From an uncultured Gemmatimonadaceae bacterium (GTDB taxonomy: Bacteria; Gemmatimonadota; Gemmatimonadetes; Gemmatimonadales; Gemmatimonadaceae), in the NCBI GenBank assembly GCA_963740355.1, contig CAVUDW010000001.1, positions 32,001 to 96,000 of the forward strand: a stretch of DNA of 64,000 nt. Direction: 5' to 3'. The position numbers and the translations under genes are program-made. Shown here piece by piece: positions 1 to 64,000 of the stretch. The notes below the pieces were generated by a model. That model was not told the origin of the DNA. It worked only from the letters and a program-made list of their open reading frames with translations, and searched no databases. Each line of letters begins with the position of its first letter. Position 1 is the stretch's first letter.

Positions 1-307
1 TCTCGGCGGAGAAACGGGTCTCGATCAGGTAGTGCTTCGGTGTGACAACGATCGCGGCAAGGACCGCTGCCATCAGCCCAGCAAAGGTCCAGATCGCCAA
101 CTTCTTGTGTCGCTGGAACGCACGGAACGGGAAGCCGGCGGCGACACGCAGGTTCGCGAGCACGAAGACCGGCGCCTCGTCCTGGAAGATCGGGCGACTG
201 TCGCCGAGTGCCGCAGGCGACGCACGCTGGACAGCATACGCGCGCGTGCTGAGCGCCACGGGAGGCGAGTCACCATCAGGCTGGTTGGATCGGGCGGGCA
301 AATTCAT
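1..307 (-). CDS. N-terminus of polysaccharide co-polymerase (Wzz/Wzc/GumC-like), runs off window
   Basis: Manual translation from ATG 307: MNLPARSNQ...FQRHKKLAIWTFAGLMAAVLAAIVVTPKHYLIETRF; basic patch + TM helix + PxxY typical of PCP N-termini; follows the OPX gene. Confidence 0.7.
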   Translation of the reverse strand, partial: MNLPARSNQPDGDSPPVALSTRAYAVQRASPAALGDSRPIFQDEAPVFVLANLRVAAGFPFRAFQRHKKLAIWTFAGLMAAVLAAIVVTPKHYLIETRFSAE

Positions 308-328
308 CAGTGTCTCTCGAGACGACGG

Positions 329-502
329 TCAGGATGGAAGACGGGGATACACGTAGATCACAGCGATCAGGTAGAACGCGTTGAAGGCGGCCATGAGCAG
401 AATCGTGCGCCGTAGCCCCTTTCGCGGAGAACGCTCCGAGGCCGAGGTCATCGGGATGATGACGGTGGCCAGAAGAATCGAGAGCAGCGTGAATTTCTGC
501 AT
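329..502 (-). CDS. 57-aa two-TM small membrane protein (absent from ORF track)
   Basis: MQKFTLLSILLATVIIPMTSASERSPRKGLRRTILLMAAFNAFYLIAVIYVYPRLPS; GAGAGG SD upstream; fills the gap between OPX and PCP genes. Confidence 0.8.
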   Translation of the reverse strand: MQKFTLLSILLATVIIPMTSASERSPRKGLRRTILLMAAFNAFYLIAVIYVYPRLPS

Positions 503-528
503 GGGGGACCTCTCTCTAGACGACCGAG

Positions 529-1203
529 TTACTCAACGACCACAACGTCGCCCGCCTGCAGCCGGAATGCGCCAGCTGGTCCGGTGTCGGTGAGCCCGGC
601 GAAGGTGAAGCGAATGCGGACCGGCGTCGGGACCTTGCGCAGCACGAAGATCCTGTCCTTGTGCGCGAATTCCGTCAGGCCACCCGCGCAGGCGAGCGCC
701 TCGGCGACACCGCTGCGCGGGCCGATCTTGCAAATGCCTGCGCGGGACACCGCGCCCAATACGGTGATCATCACATCCGGGACATCCTCGACCACGACGT
801 TGACGCGTGGCGCGAGGATGAGGTTGCCGTCACGCAGTGCCTTCTCGACCGCCTGGCCGACCTCGACCGGTGTCTTGCCCGCGACGGCGATGTCGTTGAT
901 GAGCGGGATCGCCAGCTTGCCGTCGGTTCGGACGCGCCCGCGCGTCGAGACTTTGTCGTTGTCGAAGACCTGCACGTTGATCAGGTCGCCGACGCCGACG
1001 ACGTACTTGGAGTCGGCGGCGCTTGGTTCTCTGGCGACGTAATCGGCAGCCCAGACGAATTGGCCGACCGGCTTGGCGCAACCGCCAGCGGTCAGGGCCA
1101 ACACGACCATCGCGACGGCCGTGGAGGCAGCGCGCAACTGGGTGAAGAAGCGCATCGGAGTGTGGGTGGGGTGCATGAACGAAAGTGTCGGGTGGGGACG
1201 CAT
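529..1203 (-). CDS. Short polysaccharide export (OPX/Wza-like) lipoprotein, Poly_export + one SLBB domain
   Basis: Lipobox LTAGGC; YVVGVGDLINVQV..VRTDGKLAIPLI export motif; AGGLTEFA SLBB; ends LQAGDVVVVE. Confidence 0.9.
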   Translation of the reverse strand: MRPHPTLSFMHPTHTPMRFFTQLRAASTAVAMVVLALTAGGCAKPVGQFVWAADYVAREPSAADSKYVVGVGDLINVQVFDNDKVSTRGRVRTDGKLAIPLINDIAVAGKTPVEVGQAVEKALRDGNLILAPRVNVVVEDVPDVMITVLGAVSRAGICKIGPRSGVAEALACAGGLTEFAHKDRIFVLRKVPTPVRIRFTFAGLTDTGPAGAFRLQAGDVVVVE

Positions 1204-1222
1204 CGCTCAGGAGCGAGGCGGG

Positions 1223-2386
1223 TCAGCGAGAGCCAAAGGTGTATCCGATCTGCATCTGTGCCGCCATGCCGGATGCCTTGGTGACATCCTCACGCTGTCG
1301 GTACGCAACGCCACTGCCGAAAGTGAAGCCTGACCTGAGTACACGCCGAAACGACGCCGTGGCCGCGCGTGACTTGAATCGCAGCCCAGCACCGCTCGAC
1401 ACCTTGCTGTCAGCCATGGACGCGCCAAGGGTGACAAAGTTGCCCCGCTTCGCCTGAAAATCGTAGGCGACGGTTGCCGCACCGGTGGTCAACAACTGTC
1501 CGATACCGAACGCCTGCGACACTGCCCGCGTGTAGCCGGCAGAGAGTACGCCTGGCCCGATCGAGTCGCGCCCCTCAGCACTACCTGTCGGCAGGAATTT
1601 CGCCGGTCCGCCGGAGGAAAAGCGCGTCACGCCACCAATCAATCGAAGCTGTACCGAACCGAGCCGTGGAAGCCATCCAGCGCCAACAGACTGCGACGAC
1701 AGGGGCAGGCCGTTCGCCTTTCCCTCTTGGACGTCCGCGACGAACGTGTATCCCGCGCGGCGTGAGTATTGATGGGTGGATGATGCACGAGCGGTGAGCG
1801 CGCCGCCTGGGACAAGCACGGGTGAATCGAAGGTCACGTACGTGTAGCCGATTTCGGCGTGGCCAGTAGACGCAGCACTGAAGCGGCGGTCCGCCGACAC
1901 CACGCCTCCTCCGGACTTCTGGAACGAGAGGCCCAGCAACGGCAGTTGCACTGTACCGAGCACGTCGGTCGTGAGTCGCGTGCGATAGAACGCACCCGCC
2001 TGCCCCGTCGTCTGTGGTGTGAGGCGTCGAATTCCGTTGAGATTGAACTCGTAGGTATACGTATTCAGCGGCGACAGCTCGTTGTAGCGAATGGCGCTCC
2101 CCGCGGCGGTCAAGCCGAGACTGCCTCTCGCGCCCTGGCGGAGCACGGCGACGGCGGTGTTGATGCGGGTGACGAAGTCCTTGTCATCATCCCCGGTCAG
2201 GTAGCGCACGTTGCTGTCCCAGCCCTGCTCGGCCGTGGTGGTCCAGAGCCAGGAGCTGTGCACCGACCCAGCTGGCACCGGTCCGCTGCGCTGCGCCTCA
2301 AGCGATCCGGGCAGCGAACCGGACATAACGACAAAGCCGAGCGCGAGAACTTCTCGCGCTCCGAATCGGGCACTCACTCCGTTCAC
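1223..2386 (-). CDS. Outer-membrane beta-barrel protein associated with polysaccharide export
   Basis: Signal peptide; GWDSNV N-terminal motif; alternating beta-strand pattern; C-terminal QIGYTF; directly upstream of OPX. Confidence 0.75.
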   Translation of the reverse strand: MNGVSARFGAREVLALGFVVMSGSLPGSLEAQRSGPVPAGSVHSSWLWTTTAEQGWDSNVRYLTGDDDKDFVTRINTAVAVLRQGARGSLGLTAAGSAIRYNELSPLNTYTYEFNLNGIRRLTPQTTGQAGAFYRTRLTTDVLGTVQLPLLGLSFQKSGGGVVSADRRFSAASTGHAEIGYTYVTFDSPVLVPGGALTARASSTHQYSRRAGYTFVADVQEGKANGLPLSSQSVGAGWLPRLGSVQLRLIGGVTRFSSGGPAKFLPTGSAEGRDSIGPGVLSAGYTRAVSQAFGIGQLLTTGAATVAYDFQAKRGNFVTLGASMADSKVSSGAGLRFKSRAATASFRRVLRSGFTFGSGVAYRQREDVTKASGMAAQMQIGYTFGSR

Positions 2387-4158
2387 CTCGCCGCCGTACC
2401 CGAGAGACTTTCCGAACGCGGCTGGAATCGTGGCGACTCAGCCGCCGTGTAACGACGCGGTCGAGACGCACGCGGCTTGCGCCCGAGCATCAGGCGCAAT
2501 GGCACCGGCTTGCGCCCTCCGAGCGTGAAGATTGTGGCCGCGAGGATCATCACATCCAGACGGAACGAGACGTTGCGCACGTAGAGCAGGTCGTAGTGAA
2601 TCCACTGATGGAAGTCACCGGTCGCACGATCCTTGCGACAGACCTGCCACAGGCCGGTGATTCCAGGGCGAACCGAGAGGCGACCATTGCGCCACGGTAC
2701 GCAGATCTGGTTTTCACGGAACGGCGATGGCCGCGGCCCGACGAAACTCATCTCACCGCGCGCCACATTCCAGAGTTGCGGCAATTCGTCGACGTTCAGC
2801 TTGCGCAGCCAATGGCCAACCTTCGTCACGCGCGGGTCGTGATCCATCTTGAACTGCGGTCCGTCCATCTGCTGCTGCGCAGCCAGCGCGCGCTGCATGT
2901 CGTCAGCGTTCGTCAACATGCTGCGGAACTTCCAGCACTTGAACGCCCGGGCATCCTTGCCCTCGCGCGAGTCGCCGTAGAAGATCGGGCCGCTGGAGGT
3001 GAACTTGACCAGCAAGGCCATCACGATGAGGAGCGGCGAGAGCAGGACCAACGCCACGAAGGCCAGGATCGGCTCGAAGAACGCCTTCACCGTGACGTAC
3101 TTCGGAATCGGGCTGCGACTGGTTGGTTCGGGAGCCGCCACGAGATGTGCGGCGGTGTGGCGACGCTGACCGCCCATGGCACCGGCATGCGTCGAATCGC
3201 CGCTGATCACGCGGTGGCGCACCGTGACGCCCTTCAGCACTTCGGCGCCAGGCAACACGAGGCACTGCGCGACGACGGCATCTTGATGCACATGCGCGCC
3301 TTCGCCGATCGTGGTCGGACCAATCACCAGCGCGCCCTCGTCGATCAAGGCACCCTCACGCACCACCACCGGGCCAACCAGTCGCGCCGTGGGATGGACG
3401 TTCGCTCGTGGCGAACGCAGCGACGCATCCTGCCCGCGCACCTTGCCCAGCTCTCGCAGCGTGGACATCGCGCTGACCCGGCGCTCACTCAACGCAAGCG
3501 CACCCGCTTCGTCGTTGAGGTCGAAGCAGTCGCCGTGATACGGCACATCCTGATTGGGAATACCGCTCGACGAGAGCTGCATCCGCAAGCCCTCGAGTGA
3601 CGTCAGCGTCATCGGCATGGCCATCTGTGCACACGCCACCGGCACCAGCGACGCCAGCACGCCGGACGGGAACGGCCAGGTGACCGGCTCGAAGTAACGC
3701 TGGATGCGGCGCACGCGCCCATCGTCGTCTGCCTGCACCAATTCCTTGGTGTGCAGCGTCGGCGCCTCGAAGGCGACCAGGTGCCGCACCATGCGTGCGT
3801 CGTTGACGCTCGCAGTGCTCAGCGGTCGCAAGTCGACGCCGTCCGACGGGTAGCAGACGGGCGACACGAACAGGAATGAATCCGATGGCGTGAACCGCTC
3901 CATCTCGCTGCGGAACTGGCCAATGCTCTTGACGCGTTCCACGTCCGAATAGCCGGCGCGGATGCGCCGCTCATAGTCGGCGTCGACATCGAAGGCCGTG
4001 AGCACGATCGGCCGGTGCGCGGTGACGCGCAGCACACTGCGCATCAACTCGCGAAGCAACAGGTCGTCGGCGGTCGGCAGCAACAGCAGCGAACCGCTAT
4101 CGAGATCGTTTCCGGTATACGAAGGGCGTACGTCGAGCAGGACGGGAACGATGCTCAT
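2383..4158 (-). CDS. Fusion: degenerate nucleotidyltransferase-like + left-handed beta-helix + phosphoglycosyltransferase (bacterial sugar transferase)
   Basis: C-terminal [33 protein letters not shown]; central hexapeptide repeats ([13 protein letters not shown]); 4-nt overlap with both neighbours. Confidence 0.85.
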
Positions 4159-5417
4159 TTCAGTGTGGCCTGATCACGTGTCGGTCGAAGGGCATTGTCC
4201 ACGCGATCGCGTGCGAAACCGAATCCATTGCGCAGCCGTTCCGTGGCTGACTCGAGACTTGGCAGCAGCTCTGCGCTGGCGCCATCAGCCGCCACGCCCG
4301 ATGAGGTGCGGTCGAGCACCGAGAACTGATCTGGCAGCTGCGTGACACTCTTGAGGCGATCACCTGGCACGACGACACAGCGATCTGCCAGCACCGACGA
4401 GTCCACGATCGCGTCCTCACCAATCACACAATCGTCCCAGATGAATGACCGCGACACGAGCGCTCGAGCGGCCACCACGGTACGCTCGCCAATCGACGCA
4501 GGGCCAACGATCACGGCATCCGCTTCGACCCGCACGCCGGCACCGAGCAGGATGGGGCCGACGAGACGCGCACTGGGATGGATCACCGCCGTCGGGTGAT
4601 GCATCCCCTCACCCTCGCGCACATAGTGCGAGAGAAACGCCGGACGCTCGATCGCGCGTGTCACCAACCAGCGACTGACCGCGGCATAACTCGAATAATC
4701 GAGCACCTTGGCGGAGAGCCCGTGGACTTCGTGCATCGCGACATGGCCGCCTGCGGCATTCAGCCGGCCGAGCAGTCCTTCCTTGATGTCCTGATAACCA
4801 TGCTCGGCGACCGATTCCAGTGCGCTGCGTTCGAAGACGTAGATACCGGCCGGCTGTCGGCGCACACCGCTGGCCATGCCACGACGTCGACGATCAAACT
4901 CGACCACCACGGTCGCCACAGCGCCGGACTTCCGGTGCGCCGCAATCATGGCGCTGAAGTCGAGCGTGGGCACGATGGTGCCTTCGATGACGACGAAGAT
5001 CTTCGCATTCGTCATCACGGCGGCATCGCGTGCACAGCCAGCGGGCCCGCGGGGCTCATGATCCTCGAAGTAGTCGAGGGCGAGCTGCATCCGTGAGCCG
5101 TCGCCAAGCACTTCACGCAGCGACGGTGTCGCGCTGTTGGCGCACAACACGGCGGACTGAATCCCCGCGTCGCGCAGCCACTGCAGCGGATAGTTGATCA
5201 GCGGCGTATGCGCGACAGGCAGCAGCGGCCCTCGCAGCACTCGCTCGAACACGCCATCACCCCAGTGATGCGTGCCAGCCAGCACAATTCCGCACACGTC
5301 GTCGGCATCCGACGTCGCCCGCACAGCGGCGGCCGGTGCGTCTGCGTGCAGCTGGCCCTCCTGCTGCGCCGCAACGAATGGATCCAAGGGCATGAACGGC
5401 AACGTCGCCACCTTCAT
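4155..5417 (-). CDS. NDP-sugar pyrophosphorylase (Man-1-P guanylyltransferase)-like protein with LbH domain, degenerate active-site motif
   Basis: GIVLAG...PLLPVAHTPLI, EPRGPAGC, GIYVF, C-terminal hexapeptide repeats; start uncertain (5417 or 5486). Confidence 0.8.
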   Translation of the reverse strand: MKVATLPFMPLDPFVAAQQEGQLHADAPAAAVRATSDADDVCGIVLAGTHHWGDGVFERVLRGPLLPVAHTPLINYPLQWLRDAGIQSAVLCANSATPSLREVLGDGSRMQLALDYFEDHEPRGPAGCARDAAVMTNAKIFVVIEGTIVPTLDFSAMIAAHRKSGAVATVVVEFDRRRRGMASGVRRQPAGIYVFERSALESVAEHGYQDIKEGLLGRLNAAGGHVAMHEVHGLSAKVLDYSSYAAVSRWLVTRAIERPAFLSHYVREGEGMHHPTAVIHPSARLVGPILLGAGVRVEADAVIVGPASIGERTVVAARALVSRSFIWDDCVIGEDAIVDSSVLADRCVVVPGDRLKSVTQLPDQFSVLDRTSSGVAADGASAELLPSLESATERLRNGFGFARDRVDNALRPTRDQATLK

Positions 5418-5818
5418 GAACGTGAGAACTGATTGAAGCCCACTACTCCTGCACGGCTTACTCAGCCTAGCACGGAGCACCGACACGATCGCTTACGTGT
5501 GTGTGCACCAATGACTGGTACGCCTGCAGGTTCGTAACGACGTAATCGAATCTACGTGCACCGACAGCTTGTCCAGCGAAGTGCCGGAATCCGAGCCCGA
5601 GCCGGTACACGACAGCTCACGTAAACGTTAGTAGTCTCAAACCTAGCGAAACCTTGCTCGGAATGCACCTCCGCACGCCTCCAGCACATCCATGCGAGAG
5701 GAACGCACCATGGCATCGTCGACTCTCATGTCGTCGCTGATCATCAGCACAGCAGCTGGCAGTATCGACACCTGCACGATGCGAAGCGACACAGGAGAAA
5801 TCCAGCGGACCCAGCCTT

Positions 5819-7090
5819 TTGTGCGCGCCGCCACGATCGGTTCCGCTGAGCTCGCCGGGTGACCATGTCGTCGGATGGTCGTTTGCCGCCGGAGGGACCC
5901 GGCATCAGCTTCACGCCTCCCGATCACAATCTCTACGACGTACCACGTGCTACCGGTTCTGTCCCCTGACTGATATCGCCCTTCCGACCGTCCAGCTGCC
6001 GACCTCCACAGCAGAGCGTAACGACGCCGCCACCAGACCGGCGGCCTCGAAGCGACTTCCCTTCCTCGACGCGTTACGCGGCGTGGCAGCGATGTGGGTG
6101 GTGGTTTTCCACATTGGCGAAGGGCGGCAAGTGGCAGCCATGCAGTCCGTACTGCCGGCATGGTTGAACACGGCCATTTTCCCGTCGGGGCACTTCGGGG
6201 TTCCGATCTTTTTCGTCCTCAGCGGCTTCGTGATCGCGCTCTCGATCGGTACCGATCGCGTGACAGCCGGCTACGTCGGCCGCTTCGCCCTCCGACGCGC
6301 CATCCGGCTCGATATCCCCTATTGGGCCTCCATCGCGGTGACCCTCGGGTTCGTGGCCGTCAAGGCCGCGATGCAGCCTGGCAGCGCGCCGCCCCCGACG
6401 ACGATCGGCCAGATCCTGGCCCACATGTTCTACCTCCAGGATTTCCTCGGCTATCGCTCGATCAACACCGTCTACTGGACGCTTTGCTTCGAAATCCAGT
6501 TCTATCTGCTGTTCTGCGCGCTCCTTGGGGTGGCCCAGGCCTTCCAGCGCGATCAGGCCAGCCGTCGGTCGACCGCGGTGGTCTTCACACTCGCCGCGAT
6601 CACCTCGATCATCTGGCCGCTCGTGCCCTCGCTCCATCTACGCGGGCTCGCGCTGCCGAACTGGCACGGCTTCCTGCTCGGCGCCTTCGTCTACTGGTCG
6701 ATCAAGGGGACCATGCCGACCAGGTGGTACCTCCTCTACGCGGCGGCCCTGCTGGGTGTCTTCGCGGTGACCCACGACAGCTTCACCATCGTCTGTGTGG
6801 CGACCTCAGGCATAATCCTTCTGGTCGGCCTGGCTGGCAAGCTGGGCAGCTGGCTCGAAGCAGCCTGGCTGCAGTTCCTCGGCAAGATCTCTTACAGCCT
6901 GTACCTGCTCCACGTCCCGGTCAGCGGTGCGGCCTTCTTCGTACTGTCACGACTCCTTGGCCATTCGCCGGGTGAGGACTTCCTCGCCATGGTCGCCGTG
7001 ATCGCCATCAACTGCATTGCTGCGCAGCTGTTCTGGTGGGCTGTCGAGCGACCAAGTACCGCCCTCGGTCGTCGCTTGCGGAAGGGCTGA
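5819..7090 (+). CDS. Acyltransferase_3 (OafA-like) membrane O-acyltransferase
   Basis: LDALRGVAAMWVVVFH, GVPIFFVLSGF, YWTLCFEIQFY, LGKISYSLYLLH, VERP; true start probably downstream (~5960-6000). Confidence 0.9.
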   Translation: MCAPPRSVPLSSPGDHVVGWSFAAGGTRHQLHASRSQSLRRTTCYRFCPLTDIALPTVQLPTSTAERNDAATRPAASKRLPFLDALRGVAAMWVVVFHIGEGRQVAAMQSVLPAWLNTAIFPSGHFGVPIFFVLSGFVIALSIGTDRVTAGYVGRFALRRAIRLDIPYWASIAVTLGFVAVKAAMQPGSAPPPTTIGQILAHMFYLQDFLGYRSINTVYWTLCFEIQFYLLFCALLGVAQAFQRDQASRRSTAVVFTLAAITSIIWPLVPSLHLRGLALPNWHGFLLGAFVYWSIKGTMPTRWYLLYAAALLGVFAVTHDSFTIVCVATSGIILLVGLAGKLGSWLEAAWLQFLGKISYSLYLLHVPVSGAAFFVLSRLLGHSPGEDFLAMVAVIAINCIAAQLFWWAVERPSTALGRRLRKG

Positions 7091-7161
7091 CGTCCCCCGA
7101 ATCTCGCCGCTGGCGCCAGTCGCCGCGGCCCCCTGCTGCGTTCCCCGACTTCCTCACGATC

Positions 7162-9606
7162 ATGCGCCTCGCCCCTCCGATTCTTCTTGCTGCCCTCGCC
7201 GTTGCAGGATGCAGATCAGGGGAGAAGCAACCGCCGCCAGAGACCCGGATCGCTTGCACTGCAGTCCGCGCAACGGCGTCGATCCATTGTCGCAATGCCG
7301 TCATCACCGCCTCCGGTGTGCCTGCCGTCGATCGCTCGGGAAGTGCGCTGCTCCTGACCGCCCAGGGCGTCGATGTTCGGGTGCTGACGAGCGCGATCAG
7401 CTGGACGGATACCGGTGTCAGCTTCGACGCCGCCATTCAGAATCTTGCCGGCCAACGGATCGGATCGAGCAACGGCGACACCGCGGATCCTCGCGGCATC
7501 CGCATGGTATTCGTCGCACCAGAGGCCGAGCTCGCAGGTGCCGCGGCGCCAGCTCAGGTGATTGCCGCACCGGTGGAAAGCAGTGTCACGGGCCGTGACA
7601 GTGTGACAGGAGCGTCGCAACCCTTCGTGAAGTTCGCCGCGCTGCTCGACAGCGGCGCAGTGACGGCACCCACGCGTGTGCAGCTCAGCATTCCCGCCAA
7701 TGCACCGTCTGCGACCTTTGCGCTCGTCGTCGTTGCTCCGGTGAAGCATCCCCATGGTTGGCTGCGCATTGCACCAGCTGCCGTGGTCGTGGCCATCGGA
7801 CGGCCGCGCACCCTCGAGGCCGAACTGCGCGATGCACTCGGGCGCGCGATGCCCTCCACCGCTGTCACCTGGTCGACGTCCACGATCGAGAACGCCGACG
7901 TCACCTCTGACGGCGCCGTCAACGGAAAGAAGACGGGCATCGCGCGGGTGATCGTGACCTGCGACGCACCATGTGCCGCCGCCGGCGATACGGCGCAACT
8001 GGCGATTACCGCGGCCGAAGGAGTGACGCTTGCGGTGCAGCCACGCGCGCAGCACGCCATTTCCCGTTTCGTCTACGGCATCAATTTCGCCACCGATGAC
8101 AGCATCAGCTCGGGCGGCGGTTCGCCCTGGTACGGCGCAAAGATACCCCGCCTCATGACTATCAATCGCGTCGGCGGCAATCGCATGTCGGCGTACAACT
8201 GGCGCACGAATTTCTCCAACGCCGGCAACGACTATCGCTTCCAGAACGACCGCTACATCTCGGGCAGCGACGTCCCGGGCGAGGCCATTCGCAGCCGGAT
8301 TGCGTCCACGCTCGATCGCGGCGCCGCCAGCCTGATCACGATTCCGATGCTCCCTTTCGTGGCGGCGGATGCCCAGGGAGAGCCACTCGACACACTTGGC
8401 TCGACACACGACGCGCGCATGAAAGCGCATTTCGTTCCCAATCGTGCATCGCGCAGCGATGGCGACGCTCCGGGGACGGTCTACCAGGATCAGTTCGTAC
8501 AATGGGTGGACAGCATGTTCCCCGCCGCACGAACCGACACACTGCGTCCAATCTTCTTCAGCCTCGACAACGAGCCGGACATCTGGCACGCGACGCATCG
8601 CGAAATCATGAGCGATACGCTCGGCAAGCCGCGGTACCAGACGTATGATGGATTCATCGGCACGAGCATCATGTTCGCGAAGGCTGCAAAGTCCGTTCGG
8701 CCGGGCACCGTGATCTTCGGGCCAGCGGTCGCCACCTACGCCGGCGTGATGACGCTCGGCCAGTACCCGACCAGCGATCCGGTGTACGGCAAGAGTCCGT
8801 TCTTCGAGATCTACCTCGACAAGATGCATGCTGCCGAACAGGAAGGTGGCCAGCGTCTGCTCGACGTGCTCGACCTGCATTTCTACCCGGCGACGGGAAC
8901 CAGCAACGGCGAGATCACGAACGATTGGGCGAAGCAGGACGAGGAGATGGCGGAGAAGCGCATCCAGGCACCGCGATCACTCTGGGACTCGACCTATGAC
9001 GAGAAGAGCTGGGTCTCCGATGTCACCGGTGGGCCAATCGCGCTCTTCCCTCGCTTGCGTGAGATGATTGCCGGGCACTACCCGGGGACGAAGATGGCCA
9101 TCACCGAGTACTACTACGGTCGCGGTGGCGACATCTCCGGAGGCCTCGCGCAGGCCGACGTGCTTGGGATCTTCGGGCGCGAAGGTGCCTTTGCCGCAAC
9201 CTTCTGGGGGCAGGCTGCCGTCGACACGTACGGCAACAGCGGCGAGCGCGCGTACGCGTATGCGTTCGGCGCGTTCCGGCTCTTCCGAGACTACGACGGC
9301 GCCGGTGGAAGCTTTGGTGACATCGGGCTTGGCGCGGCCAGCTCAGACAACAGGAAAGCCTCGATTTATGCCAGCCGGCGCGCCGACGGCCGCATCGTGC
9401 TGATCGTGATCAACAAGTCGCCGCTCGCGCTCGATGCGGATATCCCGATGACTTCCGGCCCGCAACCGAAGGGTGCTCAGACGTACACCATGCGTGACGG
9501 GGCACCGTCGCCGGTCCGCGGTCCCGACATCACGGTGCCGGCCGGTGGCTACCTGAGTTTCAAAATGCCGGCCCGCTCCGCAACAACGCTCGTACTCGAC
9601 CCCTGA
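7162..9606 (+). CDS. Lipoprotein glycoside hydrolase family 44 with Ig-like (Big_2) domain
   Basis: Lipobox LAVAGC; ISRFVYGIN, RVGGNRMSAYNW, SNAGNDY, LDNEP (acid/base), LDLHFYP, ITEY (nucleophile), QADVLGIFG. Confidence 0.88.
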   Translation: MRLAPPILLAALAVAGCRSGEKQPPPETRIACTAVRATASIHCRNAVITASGVPAVDRSGSALLLTAQGVDVRVLTSAISWTDTGVSFDAAIQNLAGQRIGSSNGDTADPRGIRMVFVAPEAELAGAAAPAQVIAAPVESSVTGRDSVTGASQPFVKFAALLDSGAVTAPTRVQLSIPANAPSATFALVVVAPVKHPHGWLRIAPAAVVVAIGRPRTLEAELRDALGRAMPSTAVTWSTSTIENADVTSDGAVNGKKTGIARVIVTCDAPCAAAGDTAQLAITAAEGVTLAVQPRAQHAISRFVYGINFATDDSISSGGGSPWYGAKIPRLMTINRVGGNRMSAYNWRTNFSNAGNDYRFQNDRYISGSDVPGEAIRSRIASTLDRGAASLITIPMLPFVAADAQGEPLDTLGSTHDARMKAHFVPNRASRSDGDAPGTVYQDQFVQWVDSMFPAARTDTLRPIFFSLDNEPDIWHATHREIMSDTLGKPRYQTYDGFIGTSIMFAKAAKSVRPGTVIFGPAVATYAGVMTLGQYPTSDPVYGKSPFFEIYLDKMHAAEQEGGQRLLDVLDLHFYPATGTSNGEITNDWAKQDEEMAEKRIQAPRSLWDSTYDEKSWVSDVTGGPIALFPRLREMIAGHYPGTKMAITEYYYGRGGDISGGLAQADVLGIFGREGAFAATFWGQAAVDTYGNSGERAYAYAFGAFRLFRDYDGAGGSFGDIGLGAASSDNRKASIYASRRADGRIVLIVINKSPLALDADIPMTSGPQPKGAQTYTMRDGAPSPVRGPDITVPAGGYLSFKMPARSATTLVLDP

Positions 9607-9643
9607 CACTCGCGCCGCAGTGGCGGCGCGATTCGAGTGTCAG
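9603..9643. terminator. GC-rich hairpin between convergent genes (possible bidirectional terminator)
   Basis: TCGCGCCGC-AGTG-GCGGCGCGA stem (9610-9631) plus outer CTGACACTCG/CGAGTGTCAG arms; no U-tract. Confidence 0.55.
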
Positions 9644-10260
9644 TTGACGATGTCGGCGCTGCGACCGCGAGTCCGAACCGTCGCAGCCGGCACTTCGACC
9701 ACGCTGTTGGCGGGGACGGAGGTCATCACGACGGCGTTGGCCATGATCTTGGTGCCACGCCCAATCGTGATCGGGCCGAGCAAGGCGGCGCCTGGCCCAA
9801 CGTGCACATCTTCCTCGAGCGTCGGGCCACCTACCTCGCGCGTGATCGGGTCGATGCTCACGCCAAGCGTCACCGACTGGAAGAGAATGCACCCGGCGCC
9901 GACCACCGCTTCCCGACTGAGCACGAGTGCCGTGCCGTGCACCAGCGCCACGCCTGGCGCGAGGTCCGCGTCCCAGTGAATTTCGGCGCCATAGATGTGG
10001 CGAATCAGTCGCGACACGATCATCGCCAGCGGTGTCAATCGCAGCGCCAGAAGCAGTCGCATGAAGCGGTAGGCGACCATCATCTGGAACCCAATCTTCT
10101 TGAACGAGTCGACGAAGATCGAACTCGAACGACCGGCTGGCTTGTTGCCGTACTTGGTATCACCGCGCACCACGGCATCGTGATCGGCACGGACACCAAT
10201 TACAAAGCTGCGGAATGGTCCCACCCGTCGGGCGGGGAGCGACTCCGTCATGGTGCCCAT
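9640..10260 (-). CDS. CysE/serine O-acetyltransferase-like hexapeptide acyltransferase
   Basis: YGAEIHWDADLAPGVALVHG, QSVTLG, PTLEEDVHVGPGAALLGPITIG, ANAVV; GAGG SD before ATG 10260. Confidence 0.85.
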   Translation of the reverse strand: MGTMTESLPARRVGPFRSFVIGVRADHDAVVRGDTKYGNKPAGRSSSIFVDSFKKIGFQMMVAYRFMRLLLALRLTPLAMIVSRLIRHIYGAEIHWDADLAPGVALVHGTALVLSREAVVGAGCILFQSVTLGVSIDPITREVGGPTLEEDVHVGPGAALLGPITIGRGTKIMANAVVMTSVPANSVVEVPAATVRTRGRSADIVN

Positions 10261-10285
10261 GTGGTGCGCCTCGAATTCGCCCGTG

Positions 10286-11053
10286 TCATTCCGCGGCCGC
10301 AGCAGCTTCGAGGATCGGTACGAGATCCGCCACCGAATGCACCCGCGACATCGCTTCACTGCCAAGGCTGACGCCGAAGGCAAACTCGAGCGAAAGCAAC
10401 AGGTTCAACATGCCGAGCGAGTCCCACTGCTCGATTTCATCGCGCGCTGCATCGGCTGCGGGCGCTTGCGCCAGGCCAAAGGTATGTCCCACCACATCAC
10501 GCACCGCCTCGATGTCGATCTCGCGCGAACCGGCGGTCGCATCTCGATCCGATTCCGGGCGAGCCGGGTTGCCAGCGTATCGGGCGCCTGCAGGTACATC
10601 ACCCTTCACCACGCTGCCTGGGGCGACCACGGCACCTTCGCCAATCGTCGACCCGCGCAAGACAACGACGCGCGCGCCGAGCCGTGCCTTCCGACCAATG
10701 TGAATCGCGCCTGTGGAGCCGGCAGAATCATGTTTGCCGGCTTCGTGAAAGTCCGTATCCATCAGCATGACGAACGGGCCAAGCGTCGCACCATCCCCGA
10801 TCACGATGGTTTCGTGCGAGGCGATGGCTGCCCCATGCCCGATAAAGACGCCCTCGCCGATCGTGAGGTTGCCGATCGGCCCCGTCACGAGGTGCGACAT
10901 GGCCGGTGTCGAGCGCACAAGCACCCCTCGACCGAGCGAGATCCGACCAAGGTTCTGCACGTGAAGATTTCCCTCGACCACAACCCCCTGGCCGACGACA
11001 GTGCAGGCCTTCAGCTGGCGGCGGCTACGGAACGCCTGCCACGCGGAGTTCAT
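10286..11053 (-). CDS. Hexapeptide acyltransferase fused to C-terminal acyl carrier protein
   Basis: LbH repeats, DTDFH, AGNPARP; C-terminal ACP with WDSLG phosphopantetheinylation motif and LEFAFGVSL. Confidence 0.85.
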   Translation of the reverse strand: MNSAWQAFRSRRQLKACTVVGQGVVVEGNLHVQNLGRISLGRGVLVRSTPAMSHLVTGPIGNLTIGEGVFIGHGAAIASHETIVIGDGATLGPFVMLMDTDFHEAGKHDSAGSTGAIHIGRKARLGARVVVLRGSTIGEGAVVAPGSVVKGDVPAGARYAGNPARPESDRDATAGSREIDIEAVRDVVGHTFGLAQAPAADAARDEIEQWDSLGMLNLLLSLEFAFGVSLGSEAMSRVHSVADLVPILEAAAAAE

Positions 11054-13413
11054 GCGCTCACCGCATTCGCATGCGGGGCGTCCACCCAGTCGATCGCGAT
11101 GCCACGGGGACTCGGGAATGGCTGTTCACAGTCCCACGTGAAGAGCGTGCCATCGGCGTTGCGGCTCAACTCCGACGCCAGCAACAGGTCGTGGCACGGC
11201 TTGTTCTTGGAGGTCTTGAGGTAGGCCGCGTGCAACTCCTTGAGCCCGCGGCTGCGTGCCCACTCCGTGGCCAGGTGCAGCATGGCGTGCTCGATACGGC
11301 GACCCATCACGCGACAACTGAGCACGAAGTCCACCACGTGACCGATGCCGTCACGCTCCTCGACGCTGAGGATGCCAGTGAGGCCCGCCGAACCAAACTT
11401 GTCGGCCACCGTGATGGCCCACAGCGCGTGGTTCGGGTCAGCATTCCACTCCAACAGCTCAGCCTCACTCTGACGGCGCGTGGTGAGGTTCATCTGGTTG
11501 GTCTTGTTCAGCAACTGTGCCGTGCGCGTGATGTTCGCGGCGTCGAGCGGCTCGACTCGCACCGCAATGCCAAGGCTCTCGAGCCACTCATCGATCGATC
11601 CGACGTTGGCCTTCACAGCTCCACGTTCACGTTCCGCAGCGTACAACGCGGTGCGCTCAGCATCCTCAGCACTGATGGCCGGTGTGTCGAAGCATCGCAG
11701 CCCGAGCAGTCGCTCCGTGTAGAGCAGCTTGTCTTCAGGCCACTCGGGTACGAAGACCTCGGAAAGTGTCTCGCGAACGCGCGCGCGCTCGACCGGGTTG
11801 TCGTCGATGAACACCACCGACTGCAGGCCAAGATTCAGCTCGGCCGCGAGGTCGGCGATGTTCTGCGCCTTGTCCGACCAGTTGATCCGCCAGCCGACGA
11901 AATCCTTCTTCCGAAGCACCATCTGCGGATGATTCTCGATCGCCTCGAGGGCCACGCTCTCGGTGTTCTTGCTCACGATGCCCAGCACGACGCCGCGCCT
12001 CGTGAGCGCCTTCACCGCGTGCTGGAAATCCACGAAGGACTCACCGACGCCGTCGTGGCCGCCCAGCTGCAGATTCTCCCAGCCGATGTCGCCCACGATG
12101 CCACCCCACATCGTGTCGTCGAGATCGAGCACGAGCAGCTTGCGCGCCTGGCCCGAGAGCGCCCTGGCCGCGGCCTTCAGCTCCTGCGCAACTTCCGCGA
12201 AGAGTTCCGCGGAGTACGGGACCTTGCCGAGATACCAGCCCTTGGCCATGGAGCGGCCACGCATCGCCGTCGCTTCGAGCCACCGCTGCGCATTCATGAC
12301 GTACACATTCGGCACAGTCGCCAGTTGCGACATCAGGCGCGCGTTCGCGATCGTGAGCGCCCACGTCAGGCCACCGGGACGTGCATCGATGAGGCCGAGT
12401 CCGCGCTGGTGCGACGGCAGGCTCCACGTGGGTACGAAGACGAAGCGATACGACTCGGCGCCGCGGCGAACCAGCTCGGTGAAGGCATCGACGTCGGCGA
12501 GCAACTCAGCCTCGGTGGCACCGTCACCACGGACGATGCGATCGAAGGCGGGCAGCGCGAGTTCCGGTCGCGTCCAGACCAGCACGAAGTCCGCGGCATC
12601 GCTCGGCGGCCCGCTGAGCAGGCCTTGCGTCGTCTGACAGAACGGCGCGTCGGCGACTTCCATCACCGGTGCGTCGGCTGCATCAGAGAGGCGCACCGCG
12701 AGATCACCGACGGTGAAATCGGCCAGCACCATGCCACGCAGTGGCTTCGATGACACGGCCGGCAGGATGTCGCGCACGGTGCCGCTCGCGTTCGGCTTGC
12801 GCGGGGCGGCAGCGGCTGTCGGGGCAGCGGTGTCGTCCAGTGCACGGATCACGCGCGCGGGAATACCGCCGGCGATCACTCCGTCGGGGATGTTGCCAGA
12901 GACGATCGAGCCCGCGGTGATGACGGCGTTGGCACCGATCGTCGTGCCGGGAAGCACCGTGACGCGACCGGCCAGCCAGGTGCCGGCACCGATGCGAATT
13001 GGCGCAGTGGTACCCAATTCGGCGGTCAGGTCGGTGTCGTCGATGATGCAGTACGGGCCGATGCTGACATGGTCGCCGAGCGTGACCTGCTCTGCCGCGC
13101 GAATCGACGTGCCGTAGTTGACGTGCACACCATCACCGATGTCGATCACAGCGCCTTGCTGCGCGACGAGTTCGACTGGGCTGAAGGTGCTGGTGAACGC
13201 GAGGTCGCTCCCGATGCGAATCTCACCCGCGTTGATGATCCGTGGCTGCCCGACCGTCCGGGCGCGTGGTCCAACCCGGGTCACGTCCTTGAGATACAGC
13301 GGCGCGAGGACCGATCCGAACACATAGCGCACGCCTTTGCGGGCACGCTCAGCGAGCGGGAGGTCACTGTCGCGCTGCAGGCTGCGCTTAACTTTTTCGA
13401 CGAAGGCGTTCAT
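11050..13413 (-). CDS. Hexapeptide acyltransferase fused to FkbH-like (HAD-IIIC) glyceryl transferase/phosphatase
   Basis: N-terminal LbH (GGIPARVI); LVLDLDDTMWGG, SKN, INW, FIDDNPVER, KTNQMNLTT, LSCRVMGR FkbH motifs. Confidence 0.9.
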   Translation of the reverse strand: MNAFVEKVKRSLQRDSDLPLAERARKGVRYVFGSVLAPLYLKDVTRVGPRARTVGQPRIINAGEIRIGSDLAFTSTFSPVELVAQQGAVIDIGDGVHVNYGTSIRAAEQVTLGDHVSIGPYCIIDDTDLTAELGTTAPIRIGAGTWLAGRVTVLPGTTIGANAVITAGSIVSGNIPDGVIAGGIPARVIRALDDTAAPTAAAAPRKPNASGTVRDILPAVSSKPLRGMVLADFTVGDLAVRLSDAADAPVMEVADAPFCQTTQGLLSGPPSDAADFVLVWTRPELALPAFDRIVRGDGATEAELLADVDAFTELVRRGAESYRFVFVPTWSLPSHQRGLGLIDARPGGLTWALTIANARLMSQLATVPNVYVMNAQRWLEATAMRGRSMAKGWYLGKVPYSAELFAEVAQELKAAARALSGQARKLLVLDLDDTMWGGIVGDIGWENLQLGGHDGVGESFVDFQHAVKALTRRGVVLGIVSKNTESVALEAIENHPQMVLRKKDFVGWRINWSDKAQNIADLAAELNLGLQSVVFIDDNPVERARVRETLSEVFVPEWPEDKLLYTERLLGLRCFDTPAISAEDAERTALYAAERERGAVKANVGSIDEWLESLGIAVRVEPLDAANITRTAQLLNKTNQMNLTTRRQSEAELLEWNADPNHALWAITVADKFGSAGLTGILSVEERDGIGHVVDFVLSCRVMGRRIEHAMLHLATEWARSRGLKELHAAYLKTSKNKPCHDLLLASELSRNADGTLFTWDCEQPFPSPRGIAIDWVDAPHANAVSA

Positions 13414-13490
13414 AGGAGACAGGACGGTTGCGCGTGCCCCCGGGTCACGGGTGCCCGCGGCAGCAGATGAGTCTTGTCAGGGCGGGCTGA

Positions 13491-15047
13491 TCACAGTGCA
13501 CCATCCATTCGGATGACGGCCGGCAGGGTTCGAGCCAGAATCATCGCGTCTCGAGCAAATGACCAGTCAGCGATATACGCCGACTCGAGCTGGATGACCT
13601 CTTCGAAGTGCACGATCCGGTTCCTCCCGGACACCTGCCATGGCCCGGTCAGCCCCGGCCGCACATCGAGGCGCACCAGGTGGCGCTCGGCGTACCTGGC
13701 GACCTCATCAGGAAGCGGGGGCCGAGGGCCAACCAATGACATCTCGCCGCGCAGCACGTTCCAGAATTGCGGCAGCTCGTCGAGACTGGTGCGCCGAAGG
13801 AACGCGCCGAGGCGCGTGATTCGCGGGTCGTGGGCGATCTTGAAGAGGGGCTCCTCGCCGTAGACGTTGCGAGCGCGCAACTCTTCCTGCTGCTCCTCGG
13901 CGGAGGCGATCATGCTCCGGAACTTCCACATGTGGAAGTGGCGGCCGCCCTGCCCCACGCGCACCTGCTTGAACAGCGCGGGTCCGCGTGACGTCACACG
14001 AACGGCGAGCGCGACCAGCAGGTACACCGGCGCCAGCAGGATCAGCAGCATGGACGAGATCGTGATGTCCATCGCTCTTTTCACCACCAGCTGGCGACCG
14101 CGTTCACCAGGGCGAACGAGCCGCATCAGTGGGTCGCCGTGGTGGAACACGAGCTGCGGCTCGAAGCCATGCAGCGCGACCGTGCGCGGCAGGCAGACGA
14201 CGTTGCATCCCGCCGCATCGGCCACGCGTGCGAGGCGTTCGGCCAGCGGCTCGCTCAAGTGTCCGAACAGCACCACCGTATCGGCGCGATGTTCGTCGAT
14301 GAGTCGCATCATGGCACTGGTCGGGCCGAGAGGGCCATCCGAGTGCTCGATGCGCGTCGTGTCGACTTCACCGACGAAGCGGAATTCCGTCGGGTCGGCG
14401 AAGGCGGGATTCGAACGCCCCGCGCGCAGGTCGCGGGTCGGCGCCACCAGGATGGTTCGCAATGCGAGCGTGGCCCGCGGGCGGATCCGTTCGACGACGA
14501 TGTCCAGGACCAGTCGAACGGCCACCAGTGTCGCCGCAATCGCGAGTCCGACGAAGGCGACGCCGAACAGCCGGGACAGGTCAGGCGGCGTAAAGAGATC
14601 GGTCCAGGTGACGAACAGGACGCCTAGCACAGCGCCCATGGCCACGCTGCGAATGTGTCGCTTGCGGGCGCCGCCGACGTAACCGCCACAGATCGTCAAG
14701 CCAAGCAGCACCGCGACCTGCAGAGGGACCGCCGGTACGGCTCCGGCCGGTACAATGGTCGCCAGTGCGGTCGCGATACGTGGGCCGAACCAGGCCTGGT
14801 CGCGTGCAGCCGAGAGAATGATGCGAAGGATCTCGAGCGTCAGGAGGTCGGCGCAGACGAGCACGAACACCCGAAGCATGCTTCGCCAGACGTGCCGCCA
14901 CACCGCATGCGGCGCTCGGGCATGGAGGATTTCCGGCAGTGGAACGCCGTTGTATCTGGAGTCGTCTGACGGACGGAACAGTGGAAGCGGGTCTGTCGAG
15001 CGCCTGCGCTGCCGCGACCGTGCTGACGGGGGCGGAGGGGGTGTCAT
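13491..15047 (-). CDS. Undecaprenyl-phosphate glycosylphosphotransferase (WcaJ/CpsE-like priming transferase)
   Basis: N-terminal TM helices, [38 protein letters not shown]. Confidence 0.92.
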
Positions 15048-15194
15048 GTGACGGCGTGAGCCGTCGGCTCGATCGGGTGGGACACTCGTCAGGTCAGCGG
15101 CTCGCGGGGGGACTCCAGCGGCGGATGCCGACCAGAGGCGCTGTATACGATCTCTCGAAGCTAGTGCCGGCCACCCGGGGCTTGCAGTGCTCCG

Positions 15195-16853
15195 TTACCG
15201 GACACGTGGGTGGAAACGGAACTCGACCGTGAGATTTCGCTTGTCGATCTGCAGCTCTTCGTTCTGGAAGCACAGGCCCAGTGCCTGCCAGTACAGGTTC
15301 AGTCGGTTCTGCGAGCTGACGGACGCTTCCAGCCAGCCTGCCGGCGTGAGTGTCGACCCTCGCGCGCCAAAAGCCAAACTGACGTCGTGCTTGCAGAGTC
15401 CGTTGCCATTCGGGCGCGGGATGGTGAAGAACGAGTCGTCATCCCACTTGATGCGATAGGCGTAAAGGCCGAGCGAGCGCTTGGGGCTGGCGAAGTCGAG
15501 GTTGAGGCGCTGGGTGACGCTGCCGGGGCCGATGACGGCACCGAGGACCTGGCCTTTCTGTGTGAAGCCGCCCTGGACGGCGCGGCTGGTGTACCAGGAG
15601 CCTGAGGGGCGTTCGCGAAATGTCGAGCTCTGTGTGGTCTGGGAATACTCGGCACCGACGCGCCACGTCCAGTCCTTCCAGCGCATCGCTTCGACGTGTT
15701 GCAGGCCGAGCGTGAGCGCCTGCGAATGGTTCGGCGACTCAAAAAAGTCCCGGACGCCAGTCGGCAATTCGGCGCGCCCCCACTCCACCCAGATCTCCGT
15801 GCCGTCGTTCGGCAAGCGCCAGTCGGCGAAGACACTGAAGAGTTGATCGCGGCCGGCGTTCTGCGTCTTGTCGTTGTAGGGTGCCGCGTTGGGCGTGCCC
15901 ACTGGCACCAGTGGATCGATCAGATGTTGATACCACACGTTGCCCAGCATGGGCGCCGCAACGAGGCGCGCGGCGCCGATCGAGAGCCCCTTTTCGAAGT
16001 CGGGACGCCAGACCACGGCGATCCCCGAGAGCGTGCGCGTCGAGTCTTCCTTTTCGCGAAAGAAGAATGGTGAGACGGACAGGCCACCGACGAAATAGCG
16101 AATGTCCAATTCGCCCTTGGCTCTGATCGGCGTCGTGGTCCTGATGTACGCGCGCGGTGATCCTGCGGCTTGAGTGCTGAGCAGCAAGGCGTTGTACTGC
16201 CCTGGCCCCCACCACTCCGATTCGGTCGTGAAACCCACTTCGACGCGTGGCGTTCGGAACCAGAGTGCGAGCGCGCCTGGTTCCACACGACGGAGCGCCG
16301 TATTCCCGAACCGTCGTGGCGAGTCGAGCGAGCGCGGGATGTAGTGATACGGCGACGCCCACGGGCTGTAGTCGGAGCGCAGCGGCGGCACGAATTGAGG
16401 ATTGTCGGGCAACACGAAGTCGGCGTTCTCAGCGTACCAATACGTGGGCGCGATGATTGCGCCCCACCGAGAGTTGCTGCCACAAATCGCGATGCCGCCC
16501 GTCACGCTGTACGAGAGCCCCTTGCCGGCCCACATCGGGCCGTCGTTCGCCGGGAGCGGGAATGACTCTTGTGATGTAACGAGCACCTCGGGCAACACCG
16601 CCGCCACGCGAAATGGCGCCGGATTGCTGTCGGCGAGCATGCGCGCCTTGGCCGCATCCGTGGACGAACGTGTGAGGGACCACGGGGTCCCGGCTCGGAT
16701 GCTGCGCGCGCGCTCGTTTTCTTCTGCGTAGCTGCCCGGCAGTGAAGTCGCGAGAGCACCACCGGCACATCGTGCGGACGGAGGCAGCACCTGCGCGGCG
16801 AGTGGCGCGGCGAATAGCGGCAGCGCGATCAGCGCGCGAAGATGTATTTGCAT
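15195..16853 (-). CDS. Capsule assembly Wzi-family outer-membrane protein (paralog 1)
   Basis: Signal peptide; NDGPMWAGKG; WWGPGQYNALLLS; GQVLGAVIGPGS; beta-strand C-terminus. Confidence 0.8.
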   Translation of the reverse strand: MQIHLRALIALPLFAAPLAAQVLPPSARCAGGALATSLPGSYAEENERARSIRAGTPWSLTRSSTDAAKARMLADSNPAPFRVAAVLPEVLVTSQESFPLPANDGPMWAGKGLSYSVTGGIAICGSNSRWGAIIAPTYWYAENADFVLPDNPQFVPPLRSDYSPWASPYHYIPRSLDSPRRFGNTALRRVEPGALALWFRTPRVEVGFTTESEWWGPGQYNALLLSTQAAGSPRAYIRTTTPIRAKGELDIRYFVGGLSVSPFFFREKEDSTRTLSGIAVVWRPDFEKGLSIGAARLVAAPMLGNVWYQHLIDPLVPVGTPNAAPYNDKTQNAGRDQLFSVFADWRLPNDGTEIWVEWGRAELPTGVRDFFESPNHSQALTLGLQHVEAMRWKDWTWRVGAEYSQTTQSSTFRERPSGSWYTSRAVQGGFTQKGQVLGAVIGPGSVTQRLNLDFASPKRSLGLYAYRIKWDDDSFFTIPRPNGNGLCKHDVSLAFGARGSTLTPAGWLEASVSSQNRLNLYWQALGLCFQNEELQIDKRNLTVEFRFHPRVR

Positions 16854-16866
16854 GTGGTGATGCGAC

Positions 16867-16873
16867 TAAGATA
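16867..16873. promoter_or_regulatory. Overlapping reciprocal -10 hexamers (TAAGAT on +, TATCTT on -): candidate bidirectional promoter
   Basis: Only AT-rich island in a 25-bp gap between divergent ATGs; + hexamer lies 6 nt before ATG 16879. Confidence 0.6.
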
Positions 16874-16878
16874 CACGC

Positions 16879-18573
16879 ATGTCTCGATCATCACGATGGG
16901 TGCTTGCAGCGGCGCTGCTCGGCCTGCATGCTTTGCCGTCATCTTCGTCCGCGCAGTGGCAGTCCAACACCGGCCCGCGTGGCGTTGCGCTTGGCGCGGC
17001 CGTCGGTGGTGACGTCGAGCGATACATGCGGGCACTCGCGCTCGCTGGCATCATCAAGCCCTTGCCGTGGTCCGTGCGTCCGTATGGTCCAGAGGACCTG
17101 GCAAGATATCTGCGCGACTCGAGTGCTGGTCCGCACCCGTGGAGCAGCGCGTTATCAAGTTCGCTCGCGCCGCGCGCCAGCGTCGGCGCCATGTTGTTTG
17201 TCGGCGCGAACAGCGGATTTGCCTGGGGTGCAAACGACGGTGCGATGTGGCAGGGTCGCGGCCTGAACTCCGCGATTGGCCTGGGAGCGACCGTGCGCTG
17301 GGGGCCACTCAGTGCCGTCGCCGCACCGGTGTTGTATCGCGCGCAAAACCAGAGTTTCCCGCTGATGGCGCAGCCGGCATTCGGCTACTCGAAGTTTGCG
17401 GACCCGCTGTTTCCGACCGTCATCGACCTCCCGCAGCGGATGGGCGACAAGGCGTATGCGCGGCTCGATGGTGGCGAGAGCACGATCCGACTTCAAGGAT
17501 TCGGCCTCGTTACCGGCGTGACCACGGCGAGCCTTGGCTGGGGCACCGGCGAGGCATTCCCCGCCATTTTTGGTTCCAATGCCGGTGGCTTTCCGCACCT
17601 CTTTGCAGGAACGCGGGCCGGTGGTATCCGGGTGCCATATCTGGGGCGCGTCAGTGCGCGATACATCCTCGGTGTTTTGGATCAGAGTAGTTGGTCACCG
17701 GTCCAGGGGAGCGCGACGTACATCGATGCTGCCCAGTCCGGGACACGACGGATCGGCACGGGGCTCAACGTCAGCCTGATGCCGCAATTCCTGCCGAATC
17801 TCGAGCTGGGTGCAAGTCGGTTCTATCACAGTCCGTACCGCGACGGCCCGACGCGCTGGGATGCGTGGTCAAAACCGTTCGAAGGCATCTTCAAGAAGGG
17901 ATTTCAGGGGCGGAGTGGCGGCACCGGTGACCCTACGGGCGACGCCGACAACCAGATGGCCTCGTTCTTTGCGCGCTGGGTGTTCCCGAAGCGTGGCGTT
18001 GAAGCGACGTTCGAGTTGTTCCGTGAGGACCACAACTGGGACGCGCGTGATCTCGCGCAGGAGCCGGAAAACAACGGCGCCGTGATGGCGTCGATACGAG
18101 CCACCACCAGCCGCCGCGCTGACGCGCTCGCCGTCCTGACATTCGAGTATTTCGACGGCGACATCCGGCCCATCGGGCAGGTCCGGGCACAGGGGTTCCT
18201 CTACACCCACGGAGGCCTCTTTCAGGGGCATACCCAGCGTGGCCAACTCCTTGGCTCACCGTTGGGTGCCGGTGCCATCGCCGGTGAGCGTGTCGCGTGG
18301 GAACGGTTCACACCGAACGGATCGCTGCGCTTCAACCTGCAGCGGTGGCGCACGCGGGCCCTTCGCACGCAAAATGGCGAAGGGCTGTATTTCAACGCCA
18401 ATTATTTCTATCCGAACTCGCATGACTGGATCATCGACGGCAGCGTCGCGTCCACTCGCAACCGTGGCCCGGGCGCACTGACGTTCGAGGCGGGTATCGC
18501 CTGGGCTGGCGTCTGGCAGTTGTCCGATGCCCGGACGAACCTGTATGGCCGCGCGAGCTGGAGCCTGTTCTGA
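16879..18573 (+). CDS. Capsule assembly Wzi-family outer-membrane protein (paralog 2)
   Basis: Signal peptide; NDGAMWQGRG, IDLPQRMG, NAGGFPH, DNQMAS, GQLLGSPLG shared with paralog 1; terminal Phe. Confidence 0.8.
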   Translation: MSRSSRWVLAAALLGLHALPSSSSAQWQSNTGPRGVALGAAVGGDVERYMRALALAGIIKPLPWSVRPYGPEDLARYLRDSSAGPHPWSSALSSSLAPRASVGAMLFVGANSGFAWGANDGAMWQGRGLNSAIGLGATVRWGPLSAVAAPVLYRAQNQSFPLMAQPAFGYSKFADPLFPTVIDLPQRMGDKAYARLDGGESTIRLQGFGLVTGVTTASLGWGTGEAFPAIFGSNAGGFPHLFAGTRAGGIRVPYLGRVSARYILGVLDQSSWSPVQGSATYIDAAQSGTRRIGTGLNVSLMPQFLPNLELGASRFYHSPYRDGPTRWDAWSKPFEGIFKKGFQGRSGGTGDPTGDADNQMASFFARWVFPKRGVEATFELFREDHNWDARDLAQEPENNGAVMASIRATTSRRADALAVLTFEYFDGDIRPIGQVRAQGFLYTHGGLFQGHTQRGQLLGSPLGAGAIAGERVAWERFTPNGSLRFNLQRWRTRALRTQNGEGLYFNANYFYPNSHDWIIDGSVASTRNRGPGALTFEAGIAWAGVWQLSDARTNLYGRASWSLF

Positions 18574-20133
18574 TCAGCGCGTCGCGCTGACGCCCGCTGG
18601 GTACAAGCGATCCAGCTCGGCACCAAGGCGCACCAGAGCGGTCGGCGAGATTGCGTGGGCTTCGCCGGACGGTTCGACATAGGTCGTGACGCGTCGCCCC
18701 GTGGCCTCGCCCGCACGTTGCAGGTAGGTGAGGTACGGATCAGTCGTCGGCAAGCGGTAGCAGCAGGCGTCTTTCTCACCCCAGGTGTGGAAGGCGCCAT
18801 CGCGACCGGCGGCGGCGGCAAAGACCTCGTGCCCGATCCTGCTGAACACAGCAGGCGCGTGCTGCTCGCTGTCGCCGAGATTGTTGTCCGGATCGGTCAC
18901 GCGATACGAGTTGGGCACGCCACCGGCGATCGCCACCGCATAGGCCACCCGCTCGTCGAGCGCGGAATACATGTAGCTCGTCCAGCCACCGCCGGAGCGT
19001 CCCATGAGGATGATCGGCTCATCCGGGTGGTCTCGCACGATCCGATCGACGAGCCGTTTCGTCGGTTCGAGCATGGCCTGCATGGCCTGCAATGTCGATG
19101 GCGCGTTGGCGAACGCGGCGACATGGTGCTCCAGACCGGTTCGCCGATCAACCTCATTGCGGCCTTCCAGCACCATGTCCTGCGCGTAGACACGGAATCC
19201 GCGTGCACGGAGCCACTCGATTTCGGAGGCCGCCTGAACGGTTCCGTCGGCACCATGTCCTTCGAGCCATATAACGGACCCACGCGCACGCTCAGCTGCG
19301 GCAGCTGGCAGCTCGATCACTCGACTGAACAAACCATTCGACACCGGGACACGTAACGTGTCAGGCGCCGCAGCGGCCCCCGGCGCCCTCGTGACGGTCG
19401 CTGCAAAATCCGTCAGCCAGGGATCGTTGCTGCCCCAGATCAGCAAGCGACCAAGCTCGCGAACCACGGTTGGTGATTCGGCAGGCTGCAACGCCTCCAG
19501 GGTCGCGCCCTGGCGGAAAAGCAACACGTAGCGATCGTCGATCGACCACTGGCAACTCCACGTCCCGCCGTCATCGCCAAATGCGCCGTCGTCCTCGCGG
19601 CATGGCGTGCCGCGCCAGTCCTCGTGTTCGGCGAGCGCACGGTTCACGTCTGCGTCGTTGCAGAGCAGGAGCATGGGGGCATACCACCAGATGCCATCCC
19701 GATAGCAGGACGGGGGCGCCCCGACCGTGACGACTGTCGATTGGACGGTGCGCGCACCGACCAGCAACCGAACCTCGTAGGGTGCCCCATCACGCAACGA
19801 GTCGAGGATCATCCGCGGACGCGCCGCGTTGCTGCGCCGCCGACGCCATGCTGCGCCCGGGGTTGCCTCACGCCACATGATGGTGACCGGTGACTGGGCG
19901 GACAGGACCCATTGGGCGTAGAGCTTTCCAGAGTCGGGCACGAGTTGCAGATGGCCGCGGAACTCGCCGACGGTGGTCGCGGTCGACGGTGCTCCTCCGG
20001 CTGCCGCAGGCGCGGTCGTTTCGGCATCACACGCGACGAGGCACAATCCGAGCAGGAGGGCGAAAGCACGTGCGCGGCGTCGCGGCACGAGTGACGGTTC
20101 AGGCATTGGTGCGATAAGTATTGGCGGTCGCAA
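18574..20133 (-). CDS. Exported alpha/beta-hydrolase (esterase-like) lipoprotein
   Basis: LCLVAC lipobox; GRSGGG nucleophile elbow; candidate Asp (EKDACC) and His (AHAIS); start may be ATG 20107. Confidence 0.65.
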   Translation of the reverse strand: MRPPILIAPMPEPSLVPRRRARAFALLLGLCLVACDAETTAPAAAGGAPSTATTVGEFRGHLQLVPDSGKLYAQWVLSAQSPVTIMWREATPGAAWRRRRSNAARPRMILDSLRDGAPYEVRLLVGARTVQSTVVTVGAPPSCYRDGIWWYAPMLLLCNDADVNRALAEHEDWRGTPCREDDGAFGDDGGTWSCQWSIDDRYVLLFRQGATLEALQPAESPTVVRELGRLLIWGSNDPWLTDFAATVTRAPGAAAAPDTLRVPVSNGLFSRVIELPAAAAERARGSVIWLEGHGADGTVQAASEIEWLRARGFRVYAQDMVLEGRNEVDRRTGLEHHVAAFANAPSTLQAMQAMLEPTKRLVDRIVRDHPDEPIILMGRSGGGWTSYMYSALDERVAYAVAIAGGVPNSYRVTDPDNNLGDSEQHAPAVFSRIGHEVFAAAAGRDGAFHTWGEKDACCYRLPTTDPYLTYLQRAGEATGRRVTTYVEPSGEAHAISPTALVRLGAELDRLYPAGVSATR

Positions 20134-20288
20134 ATCTCGCGCTATTCGGTCAGCCGAGAGACGTGCTCTTGAGTGTCGGCGTCACATGCGCTTTCCTGAT
20201 CGTCGCTGACGCTGGCGATCCAGTCGAATTCCAGCGATGATGTATCACGCATACGCTCGCGACATTTCACATTCCTGTACCGCATTCC

Positions 20289-21446
20289 GTGTCTACTGAT
20301 CGCATCTACCTGTCCGTTCCGCACATGGGCGGCGACGAGCTTCCGATGATCCATCAGGCGTTCGAGTCGAACTGGCTTTCGACCGTCGGACCGCATCTGG
20401 ATGCATTCGAGCTCGAAATGTCAGCGGCGCTGGGTGGCAGTCGTCACGCCCTGGCGGTCGGCAGTGGCACGGCGGCGCTTCACCTGATACTGCGGGCGAT
20501 CGGCGTGGAGCGGGGCGATCACGTGGCCGTGTCGTCCCTCACCTTCGCCGGCTCCGTATTTCCGATTCTGTACCAAGGCGCAATTCCGGTGCTGATCGAT
20601 AGCGAAGCAGTGTCGGGGAACCTCGATCCGGCGCTGGTGCGGGAATACCTGCGCGACGCGGCACGCAGCAATCGCCTCCCCAAGGCCTTGATCGCGGTGC
20701 ATCTCTACGGACAGCACGCCGAGATCGACGAAATCGCCGCTGCGTGCGCCGAGTTCGGCGTGGCGATGGTTGAGGATGCGGCGGAATCGCTGGGCGCGAC
20801 CTATCGTGGTCGCGAGACGGGGACGACGGCACCGTACGCGCTGCTCAGCTTCAACGGCAACAAGATCATCACCACCAGCGGCGGCGGCATGGTCCTCGCC
20901 GAGGATCCTGCGCAGATCGTGCGGATGAAAAAGTGGGCGAACCAATCGCGAGAGCCCGCGGTCGAGTATCTGCACACAGAATCGGGTTACAACTATCGGT
21001 TGAGCAATGTGCTGGCCGGCATGGGACGTGGGCAGCTGCGCGTGTTGCGCGATCGCGTGTCGCAGCGGCGCGCCGTCTTCGATCGATACGTCACCGCCCT
21101 TGGTGACGCGCCCGGCCTCTCGTTCCAGGCGGAAGCACCGTGGGGCACGCACACGCGCTGGCTGAGCGTCTGCTATCTCGACGCCGAGGCGGGCGCGGCG
21201 GTGACACCACTCGAGGTGATCAATGCGCTCGCGGCGCAGAACATCGAAGCACGCCCGGTGTGGCGTCCGATGCACACGCAGCCACTCTTCGCGGGAGCAC
21301 CAGTCGTCGGCGGTGCGGTCGCCGAGCGGCTCTATCGCACCGGAATCTGCTTGCCTTCGTCATCGAGTCTTTCGACCGGCGATCAGGACCGCGTCATCGC
21401 ACTGATTCAGGAGACGATGGCGACACCGGCGTCTCGTAGCCGATGA
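20289..21446 (+). CDS. DegT/DnrJ/EryC1/StrS PLP aminotransferase (PglE/EpsN-like)
   Basis: IYLSVPHMG, SGTAALHL, EDAAESLG, SFNGNKIITTSGGG, GYNYRLSN, CLPS. Confidence 0.93.
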   Translation: MSTDRIYLSVPHMGGDELPMIHQAFESNWLSTVGPHLDAFELEMSAALGGSRHALAVGSGTAALHLILRAIGVERGDHVAVSSLTFAGSVFPILYQGAIPVLIDSEAVSGNLDPALVREYLRDAARSNRLPKALIAVHLYGQHAEIDEIAAACAEFGVAMVEDAAESLGATYRGRETGTTAPYALLSFNGNKIITTSGGGMVLAEDPAQIVRMKKWANQSREPAVEYLHTESGYNYRLSNVLAGMGRGQLRVLRDRVSQRRAVFDRYVTALGDAPGLSFQAEAPWGTHTRWLSVCYLDAEAGAAVTPLEVINALAAQNIEARPVWRPMHTQPLFAGAPVVGGAVAERLYRTGICLPSSSSLSTGDQDRVIALIQETMATPASRSR

Positions 21447-22035
21447 ATTCCGGCATGGTGGCGTCGCCAGCAGCGGCGATGCCATCCCGCACGAAGACAG
21501 CCCGAATCGTGCGCCAGAGCACTGCGATGTCGAGCGCCAGCGAACACTCGTCGACATACTGAACATCGAGATCGAACTTGGCGGCCCAGCCAATGGCGTT
21601 CCGACCCGAGACCTGGGCCAGGCCCGTCAAGCCGGGCCTCGTCTCGTGTCGTCGACGATGTCGCGATGAGTATCGCGGCAGGTATTGCGGGAGCAGCGGT
21701 CGCGGGCCGACCAGGCTCATGTCGCCACGCAGGACGTTGAGCAATTCGGGAAGCTCGTCCAATGACGATGCCCGCAGCCTGCGACCGAAGGGCGTCAATC
21801 GCTCGGAGTCCGAGAGTAGTGCGCCCGTCGCATCTCGCGCATCGGTCATGGAGCGGAACTTGATCATGCCGAACTCGCGGTCACCGCGGCCGATGCGCCG
21901 CTGCCGGAACAGCACCGGGCTGCCGATGCGCTGCCGCACGAGCAGCGCCACATAGGCCATGATCGGCAGCCAGAGGGGCGCCGAGCCGATGACCAGGACG
22001 AGATCGAAAAACCGCTTGCCGCGATAGCCTGACAT
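21394..22035 (-). CDS. Small monotopic phosphoglycosyltransferase (PglC/EpsL-like)
   Basis: KRFFDL, GSPVLFRQ, KFRSMTD, SLDELPEL, VGPRPLL, GLAQVSGRN, MPEF. Confidence 0.92.
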   Translation of the reverse strand: MSGYRGKRFFDLVLVIGSAPLWLPIMAYVALLVRQRIGSPVLFRQRRIGRGDREFGMIKFRSMTDARDATGALLSDSERLTPFGRRLRASSLDELPELLNVLRGDMSLVGPRPLLPQYLPRYSSRHRRRHETRPGLTGLAQVSGRNAIGWAAKFDLDVQYVDECSLALDIAVLWRTIRAVFVRDGIAAAGDATMPEFIGYETPVSPSSPESVR

Positions 22036-22041
22036 GGAGCG

Positions 22042-22047
22042 AAGCTA
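22042..22047 (-). promoter_or_regulatory. -10 hexamer TAGCTT, leaderless-type promoter of the PglC-like gene
   Basis: TAGCTT-CGCTCC-ATG (6-nt spacer), no SD. Confidence 0.55.
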
Positions 22048-22161
22048 ATGCGATTCGTGAATATCGCGGCGCGTGCGACTGGTTCGCTGTCGGCTGTTCG
22101 GCTAACCTTGGGTGTTGCGTCCTGACGGGTCCCCACAGGCGATTTCCCCTCTCCGCGAGCC

Positions 22162-22356
22162 ATGGCGCAAGACGCCTTCGTGCGCATTGACGATCGAAAG
22201 TCGGAGCCGTGGAAGGACGTCAACGAGGCCATCCGCGCCGGCACCGCACGACACCTCAACCCCGGGGAATCGCTCGACTGTGAAGTGCGCGTGGTTCTAT
22301 TTGAAGGGAGCGATCCGCTCAATGGCTTCACCGACGATGGCAGCCCCCTGCGATGA
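22162..22356 (+). CDS. 64-aa ORF, possibly a C-terminal remnant of a galactose-mutarotase/aldose-epimerase-like protein
   Basis: Coding-like GC3; ATGA overlap with next gene; EPW...EAIRAGTARHLNPGESLDCEVRV resembles the terminal strands of mutarotase-fold proteins. Confidence 0.5.
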   Translation: MAQDAFVRIDDRKSEPWKDVNEAIRAGTARHLNPGESLDCEVRVVLFEGSDPLNGFTDDGSPLR

Positions 22357-23327
22357 GCTTCGTGTCTCCAGCTTCCGATGTGACGAACGTCTCCCCTGCG
22401 ATACAGGCGCTGCTGCCGGCGCTCGCCTGCCCGACCTGCCGCTCACCACTCTCGGCGACCGGTACATCGCTGACGTGCACGGCCTGCGGTCAGGTGTACC
22501 CCGTCAGCGGCGATGTGCCCGTGCTCCTCGATCCGGCATCCAAGGCTGAGATCGCTGGATTTCGGAGCGACGCCGAAAACGTGAAGCTCCGGCAGCAGCT
22601 GACCTCAGGCGGGCTCGCCAAGATCGTCGACCTGATCCGGCCTCCACACCCGTTTGCGTATACGCGGCGGACGGTCAACCACGCCAAGCGCATTGCCTTC
22701 TCCCAGCTCGCGGCAGCCAGCGCAGGGCGATCGGATGCTCGGTTTCTCGACATCGGCAGTGGAATTCTCGGTGGCCTGAACCACTCCGGTCTCTCCGCCC
22801 ACGTGCGGTCGCACCTCATGCCGCTCGAGATCGCACCAACGAGTGGCGTCGGTGTCGTGGGCGACGCGCACAAGCTGCCATTCAAGGATAGCAGCCTCGA
22901 CGGGGCGCTGATTCAGGGCGTCATGGAGCATGTCCGCGATCCCATTCAGGTCGTTGCCGAGATCTACCGGACGCTGAAGCCTGGCGCGCCGGTCTTTGCC
23001 GAGGTGCCATTCATTCAGCACTACCACCTCGATCCAGTCGACTACCGCCGATGGACGCACTACGGCTTCGAGCATCTCTTTGCCGAGTTCACGGTTGATG
23101 ATGTCGGGGTGGCGGCCGGTCCGGCCTCGGCCCTGACCGACATGCTGACGGAGTTTCCGGCGCTGTTGTTCTCATCGCCCGCCCTCTATTGGGGGACGAA
23201 ACTGGTCAGTGGCTGGCTCTTTTCCCCGCTGCAGCTCCTCGACGCGATCTGGGTGCGAGCGCCACGGTCGCACGTGATGGCCGGCGCCGTCTACTTTCTC
23301 GGCCGCAAACCGGGAGAGACGGCGTGA
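22353..23327 (+). CDS. Class I SAM methyltransferase with N-terminal Trm112-like Zn-finger
   Basis: LACPTCRSPL..CTACGQVYPV; FLDIGSG; GDAHKLPF; EHV; PF...H..P.DY.RWT. Confidence 0.88.
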   Translation: MSFVSPASDVTNVSPAIQALLPALACPTCRSPLSATGTSLTCTACGQVYPVSGDVPVLLDPASKAEIAGFRSDAENVKLRQQLTSGGLAKIVDLIRPPHPFAYTRRTVNHAKRIAFSQLAAASAGRSDARFLDIGSGILGGLNHSGLSAHVRSHLMPLEIAPTSGVGVVGDAHKLPFKDSSLDGALIQGVMEHVRDPIQVVAEIYRTLKPGAPVFAEVPFIQHYHLDPVDYRRWTHYGFEHLFAEFTVDDVGVAAGPASALTDMLTEFPALLFSSPALYWGTKLVSGWLFSPLQLLDAIWVRAPRSHVMAGAVYFLGRKPGETA

Positions 23328-24106
23328 AGGGACTTCGTGGTCGCGTCGCATTCGTCACCGGCGCCGCGCAGGGCATTGGACGAGGGATTGCATTGCGCCT
23401 GGCTGAAGAGGGTATGGCGGTCGCACTGGCCGACATCAACGGTGAAGCGGTGATCGAGGCCGCGATCCTGATCGGCGAAGCCACTGGTGCCCGCACACTC
23501 GCGATCCCAGTCGACGTCAGCGACGAGACGGCCGTTCCGTCAGCAATTGCCGAGTGCGTGCGGGAACTCGGTGGTCTCGACGCACTGGTCAACAACGCAG
23601 GGATCGACATCAGCAGCGGTCCAGAGGCGATGACGCGCGCGATCTGGAATCGCGTGCACGACGTGAATCTGTGGGCACCGATGTTGCTGACGCGCGAGGC
23701 GCTCGAGCCGCTGTCGGCACGCCGCGGCACGGTCGTCAATATCGCATCCACACACGCTTTCATCACTGAAGCCGGCCGTACCTCGTACGCAGCGGCGAAG
23801 GCCGGCGTCGGCGGCCTGACGCGTGCCCTCGCACTCGACCTCGGGCCACGTGGCATTCGCGTGAACGCCGTGCTCCCTGGTTACGTGCAGACGCCGATCT
23901 GGAATCTCTGGCTGGACGAAGCGCCCGACCCCACAGCGTTGCTCGAGACCATTGCGGCGCATCACCCGATTCGCCGGCTCGGCACACCAGCCGACGTGGC
24001 AGGCCTGGTGGCCTTCCTCTGCAGTGACGATGCCGGATTCATCACCGGGGCGTCGTATCTCGTGGACGGCGGCTACACGGTGCAGGCGCACACGCCGCAG
24101 CCATGA
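23324..24106 (+). CDS. Short-chain dehydrogenase/reductase
   Basis: TGAAQGIG, NNAG, YAAAK, VNAVLPG, VDGG; GTG start overlapping the upstream stop. Confidence 0.92.
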   Translation: MKGLRGRVAFVTGAAQGIGRGIALRLAEEGMAVALADINGEAVIEAAILIGEATGARTLAIPVDVSDETAVPSAIAECVRELGGLDALVNNAGIDISSGPEAMTRAIWNRVHDVNLWAPMLLTREALEPLSARRGTVVNIASTHAFITEAGRTSYAAAKAGVGGLTRALALDLGPRGIRVNAVLPGYVQTPIWNLWLDEAPDPTALLETIAAHHPIRRLGTPADVAGLVAFLCSDDAGFITGASYLVDGGYTVQAHTPQP

Positions 24107-25086
24107 CGACGTCCGCATCGTCATGGGTCGGCAAACGAGCGCTCGTGACCGGCGGTCTTGGCTTCACGGGCAACGCAGTCGTCCGTCGCCTGCGCCAGGC
24201 TGGCGCGTCAGTTCGTGTGCTCGATGCGTTGCTACCGCAGGGCGGAGGGAGTCCGCGCAACCTGCGTGGCGTGTCGGATGGTGTAGACGTGATCATCGAT
24301 GACACTCGATCGCGCGACGCCGTGGATCGTGCGGTTCGTGACTGCGATGTCGTGTTTCATCTCGCTGGCCATGCAGGATTCTCCGCGCTGGCGCCGGACT
24401 GGTACTCGGAAATCGACTCGGCGTGCCTTGGCACGCTCAATGTCCTCGAGGCCATTCGAGTGCACGCGCCACGCGCACGCATGGTGTTTGGCAGCGCGCT
24501 CGCCGTGTACGGACGCCCGGCGGAGCTTCCGGTGCGCGAGGACGCGCCGACCGAGCCACTTACGCTGTTCGGCGTGCACAAGCTTGCCGGCGAGAAATAC
24601 TGCAGCGTGTACCACTCACAGCACGGTGTGCGCACCGTGTCGGCGCGTATCGCGGGGCTCTTCGGGCCGCGACAGCGACTGACAGGTGCCGCGAATGGCA
24701 CGATCGCGAATGCCCTCGATGCGGCCATCCACGAGGAAGTCATCCTGTTGCCGGACGACGGCGCACCGATGCTCGACATGTTGCACGTCGATGACGCGGT
24801 GACGGCTCTCCTGGCGTTGGCACAGGCGCCGGAGTGCATCGACGGCTTGGCCGTGAATGTCGGCCGCGGTTCGGGGCATACGCTGCGCGAGTTCTCTGAG
24901 TTGCTCATCGCGGCCGTCGGGCGCGGCACCGTCCGCGACCTGCCTGCCGCGGGCAGCGCTGGTGCGAGCATCGTGACCGACGTGTCGCGACTGCGTGGCA
25001 TCATGCCGGAATGGGCGCCAGCACCGCTTGCCGATCGGCTTGCGGCGACGGTGCGCTGGTATCGCGGTGAGGATGATGCTGCATAG
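24103..25086 (+). CDS. NAD-dependent epimerase/dehydratase (extended SDR), atypical catalytic motif
   Basis: TGGLGFTG, FHLAG, GTLNVLEA, FGVHK in place of YxxxK, FGPRQ. Confidence 0.85.
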   Translation: MTTSASSWVGKRALVTGGLGFTGNAVVRRLRQAGASVRVLDALLPQGGGSPRNLRGVSDGVDVIIDDTRSRDAVDRAVRDCDVVFHLAGHAGFSALAPDWYSEIDSACLGTLNVLEAIRVHAPRARMVFGSALAVYGRPAELPVREDAPTEPLTLFGVHKLAGEKYCSVYHSQHGVRTVSARIAGLFGPRQRLTGAANGTIANALDAAIHEEVILLPDDGAPMLDMLHVDDAVTALLALAQAPECIDGLAVNVGRGSGHTLREFSELLIAAVGRGTVRDLPAAGSAGASIVTDVSRLRGIMPEWAPAPLADRLAATVRWYRGEDDAA

Positions 25087-25687
25087 CCTGCAGCGGAGCG
25101 TCTTTCTCCGCCCTCGCGAGCGATTCCATGAACTCCTCGCGCTGCAACAGATCGCCATCGGCGTCCGCGATGGCGCGCAACCAGGCAATGATCGACTTGC
25201 CGATCAGCGCACGATGGCTGGCCACCTGCAGGAACTGTTGCAGCGTGGCCTGGTGGCGGCGAGCGACACTGCCGACGGCGTGTCGTACACGCTCACCGAC
25301 ACCGGCCGGAAGCGCCTGCGCATGCTGACGGTTGATCTGGCGCGCGAGCTTGAATCCTTGCAGGAGGCGACTCGCTCGATGGTGCGGGCAACGCTCGTTC
25401 CCCTCGCGCTCGAGGGTGTGCAACGCGTGGTCTTCTATCCATTCGGTGAAACGGCGGAAATGGCGTACGCCGTCGTTGCCGGGCTTGGCATGGACGTGAT
25501 CGGGATCGTGGATGATTCACCGCGAAAGTGGGGCGCGCGCTTTCACGGACTGCAGGTGCAGCCAGCGGCCGCGCTGCCCAGCCTAGCGCCCGACGCCGTG
25601 CTCGTCACGTCCGCTGTTTTTCAGGAGGCGATCCTGACGAAACTCGCCGCAATGCCGCTGGATGGTATTCGCATCCACGTGATCTGA
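25073..25687 (+). CDS. Winged-helix (MarR-like) regulator fused to Rossmann-like C-terminal domain
   Basis: HLQELLQRGLV..YTLTDTGR wing; VVFYPFGETAE, IVDD, PDAVLVTS Rossmann-like tail. Confidence 0.7.
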   Translation: MMLHSLQRSVFLRPRERFHELLALQQIAIGVRDGAQPGNDRLADQRTMAGHLQELLQRGLVAASDTADGVSYTLTDTGRKRLRMLTVDLARELESLQEATRSMVRATLVPLALEGVQRVVFYPFGETAEMAYAVVAGLGMDVIGIVDDSPRKWGARFHGLQVQPAAALPSLAPDAVLVTSAVFQEAILTKLAAMPLDGIRIHVI

Positions 25688-25691
25688 CCTC

Positions 25692-27893
25692 GTGGACGCG
25701 TCACTCCTCCCGATCGTCGCGGCAGCCACCGACCATCGCCTGACGATCCATGTCGGCACGTCCGCGTCGCTGGCTGCGCTATCGCTGTCGGTCACACTCC
25801 TGCATCGTGACGGACGCGTTGAATCGATCTCGAATTGGGGCGCGTTGGATGCACGCTCCGCAGCGTCGCTGGATTCGTCAACCGCCGTCGTGCTGCAGTG
25901 GGACGCGTGCGGCGACGGGATGCAAGTCGCCGCCACGATCACGAACAAGAGCGGGGCGGCGCTGACCCTCGAACAGCTGGATCTCCGTGTCGGCGGGATG
26001 GCGCAGTGGTGGGCTGTGCATGACACCGTACCGGCGGGCCTTCGCGTGGCATACTGCGGCGCGCATTCGCGATCGCAGACCAGTCGCAGTTTCGTCACAC
26101 AATTGCGCGACGACACTGCCCTCGAGTCGTGGTGGGTGGGCGCGCTGAGCGGCGCGACAGGTCCCGGCATCGTGCTTGGCGGCATGCGGCCAGAGCGCTT
26201 CGTCACACGAGTCCGTGTCGATAGTGACGCACTGTCGGCCGAAATTCCGCTCGAGCAGTGGACGCTGTCGCCCGGCGAGTCCGTCACGATCGATCCACTC
26301 TGGATCGGTGCGACGAGAGACGCTCCCCTTCTGGCGCTCGAGCGATTTGCCGAGCTTCTGGGTGCGGCGCAGTCGGCGCGACTGGCCGTCTCACCGCCAT
26401 CGGGTTGGGGCAGCTGGGGCCACTGGCTCGAGCGCATCGATGCCGGGTTGATGCGCGAGATGGTCCACGCGATCGATGGCAGCGCAGCCCTCCGGAACGT
26501 CATCGACATCGTGCAGATCGACGATGGGTGGTCCGAGTTGCTGGAATCACGTCGGGTGTCGGCGTCGTGGCGACCCAATCCGCGCTTTCCTTCGGGGCTT
26601 GCTCCGCTTGCAACGGAAATCGCCCGCACGGGCCGTCGCTGTGGTCTGTGGATCCTGCCCTTCACGGTCAACGCTGGCTCCGCAATCGTGGAGACGCACC
26701 CGGAGTGGCTGGTGCGCGATGAACACGGCGCGCCACAGCGTGTCGGTGGTAGCGAAGCGTATTGTCTCGATCCCACGCATCCCGATGCGGCGGCATGGCT
26801 GACCGAGCTCCTGCATCGGTTCGGCGACTGGGGGATCGATTACATCAAGCTCGACTTCCTGCGGGCGCTGCTCGCGCCGGACCCAGCCGAGTCGGACGAT
26901 TCGTTCCGTGAGCCGCGGCGCTATCACGCCGCCCGCACGCGTCTCGAGGCGTATCGCGCGGGGTTGGCCGTGATTCGTGCGGCGGTGGGCGACGCGACGA
27001 CGATAGTCGCCTGCTCTGCGCCAGCAGCGGCCGGCGTTGGCCTGATCGACTGTCATCGCATCGGTCCAGACATCGAGCGGGGTTGGACTGGCCGGCTGGC
27101 AGGCGTTCGTGACGCAGCGCGAGCTGTCGCGGCGAACTGGTTCTGGCAGTCACGGACTTGGGTGAACGATCCCGACTACCTGCTCGTGTGTGAATCGGAA
27201 GCGCTGACACGGTTCTGGGCCACGGTGGTCGCACTGAGCGGCGGTTCGGTGATCCTGAGCGCCGATCTGAGCACGATGTCGCCGTGGGCGGAAGCCATGC
27301 TGGCCTTCGTCCTGCCGCCGGTCGGCCGCTCCGCCCGTCCCCTCGACCTGTTCTCCCGTGGCCCTGAGCCGCGGCGCTGGGCGCTGCCGTTCGAACGCGA
27401 CGGCGAACGCTGGATGATGCTCGGGCTGCTGAATTGGGGTGATCGACCGATCGCAGAGCGCGTGGCCCCGACCGAGCTGCAGCTCGACGCACCACTGCAT
27501 GTCTGGGACGCCTGGCGCCAGCGGCATTCGATCGCTGAAACTGCGATCACAGTCCCGATCGAGGCGCAGTCCGCCGCGCTGCTGCGTTTGACGCCGGTTA
27601 CCGATGTGCCGACGATGATTGGTTCCGAGATTCACTGGGCCCAAGGGTGGATCGAGCTTCTCAGTGCGCGATTCGACGTGACCACCGGCGTCATGCGCAT
27701 CGTGCCGTCACCGATGGTGCCGCGGGCAGGTCGGATCTGGATCTGGGTGCCGGACGGTTGGGCACTCGAGCGAGGCGCCGTCGCAGGTGGCAAACAACTC
27801 GCGGTGGTCATGATCGATGGCCCGACCGAGGCAGTGATTATCTTTTCCCGCTCCACCACCGCCCCACTCGAGAGGACAACGCGTGTTAGTTGA
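25692..27893 (+). CDS. Alpha-galactosidase-like glycoside hydrolase (GH36/clan D), cytoplasmic
   Basis: PSGWGSW, QIDDGW, RFPSGL, GLWILPF, LDPTHP, YIKLDFL, RIGPD, WVNDPD; no signal peptide. Confidence 0.88.
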   Translation: MDASLLPIVAAATDHRLTIHVGTSASLAALSLSVTLLHRDGRVESISNWGALDARSAASLDSSTAVVLQWDACGDGMQVAATITNKSGAALTLEQLDLRVGGMAQWWAVHDTVPAGLRVAYCGAHSRSQTSRSFVTQLRDDTALESWWVGALSGATGPGIVLGGMRPERFVTRVRVDSDALSAEIPLEQWTLSPGESVTIDPLWIGATRDAPLLALERFAELLGAAQSARLAVSPPSGWGSWGHWLERIDAGLMREMVHAIDGSAALRNVIDIVQIDDGWSELLESRRVSASWRPNPRFPSGLAPLATEIARTGRRCGLWILPFTVNAGSAIVETHPEWLVRDEHGAPQRVGGSEAYCLDPTHPDAAAWLTELLHRFGDWGIDYIKLDFLRALLAPDPAESDDSFREPRRYHAARTRLEAYRAGLAVIRAAVGDATTIVACSAPAAAGVGLIDCHRIGPDIERGWTGRLAGVRDAARAVAANWFWQSRTWVNDPDYLLVCESEALTRFWATVVALSGGSVILSADLSTMSPWAEAMLAFVLPPVGRSARPLDLFSRGPEPRRWALPFERDGERWMMLGLLNWGDRPIAERVAPTELQLDAPLHVWDAWRQRHSIAETAITVPIEAQSAALLRLTPVTDVPTMIGSEIHWAQGWIELLSARFDVTTGVMRIVPSPMVPRAGRIWIWVPDGWALERGAVAGGKQLAVVMIDGPTEAVIIFSRSTTAPLERTTRVS

Positions 27894-28674
27894 TGTCACA
27901 GGCAAGGTGACGATCGTCACCGGCGCAGGCCGCGGGATTGGCGAGGCGATTGCAAAGCGTTTTGCCACGGAAGGCGCGCGACTCGCACTGTGGGAGCGTG
28001 ATCCAGCCAGTCTGGCGCGCGTCACCGCTGAGTTGCGTGCGATGGGCGCAGAGGTGCTTCCGCTGCAGGTTGACGTCAGCAATGCCGACGAGTGCACGAA
28101 GGCTGCCGCTGATACGCATGCGCACTTCGGCGACCTCGAGGTGCTGATCAACAACGCCGGTGTGGCACCATCGGGAACTGTCGAGACGATGGACATCGCC
28201 GCCTGGGACGAGACCTTTGCGGTCAACGTGCGCGGAGTCTTCCTCTGTTGTCGCGCCGTCTCGCCATACATGAAGGCGCGTCGCGGTGGCCGCATCATCT
28301 CGGCCTCGTCGTTCGCTGCCATCATTCCATCCTACGCGTTTGCCGCGTACGCCTCATCGAAGGCGGCAGTGGCATCGTTCACTCGCGTGCTGGCCGCCGA
28401 GCTTGGACCGTGGGACGTGACGGTGAATGCGTACGCGCCCGGCATGGTCCCGACCCAGATGAACGGTTTCACCAGCCTGCCCGAGACCCGTCAGCAGCAG
28501 TTGCTGGACACGCTCACGTTGCGCCGCTGGGGTGCCGCGGACGACGTTGCATCACTGCTGGTCTTCCTCGCATCGGCGCATGCCAGCTACATCAGCGGCA
28601 CGCTGATCGATGTCAGCGGTGGAAAATTCAGCGTGCAGTTCCCCCAGATGGCGCACCAGCAGGCAGGACTCTGA
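27883..28674 (+). CDS. Short-chain dehydrogenase/reductase (FabG-like)
   Basis: TGAGRGIG, NNAG, YASSK, VNAYAPG. Confidence 0.92.
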   Translation: MLVDVTGKVTIVTGAGRGIGEAIAKRFATEGARLALWERDPASLARVTAELRAMGAEVLPLQVDVSNADECTKAAADTHAHFGDLEVLINNAGVAPSGTVETMDIAAWDETFAVNVRGVFLCCRAVSPYMKARRGGRIISASSFAAIIPSYAFAAYASSKAAVASFTRVLAAELGPWDVTVNAYAPGMVPTQMNGFTSLPETRQQQLLDTLTLRRWGAADDVASLLVFLASAHASYISGTLIDVSGGKFSVQFPQMAHQQAGL

Positions 28675-28679
28675 GCCTG

Positions 28680-29324
28680 ATGCGCCTCGTCATCATCGGT
28701 ACTGGTGAGAACAGCGCGCAGGCGTGGTACATCCTGAAGCATCACTCCGATGTTGCCGTCGTTGGCTTCATCGATGATGACACCACGCGACACGGGACCG
28801 AACACTTCGGCCGTCCTGTACTGGGCGGGCGGGCGGCGCTCGAACATGTGCGGGCAACGCATTCCGTGACACATGCGCTGGTGGCCATCGGGAACAACGC
28901 CGTCCGGCGCGAGTTTGCGATGGCGGTGCGATCGTCGGGGCTTGCGCTTGCCAGCGCGATCCATCCGTCCGCGGTCATCGACGCATCTGCGCATCTCGGG
29001 CAGGGCTGCATCATCGAGATGGGCGTGTGCATTCATCCCGAGGCGAGCATCGGCGACGGCGTATTCCTCGGTGGCTCAGCAGTCGTGGCGCATCACTCCA
29101 CCATCGGCAGCTTCGCCCTCGTTGGCGGCGGAGTGGTCTTCGGCGGTCGCGTCTCGATCGGGCCGGAGGCGTTGGTTGGTGTCGGCGTCTCGATCCAACC
29201 GCATGTGTCCATCGGCGCACGCAGCGTCATTGGTGTCGGGTCGGCCGTGGTGAAGGACGTGCCGGACGACGTCGTCGCGGTGGGCGTGCCGGCGAAGGTG
29301 ATTCGTACGCTCGTTGCCTCCTGA
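28680..29324 (+). CDS. NeuD/PglD-family sugar N/O-acyltransferase
   Basis: LVIIGTG, GFIDDD, VAIGNN.VR, IHPSA, hexapeptide repeats with HH, VGVPAK. Confidence 0.9.
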   Translation: MRLVIIGTGENSAQAWYILKHHSDVAVVGFIDDDTTRHGTEHFGRPVLGGRAALEHVRATHSVTHALVAIGNNAVRREFAMAVRSSGLALASAIHPSAVIDASAHLGQGCIIEMGVCIHPEASIGDGVFLGGSAVVAHHSTIGSFALVGGGVVFGGRVSIGPEALVGVGVSIQPHVSIGARSVIGVGSAVVKDVPDDVVAVGVPAKVIRTLVAS

Positions 29325-29351
29325 TCTTCCGTTCACCACTGACCGACGAAC

Positions 29352-30902
29352 ATGCGCGTACTGACCGCAACCGACGCCGCCGCACTGGTGCGAGACGGCG
29401 ACACGTTGGCGAGTTCCGGCTTCCGTTTTGCGCAAGCCCCGGAAGAACTGCTGGAAGCCATCGGCCGTCGCTATCTCGACACGAGTGAGCCGAAGCAGCT
29501 TCGCCTGGTGTTCTCGTCCGCGCAGGGCGACAACGCGGGGCACGGGCTGGATCACCTCGCACACGAAGGCCTACTGCGGCAGGTGATCGGTGGGTTTTAC
29601 GGCACCACACCACGCCTCCGCCAGATGATCCTGGATGGAAAGTGCGAAGGCTGGAACCTGCCACAAGGCCAGATCGCGCTGCTGCACCGTGCGACAGCCG
29701 CTGGGCATCCCGGCGTTCTGACGCATGTGGGGCTCGACACATTCGTCGATCCGCGGCACGAAGGGGGGCGCATGAATACCCTGAGCACGGAAGCGTTCGT
29801 CGAACACCTGACGATGCACGGCAAGGACTGGTTGCTCTACAAGTCGTTCCCGATCCACGTGGCCCTCGTTCGCGCCACATCGGCCGACGAAATGGGCAAC
29901 CTGAGCGTGGAGCGCGAGGCGGTGCGCATGGAGACCCTCGCGCTGGCCGCTGCCGCGAAGAACAGCGGTGGCATCGTCATCGCGCAAGTGGAGCGGCTCG
30001 TGCGCACGGGGACGATTCACGCGCAACGCGTCGAGGTGCCGGGGCATCTCGTCGACTACGTGGTGGTCGCGGCCCACCCGGAGCGAACGCACCAGCAGAC
30101 GCTCGGAGAAGGATTCAATGCCTCGTACAGCGGTGAGATCCGCGTACCAGAGGCGCGGATGCCGGAACTCGACTTTGGCATCCGCAAGGTGATCGCACGC
30201 CGCGCCGCGCAGGAGTTGCGCCCTGGCATGGTCGTGAACCTCGGCCAGGGAATGCCTGAGGGCATCGGCCTCGTGGCGTCAGAGCTGGGCTTGATGGATC
30301 GACTCTGGACGAGCTTCGAATCAGGTGTGATCGGTGGTGTTCCCGTGAAGCACGTGAACTTCGGCGTGGCGATCAATCCGATGGCGATCGTTCGGCACGA
30401 CGAACAGTTCATGATCTACAATGGCGGTGGCGTCGACATGTCGTTCCTCGGGTTTGCCGAGATCGATGGCCATGGCTCGGTGAACGTGTCGAAGTTCAAC
30501 GGGCAGGTCACCGGCTGTGGTGGCTTCATCGACATCTGCATGCGAACGCATACGCTGGTGTTCTGCGGCCAGTTCGATGCCGGCCGCGCCGAGATCTCGA
30601 TCGGTGATGGCAGGGTCGAGATCGCGAAGCACGGCTCGCACAAGAAGTTCGTCCCGGAGGTCGAGCAGATCACCTTCAACGGGCGTGCCGCGGTCGCAGC
30701 CGGCCGGCGAATCCTCCTGGTCACGGAACGCTGCGTCTTTCAGCTCCAGACTGACGGCTGGAACCTGGTTGAAGTCGCGCCCGGCGTTCGTATCAAGGAA
30801 GATATTCTCGACCAGATGTCTTTCGCTCCGATCGTCGGCGATGTTGCGCTGATGGATGCCGAAATCTTCCGCGCGGGCAAGTGGACACCGAAGTCCACAT
30901 GA
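29352..30902 (+). CDS. Family I acyl-CoA:carboxylate CoA-transferase (YdiF/Pct-like)
   Basis: [35 protein letters not shown] (catalytic Glu), NVSKF, GGFIDI, VTERCVF. Confidence 0.93.
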
Positions 30903-31642
30903 CGCGCGTCGCATTGGTCACCGGCGCATCGCGAGGCATCGGGCGCGCCTGTGCCATCGCGTTGGCGGAAGCAGGTTGCGACGTTGCGGTGAACTACAAT
31001 CGCGACGCGAAGGCTGCCGGGGAGGTCGTAGAGGCCATCGAGTCGCTCGGTCGTCGTGCGGTGGCGGTGGCCGCGGACGTCAGTGATCCCGCCGCTGTGC
31101 AGCGGCTCGTCGCGGACACCGTCGCGCAACTCGGCACCATCGCCGTGCTCGTGAACAACGCCGGAATCGCTCCGCTGACGAAACTGGAATCCATTCCGCT
31201 CGACGAATGGGATACGGTCTTCAACACCAACGCCCGTCCCCTGCTCCAGCTGACACAATTGGTGCTCCCTGGCATGCGCGAGCTCGGCTTCGGCCGCATC
31301 ATCACGATGACGTCGCAAGCTGGTGTGTCCGGAGGCGTCTTCATCGGCGCGCACTACGCCGCGGCGAAGGGTGCGATGATCACGCTCACCCGCAGCATCG
31401 CGAAAGCCACCGCTGCGACACCCGGCATCACGGCGAATTGTGTCGCTCCCGGCCTCATCGACACCGACCTCGTGGCCGGCTTTCCCGCCGCGGACGTGAG
31501 CCGAATGACCAAGGGCATCCCGATGCAACGCCTCGGAACGCCACGCGAAGTGGCCGACATGGTCGCATTTCTCTGTTCACCCGCGGCGAGCTACGTCACG
31601 GGCGCGCTCATCCCTGTTGACGGCGGCGTGCTCGCCGGCTGA
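30899..31642 (+). CDS. Short-chain dehydrogenase/reductase (3-oxoacyl/acetoacetyl-CoA reductase-like)
   Basis: [41 protein letters not shown]. Confidence 0.92.
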
Positions 31643-31648
31643 GGCACC

Positions 31649-32656
31649 ATGCACCTGAATTTTACGCTGTACGGCTCACAGGTCACGTACGGCTGGCTGC
31701 CGGAAGGCGCCACGCTCATCAGTGGGCTCGGATTCGTGCAAGAGGCCGTGCGTCGCGGGTTTCGCGGTGCCGAGATCCCGACCCGCTGCCTCGAATCAGC
31801 GTCGGCCGAGGACCTGCTCGCCATCCGGGCGCTCGCTGATACCCACAATCTCGAAATCGTCCTTTCCGCTTTCGGGACGGACGTCGACTACCTCACCACG
31901 ATGACGCGGCACGCGACCGTGCTTGGCGCCAGCGTCGTTCGCACGGTGGTTGGTGGCGCTGACTACGGCGGGGATAGGCGCGCGTACGCTGGCGGCCTTT
32001 GGAGGCCGTTCATGCACGGCGTTCGGGAGCGCTTGGCGAAGGTGCTGCGCACCAGTGAGAAACTGGGTGTGTCAATCGCGGTCGAGAATCATCAGGATGT
32101 CTCGTCCGAGGATATTCTGTGGCTTTGCGAAGGTTTCGATAGCCCGTGGTTCGGCATGGTGCTCGACGCCGCGAATCCGCTCGCGACCGGTGAGCATCCG
32201 ATCACGTATGCAAAGAAGATGTTGCCGTGGATCAAGTATCTTCACATGAAGGACTACACGATTCACTGGACCGACGAGGGCTACATCCTCGCACGATGCC
32301 CCGTCGGCGCCGGCGTGATCCCTTTTGCCGAGTTGCTGCCGCTCCTGCACGCAGCAGGGCGCGCGAACTCGGCGAGCCTGGAGCTAGCCGCACTATATGG
32401 TCGCCATGTGCGTATATTTGCGGCGGATTGGTGGCCCGAGTATCCGGCGCGGCCAGCTCACGAACTGGCAGAGACGCTGGACTTCGTGCGGCGGCACGCC
32501 CGGCCCGCGTCGGAGCAATGGCGCACGCCGTACGAGCTCGCCGCACCGATGACGGAGGTTGCCGCCTACGAAGAACGCGAGCTCACAGAAAGCCTCGCGC
32601 TCTGTGCGGCGCTTACCGGCGACGACTCGCCACTCAAGGCGCTGACGCAGCGTTGA
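31649..32656 (+). CDS. Sugar phosphate isomerase/epimerase (xylose-isomerase-like TIM barrel)
   Basis: AVENHQD, LDAAN, HMKDY, G.GVIPF, SLE metal-binding pattern. Confidence 0.85.
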   Translation: MHLNFTLYGSQVTYGWLPEGATLISGLGFVQEAVRRGFRGAEIPTRCLESASAEDLLAIRALADTHNLEIVLSAFGTDVDYLTTMTRHATVLGASVVRTVVGGADYGGDRRAYAGGLWRPFMHGVRERLAKVLRTSEKLGVSIAVENHQDVSSEDILWLCEGFDSPWFGMVLDAANPLATGEHPITYAKKMLPWIKYLHMKDYTIHWTDEGYILARCPVGAGVIPFAELLPLLHAAGRANSASLELAALYGRHVRIFAADWWPEYPARPAHELAETLDFVRRHARPASEQWRTPYELAAPMTEVAAYEERELTESLALCAALTGDDSPLKALTQR

Positions 32657-33980
32657 CGGACGGTCCAGCGTGCGACGCATCCGGCGTCGCACGCGTCGGC
32701 CAGGACCGGATGGCCAGCCCAAAGAGGACGGTGGCACCAAGAATCTCGACACTCGCACCAATCACCAGCGCCCACGCCGCGCCCATCAGACCATGGCGCG
32801 GAATCAGCAGCGCACACCCTGCGCTGATCACACCGAGCGTGATCAGGAGCAGGCTCGCCTGTGCGCGAAGCTTGCGCATCGCGACCAGTGAGTCCTCGAG
32901 AAATGTTGCCGAGTAGCCGAGTCCGGACGCCACCAGCAGCCAGGTGAGCACCGGCGACCATACGGCATAGTTCGCCCCATACACCAGCGTGAGGGCCTGA
33001 CGACCGATCAGGGCGGCTCCCAGCACTCCAGCAGCGCCGAGTACCAGTCCAAACGTCACCACCTGCCCTACGGTCCGGATGAATCCGGCACGATCACCTG
33101 CGGCCACGAAGCGGCCGAGGCGCGGAAGAGTCGGCGTTCCCAGGGCGACGGCGACCATGCGTCCGGCCACCATCACGTACGCCAGCGCAGAGAAGTAGCC
33201 GACCGCGTCGGCTCCGAGTTCGCGCGCGATGGTCAGCCTCGGGATGCTCGCCGCCAGCGAAAGCGAGAGTGCCACGACCCCGAGCGGTACGGCCTGCCAG
33301 GCCAGCGCGAGCAAAGACCGATTCAGCCGGAATGCACGAAGCAGGGCCGCGACCGTTGCGGGGGGGGCCACCGCGGGATCGTCGCCTACCCGCGCATGCC
33401 GGACAAGACGAAGGTCAACCAACCAGAACGCGACCCACCACCAGATGGCGAGCGCTGCGGCCACGCCGGTCAACGGCACCGCAGCCAGCCGCAGGACGGC
33501 CATCAGCACCACGGTTCCCCAGCCCCGTACGGCCAGCGAAGTCGCCACGGCGCGAAAGCGGAGCCGCATGCTGAGATAACCGAACGCGAGATCGCTGAAC
33601 GCCTCGGCGACCTTGGCCAATCCCACGAGGACGATCACGACCCACGTGTCACCTCGGTACCCACCGAACCACGCCCAGAGCATGATCGCGACGATCGCGA
33701 CGACATTCGCCGACAGGCGGAGCGAGAAATAGTCTGAGTACGGCCGCGAGCGACCGGCATCGGAGGCCAAAAGGTACGCAAGCCGCAGGTTCGTGAACAT
33801 CACGACCGGTGCGCCGATCGCGAGCGCAAGCGAATACTCGCCCACCATCGCCGGAGAGCCGAGGCGTACCAGCACCAGCAGCATCGCCCACTGCGCAGCG
33901 GCGTATCCAACATTGCCGAGCAGGTTGACGACAAAATCACTCCGCAGCGAGGAACGCGCTGCGCCCTGCGTCTCACTCAC
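32634..33980 (-). CDS. wzx: Polysaccharide flippase (Wzx/MOP family)
   Basis: GNVGYAAAQW, VGEYSLALAI, IPRLTI..LG..AVGYFSAL, LIPRHGLMGAAWA; many TM segments. Confidence 0.85.
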   Translation of the reverse strand: MSETQGAARSSLRSDFVVNLLGNVGYAAAQWAMLLVLVRLGSPAMVGEYSLALAIGAPVVMFTNLRLAYLLASDAGRSRPYSDYFSLRLSANVVAIVAIMLWAWFGGYRGDTWVVIVLVGLAKVAEAFSDLAFGYLSMRLRFRAVATSLAVRGWGTVVLMAVLRLAAVPLTGVAAALAIWWWVAFWLVDLRLVRHARVGDDPAVAPPATVAALLRAFRLNRSLLALAWQAVPLGVVALSLSLAASIPRLTIARELGADAVGYFSALAYVMVAGRMVAVALGTPTLPRLGRFVAAGDRAGFIRTVGQVVTFGLVLGAAGVLGAALIGRQALTLVYGANYAVWSPVLTWLLVASGLGYSATFLEDSLVAMRKLRAQASLLLITLGVISAGCALLIPRHGLMGAAWALVIGASVEILGATVLFGLAIRSWPTRATPDASHAGPSVNAASAP

Positions 33981-35017
33981 GCGCCAGCGCGCCCGCGCGA
34001 CCGTGCGTTCATCGGTGAAACATCCAGCACAGGCTCACCGTTTCGGTCGCCCGACACTGGCTGGCGCAGCGCCTCGGCAATGAAGATCACGAGAATGCCG
34101 AACATGAGCGACGCGACCACCGCGAGGCCCGTGAAGAGCACCAATCGACGCGGCGTGGGCGGAAGCGTTGCCGGCAGTGGATCGACGGTGACCACGACAG
34201 GCGTCTCCTCGAGTTCCTTCGCGACAGCGCTCTCCCGGTCGGAGACAGCCTTCGAGTAGACCTGCTCGGCCACGCCAACATCGCGCTGAAGCGTCTGTTG
34301 CTGCGTCGCAAGTTCACTGAATGACGGCACGGTGCGGTTCGCCTGCTGGAACTGCTGCTGCTCGCGCTCGAGGCGCGCCAAGGCGCGCTTTGCACTGTCC
34401 ACGCGCACATCCTGCGCGTGCCGCAACTGGGTTGCCTGCGCACGCGCCGTCTCGACGTAGGTCTTCGTGACTTCGCTGATGATGCGGCGCGCCACCTCGC
34501 GGGCCAACGAGGAGTCCTTCAGGATCACGCCGAGCGAGACCAGTCCCGTCTCCTTGGCGACACGTGCGGCGATCACGTCGTCCATCTCCTCCACGATCTT
34601 GTCCTCGCGGACTTGCTTCTCGGCCACGAGATCGACGATGCGTTCGGTGCGCCCCGGCAACTTGGAGAGACCGACGGCCAGCAGCACGCGACGTGACTGC
34701 ATCAAGTCGGCGATCAACAGGGGGCTGACCTGGAGGCCCGACTGCGTTGGCGCAGCGCCGCCGCCAGCAGAGGCCAGCAGGGCCGCAGCGCCACCGAGAT
34801 TCAAGCCGGGTTGGCTGCTCACCGTCGCCACGATCAAGCGCGCCTCGTATCGCGGGCCGCGAATGAGGATGATCGCGATCGCGATGCTCGCGGCCACGAT
34901 TGCGCCCAGTGCCAGTCGACCCCAGTTCCTCGCCACAGGTACGAGCACGTCGCGCAGCGACACTGCGCCGTACCCGGCTCCACCGGCTTGTCGGATATCC
35001 GTCGAATCGTCCATCAC
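33977..35017 (-). CDS. Wzz-like chain-length determinant (PCP without kinase)
   Basis: N- and C-terminal TM helices, periplasmic coiled coil, VDPLPA..P.PRR motif. Confidence 0.8.
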   Translation of the reverse strand: MMDDSTDIRQAGGAGYGAVSLRDVLVPVARNWGRLALGAIVAASIAIAIILIRGPRYEARLIVATVSSQPGLNLGGAAALLASAGGGAAPTQSGLQVSPLLIADLMQSRRVLLAVGLSKLPGRTERIVDLVAEKQVREDKIVEEMDDVIAARVAKETGLVSLGVILKDSSLAREVARRIISEVTKTYVETARAQATQLRHAQDVRVDSAKRALARLEREQQQFQQANRTVPSFSELATQQQTLQRDVGVAEQVYSKAVSDRESAVAKELEETPVVVTVDPLPATLPPTPRRLVLFTGLAVVASLMFGILVIFIAEALRQPVSGDRNGEPVLDVSPMNARSRGRAGA

Positions 35018-35021
35018 GCGC

Positions 35022-36245
35022 TCATGTCGTTTGTAGCTGAGGGTCGCGCAGCGTCACTGGCACAGGCAACGGCAGACCATGCTCCTGAAGCAGTCGTCGG
35101 TATTCATGGATATACGTCGCCCAGATGCGTTCAGGGGCGAAGTCATTGAGAACCCGCTCCCGGCCCGCCGCCCCATGCGACGCACGGAGTTCCGGCGAGT
35201 CAAGATAGCGCCTGAGAGCCGCCGCCAGCGCATCCGCATCAGCAACGGGCACCAGTGCCCCGGTCACGCCATCCACCACCGAGTCCCGACACCCCGTCGC
35301 CAAGGTGGTCACAACCGGCAGGGCCATTGCTGCGGCCTCGAGCGGCACGTTGGGAAAGCCTTCTCGATGGCTGGGATGCACTACGACGTCGGCGGCGGCA
35401 TACACTGCACGGGCATCCTTCAGGAGCCCAAGCAAGTGGATGCGCGTATCCGTGCGGAGTGTCGCCAGCACGTCGGCAGGAAGCGTGTCCCGGGCATCGT
35501 CGATCGGTCCAGCCAGCACCAGATGGGCCGTCGGAACAGCCTCGCGAACGATCTTCCACGCGGCCGTCAACTCGACAATTCCCTTGTCATGCCCCAGTCG
35601 ACCCACGAAGGCGATGACTGCAGCGTCGTCGGGAAGCGCCCAGGTCCGACGCAACTCGACGCGCTCGGTCGGACTAAACCGCGCTGGGTTGTACGCGGCG
35701 GCACCATCCACCCCGTTGCCGCTCCCGGCGTGAGCGACCATCACCTTGCGCTCATCGACCAGGCGAAGCGACACGATCTGGTCACGCAATGAGTGGCTGA
35801 CGCAAAACACGCGATGCGCCAGCGCACAGCTCACACGTTCACTGGCACCGAGCAACAGCTTGGTGAGGCCGGAGGCCGTTTCGAGTGGCAGCCCGCGCAC
35901 GTGGTATATCCGGACGGGAACGCGGCTGATCCACGCGGCGAGCATCCCAAGCAGCCCGCCTTTCGGTGTATGCGCATGCACGATTGATGGACGTCGCGCA
36001 CGTATCACGCCGACCAACTGCCACAAGGCGACGAGGTCTGCCAGCGGCGTGATGCGCCGCGGCATCTCCACGGCTACCACTTCGACACCTTCGCGCTCGG
36101 CGAAGACCGGCGCGTAGGGTCCATCCGATGCAACAGCCGTGAGACGAAGCCCCTGCTGCTGCATGAACGTCGCTTGCCCGGTGAGCAGCACGAAAGTCTG
36201 CGGCACCGTCATGACGTGCACCAGTCGCACGTCCTCGTGCGTCAT
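35022..36245 (-). CDS. Glycosyltransferase family 4
   Basis: HAHTPKGGLLG, GSGNGVD, FVGRLGHDKG, PSHREGFPNVPLEA. Confidence 0.93.
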   Translation of the reverse strand: MTHEDVRLVHVMTVPQTFVLLTGQATFMQQQGLRLTAVASDGPYAPVFAEREGVEVVAVEMPRRITPLADLVALWQLVGVIRARRPSIVHAHTPKGGLLGMLAAWISRVPVRIYHVRGLPLETASGLTKLLLGASERVSCALAHRVFCVSHSLRDQIVSLRLVDERKVMVAHAGSGNGVDGAAAYNPARFSPTERVELRRTWALPDDAAVIAFVGRLGHDKGIVELTAAWKIVREAVPTAHLVLAGPIDDARDTLPADVLATLRTDTRIHLLGLLKDARAVYAAADVVVHPSHREGFPNVPLEAAAMALPVVTTLATGCRDSVVDGVTGALVPVADADALAAALRRYLDSPELRASHGAAGRERVLNDFAPERIWATYIHEYRRLLQEHGLPLPVPVTLRDPQLQTT

Positions 36246-38191
36246 GGTGCGCCGCCCCCGTCATGCAACCAGGCTTGAAACATGAGGACGTCCCACAACT
36301 CGTAGTGCTGATCCGCAGCACCTCGGAGGTGCGCAGCCCATCGCGATCGAATCGGCGCGGGATCGAAGTAGCCATCAGCCTTCAGCAGCGCTGGATCGAG
36401 CAGTGCCTCTGCCCAATCGCGAAGTGGACCGCGGAGCCATGCGTCGATCGGTACCGCGAATCCCTTCTTCGGCCGATCAATGAGTGCTCGCGGAACATGT
36501 CGATACAGCACTTCGCGCAGGATCCACTTCCCGACACCATTCCGCAGTTTCTGGTGCAACGGCAGCTGCCACGCGAACTCGACGACGCGGTGGTCGAGCA
36601 GTGGCACACGAGCCTCGAGCGCGTAGGCCATGCTCGCGCGGTCGACCTTGACGAGGATGTCGTCGGGCAGGTACGTCACAAGGTCGAGGAACATCATCGA
36701 CTCCGTGAAGGTCGGCAGCGTCGCCCATTTCGTGCGATCACTCACGAGCGTGGGTGGCTCAGTTGCCCCCAACACGATCGATGCCGGATTGCTCCAGTGC
36801 GAGACGAGCCGACGATACATCTCCGCCGGCTCCGTGACGTCGAGGAGCCCGGCCATCTTGTGGAGCTTGGCGCCGATGCCCGCCGCACCAACCTGCTGCG
36901 AACGCCACAGCCCAGTCGCGCCGACACCTCGTTCCCATGTCTCAGGTGGCACCGCCGCGATCGCTCGCGCGGCGAGAGAGCGCATTGGCCGCGGCACGTT
37001 GCGCAGCTTTCGCCAGAGGTTTTCCGCCAGGACATGCCGGTTGTACCCGGCGAAGAGCTCGTCGCCGCCATCACCAGACAGGCTGACCGTCACATGCTTG
37101 CGTGCCAGTGCCGAGACCAGCATCGTCGGCAGTTGCGAAGAGTCGCTGAACGGTTCGTCGAAGTAGCGCGGCAGCTGCGGAATGAGCGAAAGCGCGTCAT
37201 CGGGAGTGACGTACAACTCGGTGTGCTCGGTACCGAGGTGCGTCGCGACGGCGCGCGCGGCCTGCGCTTCATCGTATCGTGCTTCTGGAAACCCGATCGA
37301 GAACGTCCGCACTGGCCGCGCACTTTGCGATTGCATCAACGCGACGACCGTCGATGAATCGACGCCACCAGACAGGAAAGCGCCCAGCGGCACGTCGGCC
37401 ATCATCTGTAGCCCGACAGCGTCACGAAGTCGTGCCTCGAGCGCATCCGTCGCCTCCGCGTCGGATAACTGCAGGGGGTTACGGCTGCCCGACTCCGCGA
37501 CATCCCGCGCCGACCAGTACGCGACCGGGCCGTGCTGCGTTCCGTTGGCATCGATGGTCAGGATCGATCCCGGCGGAAGCTTCTTCGCATCGCGATAAAT
37601 CGAGTACGGCGCTGGGATGCAGTTGTGCCGAAGCGACAGCGCCAGTGCACCGCGATCGACGCTCCGATCGAATCCGGGATACAGCACCAGTGGCTTCAAC
37701 TCAGAGCCGAACACCACGGTGCTGCCGGCCGTGCCGTAGTAGAGCGGCTTCACACCGACGTGATCACGCACGAGGTGTAGCGCACGTTCCTGCCGGTCCC
37801 ACAGTGCGAAGGCAAAGATGCCGACAAACCGTGACGTCGCCGCGGCAACGCCCCACTGCTCCACTGCGGCGAGCATCACTTCGGTGTCACTGTGGCCACG
37901 AAAATTGTGCCCGAGTGCACGCAATTCAGCTGCAAGCAGCCGGAAGTTGTACACTTCGCCATTGTAGCTCAGCACCCATCGACCAGATGCGGAGTGCATC
38001 GGCTGGGCGCCAAGGGGCGACAACTCCACGATCGCCAGCCGACGGTGACCAAGCGCAATTCCTGCCTGCTCATCAACCCATGCCCCGTCGGCGTCGGGAC
38101 CGCGATGCGCAATCGAGTCCGTCATCCGCGCGAGTGTCCCCTCCGGCACTCGCGCGCCACCGACATTCAGGTAGCCACAGATCCCGCACAT
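36242..38191 (-). CDS. asnB: AsnB-like glutamine amidotransferase (polysaccharide amidation)
   Basis: MCGICG, HRGPD, HRRLAI, NGEVYN, SDTEV, LSGGVDSS, SGDGGDELFAGY, KVDRASM. Confidence 0.93.
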   Translation of the reverse strand: MCGICGYLNVGGARVPEGTLARMTDSIAHRGPDADGAWVDEQAGIALGHRRLAIVELSPLGAQPMHSASGRWVLSYNGEVYNFRLLAAELRALGHNFRGHSDTEVMLAAVEQWGVAAATSRFVGIFAFALWDRQERALHLVRDHVGVKPLYYGTAGSTVVFGSELKPLVLYPGFDRSVDRGALALSLRHNCIPAPYSIYRDAKKLPPGSILTIDANGTQHGPVAYWSARDVAESGSRNPLQLSDAEATDALEARLRDAVGLQMMADVPLGAFLSGGVDSSTVVALMQSQSARPVRTFSIGFPEARYDEAQAARAVATHLGTEHTELYVTPDDALSLIPQLPRYFDEPFSDSSQLPTMLVSALARKHVTVSLSGDGGDELFAGYNRHVLAENLWRKLRNVPRPMRSLAARAIAAVPPETWERGVGATGLWRSQQVGAAGIGAKLHKMAGLLDVTEPAEMYRRLVSHWSNPASIVLGATEPPTLVSDRTKWATLPTFTESMMFLDLVTYLPDDILVKVDRASMAYALEARVPLLDHRVVEFAWQLPLHQKLRNGVGKWILREVLYRHVPRALIDRPKKGFAVPIDAWLRGPLRDWAEALLDPALLKADGYFDPAPIRSRWAAHLRGAADQHYELWDVLMFQAWLHDGGGAP

Positions 38192-38192
38192 T

Positions 38193-39428
38193 TCAACGCA
38201 CCCCGGCGCGGCGCCGCGCGATGAAGACGGGGAGCGGTGCGGCCAACGAAAGGAGGAAGAACCAGAACACTGGCTGTCTGAGCACGAAGTGAAACATGGA
38301 AAAGATCAGCAAGCCGCAGAGTGCGATGCCTGCGCCGGCCCTGTTGGAATGCAGCACGCGCAACGCCACCCACGCCCAAAGCGCAAGCAGAGCAAGCAGG
38401 CCCACGACACCGGTTGCGTCCATCCAATCGATCGGGGTGTTGTGCGCTTCCTCACCCTGAAACGCTGTGAAGGGGCCCGAGTAGGAACCAGGGCCGAGGC
38501 CAACGACGGGCGAACGTGTCGCCGCGTCGAGACCGTGCTGCCAGCGTGCCACACGATCCGAGCCCTGCCCCCCATCGTCGTAGGACGAGGCCGCCTTCTC
38601 TTCGGCGATCTCGAGGAGTCGTGGTCCGAGAACGACGCCGCCCGCGGCGGCCAGCAGTGGCAAGCCGAACACCGCGATCACTTTCCGCAGGCTCGAGCGT
38701 GTGGAGACGAAGGTGGATTTCCACCACCAGATCCCAAGGCCGGTTGCCGCGGCGGCACCCCAACCGAGCATCAGCGCATCACTGAGCGTAGCAACCCCAA
38801 TGATGAGTCCGCCAAGCGAAATGCAGGCCCAGCCGGCCCGCGCCAGACCATGGGTGCTCGCACGACGGTGCTCCCATGCAATGAACGGCACGATCGAGAC
38901 GGCCAACGCCGCCTGATTGGGATTCAGCGCCCAGCCAGCGAAACGGAAGCCGTACATCGAGGAGACTGGCCCGACAATCGGGCGACCGACACCGACGAGG
39001 AGCAATAGCGAACCGAGCCCAAGTACGAGTGTGATCGCAAGCGCGCCAGACGCGGTCCAGATGCGATCGATCGAGCGCGGCTGCACGACCGACAACCCTG
39101 CCACTGCCGCGGCCAGCAGTACAGCAATGGCATCTCGAAGTGACGCGGGGTCCCAGAGGTTCAGATAGATCCCGCTGCACCAACCGAGCGCGAGCGCACA
39201 GAGCGTCACGAGCCAGAACGCGAAGATCGGCCGCACAAGATCGGTAACGACGACTTTCCCGTTCCGCACCAGCGAAAAAGTCGCGCTCACGAGCCACAAG
39301 AAAAGCAGCACCTCACCGGGCCCGACAGGCAGCAGGGGTGCGCGAAGCTGGGTCGCGGATGTGAGACCGAGCGCGACGCCTAGCGCGCTGGCACCAAGTG
39401 CTTCGGAGTGGCGGAGTCTATCAGCCAG
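38193..39428 (-). CDS. Wzy polymerase / O-antigen-ligase-like membrane protein
   Basis: RFAGWALNPNQ, R...W, GLGPG, EAHNT..D....GVVGL; frame open upstream of the tracked GTG 39311 (ATQLR..PVGPGE), CTG 39428 proposed. Confidence 0.78.
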   Translation of the reverse strand: MADRLRHSEALGASALGVALGLTSATQLRAPLLPVGPGEVLLFLWLVSATFSLVRNGKVVVTDLVRPIFAFWLVTLCALALGWCSGIYLNLWDPASLRDAIAVLLAAAVAGLSVVQPRSIDRIWTASGALAITLVLGLGSLLLLVGVGRPIVGPVSSMYGFRFAGWALNPNQAALAVSIVPFIAWEHRRASTHGLARAGWACISLGGLIIGVATLSDALMLGWGAAAATGLGIWWWKSTFVSTRSSLRKVIAVFGLPLLAAAGGVVLGPRLLEIAEEKAASSYDDGGQGSDRVARWQHGLDAATRSPVVGLGPGSYSGPFTAFQGEEAHNTPIDWMDATGVVGLLALLALWAWVALRVLHSNRAGAGIALCGLLIFSMFHFVLRQPVFWFFLLSLAAPLPVFIARRRAGVR

Positions 39429-39680
39429 AGTATGCTCGTTTCGGCAGCAGTCGAGGCGGTTCTTGGCAGAGTCGAGCAGACAGGACAGATTAGCCGCGCC
39501 TCAACCCCAAAGCAAGCGAGACCCTAACGCAGACAGTGAGTTATCGTCATATTTGACAGCGAGTTCCGCGATTGGTCGCACGGGTTCTGATGTGACTTGG
39601 CGAGCATTGCGGAAGTACCCCGTGCGGTGTCTTCGCGCTCGGCTTGTCCGAGATGCCGTCGTTCCTCTCAACCGATCTCC

Positions 39681-41630
39681 ATGCAGGGTGCTCTGACACC
39701 CCAATCGCTGACTCGCGTAACGACCAACAGGACCCGTGTGCTCGTTGGCGCGGACCTGACGCTGAGTCTCATTGCAACGCTGCTGGCGTACGTCGCGCGA
39801 TTCGAGACGTGGCCGTTACCGACGCCACACGCGGAACTGTTCGCCAAGTACGCGGCGCTCGCCTGCCTGGTGCGCATCGTCATCTTTTACGCGACCGGCA
39901 CGTACACGCAGGTCTGGCGATACGCGAGCGTTCGCGAAGCCGTGCAATTGATCTACACGGGATTTCTCGCCACCGTCGTGACTGCGGTCGTTGGTCGTGT
40001 GTTGGCGATGGATACGGGAACCGCGGTGCCGTGGTCCGTGCTGCTTCTCGATGCGACCCTCTTCATGGGCGGTGCGGTCGGCGTGCGCATTCTCGCCCGG
40101 GCCCGCAGGCAGAGCGCCCTCGGTCGGCTGAAGCCCGCGCGAGCAGGTCGGCAGACGTTGATCATCGGCGCAGGCTCGGCCGGTCAATTGGTCGCCCGCG
40201 AAATGATCGAAGGAGGCCGGACGGGGATGGTCCCGTTTGGCTTTCTGGATGATGACCCGTCGCTCCACGGAAAGCGCATTCTTGGCCTGCCGGTGCTGGG
40301 TCATACGTCCGAAATGGTGTCGGTCGCGAAAGCGGCGAACCTCGATTCGGTTGTGATCGCAACGCCGTCCGCGCCCGGATCCTTCATCCGCAAGATCGTC
40401 CAGCTAGCCCGCGAAGCCGGCGTCGAGGCGCGCACCGTCCCAGGCCTCGATGACCTACTCAGTGGCCGCGTCTCCATCGCCGCCCTCCGTCAGGTCCAGA
40501 TCGGCGACCTGCTCCGCCGCGAACCGGTTGAGGTCGACCTCCACGGCCTCCAGTCCATGGCGGCTGGCCGCACGATCCTGATCACCGGCGCTGGTGGCTC
40601 TATCGGAAGCGAACTCTGCCGACAGATCTCGACGCTCAATCCGGGACACATCATCCTCCTCGGACATGGCGAGAACTCGATCTTCGAGATTCACGCCGAG
40701 CTGCGCGAGCGGTTTCCCGACGTGCGCACGGTGCCGATCATCGCCGATGTGAAGGACGCGGAGCGCATTCATCGCATCTTCCAGGACTGGAGGCCGTTCG
40801 CAGTCTTCCATGCCGCAGCGCACAAGCATGTGCCGCTGATGGAAGACAACGTGATCGAAGCGGTGCTCAACAATGTCGTCGGCACGCGCAACGTGGTGAC
40901 CAGCGCCCTGGACTCAGGCGTACAGCACTTCGTGCTCGTCTCGACCGACAAGGCCGTCCGACCGGCGAACATCATGGGTGCGACCAAGCGTGTGGCCGAG
41001 ATGATCGTCTGTCACGCCGCCCACACCCACCAGGCGCACTTCATGGCGGTGCGCTTCGGCAATGTGCTCGGCAGCCGAGGCAGCGTCGTGCCGACCTTCA
41101 TGCGGCAGATCCGCAATGGTGGTCCGATCACGCTCACGCATCCGGAAATGCGTCGGTTCTTCATGACGATCCCGGAAGCGACGCGACTGGTGCTGCAGGC
41201 AGGCGCCATTGGCACCGGCGGTGAAGTCTTCTGCCTCGACATGGGCGAGCCGGTCCGCATCTACGACCTCGCACTCGACCTGATCCGCCTCTCCGGGCTC
41301 ACTGAGGGCGAAGACATCGAGATCGTCTTCAACGGTGTGCGCCCCGGCGAAAAACTCTACGAAGAGCTGTTCTTCTCGGGCGACGAGGTGCTGGCGACCT
41401 CGCACCCGAAGATCATGAAGGCGCGCTACGACGCTCCTGACCTGCGCGTCTACATGCAGATCGTGCAGCTGATCGAGTCGGCGATGCGTAATGCCAGCGA
41501 CTCGTACCTGCGCCGAAGCCTGGAAGAAATCGTGCCGGACTTCGAGTCGCCAGGCCGCGCCATGCGCAGCACGCCGACGTCGGAAGCGATCGAGCGGTCA
41601 CCGCTGGCGATGGGTGCGGCGCGAGGCTGA
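39681..41630 (+). CDS. UDP-N-acetylglucosamine 4,6-dehydratase (PglF/CapD/WbpM-like)
   Basis: 4 TM; IIGAGSAG; DLLRREP; TGAGGSIGSE; HAAAHKHVP; STDKAV; MGATK; RFGNVLGSRGSV; RPGEKLYEEL. Confidence 0.93.
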   Translation: MQGALTPQSLTRVTTNRTRVLVGADLTLSLIATLLAYVARFETWPLPTPHAELFAKYAALACLVRIVIFYATGTYTQVWRYASVREAVQLIYTGFLATVVTAVVGRVLAMDTGTAVPWSVLLLDATLFMGGAVGVRILARARRQSALGRLKPARAGRQTLIIGAGSAGQLVAREMIEGGRTGMVPFGFLDDDPSLHGKRILGLPVLGHTSEMVSVAKAANLDSVVIATPSAPGSFIRKIVQLAREAGVEARTVPGLDDLLSGRVSIAALRQVQIGDLLRREPVEVDLHGLQSMAAGRTILITGAGGSIGSELCRQISTLNPGHIILLGHGENSIFEIHAELRERFPDVRTVPIIADVKDAERIHRIFQDWRPFAVFHAAAHKHVPLMEDNVIEAVLNNVVGTRNVVTSALDSGVQHFVLVSTDKAVRPANIMGATKRVAEMIVCHAAHTHQAHFMAVRFGNVLGSRGSVVPTFMRQIRNGGPITLTHPEMRRFFMTIPEATRLVLQAGAIGTGGEVFCLDMGEPVRIYDLALDLIRLSGLTEGEDIEIVFNGVRPGEKLYEELFFSGDEVLATSHPKIMKARYDAPDLRVYMQIVQLIESAMRNASDSYLRRSLEEIVPDFESPGRAMRSTPTSEAIERSPLAMGAARG

Positions 41631-41677
41631 ACCTCGCGCCGCACTGTCATCAGCCTGTCGTCCGCACGCGCTACAGG

Positions 41678-42688
41678 TTAGACGCCGTAGTACTTCCGGT
41701 ACCACTCCACGAACCGTCCCACGCCGACTTCGATCGGCGTCGCCGGCGTGAAACCGGTGTCGCGCGTCAGGTCCTCGACATCGGCGTACGTGGCCGGCAC
41801 ATCACCCATCTGCATAGGCATCATGTTCTTCTGCGCCGTGCGGCCGAGGGCCTTCTCGATGGTCTCGATCAGGTACATCAACTCGACGGGATTGTGGTTG
41901 CCGATGTTGTAGAGTCGATACGGCGCTGCGCTCGTTCCTGGATCGGGCGCCCCGCCGTCCCAGTCAGCATTCGGTGATGCGATGCGGTCGTTGGTGCGCA
42001 CCACGCCCTCGGCGATGTCGTCCACGAACGTGAAGTCGCGGCGCATCTGGCCGTTGTTGAACACGTCGATCGGGCGCCCTTCGAGGATCGCCTTCGTGAA
42101 CAGGAACATCGCCATGTCAGGGCGACCCCACGGACCGTAGACCGTGAAGAATCGCAGGCCGGTGGTGGGCAGCTTGTACAGGTGACTGTACGTGTGCGCC
42201 ATCAACTCGTTCGCCTTCTTCGTCGCCGCATACAACGACAGCGGGTGATCGACATTCTGGTGGATGCTGAACGGCATCGCCGTGTTCGCACCATACACGC
42301 TTGACGATGACGCGTACGTGAGATGCTTCACGCCGTTGTGCCGGCACCCTTCGAGGATGTTGGTGAAGCCGACGATGTTGCTGTCGATGTAGGCGTGGGG
42401 GTTCTCGAGGGAATACCGCACGCCAGCCTGCGCCGCGAGGTGAATGACCTTGTCGAACTTACCTGCCCCGAACAACGCTTCCATGCCCGGACGATCCGCG
42501 ACGTCCAGCTTCTGGAACGAGAAGCCAGGCCGACCCGACAGGCGCGCCAGCCGCGCCTCCTTCAGCGTCGGGTCATAGTAGTCGTTCAGGTTGTCGATGC
42601 CGACGACTTCATCACCGCGCTCGAGGAGCGTGATGGCGACGTGTGAACCAATGAACCCGGCAGCGCCGGTGAGCAGGATACGAGTCAT
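41678..42688 (-). CDS. UDP-glucuronate 4-epimerase
   Basis: [52 protein letters not shown]. Confidence 0.93.
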
Positions 42689-42730
42689 GACTTCAGTGAA
42701 GGACAAAAATGGCGCGACGGGTACACGGTC

Positions 42731-43729
42731 CTAGCGGACTTCCTGCTCGGCAAGCGCCAGGTCGGCATCACACATCATGTGCACGAGCCCACGGAACGAC
42801 ACCTTCGGCTCCCAGCCAAGGACGCGCTTCGCCTTTCCCGGGTCACCCAGCAAGAGGTCGACTTCGGCCGGTCGCAGATGGCGCGGATCCTGTGTCACGA
42901 CGGCACGCCAGTCGAGATCCAGGTACTCGGCCGCGACGTCGAGGAATTCCTGGACGGTATGCGTTTCGCCGGTCGCGATGACATAGTCGTCAGCGACATC
43001 CTGCTGCAACATCAGCCACATCGCCTCGACATAGTCGCCAGCGAAGCCCCAGTCACGCTTGGCATCGAGATTGCCGAGGGCAAGTGACTTTTGCGCACCA
43101 ATCTTGATCCGCGTCAGGCCGCGCGTGATCTTGCGGGTGACGAAGTTCTCGCCGCGACGCGGGCTCTCGTGATTGAAGAGAATGCCGCAGCTGGCCGGGA
43201 AGCCGTAACTCTCGCGATAGTTCACCGTCAGCATGTGCGCGAACACCTTTGCGCAGGCGTATGGTGAGCGCGGATAGAACGGCGTCGACTCCGATTGCGG
43301 CACCGCCTGCACCAGCCCGTACTGCTCGCTCGAACTGGCCTGATAGAACTTCGGCTTCATGCCGAGATTCCGCATCGCTTCCAGCAGGCGCAGGGTGCCC
43401 GTACCAACGACGTCGGTGGTGTACTCCGGAACGTCGAAGCTGACACGCACATGGCTCTGGGCGCCGAGGTTGTAGACCTCGTCGGGCACGACGGTCGCCA
43501 GCACGCGCTGCAGCGACGACGAGTCGCCCAGATCGCCATAGTGCAACTGGAGGTGCTTCCCCGACGAGATGTGCGGCTGTTCGTAGAGTGCGTCGATGCG
43601 TCCGGTATTGAACGTGCTGGCGCGGCGCACGATGCCGTGGACCTCGTAGCCCTTGGCGAGCAGAAACTCGGCGAGATACGAACCGTCCTGCCCTGTGATC
43701 CCTGTGATCAGCGCCTTGCGAGGAGACAT
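42731..43729 (-). CDS. gmd: GDP-mannose 4,6-dehydratase
   Basis: [58 protein letters not shown]. Confidence 0.96.
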
Positions 43730-43852
43730 GGAATTCGAAAGAGACGAGTCATTCGTGCGGCAGCTCCGCACCAGTCCTACGAACACCGCAATGTAGCAAC
43801 AGCCATTGATCGGAGCCACCGAAGTACCGTGGTACCACGGGGTTACGAATCA

Positions 43853-45148
43853 TCACACCTTCACCACCACTCCTTCCCGTTCCAGTCGGCCGCGGAGGAT
43901 CGCATCGACCCGAACCCGAACCAGCAGGTTCTCGCCATCGGCTGCCTGCTCGAGCACCTCGCCCTGGCGATACAGCGTCGACAGGAGCTTGCCATTGGCC
44001 GCCGGCACACGCACCTGCACGATCGGTCGCACCGCGCGCACACCGTCGCGCAACCTGGCACGCAACGGCTCGAGTGCCTCATGCGACTGCGCCGAGACGA
44101 ACAGCGAGTCAGGAATCAGGTTGCCGACACGGGTGCGGATCGCCTCATCCATCTCCGGCGAGAGCAGGTCCATCTTGTTGAACACGTGAACCAGCGGCGT
44201 ATCGATGGCACCAAGCTCGGTGAGCACCTCGTCCACCACCAGGCGATGCTCCTCCCAGCTCGGATGACTGGAATCGATCACATGGAGCAGCAGGTCGGCC
44301 TCGCGGACTTCATCGAGCGTGGCGCGAAAACTCGCCACGAGATGGTGAGGCAGCTTGCGAATGAAGCCGACGGTATCGGTGAGCAGGCAGTGATACCCCT
44401 CGCCAAGGTCGATGTCGCGAGTCAATGGGTCGAGTGTCGCGAACAGGCGATCTTCCACATACACGTCTTCCGAGCCGCTGAGCGCACGCAGCACGGAACT
44501 CTTGCCCGCGTTCGTGTAGCCGACGAGTGACACGCGAAAGGCTCCTTCGCGATGCGCCCGCAAGGTCTCGCGATGGCGCACCACGTCCTGCAGACGCTCG
44601 CGAAGGACGCGCACACGATGCCCGATCAACCGACGGTCGGTCTCCAGCTGCGTTTCACCCGGGCCGCGCATGCCGATGCCGCCGCGAAACTTCTCGAGGT
44701 GCGACCACATCTTGGTCAGGCGCGGCAACATGTAGTTCAGCTGCGCCAGCTCGACCTGCATGCGCGCCTCGCTGCTGCGCGCGCGCGTGGCGAAGATGTC
44801 GAGAATCAGCTCAGCACGATCCATCGTGCGCTTGCCGACGATCTGCTCGATGTTCTTGCCCTGCGTTGGGCTCAGCTCATCGTCGAAGATGATCAGCGTG
44901 GCTTCCTTCTCGTTCGCCAGTTCACGCAGTTCGTCCAGCTTGCCGCTGCCGAGGTAGGTGCCGGAATGCGGCTTGTCGATCGCCTGCGTCAGCGTGCCGA
45001 CGATCTCCGCGCCAGCGGTATCTGCAAGCCGCGCCAACTCGGCGAGATGTTCGTCGACCTGATGCCGCGCCGCGGTCCGCTTGCGGGGAGCGCCAACGAG
45101 CAAAGCCCGTTCCGTCGGCTGCGTCAGTGTGATGGAATCACGCGCGAT
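43853..45148 (-). CDS. hflX: GTPase HflX
   Basis: GSGKL, LILDIF, RGPGETQLE, GYTNAGKS, LFATLDP, DTVGFI, NKMD; start proposed at ATC 45148 behind a GAGGTG SD. Confidence 0.95.
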   Translation of the reverse strand: MARDSITLTQPTERALLVGAPRKRTAARHQVDEHLAELARLADTAGAEIVGTLTQAIDKPHSGTYLGSGKLDELRELANEKEATLIIFDDELSPTQGKNIEQIVGKRTMDRAELILDIFATRARSSEARMQVELAQLNYMLPRLTKMWSHLEKFRGGIGMRGPGETQLETDRRLIGHRVRVLRERLQDVVRHRETLRAHREGAFRVSLVGYTNAGKSSVLRALSGSEDVYVEDRLFATLDPLTRDIDLGEGYHCLLTDTVGFIRKLPHHLVASFRATLDEVREADLLLHVIDSSHPSWEEHRLVVDEVLTELGAIDTPLVHVFNKMDLLSPEMDEAIRTRVGNLIPDSLFVSAQSHEALEPLRARLRDGVRAVRPIVQVRVPAANGKLLSTLYRQGEVLEQAADGENLLVRVRVDAILRGRLEREGVVVKV

Positions 45149-45187
45149 GGTACACCTCGTGTTGACTGCTGCAAACGGTCCGCATCA

Positions 45188-45676
45188 CTACGGGCGGAAC
45201 GTCTTGAAGGCGTCAAATCGACCGACTTCGTTGAACTCGCGGGCAAAGGTGCCAACGAATGACTTCAAGGTAACGTCGCCGATCAGGCGATACGGAATTT
45301 CCCCACCACGCAGCAGCCGCGGCCCGACGGACTGAACGGCGCGAAAACCGATCCGAACCGGGAGCCGCACCACCATTGAATCGCGTTTGGCCACGGCGAA
45401 GCCGCTGTCGAGCGCGCCAGCGCCAATCTCGACGCTGTCCACCATCAGCCGATAGCGCAGCTGCGACGCGCCGAGGGAATAGGCGTTCGGGTTGTAGATG
45501 TTGAGCAGCACCTCGAAATCGGCGCCATCGAGGCCGAGGGAGCGCACACCGACGCCGCGGAAAGTCACGTCCGGCTGTGTGAAGATCGCCTTGGCCGCCG
45601 TGGCACACCCGGTTAGGCCAGCGGTCAGCAGCAACATCCCAGCCACAAGTACGCGTCGAACATCGAGCAACCGCAT
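45188..45676 (-). CDS. LEA_2/WHy-domain lipoprotein
   Basis: Lipobox LTGC; P.V, YNPNAYSL, IPYRLIG. Confidence 0.85.
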   Translation of the reverse strand: MRLLDVRRVLVAGMLLLTAGLTGCATAAKAIFTQPDVTFRGVGVRSLGLDGADFEVLLNIYNPNAYSLGASQLRYRLMVDSVEIGAGALDSGFAVAKRDSMVVRLPVRIGFRAVQSVGPRLLRGGEIPYRLIGDVTLKSFVGTFAREFNEVGRFDAFKTFRP

Positions 45677-45710
45677 CCAGCCTCCAAGGGGAACCGAGGT
45701 CAAAACAGTC

Positions 45711-47111
45711 TCAGGCGCCGGTCGGCGCCTGGTCATCAGGCGCGTCCTTCTCCGGCACCGTGTCGCCACGCCGCTCAGCAATCCGCGCCGCCCACCACTC
45801 GAGGCGCTTGGCGATCTCCTTCTCGTACCCCAGAGTGGACGGTTCGTAGAACACGGCGTCCGCCAGCTCATCCGGCAGGTGGGAGTGCGCTGGCACGCCA
45901 CCAGGCTGGGCATGCGCGTACTCGTAGCTCGCACCATACCCGAGCGACTTGTGAAGCTTGGTTGGCGCATTGCGAAGCTGCAGGGGCACCGGGGCGTTCG
46001 GAGTCTCGCGGGCGCTGGCCAGCGCCGCGTCGAGGGCCACCTTCACCCGGTTCGACTTCGGTGCGGTCGCCAGATAAATGGTCATCTCGGCCAACGGGAT
46101 CAGGCCCTCCGGCGCACCGAGCATGTGGAACGCGTCACGCGCCGCGACCGCCATCTGCAGCGCCCGAGGGTCCGCCACGCCGATGTCTTCGGCAGCCATC
46201 GCCATTGCCCGGCGGAACAGGGTCATTGGATCCTCGCCCGCATTGATCATGCGCGCCATCCAGTAGAGCGCCCCCTGCACGTCGCTGCCGCGCAGCGACT
46301 TGTGATACGCCGACAGCAGGTCGAAATGTTGTTCGCCACTCTTGTCATGTCGCGGCAGGCGTTGCTGCAATGCACGCTCGAGCAATTCGATCGTGAGACG
46401 CTCACCGTCATCCAAGGCCGCTGCCGCCGCTTCCAGCGTGCCAAGTGCGCGACGCGCATCGCCATCCGCCCAGCGCGCGAGCGCCTCGAGCGCCTCGTCA
46501 TCCGTCGTCAGCTTCCGCGCACCAAGGCCGCGATCGGTATCGCGTAGTGCACGCTGCAGCAGTCCAAGCAAGTCGTCAGCGGCCAGTGGCTGCAGCACCA
46601 CGACGCGTGCGCGACTGAGCAACGCGGCGTTGATCTCGAAACTTGGCGCCTCTGTCGTGGCGCCAATCAGCGTGACCGTTCCATCCTCGACGATCGGCAG
46701 CAGCGCATCCTGCTGGCCCGCATTCATGCGGTGGATTTCGTCCACGAAAAGCAACGTGCGTGCGCCGCTGGACAGCAGGCGTTGCCGTGCCTGTTCGGCG
46801 ATCACGCGCAGCCGAGGAACCCCATCACTGACGGCACTGAACGGTTCGAACGACCAGCCGACGCGTTGTGCGATCAGTCGCGCGAGGGTCGTCTTGCCGG
46901 TCCCTGGCGGACCCCAGAGAATCATGGAACCGAGGACACCCCGCTCGATTGCGTCGTACACGGGTGTGCCGGGCGTGAACAGCTGTCGTTGCCCGACGTA
47001 CTCATCGAGTGTACGCGGGCGCAGCTGATGTGCGAGCGGTGCCGTGCTGACCGTGTCGCTGAACAGGCCAGGAGCCGACGCACCCGCGCCGCCGGAGCTG
47101 CGTCGCGCCAT
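45711..47111 (-). CDS. rarA: Replication-associated recombination protein A (RarA/MgsA)
   Basis: PLAHQLRP, WGPPGTGKTT, DEIHR, GATTE, ALLSR, KSLRGSD, EDIG.ADP, APKSN. Confidence 0.95.
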   Translation of the reverse strand: MARRSSGGAGASAPGLFSDTVSTAPLAHQLRPRTLDEYVGQRQLFTPGTPVYDAIERGVLGSMILWGPPGTGKTTLARLIAQRVGWSFEPFSAVSDGVPRLRVIAEQARQRLLSSGARTLLFVDEIHRMNAGQQDALLPIVEDGTVTLIGATTEAPSFEINAALLSRARVVVLQPLAADDLLGLLQRALRDTDRGLGARKLTTDDEALEALARWADGDARRALGTLEAAAAALDDGERLTIELLERALQQRLPRHDKSGEQHFDLLSAYHKSLRGSDVQGALYWMARMINAGEDPMTLFRRAMAMAAEDIGVADPRALQMAVAARDAFHMLGAPEGLIPLAEMTIYLATAPKSNRVKVALDAALASARETPNAPVPLQLRNAPTKLHKSLGYGASYEYAHAQPGGVPAHSHLPDELADAVFYEPSTLGYEKEIAKRLEWWAARIAERRGDTVPEKDAPDDQAPTGA

Positions 47112-47641
47112 CAGCCGGGCTGCAGTGCGAGCGTGCTGACGAACGTCTTCACACCGGCCGTCAGCGTGTTCGCGGGAGGAAATGCGCCGCGCGCCGGTCG
47201 CCACAGTCGGCCACGCACACGGGGACGCTCACGCAGTCCGGCGCGGTCGAGCAGGTACAACCAGCGATCGGTGCGCGACCACGTCACGACCTCGAGATGT
47301 GCCGAGAGCGACAGCTGATCACTGCCACTGTCAAGCGTGAACTCCACGCCGCCCGCGCCGATGATCGGGACGCGCAGCGAGTAGAACGCATCGAGGAGCG
47401 CGGCCTGCGTCACGCCGTCGGCATGCCAGGTACGCGCGTTCCGCCAGTCATCCACGGTGAGCGAGAACAGGACCGGAAATTCCGGCACCAGTTCAAGGAA
47501 CAACTCAACCATCGCCTCGGCATTGCCGAGCGCACGCGCGCCCACCAACCCGTCACGGCGCATGACGGCGTAGGTGTCGGAGGCATCACGAAAGCGCCGC
47601 CACACCGAGACCTCAGGAACGGGACCACGGAAAAACGCCAC
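47111..47641 (-). CDS. Hypothetical protein
   Basis: Tightly packed between cca and rarA, coding-like composition. Confidence 0.7.
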   Translation of the reverse strand: MAFFRGPVPEVSVWRRFRDASDTYAVMRRDGLVGARALGNAEAMVELFLELVPEFPVLFSLTVDDWRNARTWHADGVTQAALLDAFYSLRVPIIGAGGVEFTLDSGSDQLSLSAHLEVVTWSRTDRWLYLLDRAGLRERPRVRGRLWRPARGAFPPANTLTAGVKTFVSTLALQPG

Positions 47642-48967
47642 TCAGCTCTCCTTGGCCAACTGCGGGTTCGCCAACTGCCGGGCAATACCCAGCAAGCGAT
47701 CGTAGGTGTTCACGGTTGGATCGTCGAGGACCTGCTCCAGCAATGCGTGCAAGATCTGCCCCAGCGCCGGGCCGGGCCGCACGCCGGCCTCGCGCAGGTC
47801 ATCGCCACTGACTGCAAGATCGCCGAGCGCAATGGGATCGGTGAAGGCGATCCGCAGCAGCCTTCGCGCAAGCCGCATCACCTGCGGCTGCGTCGGGGCA
47901 TCGAGGCCGGCCGCGCGGCGCGCCGCCCAGACTGCGGCGAAGGCCCGCAGCGTGGCGTGGACGCGTGTCCGACCAATCCGCGCCACGATCCGCCGCACGA
48001 CGACCGGAGGGTTTTCCACGCCGGATGCCAACGAGCCCAGCTCTGCCCCACAGCTACTCCAGGCGTCGGCAAGGGCGCTGGCGTGCGCCGTCTCATGGTT
48101 CGAGGCACGGAGTGCCGTCAGCGCCACCCGCGCACTCTTCGCGTCGAGCGCCATGAACGGCAACGCCAGTCGAGTCAGCGCCCGAAGGGACGCCCGTTCA
48201 GGCCGGACACTCCGCGAGGCCAATGGTACGTGGTCGATGGCCGCGAAGAATTCCGTAGGCACCGACGTCAACGCCGGCACCAACACAGTCAGTGCGCCGG
48301 ATGTGCGCCACTTCGTGAACGCCGCAGATGCGCACCGAACCTGCTCGAGTGTCTTCGTCCATTCCTGCAACACACGCTCGATCGACAGTCGCGTGAGGTG
48401 AGGCGCGCTCGCCTCGATGGCACGCCATGTCTCCGGCTCGATCTCGAAGTCGAAGCGCGCGGCGAACCGGATCGCACGCAATGCGCGAAGCCGATCCTCT
48501 TCCAGCCTGCGCGCGGCGACGCCGACGGCACGAACCTGTCGCGCCTGCAGGTCAGCGCGCCCGCCGAATGGATCGCGCAATTCCTGGCGGGCTGGCGACC
48601 AGGCGATGGCATTGATGGTGAAGTCGCGTCGCGCCAGATCCTCGTCGAGCGACACGCCGAACTTCACGACCGCATGCCGACCATCGGTTTCGACATCGGC
48701 GCGGAAGGTCGTCACCTCGTGCAAACGACCGTCGCGTCCGAACACGCCAATGGTGCCATGCTCGATGCCCACCGGGACGGTCCGGGAAAAGAGCCGCTTC
48801 ACCTCGCCGGGGGTGGCGGCCGTGGCAAGATCCCAATCGAGGTCGGCCCGGCCAAGCAGCGCATCACGCACGGCGCCGCCAACACACCAGGTCTCGAATC
48901 CGGCGGTTTCGAGGCGCGCCGCGATCTCTCCCACCGCGTCCGGCGGCCGAATGACGACGTCGGTCAC
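47642..48967 (-). CDS. cca: Class II CCA tRNA nucleotidyltransferase
   Basis: VGGAVRD, DWDLAT, EVTTFR, DLARRDFTINA, EDRLRALR, SIERV. Confidence 0.9.
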   Translation of the reverse strand: MTDVVIRPPDAVGEIAARLETAGFETWCVGGAVRDALLGRADLDWDLATAATPGEVKRLFSRTVPVGIEHGTIGVFGRDGRLHEVTTFRADVETDGRHAVVKFGVSLDEDLARRDFTINAIAWSPARQELRDPFGGRADLQARQVRAVGVAARRLEEDRLRALRAIRFAARFDFEIEPETWRAIEASAPHLTRLSIERVLQEWTKTLEQVRCASAAFTKWRTSGALTVLVPALTSVPTEFFAAIDHVPLASRSVRPERASLRALTRLALPFMALDAKSARVALTALRASNHETAHASALADAWSSCGAELGSLASGVENPPVVVRRIVARIGRTRVHATLRAFAAVWAARRAAGLDAPTQPQVMRLARRLLRIAFTDPIALGDLAVSGDDLREAGVRPGPALGQILHALLEQVLDDPTVNTYDRLLGIARQLANPQLAKES

Positions 48968-49062
48968 GGGCGGCGCTCCGCCACGCCACGCGGCTCAGGC
49001 GCGCGGAGTGGTGACCAGCAGCAGGAAAGCCACGAAATCGTGGGCGACGCGCCGAGACTCAT
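48964..49062 (-). CDS. Candidate 32-aa leader ORF coupled to cca
   Basis: TAGCTT 6 nt before ATG 49062; MSLGASPTISWLSCCWSPLRAPEPRGVAERRP; TGA overlaps the cca GTG. Confidence 0.35.
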   Translation of the reverse strand: MSLGASPTISWLSCCWSPLRAPEPRGVAERRP

Positions 49063-49103
49063 TCCGTAAAGCTAACGGCCCCGGACCGATTACATTTCCA
49101 GAC

Positions 49104-49538
49104 ATGACGTTTGCAGAATTTGACTCCCTGTTGGCTGCCTCGCGTGCGACGCCGGAATTTCGCGCCGACCTCGAAGCATTTGCCTCGCGCCTCTCCGCAC
49201 CGCGGATCCAGCCGTCACCCAGCAATCCTCGGGTGAAAGTGCTTCGGACCATCGCGCAGCTGTTGCACGCGGAGCCAGAACTCGCGGTCGACCGGGTTGA
49301 ATTTCGCGCCGCCAGCGGCTGCGCCGATTTCGCCGGTGTGGTGACGGTCACCGATGCGGAAGGCGAGGTATACGCCTTCGATTTCGAGTGGAATTGCGAG
49401 TGGAAGGCCCGCCAGCTCGGCTATCTCGACGGCTTCGGGTTCCCCGACCAGATTCGCGCGGCGGAAGAATTCGGGTGGCAGTGCTTCGAGCGCTGGACGC
49501 GCCGGGCAGGCGCCGCTACGTCGTCGCACGCCGCCTAG
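49104..49538 (+). CDS. Hypothetical protein (leaderless-type promoter)
   Basis: TACATT 7 nt before ATG; globular-looking sequence (SGCADF.G, WNCEWKA, GFPDQIRAA). Confidence 0.75.
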   Translation: MTFAEFDSLLAASRATPEFRADLEAFASRLSAPRIQPSPSNPRVKVLRTIAQLLHAEPELAVDRVEFRAASGCADFAGVVTVTDAEGEVYAFDFEWNCEWKARQLGYLDGFGFPDQIRAAEEFGWQCFERWTRRAGAATSSHAA

Positions 49539-49553
49539 TCCCTTCTCCGGGGC

Positions 49554-50525
49554 TTACGCTCCGGAGAACACCGCGTGCAACGCGTCACCCGTCAGTCCAG
49601 CGCCAACGGCCAGCATTAGATCGATCCTGGCCTGGGTCGGTCGCTGCGTCCCCGCGAAAATCGTCCCGAGCTCGCCCAGACGACGGCCACCACCAGGATA
49701 GCCGTAAGTCTGCCCCACCCGCCCCCGGCCGGTTCGGCTGGTGATCACCACCGGCTTGTCGGCATCGCGCCAGCGGGCGATCGCGTCGGCCATCAGCGGT
49801 GGAACGTTGCCCCGCCCGAGCGCCGAGATGACCACGCCGCGCGCCGTCGGCAGCACTGCGTCCAGCAAGCGGGCGTCGGCACCGGCCCACGCGCCGATGA
49901 TGTCGATCGGGGTGGCCGGGAATTCAGGCTCGAGAATGGCCCGCTGCGCCGGCAGCGCCCGCCGGAACAACACGCCTTCGTCATCGACCTCGGCGACCGG
50001 CCCAAGTCCGGGGCTTTCGAACGCATCGAGCACGTGCGTGTGTGCCTTGGTGACATCGATCGCCGAATAGGCGCGGCCGTTCATCACCAGGAACACGCCA
50101 TAGTCGCGCGCATCGGGGTGCGCGGCGACACGTACGGCGTCGACCAGGTTCGATGGCCCATCCCATCCCAGCTCGCTCAAATTGCGCATCGCACCGGTGA
50201 ACACGATCGGCTTGCTCGTTCGAACCGAACGCGCGACGAGATACGCCGTCTCCTCGATCGTGTCGGTGCCGTGCGTCACCACGACGCCATCCACGGCAGG
50301 TTCCGCCACAAGCTCGAGCAGGCGTGCACGCAGCGCCCACATCCGATCGACATCCATGTGAGGACCGGGAAACCGTCCCCATTCCTCGACTCGCAACTCC
50401 GCCACCTCCTCGATGCCGCGCGCCGCGCTGAGGATGTCCCGCGCGTCCAGCGCCGGAAGCGCACCGCCAGCGAGCGGATCGACGCGCATCGAGATCGTCC
50501 CACCGGTGAACACCATTGCGATCAC
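49554..50525 (-). CDS. L-asparaginase
   Basis: TGGTISM, THGTDTIEETA, VFTGAMR, DG..NL, TK.HT, G.GNVP. Confidence 0.93.
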   Translation of the reverse strand: MIAMVFTGGTISMRVDPLAGGALPALDARDILSAARGIEEVAELRVEEWGRFPGPHMDVDRMWALRARLLELVAEPAVDGVVVTHGTDTIEETAYLVARSVRTSKPIVFTGAMRNLSELGWDGPSNLVDAVRVAAHPDARDYGVFLVMNGRAYSAIDVTKAHTHVLDAFESPGLGPVAEVDDEGVLFRRALPAQRAILEPEFPATPIDIIGAWAGADARLLDAVLPTARGVVISALGRGNVPPLMADAIARWRDADKPVVITSRTGRGRVGQTYGYPGGGRRLGELGTIFAGTQRPTQARIDLMLAVGAGLTGDALHAVFSGA

Positions 50526-50562
50526 GACCGGCACTCCGCGTGGGTGCTGCCCGGACGTGGCC

Positions 50563-51318
50563 TCAGCCGCACAACACACTACCACCGTTGATGTTCAGAA
50601 TCTCGCCGGTGATGTGTCGCGCCAACGGGCTGGCGAGGAATACGATCGGGCCCGCGATGTCGGCCGGTGACGCGATGCGGCCGAGGGGAATGTTGGCCGC
50701 GACACGCACGGCCTCATCACCGAAGACCACGGGCGTGATGGCCTCGGTATCGACCCAACCCGGTGCCACAGCGTTCACGTTCACCTGCCGCGGCGCGAGT
50801 TCGATCGCGATCGACTTGACCATCGAAATCATCGCGCCCTTCGCTGACGCGTAGTCCGCGTGGAACGCCTCGCCGCGTTGCCCGGCCGTGCTGGAGACGA
50901 AGATGATCTTGCCGCCATCCGTGACACTGCGCGCGGCGGCGCGAGCACACTGGAACATCGCGCCGTAGTTCTGCGCCGCCGTTTCGTTCCACCGCGCATC
51001 ACTCATCGTGGCGATCGGTTCTGGCGTGGTGGGCCAGAACCCTGCATTCGCCACCATGATGTCGATCGCACCGAGCGTGGCCGTTGCCGCGATGCAGAGC
51101 GCATCTGCGCCGCCCTTCTGCGACAGGTCAGCAGCAATGGCGGCGGCACGCACGCCGTACGACAGACATTCGAGCGCCACCGATTCGGCCTCGGCACGCC
51201 GCGATCGAAACCCGATCACGACATCGGCCCCGGCACGTGCGAACAACACGGCGGATGCCGCACCAATGCCTCGTCCACCGCCGGTGATCACGACACGTCG
51301 TCCCTTGAGGTCGATCAC
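50563..51318 (-). CDS. Short-chain dehydrogenase/reductase
   Basis: TGGGRGIG, SSTAGQRGEA, YASAKG, VAPGWVDT, NINGG. Confidence 0.92.
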   Translation of the reverse strand: MIDLKGRRVVITGGGRGIGAASAVLFARAGADVVIGFRSRRAEAESVALECLSYGVRAAAIAADLSQKGGADALCIAATATLGAIDIMVANAGFWPTTPEPIATMSDARWNETAAQNYGAMFQCARAAARSVTDGGKIIFVSSTAGQRGEAFHADYASAKGAMISMVKSIAIELAPRQVNVNAVAPGWVDTEAITPVVFGDEAVRVAANIPLGRIASPADIAGPIVFLASPLARHITGEILNINGGSVLCG

Positions 51319-51885
51319 AGTGTGGCCTCGATCAGGTCGCAGATGGCATGTTCGATGTTCAGGTGAAGCTCCTGCGCACGATCGGTGCGCTGTGTCGGGA
51401 TGACGACGGAATGATCGGCGGCGGCCAGCAATGCCCCGCCATCGCGTGCGCTGAACGCCAGCACCTGCACTCCATTGGTGCGCGCCGCGGCTGCGGCGAG
51501 CAGCACGTTCGGCGAGTTGCCACTGGTCGAGTGAATGATCAACAAGTCACCCGCGCGGCAGAGCGCCTGCACCTGCCGCTCGAAGATGTGATCGAACCCA
51601 AAATCATTGCCTGCCGCGGTGATCAGCGAGGTGTCGGTCGTCAGCGCCACCGCAGGATACGCGGCCCTGTTGCGCGTGTACCGAACGATGTACTCGGTGG
51701 CAAGATGCTGGGCATCGGCCGCGCTACCGCCGTTGCCGCAGAAGAACAGGGTGCCGCCGCGAGCGACAGTCGTCCTGTACCATGCTCGCCGCGCGGTCGA
51801 GCTGCGGTCCGATCGTCTCGGCGGTCCGCAGCGCCGTCTCGGCGAGTTCGCGCAATGCGTTGGTGATATGGTCGACCCGTGACAT
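51315..51885 (-). pseudogene. gmhA: D-sedoheptulose-7-phosphate isomerase with one extra base (frameshift near 51770-51776; pseudogene or sequencing error)
   Basis: 5' frame MSRVDHITNAL..AASMVQ switches to the frame encoding TVARGGTLFFCGNGGSAADAQH..ALTTD..GND..STSGNS..QELH; span 571 nt = 190 codons + 1. Confidence 0.85.
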
Positions 51886-51892
51886 CTGCCTC

Positions 51893-52678
51893 TCAGGCAA
51901 TTGGGGTGTTCGGCGATGGCGTTGCACGCCGCAGGCCTACCAGCTCCCGCAGCCGCGAAAACATTCCCTTCTCGAGCCGTACCGGTGGCACTGGCACCAG
52001 CCGCTGGTCACTCAACAACGCACCCGGATTGACCGTGGTGAGGAGGTGAGATGCATCCGCGGCGCCGATCTCGATCAACCACTCGTGGGCCGCCCACAAC
52101 GACCGCTGGTCGCCGTGATTGTCGCTCGCAAGAATGTCGATCAGGCCTTCCTGGAGCATGCCACGCGCCAGCACCGAGCGTTCACCTTCGCCCAGCAGAT
52201 AGGCAGTGTCGGTCTGGATCACGGCCCCCGCTTCGCGCCAGCTGCGAATGAGATCGAGTGACGCGCCGCCGTAGCGCTCCGGATGCGCGAGTACCGGTAT
52301 CGCGCCGCTCTGTCGCAGCCGCGCCAGTTCGAGTTCCGTGCCCGACGGCAGCGTTCCACGCGGGAACTCGACGAGAATGGCGCTCGACGCGCCAAGCCGC
52401 AGGTGCAGGCTGGTGAGGTCGATGCCCGGATGATCGAGCATGATCTCCCAGCCTCGCTGCAGCGTGATTCCCGGTGGCGCCGCCTCGCACAACTCCCGAT
52501 GCAAGCGACGGTACTTGTCGGTCGGCATGCGATCGGCCTCGCTGGCGGCGAGGTGCGGTGTGCACACCACGCAGGTGACACCCGACGCAGCAAATCGCTC
52601 GAGGACTTCGAGCGACTGCTCCAGCGTTCGGGAGCCATCATCAACGCCCGGCAGGAGGTGCGTGTGTATGTCGATCAT
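51893..52678 (-). CDS. CpsB/CapC PHP-family protein-tyrosine phosphatase
   Basis: IDIHTHLLPGVDDG, TPH, LVEF, AHPERY, ASDNH. Confidence 0.92.
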   Translation of the reverse strand: MIDIHTHLLPGVDDGSRTLEQSLEVLERFAASGVTCVVCTPHLAASEADRMPTDKYRRLHRELCEAAPPGITLQRGWEIMLDHPGIDLTSLHLRLGASSAILVEFPRGTLPSGTELELARLRQSGAIPVLAHPERYGGASLDLIRSWREAGAVIQTDTAYLLGEGERSVLARGMLQEGLIDILASDNHGDQRSLWAAHEWLIEIGAADASHLLTTVNPGALLSDQRLVPVPPVRLEKGMFSRLRELVGLRRATPSPNTPIA

Positions 52679-52699
52679 CGCACGCGTCGACCAATACGC

Positions 52700-53029
52700 T
52701 CAGCGGGAGCGCGCATCCACGACCGCAGAGATCGCGCGCATCGCGTCAGCGGCGCGTGCATCGAGTGTTGACGGATCGTCAGCAGCAGCCTCGAATGCAT
52801 ACGTCACCAGCGCATCTGCCGTCAGCAGGTCGAGCGCCGCATCACGCTGCGTCGACCCGCTGCCAATGATGTTGGCAAGCAGCGCCTGTCCGGCTTCCAG
52901 CAATGCTGGCGCCACGGCGACATCCGGCCGCGCGTCTTCAGCGTTGAGAATGCCGTCCAGTCGCGCCCGCAACGCCACCGGCGGTTGCTCGGCGTGTGCC
53001 GCGACCCATTCCCCTGCTGGTGTAGCCAT
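52700..53029 (-). CDS. Hypothetical protein
   Basis: GGAG SD; in operon after alaS; ALDLLTADALVTYAFEAAA helix. Confidence 0.75.
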   Translation of the reverse strand: MATPAGEWVAAHAEQPPVALRARLDGILNAEDARPDVAVAPALLEAGQALLANIIGSGSTQRDAALDLLTADALVTYAFEAAADDPSTLDARAADAMRAISAVVDARSR

Positions 53030-53065
53030 GCGCGCTCCTTGAAGGCAATTCCGATCGACCGCTAC

Positions 53066-55819
53066 TCACGCACCAAGTGCCGACGCGACCACCCGAGCCA
53101 CTGCTTCGAGCACGGCTGCGACGGCATCTGCACTCGGCAATCCGGCCTGCGCCATGTGCGGCTTCCCGCCCCCGCGCCCACCACCGATGGCAGCCAACTC
53201 CTTCACCAGCGCGTCGGCGCCAACACCACGCGCGCGAACGTCATCGGTGACCGTGACGACCATCGCCGACTTCCCGTCCTCGAACCTGGCCGCCACGACA
53301 CCGATGCCGTTCGTGCCGAGCTGGTCGCGCATGGCATCACCGAGGGCAAGCAGCGCCTTCATGTCGGGAATGCCCGACACCTCGCCGCTCGCGACCTTCA
53401 CGCCGCCGATCGTCGCGGCCTTGCCGAGCAGGTCCGCCAAACCACCGCCGCCACCCTTCATCGCGTCCGCGAGACGCTTCTCGAGAGCCTTCCGGTCGTC
53501 CAGCAACGATTGGACCTTCTTCGGCACCGCATCGACCGGGGCCTTGAGGAGTTCCGCAGCCTCATGCAACAACGTCTCGCGCGAGCGCATGAACGCGAAC
53601 GCCGCACGCGCCGTCAACCCTTCGACACGCCGCACGCCCGCGGCAACGCCCGTCTCATGCACGAACACGAACACACCGATTTCGGCGGTGTTGCGCACGT
53701 GGGTGCCACCACACAATTCCTTCGAGAACGGGCCGATACCAACCACGCGCACTGTGTCGCCATACTTCTCGTTGAACAGCGCCGTCGCACCATCCGCGAT
53801 TGCGTCGGCGTGTTTCATGATCCGCGTGGCGACCGGCGTCCCCTGCCAGATTTCCCGATTCACGATCGACTCGATCTGCGCGCGCTGTTCAGGCGTCACG
53901 GGGCCGTGATGCGTGAAGTCGAAACGCAGGCGATCTGCACTCACCAGCGAGCCGGCCTGGTGCACATGCTCGCCGAGCACTTGCCGCAGTGCGGCGTGCA
54001 GCAGATGGGTGGCCGTGTGATTGCGCTCGATGTCGCGACGCACAGACGCCGGGACGCTGGCGTGCACGGTTCCAAACGACACGTGCCCGCTCGCCGTCCC
54101 GATCACCGCGGTGCGACCATCGATTTTCTTCACATCCTCGACGTCGAGAATCCAGCCGTCGCCCTTCACCGTGCCGCGATCGGACACCTGGCCGCCAGAC
54201 TCGGCGTAGAACGGCGAATCCCGAAGGATGAGCGCCGTGCGGCCGTCCTCGAGTGGGCGGATCGCGCCGATCGGCGTGGTTGTCTCCAGCACGTCGTAGC
54301 CGACGAACTGCGCCTCGGCGAGCGTGGCGGGCTCCAGCTGCCAGGTCGAGAAATCCGCCAGCACGTCCGCACTGACGCCGAGTTTGCGGCTCTTCCGGTC
54401 TTCCTGTGACTGCGACCGCTGCACTTGCAGTGCGGCGTCAAAGCCAGCGATGTCCACGAGGTAGCCGCGTTCGCGTGCCATCAACTCGGTGAGGTCGATC
54501 GGGAAGCCGTACGTGTCATAGAGCATGAACACGTCCTGCCCGCTCAATGTCCCCCGGATCGCCGTTGACCCCTGCGTGCTGCCAAGCGGTGCGAGTTCCT
54601 CGAAGCGCGTCATACCCGCATCGATCGTGGCGAGGAATCGCACCTCCTCGGCACGCGTAGTGTCCAGGATGTGCTTGGATCGCGCACGAAGCTCGGGGAA
54701 GAAATCACCCATGCTGTCGATCACTGCCTGGACGACATGCACGAGCGTCGGTTCGCGCCGACCCAACAACCAGGCGTGACGCACGCCCCGGCGCAGGATC
54801 CGGCGCAGCACGTACCCGCGGCCGTCATTCGACGGAAAGACTCCATCGGCCAGCAGGAATGCGGTCGCGCGCGCGTGGTCCGCCAACACGCGGAAGCTGG
54901 CCGGATCGATCTGCTTCCCGTTCGCGTCATGCGCCGTACCAACACCAACACCCGGCCGATACGGGTATGTGATCCCGACCGCCGACTCCACCGCACTGAT
55001 GAGTGGTGCAAACACATCGGTGTGGAAGTTGTTGCTGACGCCCTGCATGACTGCCGCAATGCGTTCGAGGCCGGCACCGGTGTCGACACTCGGTGCGGGC
55101 AACGGCAGGTTGGTGCCGTCAGCCTGCTTGTCGAACTGCATGAACACGAGATTCCAGATCTCGACGAACCGACCGGCTTCCGCGCCCTCGACGAACGCGT
55201 CGAGCGAAAACTCAGTGAGGTCGGTGCGTGTCCACTCGCCGGTCGCTCCCTCGGGGAAGGCCCAGTCGGTGGCGCTCTGTGCGAGGTCGACGAAGATCTC
55301 CGTACACGGACCGCAGGGGCCGGTGTCCGCCATCTGCCAGAAGTTGTCCTTCGCGCCCAGCCCGTAAATGCGGCTTTCCGGCACGTTCGCCACGTCCTTC
55401 CAGAGCTGACGGGCTTCGTCATCCTCGTGGTAGACGGTCACGAACAAACGCTCGCGGGGAATCTTCAGCTCTTCGGTGACGAACTCCCAGGCGAACCGGA
55501 TGGCATCGCGCTTGAAGTAGTCACCGAACGAGAAGTTGCCGAGCATCTCGAAGAAGGTGTGGTGCCTGGCGGTGTGGCCAACCTGTTCGAGGTCGTTGTG
55601 CTTCCCGCCGGCGCGCACGCACTTCTGCGATGTGGTGGCCCGCTTGCCGTAGCTGGTCTCCTCATGCCCGAGGAAGACCCGCTTGAACTGCACCATTCCC
55701 GCGTTGGTGAACAGCAGTGTCGGGTCGTCCGCCGGAACGAGCGACGACGACGGGCGGATGACGTGGTGCTGGCGCTCGAAGTAGGCCAGGAATCGGGAAC
55801 GGATCTCAGACGCGAGCAT
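53066..55819 (-). CDS. alaS: Alanine--tRNA ligase
   Basis: DPTLLFTNAGM, HHTFFEMLGNFSFGDYFK, EIWNLVFMQ, HTATH, ELCGGTH, GGRGGG. Confidence 0.98.
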   Translation of the reverse strand: MLASEIRSRFLAYFERQHHVIRPSSSLVPADDPTLLFTNAGMVQFKRVFLGHEETSYGKRATTSQKCVRAGGKHNDLEQVGHTARHHTFFEMLGNFSFGDYFKRDAIRFAWEFVTEELKIPRERLFVTVYHEDDEARQLWKDVANVPESRIYGLGAKDNFWQMADTGPCGPCTEIFVDLAQSATDWAFPEGATGEWTRTDLTEFSLDAFVEGAEAGRFVEIWNLVFMQFDKQADGTNLPLPAPSVDTGAGLERIAAVMQGVSNNFHTDVFAPLISAVESAVGITYPYRPGVGVGTAHDANGKQIDPASFRVLADHARATAFLLADGVFPSNDGRGYVLRRILRRGVRHAWLLGRREPTLVHVVQAVIDSMGDFFPELRARSKHILDTTRAEEVRFLATIDAGMTRFEELAPLGSTQGSTAIRGTLSGQDVFMLYDTYGFPIDLTELMARERGYLVDIAGFDAALQVQRSQSQEDRKSRKLGVSADVLADFSTWQLEPATLAEAQFVGYDVLETTTPIGAIRPLEDGRTALILRDSPFYAESGGQVSDRGTVKGDGWILDVEDVKKIDGRTAVIGTASGHVSFGTVHASVPASVRRDIERNHTATHLLHAALRQVLGEHVHQAGSLVSADRLRFDFTHHGPVTPEQRAQIESIVNREIWQGTPVATRIMKHADAIADGATALFNEKYGDTVRVVGIGPFSKELCGGTHVRNTAEIGVFVFVHETGVAAGVRRVEGLTARAAFAFMRSRETLLHEAAELLKAPVDAVPKKVQSLLDDRKALEKRLADAMKGGGGGLADLLGKAATIGGVKVASGEVSGIPDMKALLALGDAMRDQLGTNGIGVVAARFEDGKSAMVVTVTDDVRARGVGADALVKELAAIGGGRGGGKPHMAQAGLPSADAVAAVLEAVARVVASALGA

Positions 55820-55827
55820 AGTCCCGA

Positions 55828-55833
55828 AATATA
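55828..55833 (-). promoter_or_regulatory. -10 hexamer TATATT of alaS (near-leaderless)
   Basis: TATATT-TCGGGACT-ATG, no SD. Confidence 0.55.
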
Positions 55834-55923
55834 GGCGCCACCGAGGGTTACGGCGACGCTCTGGGGTGCGAGTCTGCCAGCCAGCGCCTCGTGGAGTCGC
55901 TCAGCCGCGGAGGCTGTCAGCGC

Positions 55924-56919
55924 TCACTCCCCGTCGTCGAACTCGTCGTCTGGGTCATCCCCGTCGGCACCGGCATCCGCCATGCTGCCCCACCCCTCCA
56001 TCACGCGTCGGACGGCCGGGAAGATCAGGTCCGCTGAAAAACCGCGGCGCATCAGGAATCCGATCAAACGGCGCTGCGCGGTCGCCTTGTCGAAGCTCCG
56101 CAACTGGCGCGCACGCTTGAGCGCCGTGGCTTCGCAGCGTTCGGCATCGTCGACCCCTTCGCTCTCGACCACGGACGCCACCGCGGCATCCGCGACCTCT
56201 TGTGACACGCCGCGCTGACGCAACCGTCGCTTCACAGCTCCTGTGCTCTTGGCGGCGTTCCGCAACTGCGCTGCGGCCTCAGCGAGGGCGAAATCGTCAT
56301 CATTGAGGAGCCCGATGGAGTCCAACCGGCCCAGTGCATCAGCGATGACCGTCTGGTCCAGTTCGCGCCGGCGCAGCCGCATTTCGAGGTCGCGTCGACT
56401 CCGGCGTGAGGTGGACAGCATGCGCAGTGCGGCATCCTGCGCCGTGACGACCCGCGCCTCGCGCGACAGCGCCGCCCAGCTGACGGTGTCGAGCGTCATG
56501 CCGGTCCGCACGTTGAATGCGCGCACCCCGCTCGACCCGATGACGAGGGTGACACTCTGGCCCAGCGCCTGGCAGCGCACACGCACCCGTCCTTTCACGC
56601 GGGGATCTTCCGCCACGTTCATGACGCGAATGGGCGGCACGAGCACCGGGATCTCCTCGCCACCACGCGGCTTGCGCGCGGACGACCGAGGGCTGGTGAG
56701 CGAGCTGCTGTCGTTGATGTCGCGCGCGTTCGATGTCCGTTTCCGGCTGCCCTGGCTTCCGGGGGCTTTCCGGCGCCTCGGACTTTTCTCGCTATTCGGG
56801 CTGTTCGGGCTCGTGGCGGAGCGAGACGAGGGGGCGGCGTCGGAGGTCGCAGGGTACCGGGCCCCGCGCCGCTTCGACTCCACCCCCTCGTTTTCAGATG
56901 CGTCAGAAATTCGCATCAC
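55924..56919 (-). CDS. recX: Regulatory protein RecX with long low-complexity N-terminal extension (start uncertain)
   Basis: ALRMLS..RSRRDLEMRL, GLLNDDDFA, LRQRGV, RRLIGFLMRRGF; directly downstream of recA. Confidence 0.88.
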   Translation of the reverse strand: MMRISDASENEGVESKRRGARYPATSDAAPSSRSATSPNSPNSEKSPRRRKAPGSQGSRKRTSNARDINDSSSLTSPRSSARKPRGGEEIPVLVPPIRVMNVAEDPRVKGRVRVRCQALGQSVTLVIGSSGVRAFNVRTGMTLDTVSWAALSREARVVTAQDAALRMLSTSRRSRRDLEMRLRRRELDQTVIADALGRLDSIGLLNDDDFALAEAAAQLRNAAKSTGAVKRRLRQRGVSQEVADAAVASVVESEGVDDAERCEATALKRARQLRSFDKATAQRRLIGFLMRRGFSADLIFPAVRRVMEGWGSMADAGADGDDPDDEFDDGE

Positions 56920-56960
56920 ACCGCCGCGGCGCGCACACGTTCGGGCATGCGCGCATGCTG

Positions 56961-58013
56961 CTATTCCTCGCCGTCAGCGTCCGGCGGAATCACCGGCTGC
57001 TCGATCATCTTCATGCCCAGCACACCCTTCACCAGCTCTTCGAGTTCGCCCAGCAGTTCGACGTTGTCCTTGAGGAACATCTTGGCATTCTCGCGTCCCT
57101 GACCGATGCGCTGGCCCTTGTAGCTATACCACGAGCCGGCCTTCTCGATGATGTTGCTTTCCGCCGCGATGTCGAGCACCAGCGACGCGTGGCTGATGCC
57201 TTCCGCGTACATGATGTCGAACTCCGCCTGCCGGAACGGTGGCGCGACCTTGTTCTTCACGACCTTCACGCGCACGTGCGAGCCGACCACGTCTTCCTTG
57301 TCCTTGACCGGACCGATGCGACGGATGTCGAGGCGCAGTGACGCGTAGAACTTGAGCGCCTTGCCGCCCGTGGTCGTCTCCGGGCTGCCGAACATGACGC
57401 CGATCTTTTCGCGCAGCTGGTTGATGAAGATCACGGACGTGTTCGAGCGCGCGATGGCGCCGGTCAGCTTGCGCAGCGCCTGACTCATGAGGCGCGCCTG
57501 CAGGCCGACGAAGCTGTCACCCATGTCGCCTTCGATTTCCGCCTTCGGCACCAGTGCTGCCACGGAGTCGATCACGATCACGTCCACCGCCCCGCTGCGC
57601 ACCAGGATTTCGCAGATCTCGAGCGCCTGCTCGCCGGTGTCAGGCTGGCTGATGAGCATGTTCTCGACATCCACACCGAGCTTCCGTGCATACTCGGTAT
57701 CCAGCGCATGCTCCGCGTCGATGAAGGCAGCGACGCCGCCCATCTTCTGCGCGTTCGCGACGACGTGCAGACAGAGCGTCGTCTTGCCGCTCGATTCCGG
57801 GCCGTAGATCTCGGTCACACGACCGCGCGGCACACCACCGATGCCAATCGCGGCATCGAGGTTGATGGCGCCGGTCGGGATCGCGTCGACCTTGATCCGG
57901 GTGTCCATGCCGAGCCGCATGATGGAACCCTTGCCGCAGTTCTTCTCGATCTGCGCCACAGCCAGGGCGAGGGCCTTCTTCTTGTTGTCGTCTGCAATCG
58001 CCATCGATGCCAT
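56961..58013 (-). CDS. recA: Recombinase RecA
   Basis: [58 protein letters not shown] before ATG 58013. Confidence 0.99.
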
Positions 58014-58103
58014 CTCGGTATCTCCTGCATGGAAGGGTCGCGGCGCCACCGGGCCCGGAACCGCAATCTAGTGAATCCGGGCAAAGGCCCCCGGCGCCCG
58101 AAG

Positions 58104-58132
58104 AGAATACGAAACCGAACAAAAGCCGTCAA
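58104..58132 (-). promoter_or_regulatory. Sigma70-type recA promoter TTGACG-N17-TATTCT
   Basis: Near-consensus -35 (58127-58132) and -10 (58104-58109) with a 17-nt spacer. Confidence 0.8.
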
Positions 58133-58165
58133 GGGGTCTTCGAAAACCCGTGACGTGGGCCAGAC

Positions 58166-58555
58166 TCAGTGGACGGCGAAGGCTGGGAAGGCGGCCTCCA
58201 CGTGCCGCACCCCGACGCCCTCGCGGCTGGCCACCACCCCGACGATGTCGAACCGGTACACGGCCCCGGCCGGCGCGATGAGCAGGCCGCGTTGATCCAG
58301 CCACGCCTGCGCCGACCGGGTCAGTTCGCGCTGCTTGCGCCAGTTGACGGCCTCCACCGGTCCGCCGGACCAGGTACTGCGCCGAGTCTTCACTTCCACG
58401 AACGCGACGACATTGTCACGCACGGCGACGAGATCGATGTCGCGCCGTCCTGACCGCCACCGCCGATCCACCACCTGCCAGCCATCGCGCACCAGCCAGC
58501 GTGCCGCGATGCGCTCTCCGAGGGCGCCAAGCGCCTGTGCCTTGGTCTGTGTCAT
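58166..58555 (-). CDS. yraN: YraN (UPF0102) family putative endonuclease
   Basis: LGALGE..AA.WL, DIDLVA, FVEVKTR, EAV..RKQ, RFDIV. Confidence 0.92.
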   Translation of the reverse strand: MTQTKAQALGALGERIAARWLVRDGWQVVDRRWRSGRRDIDLVAVRDNVVAFVEVKTRRSTWSGGPVEAVNWRKQRELTRSAQAWLDQRGLLIAPAGAVYRFDIVGVVASREGVGVRHVEAAFPAFAVH

Positions 58556-58648
58556 GGGGCGAAGATCGGCCCCTGCTGATGCGAACGCCCACCCGATTCA
58601 CGCACCCATCATCAAACGACGCCGCGCGAGCCGTCGCTGCAAGCGAAC

Positions 58649-58720
58649 CCAGACTCAGCGGTCTGCGGCGATGAAAGCAAACTCCAGACGCAACGGTCTG
58701 CGGCGATGAAAGCAAACTCC
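58649..58720. repeat. Two tandem 35-bp units, each with a CAGAC-N6-GTCTG hairpin
   Basis: CGGTCTGCGGCGATGAAAGCAAACTCC identical at 58659 and 58694. Confidence 0.9.
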
Positions 58721-58722
58721 GA

Positions 58723-58979
58723 AGTCGCCGCTGCGCGGCGACTTGCGCGGAGGTCACGATGAAACGCGGAGGACGCGGAGAACTGCAACAGCAGGTGGTG
58801 GGGGTGCGGAACGCGGCTTCAGCAAGCGGAGCCAGCCTCGGTGTCATTTACACTCGAATCCCTACCAACTCGACATCGCGCGTCTGTGCCACGCAGTACA
58901 CCCACTCCATGCAGTTGCAGTTCTCCGCGTACCACCGCGGCTCACCGCGATCCCCGCGTGGAGCCGCGCAGCGGCGACT
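58723..58979. repeat. REP/MITE-like element with ~67-bp imperfect inverted arms around a 124-bp core
   Basis: Perfect 17-bp IR pairs 58723-58739/58963-58979 and 58773-58789/58914-58930, with similar sequence between the pairs. Confidence 0.85.
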
Positions 58980-59158
58980 CGTTGTTTAGTCGGCGAAGCG
59001 AGAACGCCCGGCACGGCGACGCGCAGCGGCGACTCGTTGTTTAGTCCGCGAAGCGAGACCGCCAGGCACGGCGACGCGCAGCGGCGACTCGTTGTTTAGT
59101 CCGCGAAGCGAGACCGCCAGGCACGGTGACGACTCGTTGCTTTGGTAGCGAAGCGAGA
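58965..59158. repeat. Three tandem 55-bp units plus a truncated fourth
   Basis: GACTCGTTG at 58976, 59031, 59086, 59131; units near-identical, no spacers. Confidence 0.93.
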
Positions 59159-59170
59159 AAATCGCGGAGG

Positions 59171-61528
59171 CTACGACCCGATGATCTCGTCCAGGTCCTG
59201 GAACCCCTTCAGCACATCGCGGGGCTTGCTGCCGTCGGGTGGGCCGAGGATGCCGGCGTCGTGCAGCTGGTCGATGATGCGCGCGGCGCGACCATAGCCG
59301 ACCTTCAGGCGACGCTGCAGCAGCGAGGTGCTCCCGCCCTGATGCTGGATGCAAAGCTCCGCTGCCTCGCGAAACAGCTTGTCGCGATCAACCGGGTCAC
59401 TGCCGTCATCATCGCCGCCGCCCGAGTCGGCCACTTCACGGGCACGGATCTGTTCGAGGATGTCCGGCTCAGCAACCGCCGGCGCCGCTGCCACACCCTG
59501 TGCTTCACGCTCGGCCTCGGTGCGCTCGCGCTGCTGATCGTACCAGTGCATCAGGCGTTCCGTCTCTTCGCTCGACAGGTAGGCGCCCTGCAGGCGGCCG
59601 GGCTCCGACTTGCCGGGCGGCAGGAAGAGCATGTCGCCGTTGCCCAGCAGCGACTCGGCGCCCGATCCATCGAGGATCGTGCGACTGTCGATCTGGCTCG
59701 CCACGCGGAAGGCAATTCGGCTCGGGAAGTTCGCCTTGATCAACCCGGTGATGACGTTCACGCTGGGACGCTGTGTCGCGAGGATCAGGTGGATGCCGAT
59801 GGCGCGTGCCTTCTGCGCCAGCATCGCAATCGGCGTCTCGACCTCGCCCTGCACCGTCATCATCAGGTCGGCCATTTCGTCGATGATCACCACGATGTAT
59901 GGCAGGATGCCACCATCGTAGGTGTTGACCTCGAACGCGACCTCGGGGTTGCGCGGCTTTTGCAGTCGCGCGCCTTCCTGCACGCGACGGTTGAAATCCT
60001 GCACGTTGCGACAGCCGTTGGCCGCCAGCAGCGCGTAGCGATCCTGCATCTCGAGCACCGCCCATTTCAGCACGGCTGCGGCGTCGCGGTTATCCGTGAT
60101 CACCTTGTGCCGCAGGTGCGGCAGTGTGTTGTACACCGACAGCTCGACCATCTTCGGGTCGACCATCAGGAAACGCAGCGTCGCCGGCGTGTGCCGGTAG
60201 ATCAGCGATGTGATGATCGTGTTGACACAGACCGACTTGCCTGAGCCCGTTGCGCCGGCGATGAGCAGGTGCGGCATCTTCGCGAGGTCGGCGATGACCG
60301 GACGACCCTCGAGATCCTTGCCCAACGCCACCGGCAATGCTGCACGGGCGGACATGTATTCCGGGTGTTCGACGATCTCGCGGAACGCGACCATCTCCGG
60401 GTTCGGGTTCGGCACTTCGATGCCGACTGCGCCCTTCCCCGGGATCGGCGCCACGATGCGGATGCTGTTCGCACGCATGGCCAGCGCAAGGTCGTTCGAC
60501 AGCGAGGCGAACTGTCGCACCTTCACCCCTGCCGCCGGCTCCACCTCGAACTGCGTGACCGTTGGCCCCGTCGTGCGACCAACCAGTTGCCCCTCGACGC
60601 GGAACGTCTTGAGGGCGGCCATCAGGCGGACGCCGGATGCATCCAGCTCGCGACGGTTCGCGTCCACATTCCGCGGCGGCGGTTCCGTCAACAGCGAGGT
60701 GGGTGGCAGCAGCGAATTCGCGTCGTCGTCCTCAGGGACCGCGGTCGCCTCGATCGCGGCGTTCACGCGCGCTTCTCGTGACGGGGCCGCAGGCTTCAGC
60801 TTCGGGGCGATCGGCAGCACAACGGCCGCCGGGCCATCCTCTTCCTCGTCCAGGTCATCGGTGTCCACGATGACGGGCTGCTTCTTTCCGCGCGTCGTCG
60901 TCGTGACGGGCTTCGAGTCACGGGCCAGCGGTGCGGAGGGATAGTCGTCGATCGCCGGCATTTCCTCAGGCGGCGGAGCCATTTGCAGCGCCGCCAGGGC
61001 CGCATCGCGCGACGGAGTGAGCGCCGCGGCCACCTTCGGCGCGCGATCGAAGAGCGCCAGCACCGGGTTCCATGCCAGTGTGCCGATCGTGAGCGCTGAG
61101 ATGCCTGCCAGCACCGCCATCCAGGCGCCGACATATCCGATCAGCTTGATCAGGTAGAATGCGATCATCCCGCCCCAGACACCGGCCACCAGGCTCGTGT
61201 CTCGACCCACGCGCAAGCCAAGGGCAAATCCGATCGGCACCAGCAGCAGGAGTCCGCTGAGGAACCAGAGCCAGGAACGGTCTTCGCCGCGATTGAGGCG
61301 ACCGAGCAACCGGAGGCCATGCACGGCAGGAAGCACCGGCAGGAAGACGACGCCACTCCAGCCGAGAATCGTGACCAGCGGTGCCACGATCGCCGCGCCG
61401 ATTGCACCGAACGCGCCGCGCACCTCCAGCAAGCCGCCGTCGGTGCCGATGGCATACGTCATCAGCAGGCCGACCAGGAAGAGGGCCAGCAACAACAGGC
61501 CCACGCCGCTCAATTCACGCTTCACCAC
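59171..61528 (-). CDS. ftsK: DNA translocase FtsK/SpoIIIE
   Basis: N-terminal TMs; MPHLLIAGATGSGKS, DPKMVEL, IDEMADLMM, ATQRPSV, LLGNGDML, gamma domain LQRRLKVGYGRAARI. Confidence 0.97.
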   Translation of the reverse strand: MVKRELSGVGLLLLALFLVGLLMTYAIGTDGGLLEVRGAFGAIGAAIVAPLVTILGWSGVVFLPVLPAVHGLRLLGRLNRGEDRSWLWFLSGLLLLVPIGFALGLRVGRDTSLVAGVWGGMIAFYLIKLIGYVGAWMAVLAGISALTIGTLAWNPVLALFDRAPKVAAALTPSRDAALAALQMAPPPEEMPAIDDYPSAPLARDSKPVTTTTRGKKQPVIVDTDDLDEEEDGPAAVVLPIAPKLKPAAPSREARVNAAIEATAVPEDDDANSLLPPTSLLTEPPPRNVDANRRELDASGVRLMAALKTFRVEGQLVGRTTGPTVTQFEVEPAAGVKVRQFASLSNDLALAMRANSIRIVAPIPGKGAVGIEVPNPNPEMVAFREIVEHPEYMSARAALPVALGKDLEGRPVIADLAKMPHLLIAGATGSGKSVCVNTIITSLIYRHTPATLRFLMVDPKMVELSVYNTLPHLRHKVITDNRDAAAVLKWAVLEMQDRYALLAANGCRNVQDFNRRVQEGARLQKPRNPEVAFEVNTYDGGILPYIVVIIDEMADLMMTVQGEVETPIAMLAQKARAIGIHLILATQRPSVNVITGLIKANFPSRIAFRVASQIDSRTILDGSGAESLLGNGDMLFLPPGKSEPGRLQGAYLSSEETERLMHWYDQQRERTEAEREAQGVAAAPAVAEPDILEQIRAREVADSGGGDDDGSDPVDRDKLFREAAELCIQHQGGSTSLLQRRLKVGYGRAARIIDQLHDAGILGPPDGSKPRDVLKGFQDLDEIIGS

Positions 61529-61532
61529 CCGC

Positions 61533-62294
61533 TCACACCCCTCGGTCGGTCACCGCTCCAGACGGCACGCGACGGACGATCGCGCGCTCAGTGTACTCGG
61601 CCAGCTCAGGGTACAAGTCCAGCACGCCACAGGCCTGCACATCCTTTTCGAAGCCCGCATCAGACAAGGCGCGCCCATGCTCCGCGTCAGCAAACAGCGC
61701 AAGCAGGTCGTCGCCGTATTTCGCGGCCAGCAGCGCGCACATCTGCGCCGCGTCATTGATCGATAGCGTCGGGTTGGCGTCGCGCAACTGCAGCACGAAG
61801 CGTCCAGCGCAGGCCGAATCCTCGAGTGAGGGAGTGCCTTCGCTCGAGGCACAGATGATCGAGACGCGATGGCCCGTGTCCAGCGCCTGCTGCAGTCGCG
61901 CCAGCGTGACGGAGAAGTTCGCGTAACTCGCGACATAGACCGCCTTCGCATCTTCGGCGGCGAGCAGGGCGCGTGTCCCGTTGGTGGTCGTCAGCAGGAC
62001 AGTCTGCTGACCGACTGCGGCGACCGTGAACTCGAGCGGGCCGTTGCCGAGATCGAACCCTGGAATGGCCACCATGTGACGCTCGCCGGCCAGCTTCACC
62101 TCGCCACGCTCATACAACTTCGCCGTCCGAACCGCGTCTTCCGTCTCCACGAATGGAATCACAGTACGGGCACCGGCATGCAAGGCGGCCGCGATCGTCG
62201 TCGTGGCGCGCAAGACATCGATGACGGCAACGACACGCCCATCCAGCGCCGTCGGGGTCAGCTCCGACGGGGCCAGGAACACTTCAAGGCGCAC
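61533..62294 (-). CDS. comB: 2-phosphosulfolactate phosphatase family protein
   Basis: VIDVLRATTTI, LAGER, GFDLGNGP, TTTNGT, LEDSACAG. Confidence 0.9.
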   Translation of the reverse strand: MRLEVFLAPSELTPTALDGRVVAVIDVLRATTTIAAALHAGARTVIPFVETEDAVRTAKLYERGEVKLAGERHMVAIPGFDLGNGPLEFTVAAVGQQTVLLTTTNGTRALLAAEDAKAVYVASYANFSVTLARLQQALDTGHRVSIICASSEGTPSLEDSACAGRFVLQLRDANPTLSINDAAQMCALLAAKYGDDLLALFADAEHGRALSDAGFEKDVQACGVLDLYPELAEYTERAIVRRVPSGAVTDRGV

Positions 62295-62297
62295 CCC

Positions 62298-63650
62298 TCA
62301 CTCCTTCGCGAAAAGATCAGTTTCGCGTTCGAGGAACTTCGTGTCGAAGTCACCGGACTGGAACGTGGCGTTCTGCATCACCTTGGCGAGGAACGGGATC
62401 GTGGTCGTCGGTCCCTCGATGATGAAGCTCTCCAGCGCCACCTGCATGCGCTTGACGGCTTCCTCACGCGTCGGTGCCTGCACGATGAGCTTCGCGAGCA
62501 ACGAATCGTAGTGCGGTGGCACCGTGTACCCCGCATACACGTGGCTGTCGATGCGCACGCCCGGTCCACCTGGTGGATGGAACGTGTTGATCTTGCCGGG
62601 CGACGGCTGGAAGTTGCGCATCGGGTCTTCCGCATTCACGCGGCACTCGATCACGTGTCCGCGCAGGGCCGGCATCTCGGTCACCCGCAGCGGCAACCCT
62701 GCCGCCACGCGGATCTGTTCCTGCACGAGATCCACCCCGGTGAGCATTTCCGTCACCGGATGCTCGACCTGGATGCGCGTGTTCATTTCCATGAAGTAGT
62801 ACGAGCCGTCGGTGTCGAGCAGCATCTCGATCGTGCCGGCGCCGACATAGTCAATCGCCTTTGCCCCACGCACCGCATCGGAGCCCATGCGCATGCGGAG
62901 GTCGGGCGTCATCGCGGGCGACGGCGCTTCCTCGATCAGCTTCTGGTGCCGACGCTGCACCGAACAATCGCGCTCGCCGAGGTGCACGCAGTTGCCATGC
63001 GTATCGCCAAGAATCTGGAACTCGATGTGGCGCGGCTTGAGCAGGTACTTCTCGACATACACGTCGCCATTGCCGAATGCCGACAAGGCTTCGCTGCGGG
63101 CGAGGTTGAAGCTGCGCGCGAAATCGTCCGCATCCTTCGCCACGCGCATGCCCTTGCCGCCACCACCGGCAGATGCCTTGATGATGACCGGGAATCCGAT
63201 CGACTCGGCGAAGGCCAGCGCCTCATCGACGTCCTCGACCGGGCCTGGCGTGCCGGGCACGATCGGGACGCCGCAATCAGCCATCGCCTTGCGGGCGGAG
63301 GCCTTGTCGCCCATGACGCGAATCTGGTGCGCTGTTGGACCGATGAAGGTGATCCCGGACGCAGTGCAGGTTTCCGAGAACTCGGCATTTTCCGCGAGGA
63401 AGCCGTAGCCCGGGTGAATCGCGTCAGCCCCCGTGATCTCCGCGGCGGCGATGATGCGCGGAATCTTCAGGTAACTCTCACGTCCTGCCGCCGGACCGAT
63501 GCAGACGTCGTCGTCGGCAAACCGCACGTGCAGTGAATCGCGGTCGGCTTCCGAGTACACGGCCACCGTCTGGATTCCCAGCTCGCGACAGGCGCGAATC
63601 ACACGAAGCGCGATCTCGCCGCGGTTGGCAATCAATACTTTCTTGAACAT
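62298..63650 (-). CDS. accC: Acetyl-CoA carboxylase biotin carboxylase subunit
   Basis: [64 protein letters not shown]. Confidence 0.97.
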
Positions 63651-63656
63651 GAATCC

Positions 63657-64000
63657 TCAGGCCGGTGCATTGGCGCGGAATGCATCCCACGACGTGTCGC
63701 TGGCCGAACCGACGCCCTGGATCTGGAGGGCGAACTCGCTCGGGTTGGTCGCGTAGAAGATCGCTTGGTCGTAGCTGATGATGCCGCGTGTGTACCACGA
63801 GAGCAGACTCTGGTCGAAGGTCTGCATGCCGTACTGCACGGTGCCATCCTTGATCAGCTCGATGATGTCGAGCGACGCTGCCGGGTCGCGAATCTTGTCG
63901 CGAACGGCGGCGGTGTTGACGAGGACTTCGCAGGCCGGGACGCGCCCCTTGCCATCCTTGCGTGGCACCAGGCGGAGCGAGATGATGCCCGCCAGTGCAT
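63657..64000 (-). CDS. C-terminus of PilT/PilU-family type IV pilus ATPase (5' end off window)
   Basis: IISLRLVP..DGKGRVPACEVLVNT.AVR..I, YGMQTFDQSL. Confidence 0.85.
   Translation of the reverse strand, partial: ALAGIISLRLVPRKDGKGRVPACEVLVNTAAVRDKIRDPAASLDIIELIKDGTVQYGMQTFDQSLLSWYTRGIISYDQAIFYATNPSEFALQIQGVGSASDTSWDAFRANAPA

Follow-up and report, generated by a model that had tools for sequence, protein, structure and literature searches.

The gamma and epsilon subunits of eIF2B are non-catalytic paralogues, and one of the two has the catalytic domain at its C-terminus. GMPPA keeps a near-canonical signature. Small monotopic phosphoglycosyl transferases (PGTs) are defined by an Asp-Glu catalytic pair and by one membrane helix, broken by Ser-Pro, that precedes the soluble core. 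In the GMPPA/GMPPB and KONJAC/VTC1 pairs, as described in PMC9168903, one member is an inactive paralogue that shares its partner's fold, attaches to this partner by way of the left-handed beta-helix (LbH) domain and regulates it; for GMPPA, binding of GDP-mannose is reported (PMC11228364; PMC9168903). Control of PGTs has been described as well: the accessory domain of WbaP senses uridine nucleotides, and UMP inhibits WbaP (PMC10942596), and the response regulator EpsW activates the PGT EpsZ via direct binding (PMC12802240).

Here we analyse a stretch of 64,000 nucleotides (the window) from an uncultured Gemmatimonadaceae bacterium. A sequence-only reading of it had proposed that two overlapping genes, here P0001 and P0002, encode a heteromeric NDP-sugar sensor that gates polysaccharide initiation. 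Our results suggest that their products probably act together, as a so far undescribed unit of control or assembly, in the first step of polysaccharide assembly. A literature search, beyond whose reach the main survey of PGT fusions lay, returned no paper describing the module.

Results

P0001 (4155..5417, minus strand) encodes a stand-alone protein with a pseudo-nucleotidyltransferase (NTase-like) and an LbH domain, as judged from its open reading frame and translation, Pfam, an AF2 model, Foldseek and motif conservation. Read from an ATG it is 420 aa long; started instead from a GTG further upstream, at 5486, it would be 443 aa long (4155-5486). The NTase-like domain spans residues ~41-262 and LbH ~266-360, and the N- and C-terminal tails are disordered and poorly conserved. 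The stop of P0001 overlaps the start of P0002, an open reading frame encoding a fusion protein (2383..4158, minus strand), by four bases (ATGA at 4155-4158). All strings quoted in the sequence-only reading were found in place in these two minus-strand frames, with IHPSARLVGPILL at P0001 residues 279-291 and the LbH string quoted for comparison with it at P0002 residues 254-266.

The next gene downstream of P0002 encodes a putative outer-membrane beta-barrel (1223..2386, minus strand; BBP2_2, with a Pfam E of 4.6e-5, just below the cut-off) and is in the same export operon as P0001 and P0002; in two frames from other contigs (P0083 and P0096) a BBP2_2 barrel is fused to a PGT. It is followed by a gene for a Wza-like polysaccharide export protein (529..1203, minus strand; Poly_export and SLBB by Pfam) and by the start of a further gene, recognised as an open reading frame only, that runs off the window edge (2..307, minus strand). 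A Pfam search with the latter gave no match; it possibly encodes a Wzc-like chain-length/kinase protein, as found beside the pair in the Planctomycetota loci L004 and L009. Several further hexapeptide proteins are encoded in the same locus, according to Pfam.

Pfam NTP_transferase matched P0001 at 41.7 bits (cut-off 21.2), over profile positions 21-135 of 245 only, which left the signature loop unmatched. LbH_EIF2B and Hexapep were further matches. The best Foldseek match of the AF2 model (pLDDT 80.2) was 8x7s (E 1.7e-18), followed by VTC1, GMPPA/GMPPB, eIF2B epsilon and AGPase, with TM values of 0.6-0.7, and a single-sequence search of the PDB gave eIF2B epsilon as the best match (E 6.4e-13). 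The best NCBIfam model was that of mannose-1-phosphate guanylyltransferase (E 1e-28), at 100 bits versus a cut-off of 440.

The degenerate signature loop of P0001 (residues 42-63, CGIVLAGTHHWGDGVFERVLRG; 5229..5294, minus strand) was placed by HMM alignments to 8x7s and VTC1 and by the family alignment. In the HMM alignments it pairs without gaps with the canonical LAGGxGTRLxPLTxxxPK; GGxGTR...PK, whose loop and Lys hold the NTP phosphates in active enzymes, is indeed replaced by GTHHWG (residues 48-53) and RG (62-63), as had been noticed from the sequence. We then mapped VTC1 residues named in PMC9168903 onto P0001 via profile (HMM) alignments, at 15-18% identity. In this mapping four loop positions are lost (Gly9 to T49, Thr12 to W52, Arg13 to G53 and Lys23 to G63), as are both metal-binding aspartates (Asp111 to T147, a position that is T, A or S across the family alignment, and Asp219 to K237). 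Retained are Lys196 as K212 and, at base-contacting positions, position 80 as D119 and Gly85 as G124, all three invariant; K212 stands for the Lys of the Glu-Lys pair that serves the sugar phosphate in active enzymes, and Asp210 lies near it. Relative to 8x7s, P0001 lacks ~23 residues with the sugar-binding hairpin (Y-G...E-K-P), and the Asn173 equivalent is gone as well. Since the hairpin that holds the sugar and this Asn are both lost, canonical NDP-sugar recognition by P0001 is argued against, and the hairpin loss weakens the sugar part of the proposed sensor.

The altered loop is not peculiar to this genome: in most of 42 aligned homologues it reads LAG[ST][HY]xWG..F...RGP. With a conservation of 0.70-0.86 it is among the best conserved blocks of the protein, together with EPRGPAGCAR (0.90) and YQDIKE. 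The same genome holds six other PF00483 genes, all six with GxG[TS]R and two with ManC-type loops; P0001 is the weakest of the seven PF00483 matches, at 40.8 bits over profile positions 21-137. As far as residues and their conservation tell, P0001 is catalytically dead and its altered site is under purifying selection.

The N-terminal module of P0002 (residues 1-331; 3166..4158, minus strand), delimited by VIA-align and hhalign, comprises an eroded NTase-like domain (~1-240) and LbH (~250-320). Pfam found no match, and in particular no nucleotidyltransferase, in residues 1-250, and its LbH match at 252-320 was weak; LbH_EIF2B and Hexapep match P0002 as they do P0001. In the predicted structure (pLDDT 77.8; whole-protein pTM 0.57), residues 3-331 aligned with the plant GDP-mannose pyrophosphorylase VTC1 (7x8k_C) at Z 20.3 (rmsd 4.5, 292 aligned, 7% identity), with GMPPB at Z 20.0 and with eIF2B gamma at Z 19.1 (VIA-align). 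Structure prediction thus found an NTase fold invisible to single-sequence comparison. BLASTP of P0001 against P0002 aligned the LbH part only (36% identity over 55 residues, E 2e-9), and hhalign of the P0001 family against the P0002 N-domain reached probability 99 and E 9.2e-18 over 276 columns. Together with the Foldseek matches of P0001, these comparisons bear out the claim that the two overlapping genes share one architecture.

The P0002 copy was also correctly described as the more eroded one. In profile alignments its phosphate loop is degenerate, with GS at the PK position, the first metal-binding Asp maps to V101, and no base-binding motif remains. The most conserved stretch of the N-domain, residues 139-158 (3685..3744, minus strand), was picked out by conservation blocks, pLDDT and the interface list: its pLDDT in the monomer model is low, and it forms part of the predicted interface with P0001. 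The conservation indicates that a hairpin-like stretch is kept here, which we take to correspond to the hairpin 'G-V-V...F-x-E-K-P' in true enzymes. P0001 and P0002 each belong to a conserved family, so chance does not account for what was seen.

The remainder of P0002 is a PglC-like small monotopic PGT domain (residues 353-591; 2383..3102, minus strand), assigned by Pfam, TIGR03025, VIA-align and invariant columns. Bac_transf (PF02397) matched residues 358-545 with E 8.5e-59 (198.5 bits versus a cut-off of 27) and TIGR03025 matched with E 1.3e-73; residues 350-550 aligned with PglC (8g1n_A) at Z 18.3 (rmsd 3.0, 177 aligned, 37% identity). The sequence-only reading had called this domain intact on account of a DELPQ dyad. 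DELPQ lies at 457-461, and D457, E458, P460 and Q461 do not vary among 42 sequences, and the GPRPSP motif is invariant, too; S374-P375 falls inside a predicted membrane helix (353-387). By its motifs and its modelled fold, the domain is intact and PglC-like. P0002 aligned with WbaP (8t53_A) at Z 19.0, with the alignment confined to residues 342-549. We rejected P0002 as a large, WbaP-like PGT: residues 1-345 are modelled as soluble alpha/beta plus beta-helix and gave no CoA_binding_3-type Pfam match.

The ~30-residue linker between LbH and PGT (residues 321-352; 3103..3198, minus strand) stands out by pLDDT (29-46) and conservation (0.27-0.44), and the model, with its whole-protein pTM of only 0.57, predicts no definite contact of the module with the PGT. 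Rigid allosteric coupling is less likely, because the linker is poorly conserved and of low confidence and no contact is predicted; as modelled, a flexible linker would fit a tethered scaffold and an allosteric switch equally well.

We predicted the P0001-P0002 heteromer and three controls from our own alignments. The pair scored 0.72, versus 0.00 for the best of the three controls; 116 of 157 solved complexes attain that mark, compared with 2 of 215 mismatched pairs. Contacts agreed between runs to at least 69%, with partner pLDDT of at least 79. The score may reflect recall of the solved GMPPA/GMPPB, VTC1-KJC2 or eIF2B gamma/epsilon complexes. The predicted interface is LbH-LbH. In the P0002 N-domain, predicted interface residues have a conservation of 0.80, above the 0.58 of the remaining residues (none of 10,000 permutations reached 0.80). 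Those of P0001, with buried and exposed residues pooled, are not better conserved than the rest (0.73 versus 0.70; permutation p 0.22).

The two genes also travel together. We sampled 401 genomes from the family to which the window belongs (f1): 21 have the P0002 N-domain fusion, and 22 have the P0001 family, namely the same 21 and one genome that is 72% complete (G601). In 19 of 20 relatives the two genes are direct neighbours on one strand; in the remaining relative they are on separate contigs. Outside the family we found 11 full-length fusion loci (10 in Planctomycetota, one in Vicinamibacteria), all with a P0001 homologue upstream on the same strand, which Pfam again matches from profile position 22 only. 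The altered loop and the pocket blocks recur in the Planctomycetota homologues, and in L004 and L009 a Wzc-like gene adjoins or separates the pair. One metagenomic sequence from one contig (P0094, 951 aa) joins P0001 and P0002 in a single frame; a search for longer P0001 relatives returned no second such fusion, nor P0094 itself. The complex prediction, with its clean controls, supports binding of P0001 to P0002, and co-occurrence, adjacency and the single-frame fusion agree with it; the heteromer of the sequence-only reading thus stands as a predicted one.

Discussion

We hold with moderate confidence that the dead NTase-like/LbH heterodimer is a regulatory or assembly accessory unit of the starter PGT. 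P0001 and the first ~330 residues of P0002 would be paralogous dead descendants of a GDP-mannose-pyrophosphorylase-like enzyme, with an NTase domain and a short LbH. Their products would pair side by side via the beta-helices, and the hairpin conserved in P0002 would pack on the nucleotidyltransferase domain of P0001. The heterodimer would sit at the cytoplasmic face of the membrane, tethered by the linker to the PGT, which would start the exopolysaccharide encoded by the locus, and most likely it sets the activity or assembly state of this enzyme. Of the two, P0001 appears more likely to bind a nucleotide-type ligand, as it keeps base-contacting positions and one phosphate-binding Lys; the P0002 N-domain has lost both and may therefore serve as an adaptor.

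The heterodimer might instead be a pure scaffold that binds no small molecule and oligomerises the small PGT or docks glycosyltransferases or the Wzc-like kinase. The flexible, poorly conserved linker suits such a role, as do the lost phosphate-, metal- and sugar-binding positions of P0001, the lost base-binding motif of the P0002 N-domain and the Wzc-like gene that, in L004 and L009, flanks the two genes or lies between them. The closest architectural analogue, eIF2B gamma/epsilon, is itself a scaffold. LbH domains of this family are reported to drive oligomerisation (PMC9168903), and dimerisation is described as important in the PGTs WbaP (PMC10942596) and EpsZ (PMC12802240). However, the pseudo-active-site blocks of P0001 (loop 41-70, EPRGPAGCAR and YQDIKE) are among its best conserved, and the invariance of D119, G124 and K212 would be superfluous in a scaffold, unless that surface is a protein interface. 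We regard a pure scaffold as unlikely, though worth serious consideration.

It is considerably less probable that P0001 is still an enzyme, using a non-canonical loop (His-His-Trp, Arg62) or acting as another transferase, and channels its product to the PGT with the P0002 N-domain as a dock. The altered loop shows conservation, not decay, its His and Arg could bind phosphate, K212, D119 and G124 are retained, the pairing with a PGT would suit substrate channelling, and the best NCBIfam match is a guanylyltransferase. That match, however, is far below its cut-off, and P0001 has neither the Arg and Lys of the loop, nor the two metal-binding Asp, nor the sugar hairpin; moreover, there is no supply gap for it to fill, because the genome has six canonical PF00483 enzymes, two of them with ManC-type loops. 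The Hexapep matches in both proteins and the other hexapeptide proteins of the locus would also suit beta-helices that are acyltransferases, making P0002 a bifunctional acetyltransferase-PGT like Neisseria PglB, and bifunctional PGTs that carry additional catalytic domains form an established class (PMC10186338). We think this very improbable: the helices are short (~5 turns), best match the non-catalytic LbH_EIF2B and GMPPB_C types and are preceded by an NTase-like domain, just as they are in GMPP and eIF2B, and no acyltransferase model of NCBIfam reached its cut-off.

The accessory unit that we favour would be laid out as eIF2B gamma/epsilon (PDB 5b04, 6i3m, 6jlz), which likewise consists of two paralogous non-catalytic NTase-like plus LbH subunits, one with a working C-terminal catalytic domain. 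However, eIF2B is eukaryotic and soluble and appends a HEAT-repeat nucleotide exchange factor, whereas P0002 appends a membrane PGT; eIF2B also has alpha, beta and delta partners, and none are known for P0001/P0002. The top structural matches of both proteins are human GMPPA/GMPPB (PDB 7d72-7d74) and Arabidopsis KONJAC/VTC1 (PDB 8yre). The partner of GMPPA, KONJAC or GlgD is an active pyrophosphorylase, whereas here both paralogues appear dead and the regulated enzyme would be the PGT; the P0001 loop is also far more degenerate than that of GMPPA. Like the WbaP DUF and EpsW-EpsZ, the proposed module would be a non-catalytic cytoplasmic domain or partner that modulates a monotopic PGT, but the folds are unrelated: the WbaP DUF is a Rossmann-like CoA_binding_3 type behind four membrane helices and EpsW is a receiver domain, whereas P0001/P0002 would add a heterodimer of NTase-like plus LbH proteins to a small PGT that has no further membrane helices. 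As in the bifunctional monotopic PGTs described in PMC10186338, a small PGT core in P0002 has a soluble domain fused at one end; unlike in those, the fused domain is devoid of its parent family's catalytic residues, and a separate gene for a paralogous partner accompanies it.

Results

The pair lies on the minus strand within a large polysaccharide locus (G+C of the window, 64%). P0001, the stand-alone nucleotidyltransferase-like protein, is encoded from an ATG at 5417 to 4155, and the frame is also open from a GTG further upstream (5486); whichever start applies, its first 35 residues are modelled with low confidence and poorly conserved in the alignment. P0002, the protein fused to a phosphoglycosyl transferase (PGT), is encoded from 4158 to 2383. 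The ATGA at 4155-4158 is common to the P0001 stop and the P0002 start, and such a 4-base overlap of stop and start usually indicates translational coupling. The pair is followed, on the same strand, by genes for a putative beta-barrel (1223-2386) and a Wza-like exporter (529-1203) and by the start of a further gene (2-307).

At its C-terminus P0002 carries a small monotopic PGT domain that is intact. Residues 358-545 gave a strong Bac_transf match in Pfam (E 8.5e-59), and in the structural model residues 350-550 superimpose on PglC (Z 18.3, rmsd 3.0, 37% identity); residues 342-549 match WbaP in its catalytic part (Z 19.0). The model has a single long helix at 353-387 bearing S374-P375, and D457, E458, P460 and Q461 of the DELPQ motif, as well as GPRPSP, are invariant in 42 P0002 sequences.

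The N-terminal module (P0002-N, residues ~1-331) is much harder to recognize. No nucleotidyltransferase or other model in Pfam or NCBIfam matched residues 1-250, and the BLASTP alignment of P0001 with P0002 was confined to the left-handed beta-helix (LbH) part. Since these searches were blind to the fold, it was established by profile-profile alignment and by structure. Indeed, hhalign of the two families gave a probability of 99 (E 9.2e-18) over 276 columns, and the model of residues 3-331 matched VTC1, the Arabidopsis GDP-mannose pyrophosphorylase, over 292 aligned residues (Z 20.3, rmsd 4.5, 7% identity), as well as human GMPPB (Z 20.0) and eIF2B gamma (Z 19.1). hhalign places V101 at the first Asp position, and the region of the base-binding motif is unconserved (blocks 0.42-0.43). 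Conservation within the N-domain peaks at 139-170, the counterpart of a hairpin absent from P0001; the monomer model is of low confidence there. The linker, 321-352, is low in both model confidence and conservation.

P0001 scored 41.7 bits against NTP_transferase in Pfam (cut-off 21.2), over profile positions 21-135 of 245 only, and also matched the eIF2B-type beta-helix. Its AlphaFold model (mean pLDDT 80.2, pTM 0.74) is confident over residues 41-360. The Foldseek matches of this model (E 1.7e-18 to about 1e-13, TM 0.5-0.7) were to the cyanobacterial UDP-glucose pyrophosphorylase (PDB 8x7s) and to plant and human GDP-mannose pyrophosphorylases, and to GMPPA (the human paralogue of GMPPB), eIF2B epsilon and ADP-glucose pyrophosphorylases.

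We mapped P0001 residues by profile alignments to 8x7s, the Leishmania GDP-mannose pyrophosphorylase and VTC1, with roles taken from PMC9168903. The pyrophosphate-site residues Gly9, Thr12, Arg13 and Lys23 of VTC1 are replaced by T49, W52, G53 and G63, respectively, and the catalytically critical Asp111 and Asp219 by T147 and K237, while K212 is kept at the position of Lys196 (sugar phosphate), as are D119 and G124 at position 80 and Gly85 (guanine contacts). K212, D119 and G124 are invariant across 42 homologues. Relative to 8x7s, P0001 also lacks ~23 residues between strands 168-174 and 187-196. In true enzymes this stretch is the sugar-holding hairpin. P0001 has thus lost the machinery that handles phosphate, metal and sugar, and it retains the wall on the base side. 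The sequence-only reading, whose quoted strings were all present at their positions in the checked translations, had proposed a nucleotidyltransferase-like and LbH architecture for P0001 with the catalytic signature replaced, the same fold in a more eroded form at the N-terminus of the fusion, and an intact PGT domain behind it; each of these proposals was borne out.

The altered loop of P0001, judged from the alignment, is not decaying. Most of the 42 homologues share LAG[ST][HY]xWG[DE]xxF...RGP, a few outliers having PRP where most have RGP, and the conservation blocks of the loop (0.70-0.86) and of EPRGPAGCAR (0.90) are among the highest in the protein. A Trp-bearing loop recurs in homologues from two Planctomycetota loci (GALPWDE in L009, GVHRWDN in L004). 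A GDP-mannose 4,6-dehydratase-like gene (E 4.6e-140) followed by an epimerase/reductase-like gene (41678-43819, minus strand) suggests synthesis of a GDP-6-deoxyhexose in or near the locus. The presence of the dehydratase-like gene made it worth checking whether P0001 is the sole GDP-mannose pyrophosphorylase of the genome. This was rejected: six canonical PF00483 genes lie elsewhere in the genome, each with GxG[TS]R retained, and of the seven PF00483 matches that of P0001 is the weakest.

We predicted the complex of P0001 36-365 and P0002 1-345 using custom alignments. The three controls scored at best 0.00 and the complex, in three runs, 0.72, 0.71 and 0.73, a mark that 116 of 157 solved complexes reach and 2 of 215 mismatched pairs. 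Contact agreement between the runs was at least 69% and partner pLDDT at least 79. The predicted interface packs helix on helix (P0001 284-339 against P0002 259-314) and places the P0002 hairpin 139-154 against P0001 170-189 and 212-228. The prediction thus supports binding of P0001 to P0002-N, although the pass may be recall, because GMPPA/GMPPB, VTC1-KJC2 and eIF2B gamma/epsilon complexes are already solved. In P0002-N, conservation is higher at the predicted interface than elsewhere in the domain (0.80 versus 0.58; 0 of 10,000 permutations reach that), whereas in P0001 it is no higher there than in the remainder of the protein (0.73 versus 0.70, permutation p 0.22).

A phmmer search with P0002 1-250 against 1.84 billion representatives (E up to 0.001) returned 220 proteins, with the domain almost always at residues 1-230 of ~580-610-residue proteins; among the word-index matches listed, 116 of 120 carry PF02397. 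The domain occurs in 4 of 301 sampled genomes of the phylum, all 4 in the window's own family, and within that family in 21 of 401 genomes, among them 10 of the 14 from the genus to which the window belongs. Of these 401 genomes, 22 have the P0001 family (E up to 1e-40), namely the 21 fusion carriers and one assembly that is 72% complete in 620 contigs (G601). In 19 of 20 relatives the P0001 gene directly precedes that of P0002 on one strand; in the other (G622) the two genes lie on different contigs.

Outside Gemmatimonadota, where phyla were named from protein annotations, a genome scan with a Planctomycetia member as query gave 40 loci. The full-length fusion is present in 11 (10 Planctomycetota, 1 Vicinamibacteria), the remaining 29 matching the PGT domain only. 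A P0001 homologue lies upstream on the same strand in all 11, directly adjacent in L004, L025 and L013 and ~2.4 kb away in the other 8. In L009, the one of these 8 inspected, the gap is occupied by a Wzc-like gene (1545-3974), and in L004 a Wzc-like gene (6356-8623) directly follows the pair; both, from Planctomycetota, encode Wzz and an AAA_31 P-loop, which hints at a three-gene unit.

One metagenomic ORF, P0094 (951 aa), carries both proteins in a single reading frame. A search for longer relatives of P0001 fused to P0002 found none, its sole match being an unrelated phosphomannomutase-type fusion; it likewise missed P0094, and is thus weak evidence of rarity. The short relatives P0041, P0045 and P0050, which lack the PGT, are probably not true split forms: they have Arg/Ser-rich tails where the PGT should begin and, by eye, look like frameshifted or truncated calls. 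P0083 and P0096 (966 and 1016 aa) are not P0001 fusions but P0002-like proteins run together with a downstream beta-barrel. L009 also holds a 1022-aa P0002-type ORF (3983-7051) with ~450 extra C-terminal residues. The extensions of these three may be either real fusions or merged gene calls.

The window has a second PGT gene (13491-15047, minus strand; 518 aa, Bac_transf at 323-512) and a third (21394-22035, minus strand; a 213-aa small PGT), which adjoins a DegT-type aminotransferase gene (20289-21446). With P0002, three starter enzymes thus lie within a 20-kb stretch, and several would therefore compete for one lipid carrier. Genes for a PglD-like acetyltransferase, a PglF-like dehydratase, a Wzy-like polymerase and two Wzi-like (Caps_assemb_Wzi) proteins are also present, the last two divergent and side by side (15195-16853, minus; 16879-18573, plus).

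Just upstream of the pair, on the opposite strand, an Acyl_transf_3 gene (5819-7090) adjoins a gene (7036-9606, plus strand) for an 856-aa protein with glycoside hydrolase family 44 and Big_2 domains. Three consecutive hexapeptide-repeat protein genes follow (9640-13413, minus strand). In the 787-aa product (11050-13413) an FkbH-like 'LDLDDTMWGG' stretch can be seen by eye behind the beta-helix, and the 255-aa product (10286-11053) has a carrier-protein-like 'DSLG' stretch at its end; the three may together form a putative acyl-modification module for the polysaccharide.

Discussion

We consider it probable that P0001 and P0002-N form a non-catalytic accessory heterodimer serving the PGT: a dead heterodimer of the eIF2B gamma/epsilon layout that would be tethered to the small PGT at the cytoplasmic face, with P0001 as the likelier, candidate ligand-binding subunit and P0002-N as adaptor. 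Ligand-gated control by such a heterodimer is a tentative extension, favoured by the conserved pseudo-pocket of P0001. The same pocket speaks against a pure scaffold, in which the module would merely assemble the starter complex without sensing a metabolite; the floppy linker to the PGT and the loss of the sugar hairpin favour the scaffold.

A more specific form of the sensing reading strikes us as rather unlikely in its entirety. One ligand pocket would span the interface of the two dead paralogues, P0001 giving the conserved base-binding wall (D119, G124), Lys212 and the new His-His-Trp loop, and P0002 giving, in trans, the conserved hairpin deleted from P0001. The ligand would be a cytoplasmic nucleotide or nucleotide sugar, a GDP-sugar being one candidate because of the GDP-mannose dehydratase-like and epimerase/reductase-like genes in the window. 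Occupancy would turn the tethered PGT on or off, and this switching would decide which of the three PGTs of the locus gets scarce undecaprenyl phosphate. If true, the module would be a metabolite sensor that reproduces the eIF2B gamma/epsilon layout in bacterial, membrane-bound form. It is directly testable, because the soluble parts of both proteins are small and one cultured species, Gemmatirosa kalamazoonensis, carries the fusion (P0086).

Two kinds of element are already known: paralogues of the pyrophosphorylase fold that have become pseudoenzymes, and accessory modules that control PGTs. A 2021 PNAS network paper reportedly catalogued PGT fusions. In full-text literature searches we recognized no description of the P0001/P0002 architecture, which may be mentioned in that catalogue. 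The main text of a 2024 PNAS survey of PGTs (PMC11626204) contains none of the terms nucleotidyl, fusion, hexapeptide, regulatory domain, pyrophosphorylase or Gemmatimonad.

At least three phyla have the module, in bacteria of soil and water that do not lend themselves easily to study. Scarce undecaprenyl phosphate and nucleotide sugars are committed when polysaccharide synthesis takes its first membrane step. To our knowledge, understanding of how bacteria control this step is at an early stage, the known examples being the WbaP accessory domain and EpsW-EpsZ. The former senses nucleotides and controls a monotopic PGT post-translationally (PMC10942596), and the latter is a second precedent for such control (PMC12802240). 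Both are PGT control modules like the one proposed here, but their solutions are unrelated to this pair, which would thus be a third: a pseudoenzyme pair derived from the very enzymes that make the sugar donors, with one member fused to the starter transferase. With eIF2B gamma/epsilon the predicted P0001/P0002 heterodimer has its layout in common, which would make the pair a clean example, in bacteria, of two pseudoenzymes joined in a heterodimer of this kind.
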